From a virus (taxonomy: Duplodnaviria; Heunggongvirae; Uroviricota; Caudoviricetes): a stretch of 24,259 nt of DNA. The notes under the pieces are model-generated. The model did not search any database and was not told the DNA's origin. It saw only the letters and a program-made list of their open reading frames with translations. Location of the stretch: the IMG/VR virus record IMGVR_UViG_2671180603_000002; one strand, 5' to 3'. Positions 1 to 24,259 of this stretch are shown piece by piece. A program made the translations under genes and the position numbers. Every line of letters starts with the position of its first letter. Position 1 is the stretch's first letter.

Positions 1-221
1 GCTTGTAATGGGTTAAGTGATAACAGATGTCTGGAAATATAGGGGCAAATCCAATCGTCGCCGTATTCCCGTATTAACAGAGACCGTAGCCCGACGGGGA
101 ACTCCTTCTGCGCGAGTGTGCGGGAATAATCAAAAACGATGCACACCGGGGTTACCGGGTACACATATTTCATCATGCCAGCGAGTCCGGTTCTGGCACG
201 GAAGAAACCGGACGTTATGAT

Positions 222-632
222 TTAGTGCGGAAATATTTGTGTAGTGTTCTGTATGTTCTCAGTAAAGAGTAATGAATTATCAAAGGTATAGTAATACCTT
301 TTGTTTTCGTGGATATTTGTAATCCATCTGAAAACCCCTGCTGTAGCAAGATTTTTCCTGTATTCGTAAAATGATAACTCTCCTGATTTGAATCCTTTTA
401 AGGTGGCTTCTATAAGGCATTTATTTTTTGAAAATCTTACATTTACAACCTTACCCTGTCCTTTTATTAAAACCGTATTATCGTTTTCAAGAACAAGATG
501 AATATTCTCTGTGGCTAAATAGTAAATGTAATGTGAGACATTGTGACGTTTTAGTTCAGAATAAAACCAGTGATAGTTTAAATTATTTCGCACTTTATCG
601 AATATTTGTTTAAAAATGGCAACCTGAGCCAT
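222..632 (-). CDS. Conserved lambdoid right-arm accessory protein (homolog of the lambda ORF between bor and cos; possibly DUF1398/YbcV-like)
   Basis: Minus-strand ORF 222..647; the likely start is the second Met ([14 protein letters not shown]...) at 632, with GGAAGG 8 nt upstream. AT-rich and non-overlapping. Matches, from memory, a lambda protein beginning [14 protein letters not shown]. The family assignment is uncertain. Confidence 0.7.
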
Positions 633-689
633 TGTAGTACCTTCCATGTGATATGAGGGGGCGTAGTCTGCACGATTATCTAAATTGCT

Positions 690-923
690 TCAATCTGGTC
701 TAACCTGTTTTCTGAGCAATTCAGTAATGTCACTCTTTTCTTTGTTTGCTTCAGGCGAAACTCTTTTTTCTGAGCACAGTCTCCGGCGGCAGGCTTCAAT
801 GACCCAGGCTGAGAAATTCCCGGACCCTTTTTGAACAAGAGCGATGTTAATTTGTTCAATCATTTGGTTAGGAAAGCGGATGTTGCGGGTTGTTGTTCTG
901 CGGGTTCTGTTCTTCGTTGACAT
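690..923 (-). CDS. Small basic protein adjacent to cos, possible ribbon-helix-helix DNA-binding protein
   Basis: 77-aa minus-strand ORF (MSTKNRTRRTTTRNIRFPNQMIEQINIALVQKGSGNFSAWVIEACRRRL...). The same ORF lies about 200 bp inside the right end of phage lambda as I remember it. The strand-helix-helix pattern (IRFPNQMIEQI / FSAWVIEACRRRL) is a guess at the fold. Confidence 0.5.
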   Translation of the reverse strand: MSTKNRTRRTTTRNIRFPNQMIEQINIALVQKGSGNFSAWVIEACRRRLCSEKRVSPEANKEKSDITELLRKQVRPD

Positions 924-1071
924 GAGGTTGCCCTGTATTCAGTGTCGCTGATTTGTATTGTCTGAAGTTGTTTTTACGTTAAGTTGATGCAGATCAATTA
1001 ATACGATACCTGCGTCATAATTGATTATTTGACGTGGTTTGATGGCGTAGATGCACGTTGTGACATGTAGA

Positions 1072-1086
1072 TGATAATTATTATCA
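1072..1086. repeat. Inverted repeat TGATAAT-T-ATTATCA about 35 bp upstream of cosN (cosQ-side element)
   Basis: Perfect 7-bp inverted repeat with a 1-bp spacer read directly from the sequence. It lies in the segment that corresponds to the lambda right terminus. Confidence 0.4.
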
Positions 1087-1110
1087 TTTTGCGGGTCCTT
1101 TCCGGCGATC

Positions 1111-1134
1111 CGACAGGTTACGGGGCGGAAGGCG
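1111..1134. other. cosN: cosN, the terminase nicking site, with a predicted 12-nt cohesive end GGGCGGAAGGCG at 1123..1134
   Basis: The sequence ...TCCGGCGATCCGACAGGTTACG|GGGCGGAAGGCG|CGCGGGTTTTCGCTATTTATGA aligns with the lambda right terminus (...CGACAGGTTACG) joined to the lambda left terminus (GGGCGGCGACCT CGCGGGTTTTCGC...). Four of the 12 cohesive-end positions differ from lambda. Confidence 0.75.
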
Positions 1135-1169
1135 CGCGGGTTTTCGCTATTTATGACAATTTTCCGGTT

Positions 1170-1295
1170 TAAGGCGTTTCCGTTCTTCTTCGCCGTAACC
1201 TAATGTTTTTATTTAAAACACCCCCTGAAAAGAAAGGAAACGACAGGTGCTGAAAACGGGCTTTTTGGCCTCTGTCGTTTCCTTTCTCTGTTTTT
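1170..1295. promoter_or_regulatory. cosB: cosB terminase-binding region: R3 (1175-1192), AT-rich IHF-like I1 (~1201-1220), R2 (1236-1246), R1 (1272-1282)
   Basis: R3 is CGTTTCCGTTCTTCTTCG. R2 (GGAAACGACAG) and R1 (CTGTCGTTTCC) are exact reverse complements of each other. Position is between cosN and the Nu1 start, as in lambda. Confidence 0.7.
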
Positions 1296-1311
1296 GTCCG
1301 TGGAATGAACA

Positions 1312-1831
1312 ATGGAAGTCAACAAAAAGCAGCTGGCTGACATTTTCGGTGCGAGTATCCGTACCATTCAGAACTGGCAGGAACAGGGAATGCCCGTTCT
1401 GCGAGGCGGTGGCAAGGGTAATGAGGTGCTTTATGACTCTGCCGCCGTTATAAGATGGTATGCCGAAAGGGATGCTGAAATTGAGAACGAAAAGCTGCGC
1501 CGGGAAGTTGAAGAACTGCGGCAGGCCAGCGAGACAGATCTCCAGCCAGGGACTATTGAGTACGAACGCCATCGACTTACGCGTGCGCAGGCCGACGCAC
1601 AGGAGCTGAAAAATGCCAGAGACTCCGCTGAAGTGGTGGAAACCGCATTCTGTACTTTCGTGCTGTCGCGGATCGCAGGTGAAATTGCCAGTATTCTCGA
1701 CGGGATCCCCCTGTCGGTGCAGCGGCGTTTTCCGGAACTGGAAAACCGACATGTTGATTTCCTGAAACGGGATATCATCAAAGCCATGAACAAAGCAGCC
1801 GCGCTGGATGAACTGATACCGGGGTTGCTGA

Positions 1832-1857
<26 letters not shown>
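1312..1857 (+). CDS. nu1: Terminase small subunit Nu1
   Basis: 181 aa, MEVNKKQLADIFGASIRTIQNWQEQGMPV..., nearly identical to lambda gpNu1 (winged helix-turn-helix N-terminus). Begins immediately after cosB. Confidence 0.95.
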
Positions 1858-5538
<3,681 letters not shown>

Positions 5539-5558
<20 letters not shown>

Positions 5559-5832
5559 TCTCCCGCATATTGCCAGCATGGCTTTTAATGAGCCGCTGAT
5601 GCTTGAACCCGCCTATGCGCGGGTTTTCTTTTGTGCGCTTGCAGGCCAGCTTGGGATCAGCTGCCTGACGGATGCAGTATCCGGCGACAGCCTGACTGCC
5701 GGAGAGGCACCCGCGGCGCTGGCGTTATCCGGTGATGATGACGGACCACGACAGGCCCGCAGTTATCAGGTAATGAACGGCATCGCCGTGCTGCCGGTGT
5801 CCGGCACGCTGGTCAGCCGTACTCGGGGATGA
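5539..5832 (+). CDS. C: Head maturation protease C, 5' fragment (96 native codons, then a frameshift and stop)
   Basis: GTG start at 5539 preceded by GAGGAGGAG; it overlaps the B 3' end by 20 nt as in lambda. MTAELRNLPHIASMAFNEPLMLEPAYARVFF... matches lambda gpC up to ...VSGTLVSRTR, then leaves the frame and stops at 5830-5832. Confidence 0.7.
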
Positions 5833-6839
5833 CCGGTTACAACGGCATTATCGCCCGTCTGCAACAGGCTGCCAGCGACCCGATGGTGGACGGCATTCTG
5901 CTCGATATGGACACACCGGGCGGAATGGTGGCGGGAGCATTTGACTGCGCTGACATCATCGCCCGTGTGCGTGACATAAAGCCGGTATGGGCGCTGGCCA
6001 ATGACATGAACTGCAGCGCAGGTCAGCTGCTTGCCAGTGCCGCCTCCCGGCGTCTGGTCACGCAGACCGCCCGGACAGGCTCCATCGGCGTCATGATGGC
6101 TCACAGTAATTACGGCGCTGCACTGGAGAAACAGGGCGTGGAAATCACGCTGATTTACAGCGGCAGCCATAAGGTGGATGGCAACCCCTACAGCCATCTA
6201 CCGGATGATGTCCGGGAAACATTGCAGTCCCGGATGGATGCAACCCGCCGGATGTTTGCACAGAAGGTGTCGGCATATACCGGCCTGTCCGTGCAGGCTG
6301 TGCTGGATACCGAGGCTGCAGTGTACAGCGGTCAGGAGGCCATTGATGCCGGACTGGCTGATGAACTTGTTAACAGTACCGATGCGATCACCGTCATGCG
6401 TGATGCACTGGATGCACGTAAATCCCGTCTCTCAGGAGGGCGAATGACCAAAGAGACTCAATCAACAACTGTTTCAGCCACTGCTTCGCAGGCTGACGTT
6501 ACTGGCGTGGTGCAAGCGACGGAGGGCGAGAACGCCAGCGCGGCGCAGCCGGACGTGAACGCGCAGATCACCGCAGCGGTTGCGGCAGAAAACAGTCGCA
6601 TTATGGGGATCCTCAACTGTGAGGAGGCTCACGGACGCGAAGAACAGGCACGCGTGCTGGCCGAAACCCCCGGTATGACCGTGGAAACGGCCCGCCGTAT
6701 TCTGGCCGCAGCACCACAGAGTGCACAGACGCGCAGTGACACTGCGCTGGATCGTCTGATGCAGGGGGCACCGGCACCGCTGGCTGCAGGTAACCCGGCA
6801 TCTGATGCCGTTAACGATTTGCTGAACACACCAGTGTAA
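5829..6839 (+). CDS. C: Head maturation protease C, 3' portion (S49/ClpP-like peptidase domain plus the Nu3 scaffold region), in a different frame from the 5' fragment
   Basis: 336-aa ORF MTGYNGIIARLQQAASDPMVDGILLDMDTPGG... matching lambda gpC from about residue 104 to the C-terminus (...NDLLNTPV). Its ATG overlaps the upstream stop (ATGA). Confidence 0.8.
   Translation: MTGYNGIIARLQQAASDPMVDGILLDMDTPGGMVAGAFDCADIIARVRDIKPVWALANDMNCSAGQLLASAASRRLVTQTARTGSIGVMMAHSNYGAALEKQGVEITLIYSGSHKVDGNPYSHLPDDVRETLQSRMDATRRMFAQKVSAYTGLSVQAVLDTEAAVYSGQEAIDAGLADELVNSTDAITVMRDALDARKSRLSGGRMTKETQSTTVSATASQADVTGVVQATEGENASAAQPDVNAQITAAVAAENSRIMGILNCEEAHGREEQARVLAETPGMTVETARRILAAAPQSAQTRSDTALDRLMQGAPAPLAAGNPASDAVNDLLNTPV
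6234..6839 (+). CDS. nu3: Scaffolding protein Nu3, from an internal in-frame start within C
   Basis: An in-frame ATG at 6234 (MDATRRMFAQKV...) lies 606 nt before the C stop, which reproduces the lambda Nu3/C geometry (201 codons). Assigned by position. Confidence 0.55.
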   Translation: MDATRRMFAQKVSAYTGLSVQAVLDTEAAVYSGQEAIDAGLADELVNSTDAITVMRDALDARKSRLSGGRMTKETQSTTVSATASQADVTGVVQATEGENASAAQPDVNAQITAAVAAENSRIMGILNCEEAHGREEQARVLAETPGMTVETARRILAAAPQSAQTRSDTALDRLMQGAPAPLAAGNPASDAVNDLLNTPV

Positions 6840-6848
6840 GGGATGTTT

Positions 6849-7181
6849 ATGACGAGCAAAGAAACCTTTACCCATTACCAGCCGCTGGGCAATAGTGACC
6901 CGGCTCATACCGCAACCGCGCCCGGCGGATTGAGTGCGAAAGCGCCTGCAATGACCCCGCTGATGCTGGACACCTCCACCCGTAAGCTGGTTGCGTGGGA
7001 TGGCACCACCGACGGTGCTGCCGTTGGCATTCTTGCGGTTGCTGCTGACCAGACCAGCACCACACTGACGTTCTACAAGTCCGGCACGTTCCGTTATGAG
7101 GATGTGCTCTGGCCGGAGGCTGCCAGCGACGAGACGAAAAAACGGACCGCGTTTGCCGGAACGGCAATCAGCATCGTTTAA
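6849..7181 (+). CDS. D: Head decoration protein D
   Basis: [27 protein letters not shown]...AISIV, 110 aa from the second ATG, matching lambda gpD. Confidence 0.95.
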
Positions 7182-7198
7182 CTTTACCCTTCATCACT

Positions 7199-7226
7199 AA
7201 AGGCCGCCTGTGCGGCTTTTTTTACG
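7199..7226 (+). terminator. Stem-loop plus T-run between D and E (intrinsic-terminator-like; possible attenuator or mRNA-stability element)
   Basis: AAAGGCCGC-CTGT-GCGGCTTTTTTT: a 5-bp GC stem (7203-7207 pairing with 7212-7216) extended by A/T pairs and followed by a T tract. It sits 18 nt after the D stop. Confidence 0.4.
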
Positions 7227-7236
7227 GGATTTTTTT

Positions 7237-8262
7237 ATGTCGATGTACACAACCGCCCAGCTGCTGGCGGCAAATGAGCAGAAATTTAAGTTTGATCCGC
7301 TGTTTCTGCGTCTCTTTTTCCGTGAGAGCTATCCCTTCACTACGGAGAAAGTCTATCTCTCACAAATTCCGGGACTGGTAAACATGGCGCTGTACGTTTC
7401 GCCGATTGTTTCCGGTGAGGTTATCCGTTCCCGTGGCGGCTCCACCTCTGAATTTACGCCGGGATATGTCAAACCCAAGCATGAGGTGAATCCGCAGATG
7501 ACCCTGCGTCGCCTGCCGGATGAAGATCCGCAGAATCTGGCGGACCCGGCTTACCGCCGCCGTCGCATCATCATGCAGAACATGCGTGACGAAGAGCTGG
7601 CCATTGCTCAGGTCGAAGAGATGCAGGCAGTTTCTGCCGTGCTCAAGGGCAAATACACCATGACCGGTGAAGCCTTCGATCCGGTTGAGGTGGATATGGG
7701 CCGCAGTGCGGCGAACAACATCACACAGTCCGGCGTCACGGAGTGGAGCAAGCGTGACAAGTCCACGTATGACCCGACCGACGATATCGAAGCCTACGCG
7801 CTGAACGCCAGCGGTGTGGTGAATATCATCGTGTTTGACCCGAAAGGCTGGGCGCTGTTCCGTTCCTTCAAAGCCGTCAAGGAGAAGCTGGATACCCGTC
7901 GCGGCTCTCATTCCGAGCTGGAGACAGCGGTAAAAGACCTGGGCAAAGCGGTGTCCTATAAGGGAATGTATGGCGATGTGGCCATCGTCGTGTATTCCGG
8001 ACAGTACGTGGAAAACGGCGTCAAAAAGAACTTCCTGCCGGACAACACGATGGTGCTGGGGAACACTCAGGCTCGCGGTCTGCGCACCTATGGCTGCATT
8101 CAGGATGCGGACGCACAGCGCGAAGGCATTAACGCCTCTGCCCGTTACCCGAAAAACTGGGTGACCACCGGCGATCCGGCGCGTGAGTTCACCATGATTC
8201 AGTCAGCACCGCTGATGCTGCTGGCTGATCCTGATGAGTTCGTGTCCGTTCAACTGGCGTAA
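7237..8262 (+). CDS. E: Major capsid protein E
   Basis: MSMYTTAQLLAANEQKFKFDPLFLRLFF...FVSVQLA, 341 aa, matching lambda gpE. Start chosen at the ATG at 7237 by homology. Confidence 0.97.
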   Translation: MSMYTTAQLLAANEQKFKFDPLFLRLFFRESYPFTTEKVYLSQIPGLVNMALYVSPIVSGEVIRSRGGSTSEFTPGYVKPKHEVNPQMTLRRLPDEDPQNLADPAYRRRRIIMQNMRDEELAIAQVEEMQAVSAVLKGKYTMTGEAFDPVEVDMGRSAANNITQSGVTEWSKRDKSTYDPTDDIEAYALNASGVVNIIVFDPKGWALFRSFKAVKEKLDTRRGSHSELETAVKDLGKAVSYKGMYGDVAIVVYSGQYVENGVKKNFLPDNTMVLGNTQARGLRTYGCIQDADAQREGINASARYPKNWVTTGDPAREFTMIQSAPLMLLADPDEFVSVQLA

Positions 8263-8303
8263 TCATGGCCCTTCGGGGCCATTTTCTCTCTGTGGAGGAG
8301 TTC

Positions 8304-8702
8304 ATGACGAAAGATGAACTGATTGCCCGTCTTCAGGAGCTGGGTGAGCAATTGAACCGCGATGTCAGTTTGACGGGAACGAAAGAAGAACTGGCGCTTC
8401 GTGTGGCAGAGCTGGAAGAAGAGCTTGATGACACGGATGAAACTGCCGGTCAGGACACCCCTCTCAGCCGGGAAAATGTGCTGACCGGGCATGAAAATGA
8501 GGTGGTATCAGCGCAGCCGGATACCGTGATTCAGGATACGGCTGAACTGGTCACGGTCGTGGCACTGGTGACGCTGCATACTGATGCACTTCACGCCACG
8601 CGGGATAAACCTGTGGCATTTGTGCTGCCGGGAACGGCGTTTCGTGTCTCTGCCGGTGTGGCAGCCGAAATGACAGAGCGCGGCCTGGCCAGAATGCAAT
8701 AA
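8304..8702 (+). CDS. FI: DNA-packaging / head assembly protein FI
   Basis: MTKDELIARLQELGEQLNRDVSLTGTKEELALRVAELEEE...RGLARMQ, 132 aa. GGAGGAG RBS upstream of the ATG at 8304. Confidence 0.9.
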   Translation: MTKDELIARLQELGEQLNRDVSLTGTKEELALRVAELEEELDDTDETAGQDTPLSRENVLTGHENEVVSAQPDTVIQDTAELVTVVALVTLHTDALHATRDKPVAFVLPGTAFRVSAGVAAEMTERGLARMQ

Positions 8703-8713
8703 CGGGAGGCGCT

Positions 8714-9067
8714 GTGGCTGATTTCGATAACCTGTTCGATGCTGCCATTGCCCGCGCCGATGAAACGATACGCGGGTACATGGGAACGTCAGCCACCATG
8801 ACATCCGGTGAGCAGTCAGGTGCGGTGATACGTGGTGTTTTTGATGACCCTGAAAATATCAGCTATGCCGGACAGGGCGTGCGCGTTGAAGGCTCCAGCC
8901 CGTCCCTGTTTGTCCGGACTGATGAGGTGCGGCAGCTGCGGCGTGGAGACACGCTGACCATCGGTGAGGAAAATTTCTGGGTAGATCGGGTTTCGCCGGA
9001 TGATGGCGGAAGTTGTCATCTCTGGCTTGGACGGGGCGTACCGCCTGCCGTTAACCGTCGCCGCTGA
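8714..9067 (+). CDS. FII: Head-tail connector protein FII
   Basis: GTG start; MADFDNLFDAAIARADETIRGYMG...AVNRRR, 117 aa, matching lambda gpFII. Confidence 0.9.
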   Translation: MADFDNLFDAAIARADETIRGYMGTSATMTSGEQSGAVIRGVFDDPENISYAGQGVRVEGSSPSLFVRTDEVRQLRRGDTLTIGEENFWVDRVSPDDGGSCHLWLGRGVPPAVNRRR

Positions 9068-9078
9068 AAGGGGGATGT

Positions 9079-9657
9079 ATGGCCATAAAAGGTCTTGAGC
9101 AGGCCGTTGAAAACCTCAGCCGTATCAGCAAAACGGCGGTGCCCGGTGCCGCCGCAATGGCCATTAACCGCGTTGCTTCATCCGCGATATCGCAGTCTGC
9201 GTCACAGGTTGCCCGTGAGACAAAGGTACGCCGGAAACTGGTAAAGGAAAGGGCCAGGCTGAAAAGGGCCACGGTCAAAAATCCGCAGGCCAGAATCAAA
9301 GTTAACCGGGGGGATTTGCCCGTAATCAAGCTGGGTAATGCGCGGGTTGTCCTGTCCCGCCGCAGGCGTCATAAAAAGGGGCAGCGTTCATCCCTGAAAG
9401 GTGGCGGCAGCGTGCTTGTGGTGGGTAACCGTCGTATTCCCGGCGCGTTTATTCAGCAACTGAAAAACGGCCGGTGGCATGTTATGCAGCGTGTGGCCGG
9501 GAAAAACCGTTACCCCATTGATGTGGTGAAAATCCCGATGGCGGTGCCGCTGACCACGGCGTTTAAACAGAATATTGAACGGATACGGCGTGAACGTCTT
9601 CCGAAAGAGCTGGGCTATGCGCTGCAGCATCAACTGAGAATGGTAATAAAGCGATGA
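9079..9657 (+). CDS. Z: Tail completion protein Z
   Basis: 192 aa, MAIKGLEQAVENLSRISKTAVPGAAAMAINRVASS..., matching lambda gpZ. Confidence 0.92.
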   Translation: MAIKGLEQAVENLSRISKTAVPGAAAMAINRVASSAISQSASQVARETKVRRKLVKERARLKRATVKNPQARIKVNRGDLPVIKLGNARVVLSRRRRHKKGQRSSLKGGGSVLVVGNRRIPGAFIQQLKNGRWHVMQRVAGKNRYPIDVVKIPMAVPLTTAFKQNIERIRRERLPKELGYALQHQLRMVIKR

Positions 9658-10049
9658 AACATACTGAACTCCGTGCAGCCGTACTGGATGCACTGGAGAA
9701 GCATGACACCGGGGCGACGCTTTTTGATGGTCGCCCCGCTGTTTTTGATGAGGAAGATTTTCCGGCAATTGCCGTTTATCTCACCGGCGCTGAATACACG
9801 GGCGAAGAGCTGGACAGCGATACCTGGCAGGCGGAGCTGCATATTGAAGTTTTCCTGCCTGCTCAGGTGCCGGATTCAGAGCTGGATTCGTGGATGGAGT
9901 CCCGGATTTATCCGGTGATGAGCGATATCCCGGCACTGTCAGATTTGATCACCAGTATGGTGGCCAGCGGCTATGACTACCGGCGCGACGATGATGCGGG
10001 CCTGTGGAGTTCAGCCGATCTGACTTATGTCATTATCTATGAAATGTGA
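9654..10049 (+). CDS. U: Tail terminator protein U
   Basis: 131 aa, [43 protein letters not shown]..., matching lambda gpU. ATGA overlap with Z. Confidence 0.95.
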
Positions 10050-10056
10050 GGACGCT

Positions 10057-10797
10057 ATGCCTGTACCAAATCCTACAATGCCGGTGAAAGGTGCCGGGAC
10101 CACCCTGTGGGTTTATAAGGGGAGCGGTGACCCTTATGCGAACCCGCTTTCAGACGTTGACTGGTCGCGTCTGGCAAAAGTTAAAGACCTGACGCCCGGC
10201 GAACTGACCGCTGAGTCCTATGACGACAGCTATCTCGATGATGAAGATGCAGACTGGACTGCGACCGGGCAGGGGCAGAAATCTGCCGGAGATACCAGCT
10301 TCACGCTGGCGTGGATGCCCGGAGAGCAGGGGCAGCAGGCGCTGCTGGCGTGGTTTAATGAAGGTGATACCCGTGCCTATAAAATCCGCTTCCCGAACGG
10401 CACGGTCGATGTGTTCCGTGGCTGGGTCAGCAGTATCGGTAAGGCGGTGACGGCGAAGGAGGTGATTACCCGCACGGTGAAGGTCACCAATGTGGGACGT
10501 CCGTCGATGGCAGAAGATCGCAGCACGGTGACGGCGACGACCGGCATGACGGTGACACCCGCCAGTGCTTCCGTAGTGAAAGGGCAGAGCACCACGCTGA
10601 CCGTGGCATTCCAGCCGGATGGCGCAACCGACAAGAGCTTCCGTGCGGTGTCTGCGGATAAAACAAAAGCCACCGTGTCGGTCAGTGGTATGACCATCAC
10701 CGTGAAAGGTGTTGCTGCAGGCAAGGTCAACATTCCGGTCGTATCTGGTAATGGTGAGTTTGCTGCGGTTGCAGAAATCAACGTCACCGCCAGTTAA
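10057..10797 (+). CDS. V: Major tail tube protein V, with a C-terminal Ig-like domain
   Basis: [22 protein letters not shown]..., 246 aa from the ATG at 10057. The Thr/Val-rich C-terminus is lambda-gpV-like. Confidence 0.95.
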
Positions 10798-10812
10798 TCC
10801 GGAGAGTCAGCG

Positions 10813-11235
10813 ATGTTCCTGAAAACCGAATCATTTGAACATAACGGTGTGACCGTCACGCTTTCTGAACTGTCAGCCCTGCAGCGTATTGAGCATCTCG
10901 ACCTGATGAAACGGCAGGCAGAACAGGCGGAGTCAGACAGCAACCGGAAGTTTACTGTGGAAGACGCCATCAGAACCGGCGCTTTTGTGGTTGCGATGTC
11001 CCTGTGGCATAACCATCCGAAGAAGACGCAGATGCCGTCCATGAATGAAGCCGTTAAACAGATTGAGCAGGAAGTGCTTACCACCTGGCCCACAGAGGCA
11101 ATTTCTCATGCTGAAAACGTGGTGTACCGGCTGTCCGGTATGTATGAGTTTGTGGTGAATGATGCTCCTGAACAGGCAGAGGACGCCGGGCCTGCAGAGC
11201 CTGTTTCTGCGGGAAAGTGTTCGACGGTGAGCTGA
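10813..11235 (+). CDS. G: Tail assembly chaperone G
   Basis: 140 aa, MFLKTESFEHNGVTVTLSELSALQRIEHLDLMKRQ..., matching lambda gpG. Confidence 0.92.
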   Translation: MFLKTESFEHNGVTVTLSELSALQRIEHLDLMKRQAEQAESDSNRKFTVEDAIRTGAFVVAMSLWHNHPKKTQMPSMNEAVKQIEQEVLTTWPTEAISHAENVVYRLSGMYEFVVNDAPEQAEDAGPAEPVSAGKCSTVS

Positions 11236-11651
11236 GTTTTGCCCTGAAACTGGCGCGTGAGATGGGGCGACCCGACTGGCGCGCCATGCTTGCCGGGATG
11301 TCATCCACGGAGTATGCCGACTGGCACCGCTTTTACAGTACCCATTATTTTCATGATGTTCTGCTGGATATGCACTTTTCCGGGCTGACGTACACCGTGC
11401 TCAGCCTGTTTTTCAGCGATCCGGAGATGCATCCGCTGGATTTCAGTCTGCTGAACCGGCGCGAGGCTGACGAAGAGCCTGAAGATGATGTGCTGATGCA
11501 GAAAGCGGCAGGGCTTGCCGGAGGTGTCCGCTTTGGCCCGGACGGGAATGAAGTTATCCCCGCTTCCCCGGATGTGGCGGACATGACGGAGGATGACGTA
11601 ATGCTGATGACAGTATCAGAAGGGATCGCAGGAGGAGTCCGGTATGGCTGA
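10813..11651 (+). CDS. GT: Tail assembly chaperone G-T fusion, made by a programmed -1 ribosomal frameshift
   Basis: The slippery heptamer G_GGA_AAG at 11211-11217 lies near the 3' end of G. The -1 frame then stays open to 11651 and encodes the gpT-like sequence (FDGELSFALKLAREMGRPDWRAMLAGMSSTEYADWHRFY...). Confidence 0.85.
11211..11217 (+). promoter_or_regulatory. Slippery site GGGAAAG for the G to G-T -1 frameshift
   Basis: Heptamer in the X_XXY_YYZ register relative to the G frame, at the conserved position 8 codons before the G stop. Confidence 0.8.
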
Positions 11652-14205
11652 ACCGGTAGGCGATCTGGTCGTTGATTTGAGTCTGGATGCGGCCAGATTT
11701 GACGAGCAGATGGCCAGAGTCAGGCGTCATTTTTCCGGTACGGAAAGTGATGCGAAAAAAACAGCGGCAGTCGTTGAACAGTCGCTGAGCCGACAGGCGC
11801 TGGCTGCACAGAAAGCGGGGATTTCCGTCGGGCAGTATAAAGCCGCCATGCGTATGCTGCCTGCACAGTTCACCGACGTGGCCACGCAGCTTGCAGGGGG
11901 GCAGAATCCCTGGCTGATCCTGCTGCAACAGGGTGGTCAGGTTAAGGACTCCTTCGGCGGGATGATCCCCATGTTCAGGGGGCTTGCCGGCGCGATCACC
12001 CTGCCGATGGTGGGGGCCACCTCGCTGGCGGTGGCGACCGGTGCGCTGGCGTATGCCTGGTATCAGGGCAACTCAACCCTGTCCGATTTCAACAAAACGC
12101 TGGTCCTTTCCGGTAATCAGGCGGGACTGACGGCAGATCGTATGCTGGTCCTGTCCAGAGCCGGGCAGGCGGCAGGGCTGACGTTTAACCAGACCAGCGA
12201 GTCACTCAGCGCACTGGTTAAGGCGGGGGTAAGCGGTGAGGCTCAGATTGCGTCCATCAGCCAGAGTGTGGCGCGTTTCTCCTCTGCATCCGGCGTGGAG
12301 GTGGACAAGGTCGCTGAAGCCTTCGGGAAGCTGACCACAGACCCGACGTCGGGGCTGACGGCGATGGCACGCCAGTTCCATAACGTGACGGCGGAGCAGA
12401 TTGCGTATGTTGCTCAGTTGCAGCGTTCCGGCGATGAAGCCGGGGCATTGCAGGCGGCGAACGAGGCCGCAACGAAAGGGTTTGATGACCAGACCCGCCG
12501 CCTGAAAGAGAACATGGGCACGCTGGAGACCTGGGCAGACAGGACTGCACGTGCATTCAAATCCATGTGGGATGCGGTGCTGGATATTGGTCGTCCTGAT
12601 ACCGCGCAGGAGATGCTGATTAAGGCAGAGGCTGCGTTTAAGAAAGCAGACGACATCTGGAATCTGCGCAAGGATGATTATTTCGTTAACGATGAAGCAC
12701 GGGCGCGTTACTGGGATGATCGTGAAAAAAAACGCCTGGAGCGGGATGCAGCCCAAAAGAGGGTAGATCAACAGCGTCAACAGGACAAAAATGCGCAGCA
12801 GCAGAGCGATACCGAAGCGTCACGGCTGAAATATACCGAAGAGGCGCAGAAGGCTTACGAACGGCTGCAGACGCCGCTGGAGAAATATACCGCCCGTCAG
12901 GAAGAACTGAACAAGGCACTGAAAGACGGAAAAATCCTGCAGGCAGATTACAACACGCTGATGGCGGCGGCGAAAAAGGATTATGAAGCGACGCTGAAAA
13001 AGCCGAAACAGTCCGGCGTGAAGGTGTATGCGGGCGATCGTCAGGAAGACAGTGCTCATGCGGCCCTGCTGACGCTTCAGGCAGAACTCCGGACGCTGGA
13101 GAAGCATGCCGGAGCGAATGAGAAAATCAGCCAGCAGCGCCGGGATTTGTGGAAGGCAGAAAGTCAGTTCGCGGTACTGGAGGAGGCGGCACAACGTCGC
13201 CAGCTGTCCGCACAGGAGAAATCCCTGCTGGCGCATAAAGACGAGACGCTGGAGTACAAACGCCAGCTGGCTGCACTTGGTGACAAGGTTACGTATCAGG
13301 AGCACCTGAATGCGCTGGCGCAGCAGGCGGATAAATTCGCACAGCAGCAACGGGCAAAACGGGCAGCCATTGATGCGAAAAACCGGGGGCTGACTGACCG
13401 GCAGGCAGCGCGGGAAGCCACGGAACAGCGCCTGAAGGAACAGTATGGCGATAATCCTCTGGCGCTGAATAACGTCATGTCAGAGCAGAAAAAGACCTGG
13501 GCGGCTGAAGACCAGCTTCGCGGGAGCTGGATGGCAGGCCTGAAGTCCGGCTGGAGTGAGTGGGAAGAGAGCGCCACGGACAGTATGTCACAGGTTAAAA
13601 GTGCAGCCACGCAGACCTTTGATGGTATTGCACAGAATATGGCGGCGATGCTGACCGGCAGTGAACAGAACTGGCGCAGCTTCACCCGCTCCGTGCTGTC
13701 CATGATGACAGAAATTCTGCTTAAGCAGGCAATGGTGGGGATTGTCGGGAGTATCGGCAGCGCCATTGGCGGGGCTGTTGGTGGCGGCGCATCCGCGTCA
13801 GGTGGTACAGCCATTCAGGCCGCTGCGGCGAAATTCCATTTTGCAACCGGGGGATTTACGGGAACCGGCGGCAAATATGAGCCAGCGGGGATTGTTCACC
13901 GTGGTGAATTTGTCTTCACGAAGGAGGCAACCAGCCGGATTGGCGTGGGGAATCTCTACCGGCTGATGCGCGGCTATGCGGAAGGTGGTTATGTGGGCGG
14001 TGCCGGAAGTCCGGCGCAGATGCGGCGGGCTGAAGGCATTAATTTTAATCAGAACAATCACGTGGTGATTCAGAACGACGGTACGAATGGTCTGCCAGGT
14101 CCACAGATGATGAAGGCCGTGTATGACATGGCCCGCAAGGGTGCCCGTGATGAAATTCAGACACAGATGCGTGATGGTGGCCTGTTCTCCGGAGGTGGAC
14201 GATGA
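11644..14205 (+). CDS. H: Tail tape measure protein H
   Basis: 853 aa, the same length as lambda gpH. Coiled-coil-rich with a Gly-rich C-terminal segment. Start overlaps the end of T. Confidence 0.96.
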   Translation: MAEPVGDLVVDLSLDAARFDEQMARVRRHFSGTESDAKKTAAVVEQSLSRQALAAQKAGISVGQYKAAMRMLPAQFTDVATQLAGGQNPWLILLQQGGQVKDSFGGMIPMFRGLAGAITLPMVGATSLAVATGALAYAWYQGNSTLSDFNKTLVLSGNQAGLTADRMLVLSRAGQAAGLTFNQTSESLSALVKAGVSGEAQIASISQSVARFSSASGVEVDKVAEAFGKLTTDPTSGLTAMARQFHNVTAEQIAYVAQLQRSGDEAGALQAANEAATKGFDDQTRRLKENMGTLETWADRTARAFKSMWDAVLDIGRPDTAQEMLIKAEAAFKKADDIWNLRKDDYFVNDEARARYWDDREKKRLERDAAQKRVDQQRQQDKNAQQQSDTEASRLKYTEEAQKAYERLQTPLEKYTARQEELNKALKDGKILQADYNTLMAAAKKDYEATLKKPKQSGVKVYAGDRQEDSAHAALLTLQAELRTLEKHAGANEKISQQRRDLWKAESQFAVLEEAAQRRQLSAQEKSLLAHKDETLEYKRQLAALGDKVTYQEHLNALAQQADKFAQQQRAKRAAIDAKNRGLTDRQAAREATEQRLKEQYGDNPLALNNVMSEQKKTWAAEDQLRGSWMAGLKSGWSEWEESATDSMSQVKSAATQTFDGIAQNMAAMLTGSEQNWRSFTRSVLSMMTEILLKQAMVGIVGSIGSAIGGAVGGGASASGGTAIQAAAAKFHFATGGFTGTGGKYEPAGIVHRGEFVFTKEATSRIGVGNLYRLMRGYAEGGYVGGAGSPAQMRRAEGINFNQNNHVVIQNDGTNGLPGPQMMKAVYDMARKGARDEIQTQMRDGGLFSGGGR

Positions 14206-14531
14206 AAACCTTCCGCTGGAAAGTGAAACCCGGTATGGATGTGGCTTCGGCCCCTTCTGTAAGAAAGGTGCGCTTTGGTGATGGCTATTCCCAGCGAGCG
14301 CCTGCCGGGCTGAATGCCAACCTGAAAACGTACAGCGTGACGCTTTCTGTCCCCCGTGAGGAGGCCATGGTACTGGAGTCGTTTCTGGAAGAGCACGGGG
14401 GCTGGAAAGCCTTTCTGTGGACGCCGCCTTATGAGTGGCGGCAGATAAAGGTGACCTGCGCAAAATGGTCGTCGCGGGTCAGTATGCTGCGTGTTGAGTT
14501 CAGCGCAGAGTTTGAACAGGTGGTGAACTGA
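14202..14531 (+). CDS. M: Tail tip protein M
   Basis: 109 aa, MKTFRWKVKPGMDVASAPSVRKVRFGDGYSQRA..., matching lambda gpM. ATGA overlap with H. Confidence 0.95.
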   Translation: MKTFRWKVKPGMDVASAPSVRKVRFGDGYSQRAPAGLNANLKTYSVTLSVPREEAMVLESFLEEHGGWKAFLWTPPYEWRQIKVTCAKWSSRVSMLRVEFSAEFEQVVN

Positions 14532-15229
14532 TGCAGGATATCCGGCAGGAAACACTGAATGAATGCACCCGTGCGGAGCAGTCGGCCAGCGTGGTGCTCT
14601 GGGAAATCGATCTGACAGAGGTCGGTGGAGAACGTTATTTTTTCTGTAATGAGCAGAACGAAAAAGGTGAGCCGGTCACCTGGCAGGGGCGACAGTATCA
14701 GCCGTATCCCATTCAGGGGAGTGGTTTTGAACTGAATGGCAAAGGCACCAGTACGCGCCCCACGCTGATGGTTTCTAACCTGTACGGTATGGTCACCGGG
14801 ATGGCGGAAGATCTACAGAGTCTGGTCGGCGGAACGGTGGTCCGGCGTAAGGTTTACGCCCGTTTTCTGGATGCGGTGAACTTCGTCAACGGAAACAGTG
14901 ACGCCGATCCGGAGCAGGAGGTGATCAGCCGCTGGCGCATTGAGCAGTGCAGCGAACTGAGCGCGGTGAGTGCCTCTTTTGTACTGTCCACGCCGACGGA
15001 AACAGATGGCGCTGTTTTTCCGGGACGTATCATGCTGGCCAACACCTGCACCTGGACCTATCGCGGCGATGAGTGCGGTTATCACGGTCCGGCGGTCGCG
15101 GATGAATATGACCAGCCAACGTCCGACATCACGAAGGATAAATGCAGCAAATGCCTGAGTGGCTGTAAGTTTCGCAATAACGTCGGCAACTTTGGCGGCT
15201 TCCTTTCCATTAACAAACTTTCGCAGTAA
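14531..15229 (+). CDS. L: Tail tip protein L (allele 1, lambda-type), full length
   Basis: 232 aa, MQDIRQETLNECTRAEQSASVVLWEIDLTEVGGERYFFCNEQ...SINKLSQ, matching lambda gpL. Cys-rich C-terminus. Confidence 0.95.
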   Translation: MQDIRQETLNECTRAEQSASVVLWEIDLTEVGGERYFFCNEQNEKGEPVTWQGRQYQPYPIQGSGFELNGKGTSTRPTLMVSNLYGMVTGMAEDLQSLVGGTVVRRKVYARFLDAVNFVNGNSDADPEQEVISRWRIEQCSELSAVSASFVLSTPTETDGAVFPGRIMLANTCTWTYRGDECGYHGPAVADEYDQPTSDITKDKCSKCLSGCKFRNNVGNFGGFLSINKLSQ

Positions 15230-15234
15230 ATCCC

Positions 15235-15852
15235 ATGACAGAGACAGAATCAGCGATTCTGGCGCACGCCCGGCGATGTGCTCCAGCGGAGTCGTGCGGC
15301 TTCGTGGTAAGAACGCCGGAGGGGGAAAGATATTTCCCCTGCGTGAATATCTCCGGTGAGCCGGAGGCGTATTTCCGTATGTCGCCGGAAGACTGGCTGC
15401 AGGCAGAGATGCAGGGTGAGATTGTGGCACTGGTCCACAGCCACCCCGGTGGTCTGCCCTGGCTGAGTGAGGCCGACCGGCGGCTGCAGGTGCAGAGTGA
15501 TTTGCCGTGGTGGCTGGTCTGCCGGGGGGCGATTCACAAGTTCCGCTGTGTGCCACATCTTACCGGGCGGCGCTTTGAGCACGGGGTGACGGACTGTTAC
15601 ACGCTGTTCCGGGATGCTTACCATCTGGCGGGGATTGAGATGCCGGATTTTCATCGTGAGGATGACTGGTGGCGTCACGGTCAGAATCTCTATCTGGATA
15701 ATCTGGAGGCCACAGGGCTGTATCAGGTGCCGTTGTCAGCGGCGCAGCCGGGCGATGTGCTGCTGTGCTGTTTTGGTTCATCGGTGCCGAATCATGCCGC
15801 CATTTACTGCAGTGGTGCTCTGGGAAATCGATCTGACAGAGGTCGGTGGTGA
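15235..15852 (+). CDS. K: Tail tip assembly protein K (allele 1), 3'-truncated at a rearrangement junction
   Basis: MTETESAILAHARRCAPAESCGFVV... matches lambda K (full ORF form) for 192 codons, including the JAMM/MPN motif HSHPGG...SEAD, up to ...NHAAIYC. At about 15811 the sequence switches to L-homologous DNA out of frame, giving a 13-codon junk tail and a stop at 15852. Confidence 0.75.
   Translation: MTETESAILAHARRCAPAESCGFVVRTPEGERYFPCVNISGEPEAYFRMSPEDWLQAEMQGEIVALVHSHPGGLPWLSEADRRLQVQSDLPWWLVCRGAIHKFRCVPHLTGRRFEHGVTDCYTLFRDAYHLAGIEMPDFHREDDWWRHGQNLYLDNLEATGLYQVPLSAAQPGDVLLCCFGSSVPNHAAIYCSGALGNRSDRGRW
15456..15810 (+). repeat. 355-bp direct repeat of the K allele-1 mid-region (second copy at 18039..18393, offset 2583 bp) flanking the first inserted block
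   Basis: K allele-1 codons ~73-192 occur both at the 3' end of the truncated K (15235..) and at the 5' end of the K fragment (18037..). They appear identical on inspection. Confidence 0.8.
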
Positions 15853-16450
15853 ACGTTATTTTTTCTGTAATGAGCAGAACGAAAAAGGTGAGCCGGTTAC
15901 CTGGCAGGGGCGGCAGTATCAGGCATACCCCATTCAGGGGACGGGATTTGAACTGAACGGCAAGGGCAGTGCTGCCCGTCCGACACTGACGGTTTCTAAC
16001 CTGCACGGAATGGTCACCGGGATGGCGGAAGACCTGCAGAGTCTGGTCGGCGGAACGGTGGTCAGGCGTAAGGTTTACGCCCGTTTTCTGGATGCGGTGA
16101 ACTTCGTCAACGGAAACAGCGACGCCGATCCGGAACAGGAGGTGATCAGCCGCTGGCGCATCGAGCAGTGCAGCGAACTGAGCGCGGTCAGTGCCTCTTT
16201 TGTGCTGGCCACACCAACGGAGACGGATGGCGCGGTTTTCCCGGGGCGTATCATGCTGGCGAATACCTGTATGTGGACTTACCGTTCTGATGAGTGTGGT
16301 TACACGGGCAGGGCAGTGGCTGACGAGTTCGACAAACCAACGACGGATATCCGGAAGGACAAATGCAGCAAGTGTATGCGCGGGTGTGAGTTGCGCAACA
16401 ATACCGGTAATTTCGGCGGTTTCCTTTCCATCAATAAACTTTCTCAGTAA
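15812..16450 (+). pseudogene. L: L-homologous fragment (allele 2), 5'-truncated: codons ~21-232 with no native start
   Basis: VVLWEIDLTEVGGERYFFCNEQNEKGEPVTWQGRQYQAYPIQGTGFELNGKGSAARPTLTVSNLHGMV...SINKLSQ is homologous to L 21-232 but differs at several residues from the full L at 14531. The frame is open upstream to a fortuitous ATG at 15614 (ORF 15614..16450); GTG codons at 15812 and 15815 could also initiate. Confidence 0.65.
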
Positions 16451-16454
16451 ATCC

Positions 16455-17198
16455 ATGACACAGACAGAATCAGCGATTCTGGCGCACGCCCGGCGATGTG
16501 CGCCAGCGGAGTCGTGTGGCTTCGTGGTGAGAACGCCGGAGGGAGACAGGTATCTTCCCAGCGAGAATATCTCCGGTGAGCCGGAGGAACGGTTCCGGAT
16601 GGCTCCGGAGGACTGGCTGCGGGCACAAATGCAGGGTGAGATTGTGGCGCTGGTCCACAGTCATCCCGGTGGTCTGCCCTGGCTGAGTGAGGCTGACCGG
16701 CGGCTGCAGGTGCAGAGTGATTTGCCGTGGTGGCTGGTCTGCCGGGGGGCGATTCACAAGTTCCGCTGTGTGCCACATCTTACCGGGCGGCGCTTTGAGC
16801 ACGGGGTGACGGACTGTTACACGCTGTTCCGGGATGCTTATCATCTGGCAGGGATTGAGATGCCGGATTTTCATCGCGGGGATGACTGGTGGCGTAACGG
16901 TCAGAATCTCTATCTTGACAATATGGAGGTGACGGGTTTTTACCGTGTCGCACTGACAGAGGCACAGCCGGGCGATGTGCTGCTGTGCTGTTTTGGTTCA
17001 TCGGTGCCGAATCATGCCGCCATTTACTGCGGTGACGGCGGGCTGCTGCACCATATTCCTGAACAACTGAGCAAACGAGAGAGGTACACCGACAAATGGC
17101 AGCGACGCACACACTCCCTCTGGCGTCACCGGGCATGGCGCGCATCTGCCTTTACGGGGATTTACAACGATTTGGTCGCCGCATCGACCTTCGTGTGA
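16455..17198 (+). CDS. K: Tail tip assembly protein K (allele 2), full length, JAMM/MPN plus NlpC/P60-like
   Basis: 247 aa, MTQTESAILAHARRCAPAESCGFVVRTPEGDRYLPSENISGEPEERFRMAPEDWLRAQMQGEIVALVHSHPGG... ...VAASTFV. Overlaps I by 103 nt, as in lambda. Confidence 0.88.
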   Translation: MTQTESAILAHARRCAPAESCGFVVRTPEGDRYLPSENISGEPEERFRMAPEDWLRAQMQGEIVALVHSHPGGLPWLSEADRRLQVQSDLPWWLVCRGAIHKFRCVPHLTGRRFEHGVTDCYTLFRDAYHLAGIEMPDFHRGDDWWRNGQNLYLDNMEVTGFYRVALTEAQPGDVLLCCFGSSVPNHAAIYCGDGGLLHHIPEQLSKRERYTDKWQRRTHSLWRHRAWRASAFTGIYNDLVAASTFV

Positions 17199-17737
17199 AA
17201 ACGGGGGCTGAAGCCATCCGGGCACTGGCCACACAGCTCCCGGCGTTTCGTCAGAAACTGAGTGACGGCTGGTATCAGGTGCGCATTGCCGGGCGTGATG
17301 CAGGTGAAACCGAATTGTCTGCCCGTCTTAATGAGCCGCTGGCAAATGGTGCAGTGATCCACATAGTACCGCGTCTGGTGGGAGCTAAAAGTGGCGGTGT
17401 GTTTCAGGCGGTGCTGGGGGCGGCTGTTATGGCGGTTGCTATATGGATGCCGGGGGTAGGAATTATGGCGAGTAATCTGCTGTTTTCTCTCGGTGCCAGT
17501 ATGACGCTTGGCGGTGTTGCACAGATGCTGGCACCGAAAGCCAGAACTCCCCGTACACAGACAACGGATAACGGTAAGCAGAACACGTATTTCTCGTCAC
17601 TGGATAACATGGTTGCCCAGGGCAATGTTCTGCCCGTTCTGTACGGTGAAATGCGCGTGGGGTCACGTGTGGTTTCTCAGGAGATCAGCACGGCAGACGA
17701 AGGGGATGGTGGTCAGGTTGTGGTGATTGGTCGCTGA
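17096..17737 (+). CDS. I: Tail tip assembly protein I (allele 2, 213 aa)
   Basis: MAATHTLPLASPGMARICLYGDLQRFGRRIDLRVKTGAEAIRALATQLPAF... The N- and C-termini match lambda gpI; the central hydrophobic segment differs and is 10 aa shorter. Confidence 0.88.
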   Translation: MAATHTLPLASPGMARICLYGDLQRFGRRIDLRVKTGAEAIRALATQLPAFRQKLSDGWYQVRIAGRDAGETELSARLNEPLANGAVIHIVPRLVGAKSGGVFQAVLGAAVMAVAIWMPGVGIMASNLLFSLGASMTLGGVAQMLAPKARTPRTQTTDNGKQNTYFSSLDNMVAQGNVLPVLYGEMRVGSRVVSQEISTADEGDGGQVVVIGR

Positions 17738-17756
17738 TGCAAAATGTTTTATGTGA

Positions 17757-17774
17757 AACCGCCTGCGGGCGGTT
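17757..17774 (+). other. I-J intergenic hairpin AACCGCC-TGCG-GGCGGTT followed by a T-rich run; the same element recurs near 19150-19170 (degenerate) and 21553-21570
   Basis: Perfect 7-bp stem with a 4-nt loop read directly from the sequence, located between the I stop and the J start. Confidence 0.4.
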
Positions 17775-17797
17775 TTGTCGTTTATGGAGCGTGAGGA

Positions 17798-18049
17798 ATG
17801 GGTAAAGGCAGCAGTAAGGGGCATACCCCGCGCGAAGCGAAGGACAACCTGAAATCCACGCAGTTGCTGAGTGTGATTGATGCCATCAGCGAAGGGCCGG
17901 TTGACGGTCCGGTGGATGGATTAAAAAGCGTGCTGCTGAACGGTACGCCGGTCCTGGACAGCGAGGGGAAGACAAACTTTTCCGGTGTTACGGTGGTGTT
18001 CCGTGCAGGTGAGCAGGAGCAGACACCGCCGGAGGGATGCCCTGGCTGA
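17798..18049 (+). pseudogene. J: J (tail tip / host specificity) 5' fragment: 80 codons, then a junction into K sequence and a stop
   Basis: [80 protein letters not shown] matches the J N-terminus. After about 18036 the DNA is the middle of K (allele 1), and the J frame stops at 18047-18049. Confidence 0.75.
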
Positions 18050-18561
18050 GTGAGGCCGACCGGCGGCTGCAGGTGCAGAGTGATTTGCCGTGGTGGCTGG
18101 TCTGCCGGGGGGCGATTCACAAGTTCCGCTGTGTGCCACATCTTACCGGGCGGCGCTTTGAGCACGGGGTGACGGACTGTTACACGCTGTTCCGGGATGC
18201 TTACCATCTGGCGGGGATTGAGATGCCGGATTTTCATCGTGAGGATGACTGGTGGCGTCACGGTCAGAATCTCTATCTGGATAATCTGGAGGCCACAGGG
18301 CTGTATCAGGTGCCGTTGTCAGCGGCGCAGCCGGGCGATGTGCTGCTGTGCTGTTTTGGTTCATCGGTGCCGAATCATGCCGCCATTTACTGCGGTGACG
18401 GCGGGCTGCTGCACCATATTCCTGAACAACTGAGCAAACGAGAGAGGTATACCGACAAATGGCAGCGACGCACACACTCCCTCTGGCGTCACCGGGCATG
18501 GCACGCATCTGCCTTTACGGGGATTTGCAACGATTTGGCCGCCGCATCGACCTTCGTGTGA
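18037..18561 (+). CDS. K: K (allele 1) 3' fragment, codons ~73-247, starting at an ATG created at the junction
   Basis: MPWLSEADRRLQVQSDLPWWLVCRGAIHKFRCVPHLTGRRFEHGVTDCYTLFRDAYHLAGIEMPDFHREDDWWRHGQNLYLDNLEATGLYQVPLSAAQPGD...AASTFV. This is the allele-1 sequence missing from the truncated copy at 15235. It lacks the two His of the JAMM motif. Confidence 0.7.
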   Translation: MPWLSEADRRLQVQSDLPWWLVCRGAIHKFRCVPHLTGRRFEHGVTDCYTLFRDAYHLAGIEMPDFHREDDWWRHGQNLYLDNLEATGLYQVPLSAAQPGDVLLCCFGSSVPNHAAIYCGDGGLLHHIPEQLSKRERYTDKWQRRTHSLWRHRAWHASAFTGICNDLAAASTFV

Positions 18562-19130
18562 AAACGGGTGCCGAAGCCATCCGGGCGATGGCCACACAGC
18601 TCCCTGCGTTTCGTCAGAAGCTGAGCGACGGCTGGTATCAGGTGCGTATTGCCGGGCAGGATGTTAGCACGTCCGGATTAACGGCGCAGTTACATGAGGC
18701 TCTGCCTGACGGCGCTGTGATTCATATTGTTCCCAGAGTCGCCGGGGCCAAGTCAGGTGGTGTATTCCAGATTGTCCTGGGAGCAGCCGCCATTGCCGGA
18801 TCATTCTTTACCGCCGGAGCCACCCTTGCAGCATGGGGGGCTGCCATTGGTGCCGGTGGTATGACCGGCATTCTGTTTTCTCTCGGTGCCAGTATGGTGC
18901 TCGGCGGTGTGGCTCAGATGCTGGCACCGAAAGCCAGAACTCCCCGCACACAGACAACGGATAACGGTAAGCAGAACACCTATTTCTCCTCACTGGATAA
19001 CATGGTTGCCCAGGGCAATGTTATGCCTGTTCTGTATGGTGAAATGCGCGTGGGGTCACGTGTGGTATCTCAGGAGATCAGCACGGCAGACGAAGGGGAC
19101 GGTGGTCAGGTTGTGGTGATTGGTCGCTGA
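18459..19130 (+). CDS. I: Tail tip assembly protein I (allele 1, lambda-type, 223 aa)
   Basis: 223 aa, the same length as lambda gpI, with the lambda-type central segment ...DVSTSGLTAQLHEALPDGAVIHIVPRVAGAKSGGVFQIVLGAAAIAGSFFTAGATLAAWGAAIGAGGMTGILFSLGASMV... Confidence 0.88.
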   Translation: MAATHTLPLASPGMARICLYGDLQRFGRRIDLRVKTGAEAIRAMATQLPAFRQKLSDGWYQVRIAGQDVSTSGLTAQLHEALPDGAVIHIVPRVAGAKSGGVFQIVLGAAAIAGSFFTAGATLAAWGAAIGAGGMTGILFSLGASMVLGGVAQMLAPKARTPRTQTTDNGKQNTYFSSLDNMVAQGNVMPVLYGEMRVGSRVVSQEISTADEGDGGQVVVIGR

Positions 19131-19190
19131 TGCAAAATGTTTTATGTGAAATCGCCTCCGGGCGGTTTTATCGTTTATGGAGCATGACGA

Positions 19191-19848
19191 ATGGGTAAAG
19201 GCAGCAGTAAGGGGCATACCCCGCGCGAAGCGAAGGACAACCTGAAGTCCACGCAGCTGCTGAGTGTGATCGATGCCATCAGCGAAGGGCCGGTTGAAGG
19301 TCCGGTGGATGGATTAAAAAGCGTGCTGCTGAACGGTACGCCGGTCCTGGACAGCGAGGGGAAGACAAACTTTTCCGGTGTTACGGTGGTGTTCCGTGCA
19401 GGTGAGCAGGAGCAGACACCGCCGGAGGGTTTTGAATCCTCCGGCTCCGAGACGGTGCTGGGTACGGAAGTGAAATATGACACGCCGATCACCCGGACCA
19501 TCACGTCGGCAAACATCGACCGTCTGCGCCTGACCTTCGGTGTGCAGGCACTGGTGGAAACCACCTCAAAGGGTGACCGGAATCCGTCGGAAGTCCGCCT
19601 GCTGGTTCAGATACAGCGTAACGGTGGCTGGGTGACGGAAAAAGACATCACCATTAAGGGCAAAACCACATCGCAGTATCTGGCCTCGGTGGTGGTGGGT
19701 AACCTGCCGCCGCGCCCGTTTAATATCCGGATGCGCAGGATGACACCGGACAGCACCACAGACCAGCTGCAGAACAAAACGCTCTGGTCGTCGTACACCG
19801 AAATCATCGATGTGAAACAGTGCTACCCGAACACGGCGCTGGTCGGCG
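19191..19848 (+). repeat. 658-bp direct repeat of the J 5' region (second copy at 21594..22251, offset 2403 bp) flanking the second inserted block
   Basis: J codons 1-~220 are present in the chimeric ORF and again at the start of the long J copy. The two copies are near-identical with several synonymous differences (allele 1 vs allele 2). Confidence 0.8.
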
Positions 19849-20246
19849 GAACGGTGGTCAGGCGTAAGGTTTACGCCCGTTTTCTGGATGCGGTGAACTT
19901 CGTCAACGGAAACAGCGACGCCGATCCGGAACAGGAGGTGATCAGCCGCTGGCGCATCGAGCAGTGCAGCGAACTGAGCGCGGTCAGTGCCTCTTTTGTG
20001 CTGGCCACACCAACGGAGACGGATGGCGCGGTTTTCCCGGGGCGTATCATGCTGGCGAATACCTGTATGTGGACTTACCGTTCTGATGAGTGTGGTTACA
20101 CGGGCAGGGCAGTGGCTGACGAGTTCGACAAACCAACGACGGATATCCGGAAGGACAAATGCAGCAAGTGTATGCGCGGGTGTGAGTTGCGCAACAATAC
20201 CGGTAATTTCGGCGGTTTCCTTTCCATCAATAAACTTTCTCAGTAA
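19191..20246 (+). CDS. Chimeric in-frame ORF: J N-terminus (~220 codons) fused to the L (allele 2) C-terminus (codons ~108-232)
   Basis: 351-aa ORF. Residues 1-220 match J (…[15 protein letters not shown]), then continue as L (GTVVRRKVYARFLDAVNFVNGNSDADPEQ...SINKLSQ). The junction lies at a 10-bp microhomology CTGGTCGGCG (19839-19848). Confidence 0.75.
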   Translation: MGKGSSKGHTPREAKDNLKSTQLLSVIDAISEGPVEGPVDGLKSVLLNGTPVLDSEGKTNFSGVTVVFRAGEQEQTPPEGFESSGSETVLGTEVKYDTPITRTITSANIDRLRLTFGVQALVETTSKGDRNPSEVRLLVQIQRNGGWVTEKDITIKGKTTSQYLASVVVGNLPPRPFNIRMRRMTPDSTTDQLQNKTLWSSYTEIIDVKQCYPNTALVGGTVVRRKVYARFLDAVNFVNGNSDADPEQEVISRWRIEQCSELSAVSASFVLATPTETDGAVFPGRIMLANTCMWTYRSDECGYTGRAVADEFDKPTTDIRKDKCSKCMRGCELRNNTGNFGGFLSINKLSQ

Positions 20247-20250
20247 ATCC

Positions 20251-20994
20251 ATGACACAGACAGAATCAGCGATTCTGGCGCACGCCCGGCGATGTGCGCC
20301 AGCGGAGTCGTGTGGCTTCGTGGTGAGAACGCCGGAGGGAGACAGGTATCTTCCCAGCGAGAATATCTCCGGTGAGCCGGAGGAACGGTTCCGGATGGCT
20401 CCGGAGGACTGGCTGCGGGCACAAATGCAGGGTGAGATTGTGGCGCTGGTCCACAGTCATCCCGGTGGTCTGCCCTGGCTGAGTGAGGCTGACCGGCGGC
20501 TGCAGGTGCAGAGTGATTTGCCGTGGTGGCTGGTCTGCCGGGGGGCGATTCACAAGTTCCGCTGTGTGCCGCATCTCACCGGGCGGCGCTTTGAGCACGG
20601 GGTGACGGACTGTTACACGCTGTTCCGGGATGCTTATCATCTGGCAGGGATTGAGATGCCGGATTTTCATCGCGGGGATGACTGGTGGCGTAACGGTCAG
20701 AATCTCTATCTTGACAATATGGAGGTGACGGGTTTTTACCGTGTCGCACTGACAGAGGCACAGCCGGGCGATGTGCTGCTGTGCTGTTTTGGTTCATCGG
20801 TGCCGAATCATGCCGCCATTTACTGCGGTGACGGCGGGCTGCTGCACCATATTCCTGAACAACTGAGCAAACGAGAGAGGTACACCGACAAATGGCAGCG
20901 ACGCACACACTCCCTCTGGCGTCACCGGGCATGGCGCGCATCTGCCTTTACGGGGATTTACAACGATTTGGTCGCCGCATCGACCTTCGTGTGA
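20251..20994 (+). CDS. K: Tail tip assembly protein K (allele 2), second full copy
   Basis: Translation identical to the K copy at 16455..17198, 3796 bp upstream. Two synonymous nucleotide differences (20571, 20577) distinguish it from the other copy. Confidence 0.88.
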   Translation: MTQTESAILAHARRCAPAESCGFVVRTPEGDRYLPSENISGEPEERFRMAPEDWLRAQMQGEIVALVHSHPGGLPWLSEADRRLQVQSDLPWWLVCRGAIHKFRCVPHLTGRRFEHGVTDCYTLFRDAYHLAGIEMPDFHRGDDWWRNGQNLYLDNMEVTGFYRVALTEAQPGDVLLCCFGSSVPNHAAIYCGDGGLLHHIPEQLSKRERYTDKWQRRTHSLWRHRAWRASAFTGIYNDLVAASTFV

Positions 20995-21533
20995 AAACGG
21001 GGGCTGAAGCCATCCGGGCACTGGCCACACAGCTCCCGGCGTTTCGTCAGAAACTGAGTGACGGCTGGTATCAGGTGCGCATTGCCGGGCGTGATGCAGG
21101 TGAAACCGAATTGTCTGCCCGTCTTAATGAGCCGCTGGCAAATGGTGCAGTGATCCACATAGTACCGCGTCTGGTGGGAGCTAAAAGTGGCGGTGTGTTT
21201 CAGGCGGTGCTGGGGGCGGCTGTTATGGCGGTTGCTATATGGATGCCGGGGGTAGGAATTATGGCGAGTAATCTGCTGTTTTCTCTCGGTGCCAGTATGA
21301 CGCTTGGCGGTGTTGCACAGATGCTGGCACCGAAAGCCAGAACTCCCCGTACACAGACAACGGATAACGGTAAGCAGAACACGTATTTCTCGTCACTGGA
21401 TAACATGGTTGCCCAGGGCAATGTTCTGCCCGTTCTGTACGGTGAAATGCGCGTGGGGTCACGTGTGGTTTCTCAGGAGATCAGCACGGCAGACGAAGGG
21501 GATGGTGGTCAGGTTGTGGTGATTGGTCGCTGA
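20892..21533 (+). CDS. I: Tail tip assembly protein I (allele 2), second copy
   Basis: Translation identical to 17096..17737. Confidence 0.88.
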   Translation: MAATHTLPLASPGMARICLYGDLQRFGRRIDLRVKTGAEAIRALATQLPAFRQKLSDGWYQVRIAGRDAGETELSARLNEPLANGAVIHIVPRLVGAKSGGVFQAVLGAAVMAVAIWMPGVGIMASNLLFSLGASMTLGGVAQMLAPKARTPRTQTTDNGKQNTYFSSLDNMVAQGNVLPVLYGEMRVGSRVVSQEISTADEGDGGQVVVIGR

Positions 21534-21590
21534 TGCAAAATGTTTTATGTGAAACCGCCTGCGGGCGGTTTTGTCGTTTATGGAGCGTGA

Positions 21591-24259
<2,669 letters not shown>

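What the first reader, a model, noticed from the sequence alone, without database searches (positions are those of the whole stretch)
18025..18050. Breakpoint 2: J codon 80 joined to the K allele-1 mid-region, creating a new ATG start
The sequence ...CACCGCCGGAGGG-ATGCCCTGGCTGAGTGAGG goes from J (parent ...CCGGAGGGTTTTGAATCC) to K (parent ...CCGGTGGTCTGCCCTGG). The AT at the join is templated by neither parent as seen here. It creates an ATG that starts a 174-codon ORF encoding the K C-terminal NlpC/P60-like region without the JAMM His residues. The J frame stops four codons later.
Basis: seen in the sequence. Interest (0 to 1): 0.6.

Follow-up and report, generated by a model that had tools for sequence, protein, structure and literature searches.

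The report
False scaffold join in prophage genes
The J-to-K junction and its new ATG are in the deposited sequence, but they are almost certainly a false join made when a short-read draft of Shigella sonnei was scaffolded and gap-filled across two similar prophages, so this is an assembly artefact and not a new gene.

Summary
At 18036/18038, J (codon 80) runs into the middle of K. An ATG at 18037-18039 opens a 174-codon ORF that keeps only the NlpC/P60 half of K.

The biology is not supported. The window is the whole of contig CXDK01000078.1, from a Shigella sonnei draft assembly. It interleaves four pieces of two prophages that lie apart, each in normal L-K-I-J order, in every related genome examined: P1 piece | A | P2 piece | A | P1 piece | 10-nt overlap | P2 piece. 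The P1 pieces overlap by 356 identical bases. The P2 pieces overlap by 1994 bases and differ at two sites, where one piece carries P1 bases.

Neither the DNA junction nor its ORFs occur in any other record searched. Three sister S. sonnei drafts show the same backward, overlapping joins in the same genes, and there each join is a single N. The window has a lone A in that place at both 15811 and 18037. The third join is exactly 10 nt, GapFiller's default minimum merge overlap, and a match that short is expected by chance here.

Only the A is unaccounted for, because the T of the ATG comes from K's CTG codon.

Verdict: assembly artefact, confidence about 0.93, interest low.

The parts
14531..15810 (+). 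Segment S1: prophage P1 gene L (14531-15229) and K nt 1-576 (15235-15810). It continues the P1 head and tail genes from window 1644.
   Evidence: Window 1644-15809 matches L005 1-14166 with 1 mismatch. Every P1/P2-discriminating column carries the P1 allele except the last base, 15810, which is C: K2 has C there and P1 relatives have T.
15811..15811 (.). Join 1: a single orphan A between K nt 576 (P1) and L nt 61 (P2).
   Evidence: It matches neither K (G) nor L1 (C) nor L2 (G). It occupies the position that a single N occupies in sister assemblies.
15812..18036 (+). Segment S2: prophage-remnant P2 L nt 61 to end, K2 (16455-17198), I2 (17096-17737), J nt 1-239 (17798-18036).
   Evidence: 99.87% identical to the P2 loci L013/L016/L021. 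All alleles are P2 except 16775 and 16781, which carry the P1 bases.
18037..18037 (.). Join 2, the finding: a single orphan A between J nt 239 (P2) and K nt 221 (P1). It is the first base of the new ATG.
   Evidence: It lies on a J1(A)/J2(T) polymorphic column, but only 13 nt after a P2-specific base.
18038..19848 (+). Segment S3: P1 K nt 221 to end, I1 (18459-19130), J nt 1-658 (19191-19848). From 19335 onward J carries P2 alleles.
   Evidence: 18038-18393 is identical to 15455-15810, 356/356. It is identical to L005 up to 19334 except at 18393 and 18404, which carry K2 bases. After that, all discriminating sites are P2 type.
19839..19848 (.). Join 3: a 10-nt overlap, CTGGTCGGCG, shared by J nt 649-658 and L2 nt 292-301.
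   Evidence: It equals GapFiller's default minimum merge overlap, n = 10 (PMC3446322). There are 14 such non-homologous shared stretches of 10 nt or more between the two paths, so the match is at chance level.
19839..24259 (+). Segment S4: P2 L nt 292 to end, K2 (20251-20994), I2 (20892-21533), J (21594 to the contig end), with P1-type patches and a 2-nt deletion at 23991.
   Evidence: 99.64% identical to P2 loci. 19839-21832 matches 16043-18036 with 2 mismatches in 1994. P1 patches lie at 22142-22196, 22811-22880 and 23932-23960.
17798..18049 (+). 83-aa ORF: J residues 1-80 plus CPG, read across join 2.
   Evidence: By exact-protein look-up it is found only on this contig. It has no Pfam hit.
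18037..18561 (+). 174-aa ORF: M followed by K residues 75-247. NlpC/P60 domain only.
   Evidence: The GGAGG motif ends 1 nt before the ATG, which is read directly from the sequence.

Best explanation
The junction is a false join made during assembly finishing. It is not a rearrangement in the bacterium.

The isolate (Shigella sonnei, draft GCA_001252175.1) carries two lambda-like tail modules: a full prophage (P1) and an IS-flanked remnant (P2). Their L, K, I and J genes are about 89-97% identical, with many identical stretches of 36-240 nt.

Proposed sequence of events:
1. Read pairs falling in the shared stretches linked P1 contigs to P2 contigs.
2. A greedy scaffolder and gap closer then extended each contig end along its own prophage, past its neighbour's end.
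3. The two versions were too different to be merged, so both were kept. This produced the order P1 (to K nt 576) | P2 (L nt 61 to J nt 239) | P1 (K nt 221 to J nt 658) | P2 (L nt 292 onward).
4. Two joins were left as a one-base gap that now reads A (15811, 18037). The third was closed on a chance 10-nt overlap.

The ATG at 18037 is that placeholder base plus the TG of K's CTG codon, so the 174-codon NlpC/P60 ORF and the 83-codon J stub are by-products.

What is shown:
- The contig's identity.
- The uniqueness of the joins.
- Both parents are normal in related genomes.
- The allele map of the four pieces.
- Sister assemblies have single-N joins of the same kind.

What is inferred:
- The software responsible.
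- How an N became an A.
For: 1. The window equals the whole of contig CXDK01000078.1 (24,259 bp) of GCA_001252175.1. NCBI names its proteins as Shigella sonnei.

2. The junction is unique to this contig.
- None of 5,426 complete E. coli genomes holds it contiguously. The one record listed as covering 99% of the query is two pieces spread over 843 bp.
- In both the E. coli and phage collections, multi-kb queries spanning the joins (5 kb and 10 kb) collapse onto about 2.65 kb and about 5 kb of normal L-K-I-J.
- The exact 34-mer is absent from genome contigs and viral contigs.
- The 83-aa and 351-aa junction ORFs occur on this contig only.

3. Both parents exist elsewhere in normal order.
- The identical 853-aa H protein is indexed in 482 blocks of the collection. 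All 24 contigs read show H-M-L(232)-K(247)-I-J. L005 differs from window 1644-15809 by one base and shares a 19-nt deletion in gene C.
- The identical K2 protein is indexed in 2,145 blocks. All places shown read M-L-K-I-J-lom.

4. The four pieces reassemble into those two loci.
- The two P1 pieces overlap by 356/356 identical bases.
- The two P2 pieces overlap by 1994 bases with 2 differences, at which one copy carries the P1 bases.
- In the allele map of 518 discriminating columns, each piece is pure P1 or pure P2 apart from small swapped patches. Three sites are swapped reciprocally between S3 and S4. All internal switches lie in identical intervals of 36-80 nt.

5. Three of the six piece ends fall exactly on P1/P2 polymorphic columns (15810, 15811, 18037). 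Local densities of such columns are 0.07-0.11.

6. Sister S. sonnei drafts show the same backward, overlapping joins in the same genes, each marked by a single N.
- The assemblies are CXEU01000085.1, CXAQ01000042.1 and FUBE01000216.1.
- Nine joins are single N and one more is a 17-N gap.
- In the mapped FUBE and CXAQ joins the flanking segments map to overlapping ranges of one locus. One CXEU join follows J nt 659, one base from the end of S3.

7. Page et al. 2016 describe the Velvet, SSPACE and GapFiller pipeline. They state that these greedy tools can make false joins. Their supplement lists S. sonnei assemblies with prefixes CWW, CWZ, CXA, CXF and CXG, which bracket CXDK (PMC5320598).

8. 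GapFiller closes a gap on an overlap of at least 10 nt by default and extends with 30-mers (PMC3446322). Join 3 is exactly 10 nt. 14 equally long non-homologous matches exist between the two paths.
Against: - No raw reads were examined, so absence of the junction from reads is inferred, not shown.
- CXDK01 itself is not in the stored part of the pipeline paper's accession table, because the file was cut. Attribution to that pipeline rests on the accession range and on sister assemblies.
- I cannot explain mechanistically how a one-N gap became A. GapFiller as published needs a 10-nt overlap to close a gap. The sister assemblies kept their Ns.
- The A at 18037 coincides with the P1 J allele, and the C at 15810 with the K2 allele. 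These could be read as templated bases.
- A 10-nt microhomology at join 3 is also what real RecA-independent illegitimate recombination leaves.
- The exact-protein look-ups cannot see a junction on fragmentary contigs, so their silence is weak evidence.
Confidence: 0.93

Rival explanations
1. A real complex rearrangement in this isolate. Replication template switching (FoSTeS/MMBIR-like) or serial illegitimate recombination between the two prophages interleaved their tail modules. It left blunt or 1-nt-insertion joins at 15811 and 18037 and a 10-nt microhomology join at 19839-19848, and it created a stand-alone NlpC/P60 ORF.
For: The joins are clean and carry no Ns. Join 3 has 10-nt microhomology. 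One-base insertions are known at real non-homologous joins (general knowledge). The duplicated pieces are nearly identical, as expected for a recent event. Other odd J fusions exist in public data, one of them also found in an independent Logan assembly (P0071).
Against: - The structure is unique to one draft contig within a very clonal species.
- A genome containing a 1994-nt near-perfect repeat and a 356-nt perfect repeat could not be threaded into one contig by short reads without heuristics. This is inference from how de Bruijn assemblers behave.
- The only differences between the copies are bases of the other prophage, and three sites are swapped reciprocally.
- Piece ends sit on inter-prophage polymorphic columns.
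- Sister assemblies show the same kind of join as single-N scaffold gaps.
- The 10-nt match is at chance level.
Confidence: 0.04
2. Simple homologous exchange or an allelic variant. Under this reading, a K or J allele in this genome already reads GGG ATG CCC, so the ATG is inherited and there is no breakpoint.
For: J and K both contain CCGG-GG just before the join (CCGGAGGG in J, CCGGTGGT in K), which gives a superficial similarity.
Against: All K copies in the window, and the K genes of outside relatives of both prophages, read GGTCTGCCC. All J copies read GGAGGG(T/A)TTTGAATCC. Sequence identity to J stops at 18036, and identity to K starts at 18038. Apart from that short motif, J and K are not homologous at this point.
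Confidence: 0.01
3. A chimeric DNA molecule or a mixed template. In this scenario library or PCR chimeras, or a mixed culture of two S. sonnei variants, supplied real reads across the joins, even though no single chromosome carries them.
For: Chimeric inserts often join at short or zero homology. The allele mixing within pieces could reflect mixed templates.
Against: Three ordered joins that alternate strictly between the same two loci are not expected from rare random chimeras, which assemblers discard at low depth. Both prophages are present in every related single genome, so no mixture is needed. Sister assemblies with N joins point to scaffolding.
Confidence: 0.02

Closest known systems
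False joins and duplicated flanks from greedy scaffolding and gap closing (SSPACE + GapFiller in the Sanger Velvet-based pipeline; Page et al. 2016, PMC5320598; Boetzer & Pirovano 2012, PMC3446322)
   Same: It is a short-read draft contig. The joins connect non-homologous positions of two repeat copies. The flanks overlap in content. One join equals the 10-nt default merge overlap. Allele switches occur only across identical stretches longer than the 29-nt extension overlap. Sister assemblies carry single-N joins in the same genes.
   Different: Two joins read A instead of N, which the published algorithm does not explain. The accession CXDK01 is not itself in the part of the pipeline's accession table that I could read.
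Phage lambda tail-tip genes L, K, I, J; gpK is a JAB/MPN plus NlpC/P60 two-domain protein
   Same: Every piece is an ordinary lambda-type L, K, I or J sequence. Intact K2 (247 aa) has Prok-JAB and NLPC_P60. The 174-aa ORF is K residues 75-247.
   Different: The gene order L-K | L-K-I-J' | K'-I-J' | L'-K-I-J is not found in any phage or genome record searched. The 174-aa ORF lacks the JAB domain.
Microhomology-mediated illegitimate recombination or template switching between prophages (FoSTeS/MMBIR type)
   Same: The joins run backward, duplicate sequence and alternate between two templates. One join has 10-nt microhomology.
   Different: The joins at 15811 and 18037 have no microhomology. The junctions are unsupported outside one draft contig. 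The microhomology is at chance level. The same pattern appears in sister assemblies with N placeholders.

Membership tests
Scaffolding / gap-closure misassembly | The sequence comes from a short-read draft assembly that was scaffolded and gap-filled. | tested here: inconclusive
   The window is the whole of contig 78 in an ENA-submitted S. sonnei WGS set. Prefixes CXA*, CXF* and CXG* on either side of CXDK are S. sonnei assemblies of the Sanger Velvet/SSPACE/GapFiller pipeline. CXDK itself is not in the stored part of the table.
Scaffolding / gap-closure misassembly | The junction is absent from independent assemblies and complete genomes of the same clone, which show the parental arrangement. 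| tested here: met
   Searches show uniqueness. Searches show normal P1 and P2 loci, including L005, which has 1 mismatch in 14,166 nt and shares the 19-nt deletion.
Scaffolding / gap-closure misassembly | The pieces on either side overlap in content and collapse onto single parental loci. | tested here: met
   S1/S3 overlap is 356/356. S2/S4 overlap is 1992/1994, with the two differences being P1 bases. Allele map.
Scaffolding / gap-closure misassembly | The join carries a tool signature: a placeholder base or N, or a merge at the minimum allowed overlap. | tested here: met
   There is a single orphan A at both 15811 and 18037. Sister assemblies have single Ns at equivalent joins. Join 3 is 10 nt, the GapFiller default n.
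Scaffolding / gap-closure misassembly | No raw reads or read pairs span the join. | not testable with these tools
Real microhomology-mediated rearrangement (illegitimate recombination / MMBIR) | Microhomology of a few to about 15 nt, or a templated insertion, at the junction. | tested here: not met
   At 18037 there is no shared base between the J end and the K start. One orphan A lies between them. This feature is met only at join 3, and there it is at chance level.
Real microhomology-mediated rearrangement (illegitimate recombination / MMBIR) | The junction is reproducible in independent data from the same strain or its descendants. | tested here: not met
   It is a singleton in all collections searched. 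Reads were not testable.
Lambda gpK-type tail tip protein (JAB/MPN + NlpC/P60) | An N-terminal JAB/MPN domain with the HxH motif. | tested here: not met
   The 174-aa ORF has no Prok-JAB hit. Intact K2 and the K1 N-terminal piece do.
Lambda gpK-type tail tip protein (JAB/MPN + NlpC/P60) | A C-terminal NlpC/P60 domain. | tested here: met
   PF00877, E 7.8e-13, residues 38-151, full profile length.

The most novel reading that the evidence does not exclude
This S. sonnei isolate really carries a multi-step template-switch rearrangement. The event interleaved the tail modules of two resident prophages and, at 18037, created a new start codon for a stand-alone NlpC/P60 peptidase cut free from its JAB domain.
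Probability: 0.03. Interest if true: 0.35.

Novelty: not a real feature. Interest (0 to 1): 0.05.

Why it matters
For biology, very little. There is no evidence of a new gene, a new recombination mechanism or a domain-shuffled tail protein.

Its use is as a data-quality warning:
- A block of publicly deposited S. sonnei draft assemblies contains zig-zag concatenations of prophage tail genes.
- These produce singleton fusion proteins in protein databases. Examples are J-L, J-H and truncated K, annotated for instance as 'host specificity protein' and 'phage tail tape measure protein'.
- In this contig the scaffold gaps are no longer visible as Ns, so the false joins look like true sequence.
- Pangenome studies, prophage typing and searches for domain fusions that use these records will pick them up as novelties.

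Tried and rejected
- **Junction in other records.** I searched complete E. coli genomes, phage records, species-representative genomes and viral contigs. Nothing was found.
- **Exact-protein look-ups.** The junction ORFs occur only on this contig.
- **Literature search for the accession.** No hits. The pipeline paper's accession table is truncated in the held copy and does not show CXDK.
- **A parental K allele with ATG.** Rejected, because all K copies read CTG.
- **The orphan A at 15811 as part of the L2 parent.** The closest E. coli L2 relative has G there, the true P2 locus has G and L1 has C. Rejected.
- **A fixed k-1 overhang at every piece end, to infer the assembler's k.** Only S1's 66-nt run into the K1/K2 shared stretch fitted. 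The other ends (38, 131, 19, 55 and 7 nt) did not, so I dropped this idea.
- **The S3 J allele (P1 start, P2 rest) as a real lineage allele.** I considered this because P0009 (128 members) was listed at 100% identity. The alignment shows P0009 is plain J2 with D36, so there is no support.
- **A recurrent J-L recombination hot spot.** P0002 and P0071 have different junctions. Rejected.
- **De Bruijn graph misassembly.** This is unlikely for the joins themselves, because they share 10 nt or less. It could still explain the swapped allele patches.

Full report
**1. What the sequence shows**

Around the finding the window reads ...GACACCGCCGGAGGG-A-TGCCCTGGCTGAGTGAGG....
- Up to 18036 it is the 5' end of a lambda-type J gene, identical to the other two J copies in the window.
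- From 18038 it is the middle of a K gene, identical over 356/356 bases to the K that starts at 15235.
- The J reading frame (17798-18049, 83 aa) ends three codons after the join.
- An ATG at 18037-18039 opens a 174-codon ORF (18037-18561).
- Pfam finds only NLPC_P60 in that ORF. Intact K (247 aa) has Prok-JAB plus NLPC_P60.

One detail is not. The T of the ATG is the T of K's CTG codon and is present in every K copy, so only the A at 18037 is orphan.

**2. The join is one of three**

A k-mer diagonal analysis and parent-by-parent alignments split 14531-24259 into four pieces.
- S1 is 14531-15810: L and K nt 1-576.
- S2 is 15812-18036: L nt 61 through K, I and J nt 239.
- S3 is 18038-19848: K nt 221 through I and J nt 658.
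- S4 is 19839-24259: L nt 292 through K, I and J to the contig end.

The joins are a lone A (15811), a lone A (18037) and a 10-nt overlap, CTGGTCGGCG (19839-19848). Each join runs backward along the gene order, so tail genes appear two or three times.

**3. Where the window comes from**

Exact-protein look-up of the junction ORFs returns a single record. That record is CXDK01000078.1 of GCA_001252175.1, whose length of 24,259 bp equals the window. NCBI names its proteins as Shigella sonnei. The window is therefore one entire contig of a draft assembly.

**4. The junction is unique**
- No complete E. coli genome (5,426 searched) holds the J/K junction contiguously.
- Phage records and E. coli genomes fold 10-kb and 5-kb queries spanning the joins onto about 5 kb and about 2.65 kb of ordinary L-K-I-J.
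- The 34-nt junction string is absent from the species-representative genomes and from viral contigs.
- The 351-aa J-L fusion made by join 3 is a one-member, one-contig cluster among 5.8 billion proteins.

**5. Both parents exist, separately and in normal order, in relatives**

P1, the full prophage:
- The window's 853-aa tape-measure protein is indexed, identical, in 482 blocks of the collection.
- All 24 contigs read show H-M-L(232)-K(247)-I-J(about 1165).
- L005 matches window 1644-15809 with a single mismatch.
- L005 also shares a 19-nt deletion in head gene C that other relatives lack. It is therefore a very close lineage, and its tail genes are in normal order.

P2, the remnant:
- The window's K2 protein is indexed, identical, in 2,145 blocks.
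- It always lies in an IS-flanked remnant, M-L-K-I-J(1159)-lom, on 4.8-4.9 Mb chromosomes.
- S2 and S4 are 99.87% and 99.64% identical to that remnant.

**6. The allele map**

I aligned the four pieces to P1 (L005) and P2 (L013) and scored 518 discriminating columns.
- S1 is pure P1 up to 15809.
- S2 is pure P2 except at 16775 and 16781, which carry P1 bases.
- S3 is P1 up to 19334 except at 18393 and 18404, which carry P2 bases. It then carries P2 alleles through J nt 658.
- S4 is P2 with three P1 patches.
- At three homologous sites, S3 carries the P2 bases and S4 the P1 bases, a reciprocal swap.
- All internal switches lie in stretches of 36-80 nt that are identical between the prophages.

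S1 and S3 overlap by 356 identical bases and together rebuild a normal P1 K-I-J. S2 and S4 overlap by 1994 bases with 2 differences and rebuild a normal P2 L-K-I-J. The contig is therefore two ordinary loci cut into overlapping pieces and dealt out alternately.

**7. The ends of the pieces**

Base 15810 falls on a K1(T)/K2(C) column and carries the K2 base. Base 15811 falls on an L1(C)/L2(G) column and matches neither. Base 18037 falls on a J1(A)/J2(T) column and carries the J1 base.

Local densities of such columns are 0.07-0.11. Three exact hits would have a joint chance of roughly 6e-4 if specified in advance. Allowing any three of the six ends, the chance is about 0.01. This is my own arithmetic from the densities.

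A biological break between non-homologous genes has no reason to respect polymorphisms between two prophages. An extension algorithm that stalls at ambiguous bases does.

One caution applies. A P2-specific base lies only 13 nt before 18037. The A therefore cannot be a legitimate read-supported switch to P1, and it may simply be a placeholder, as at 15811, where A fits no parent.

**8. Sister assemblies**

A homology search with the J-L fusion turned up other backward J or L fusions in S. sonnei drafts. Their contigs carry the same kind of repetition.
- CXEU01000085.1 has three M-L-K-I repeats and two J genes.
- CXAQ01000042.1 and FUBE01000216.1 show similar repeats.
- In all three contigs the joins are single Ns: nine of them, plus one 17-N gap.
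- In the joins mapped (five single-N joins in FUBE and CXAQ), the flanking segments abut exactly at the N. All but one pair map to overlapping ranges of one locus. In FUBE these ranges are P1 13951-15230, 13266-15755, 14606-16148 and 14855-17490.
- One CXEU join follows J nt 659 (...ggcactggtcggcgt N), one base from where S3 ends in the window.

These are explicit scaffold gaps. The window has a lone A in the equivalent position, twice.

**9. The likely tool chain**

Page et al. 2016 (PMC5320598) describe the Sanger pipeline as Velvet, then SSPACE, then 120 iterations of GapFiller. They state that these greedy algorithms can lead to false joins. Their accession table lists S. sonnei assemblies under CWW*, CWZ*, CXA*, CXF* and CXG*. 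CXDK, CXEU and CXAQ fall in that range, but the held copy of the table is truncated and does not show CXDK itself.

The GapFiller paper (PMC3446322) gives three relevant rules:
- Extension proceeds one base at a time using 30-mers, which means a 29-nt overlap.
- Ambiguous bases are settled by majority vote.
- A gap is closed when the two extensions overlap by at least n, with a default of 10 nt.

Join 3 is exactly 10 nt. Between the two 1.8-2.3 kb paths there are 14 non-homologous shared stretches of 10 nt or more, against about 4 expected at random, so such a match was bound to be met.

**10. Most likely mechanism**

This part is inference.
- Read pairs in shared stretches linked P1 and P2 contigs.
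- Each contig end was then extended along its own prophage.
- The two versions are about 89% identical across L-K, so they could not be merged and slid past one another. This left both versions in the scaffold, separated by a minimal gap.
- Two minimal gaps now read A, and one was closed on a chance 10-mer.
- Within shared stretches, k-mer extension hopped between prophages and produced the swapped allele patches.

I cannot explain why the gap base is A rather than N. This is the main loose end.

**11. Rivals**
- A real template-switch or illegitimate-recombination event is not excluded without reads. It would need three independent coincidences: uniqueness in a clonal species, ends on inter-prophage polymorphisms, and the same pattern with N placeholders in sister assemblies. 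It would also need a short-read assembler to thread a 2-kb near-perfect repeat. I give it 0.04.
- Inheritance of the ATG from a parental allele was tested and is not met.
- Library chimeras or a mixed culture are unnecessary and fit the ordered alternation poorly.

**12. Verdict**

The feature is an assembly artefact (confidence 0.93), and the 174-codon NlpC/P60 ORF and the 83-codon J stub are by-products. Its practical value is as a warning about singleton fusion proteins from these draft assemblies. Interest is 0.05.

Noticed in passing
window 5814 (gene C, ORFs 5404-5832 and 5829-6839): There is a 19-nt deletion relative to other S. sonnei copies of this prophage (L006, L008). It splits the head protease/scaffold gene C. 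The same deletion is in the independent assembly L005 (GCA_013655695.1), so it looks like a real lineage marker and suggests the prophage is defective.
   Followed up: partly
window 23932-24020: The last J copy has a P1-type allele patch at 23932-23960. It then has a 2-nt deletion at 23991, exactly on a P1(C)/P2(T) polymorphic site where the alleles return to P2 type. This frameshifts J, so the ORF ends at 24020 (808 aa instead of about 1159). It is probably another merge error near the contig end.
   Followed up: partly
window 16775, 16781, 18393, 18404, 19739-19793, 22142-22196, 22811-22880: Small patches carry the bases of the other prophage, and three sites are swapped reciprocally between S3 and S4. 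Every switch lies in identical intervals of 36-80 nt. This fits k-mer extension hopping between repeat copies, although real gene conversion cannot be excluded for each patch.
   Followed up: yes
L022 (CXEU01000085.1) 6695, 10660, 17731; L024 (CXAQ01000042.1) 7186, 8645, 10519; L025 (FUBE01000216.1) 1400-1416, 2697, 5188, 6732: Other deposited S. sonnei drafts contain multi-copy zig-zag concatenations of lambda tail genes joined by single Ns. These give singleton fusion proteins, for example a J N-terminus fused to the tape-measure C-terminus and annotated as 'phage tail tape measure protein'.
   Followed up: yes
L016 / L017 (CP019689.1, 4625994-4648154): One complete S. sonnei chromosome carries the IS-flanked P2 remnant (M-L-K-I-J-lom) twice, about 9.4 kb apart. 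P2 copy number may therefore vary between strains.
   Followed up: no
P0002 (RWZD01000682.1, L023 31-1029) and P0071: These are other J/L fusion proteins from unrelated assemblies, and their junctions differ from the window's. P0071 (L N-terminus joined to J) is also present in an independent Logan assembly, so it may be a real deletion-type fusion.
   Followed up: partly
window 19670: Base A in the S3 J copy matches neither P1 (C) nor P2 (T). It is either a private substitution or an error.
   Followed up: no
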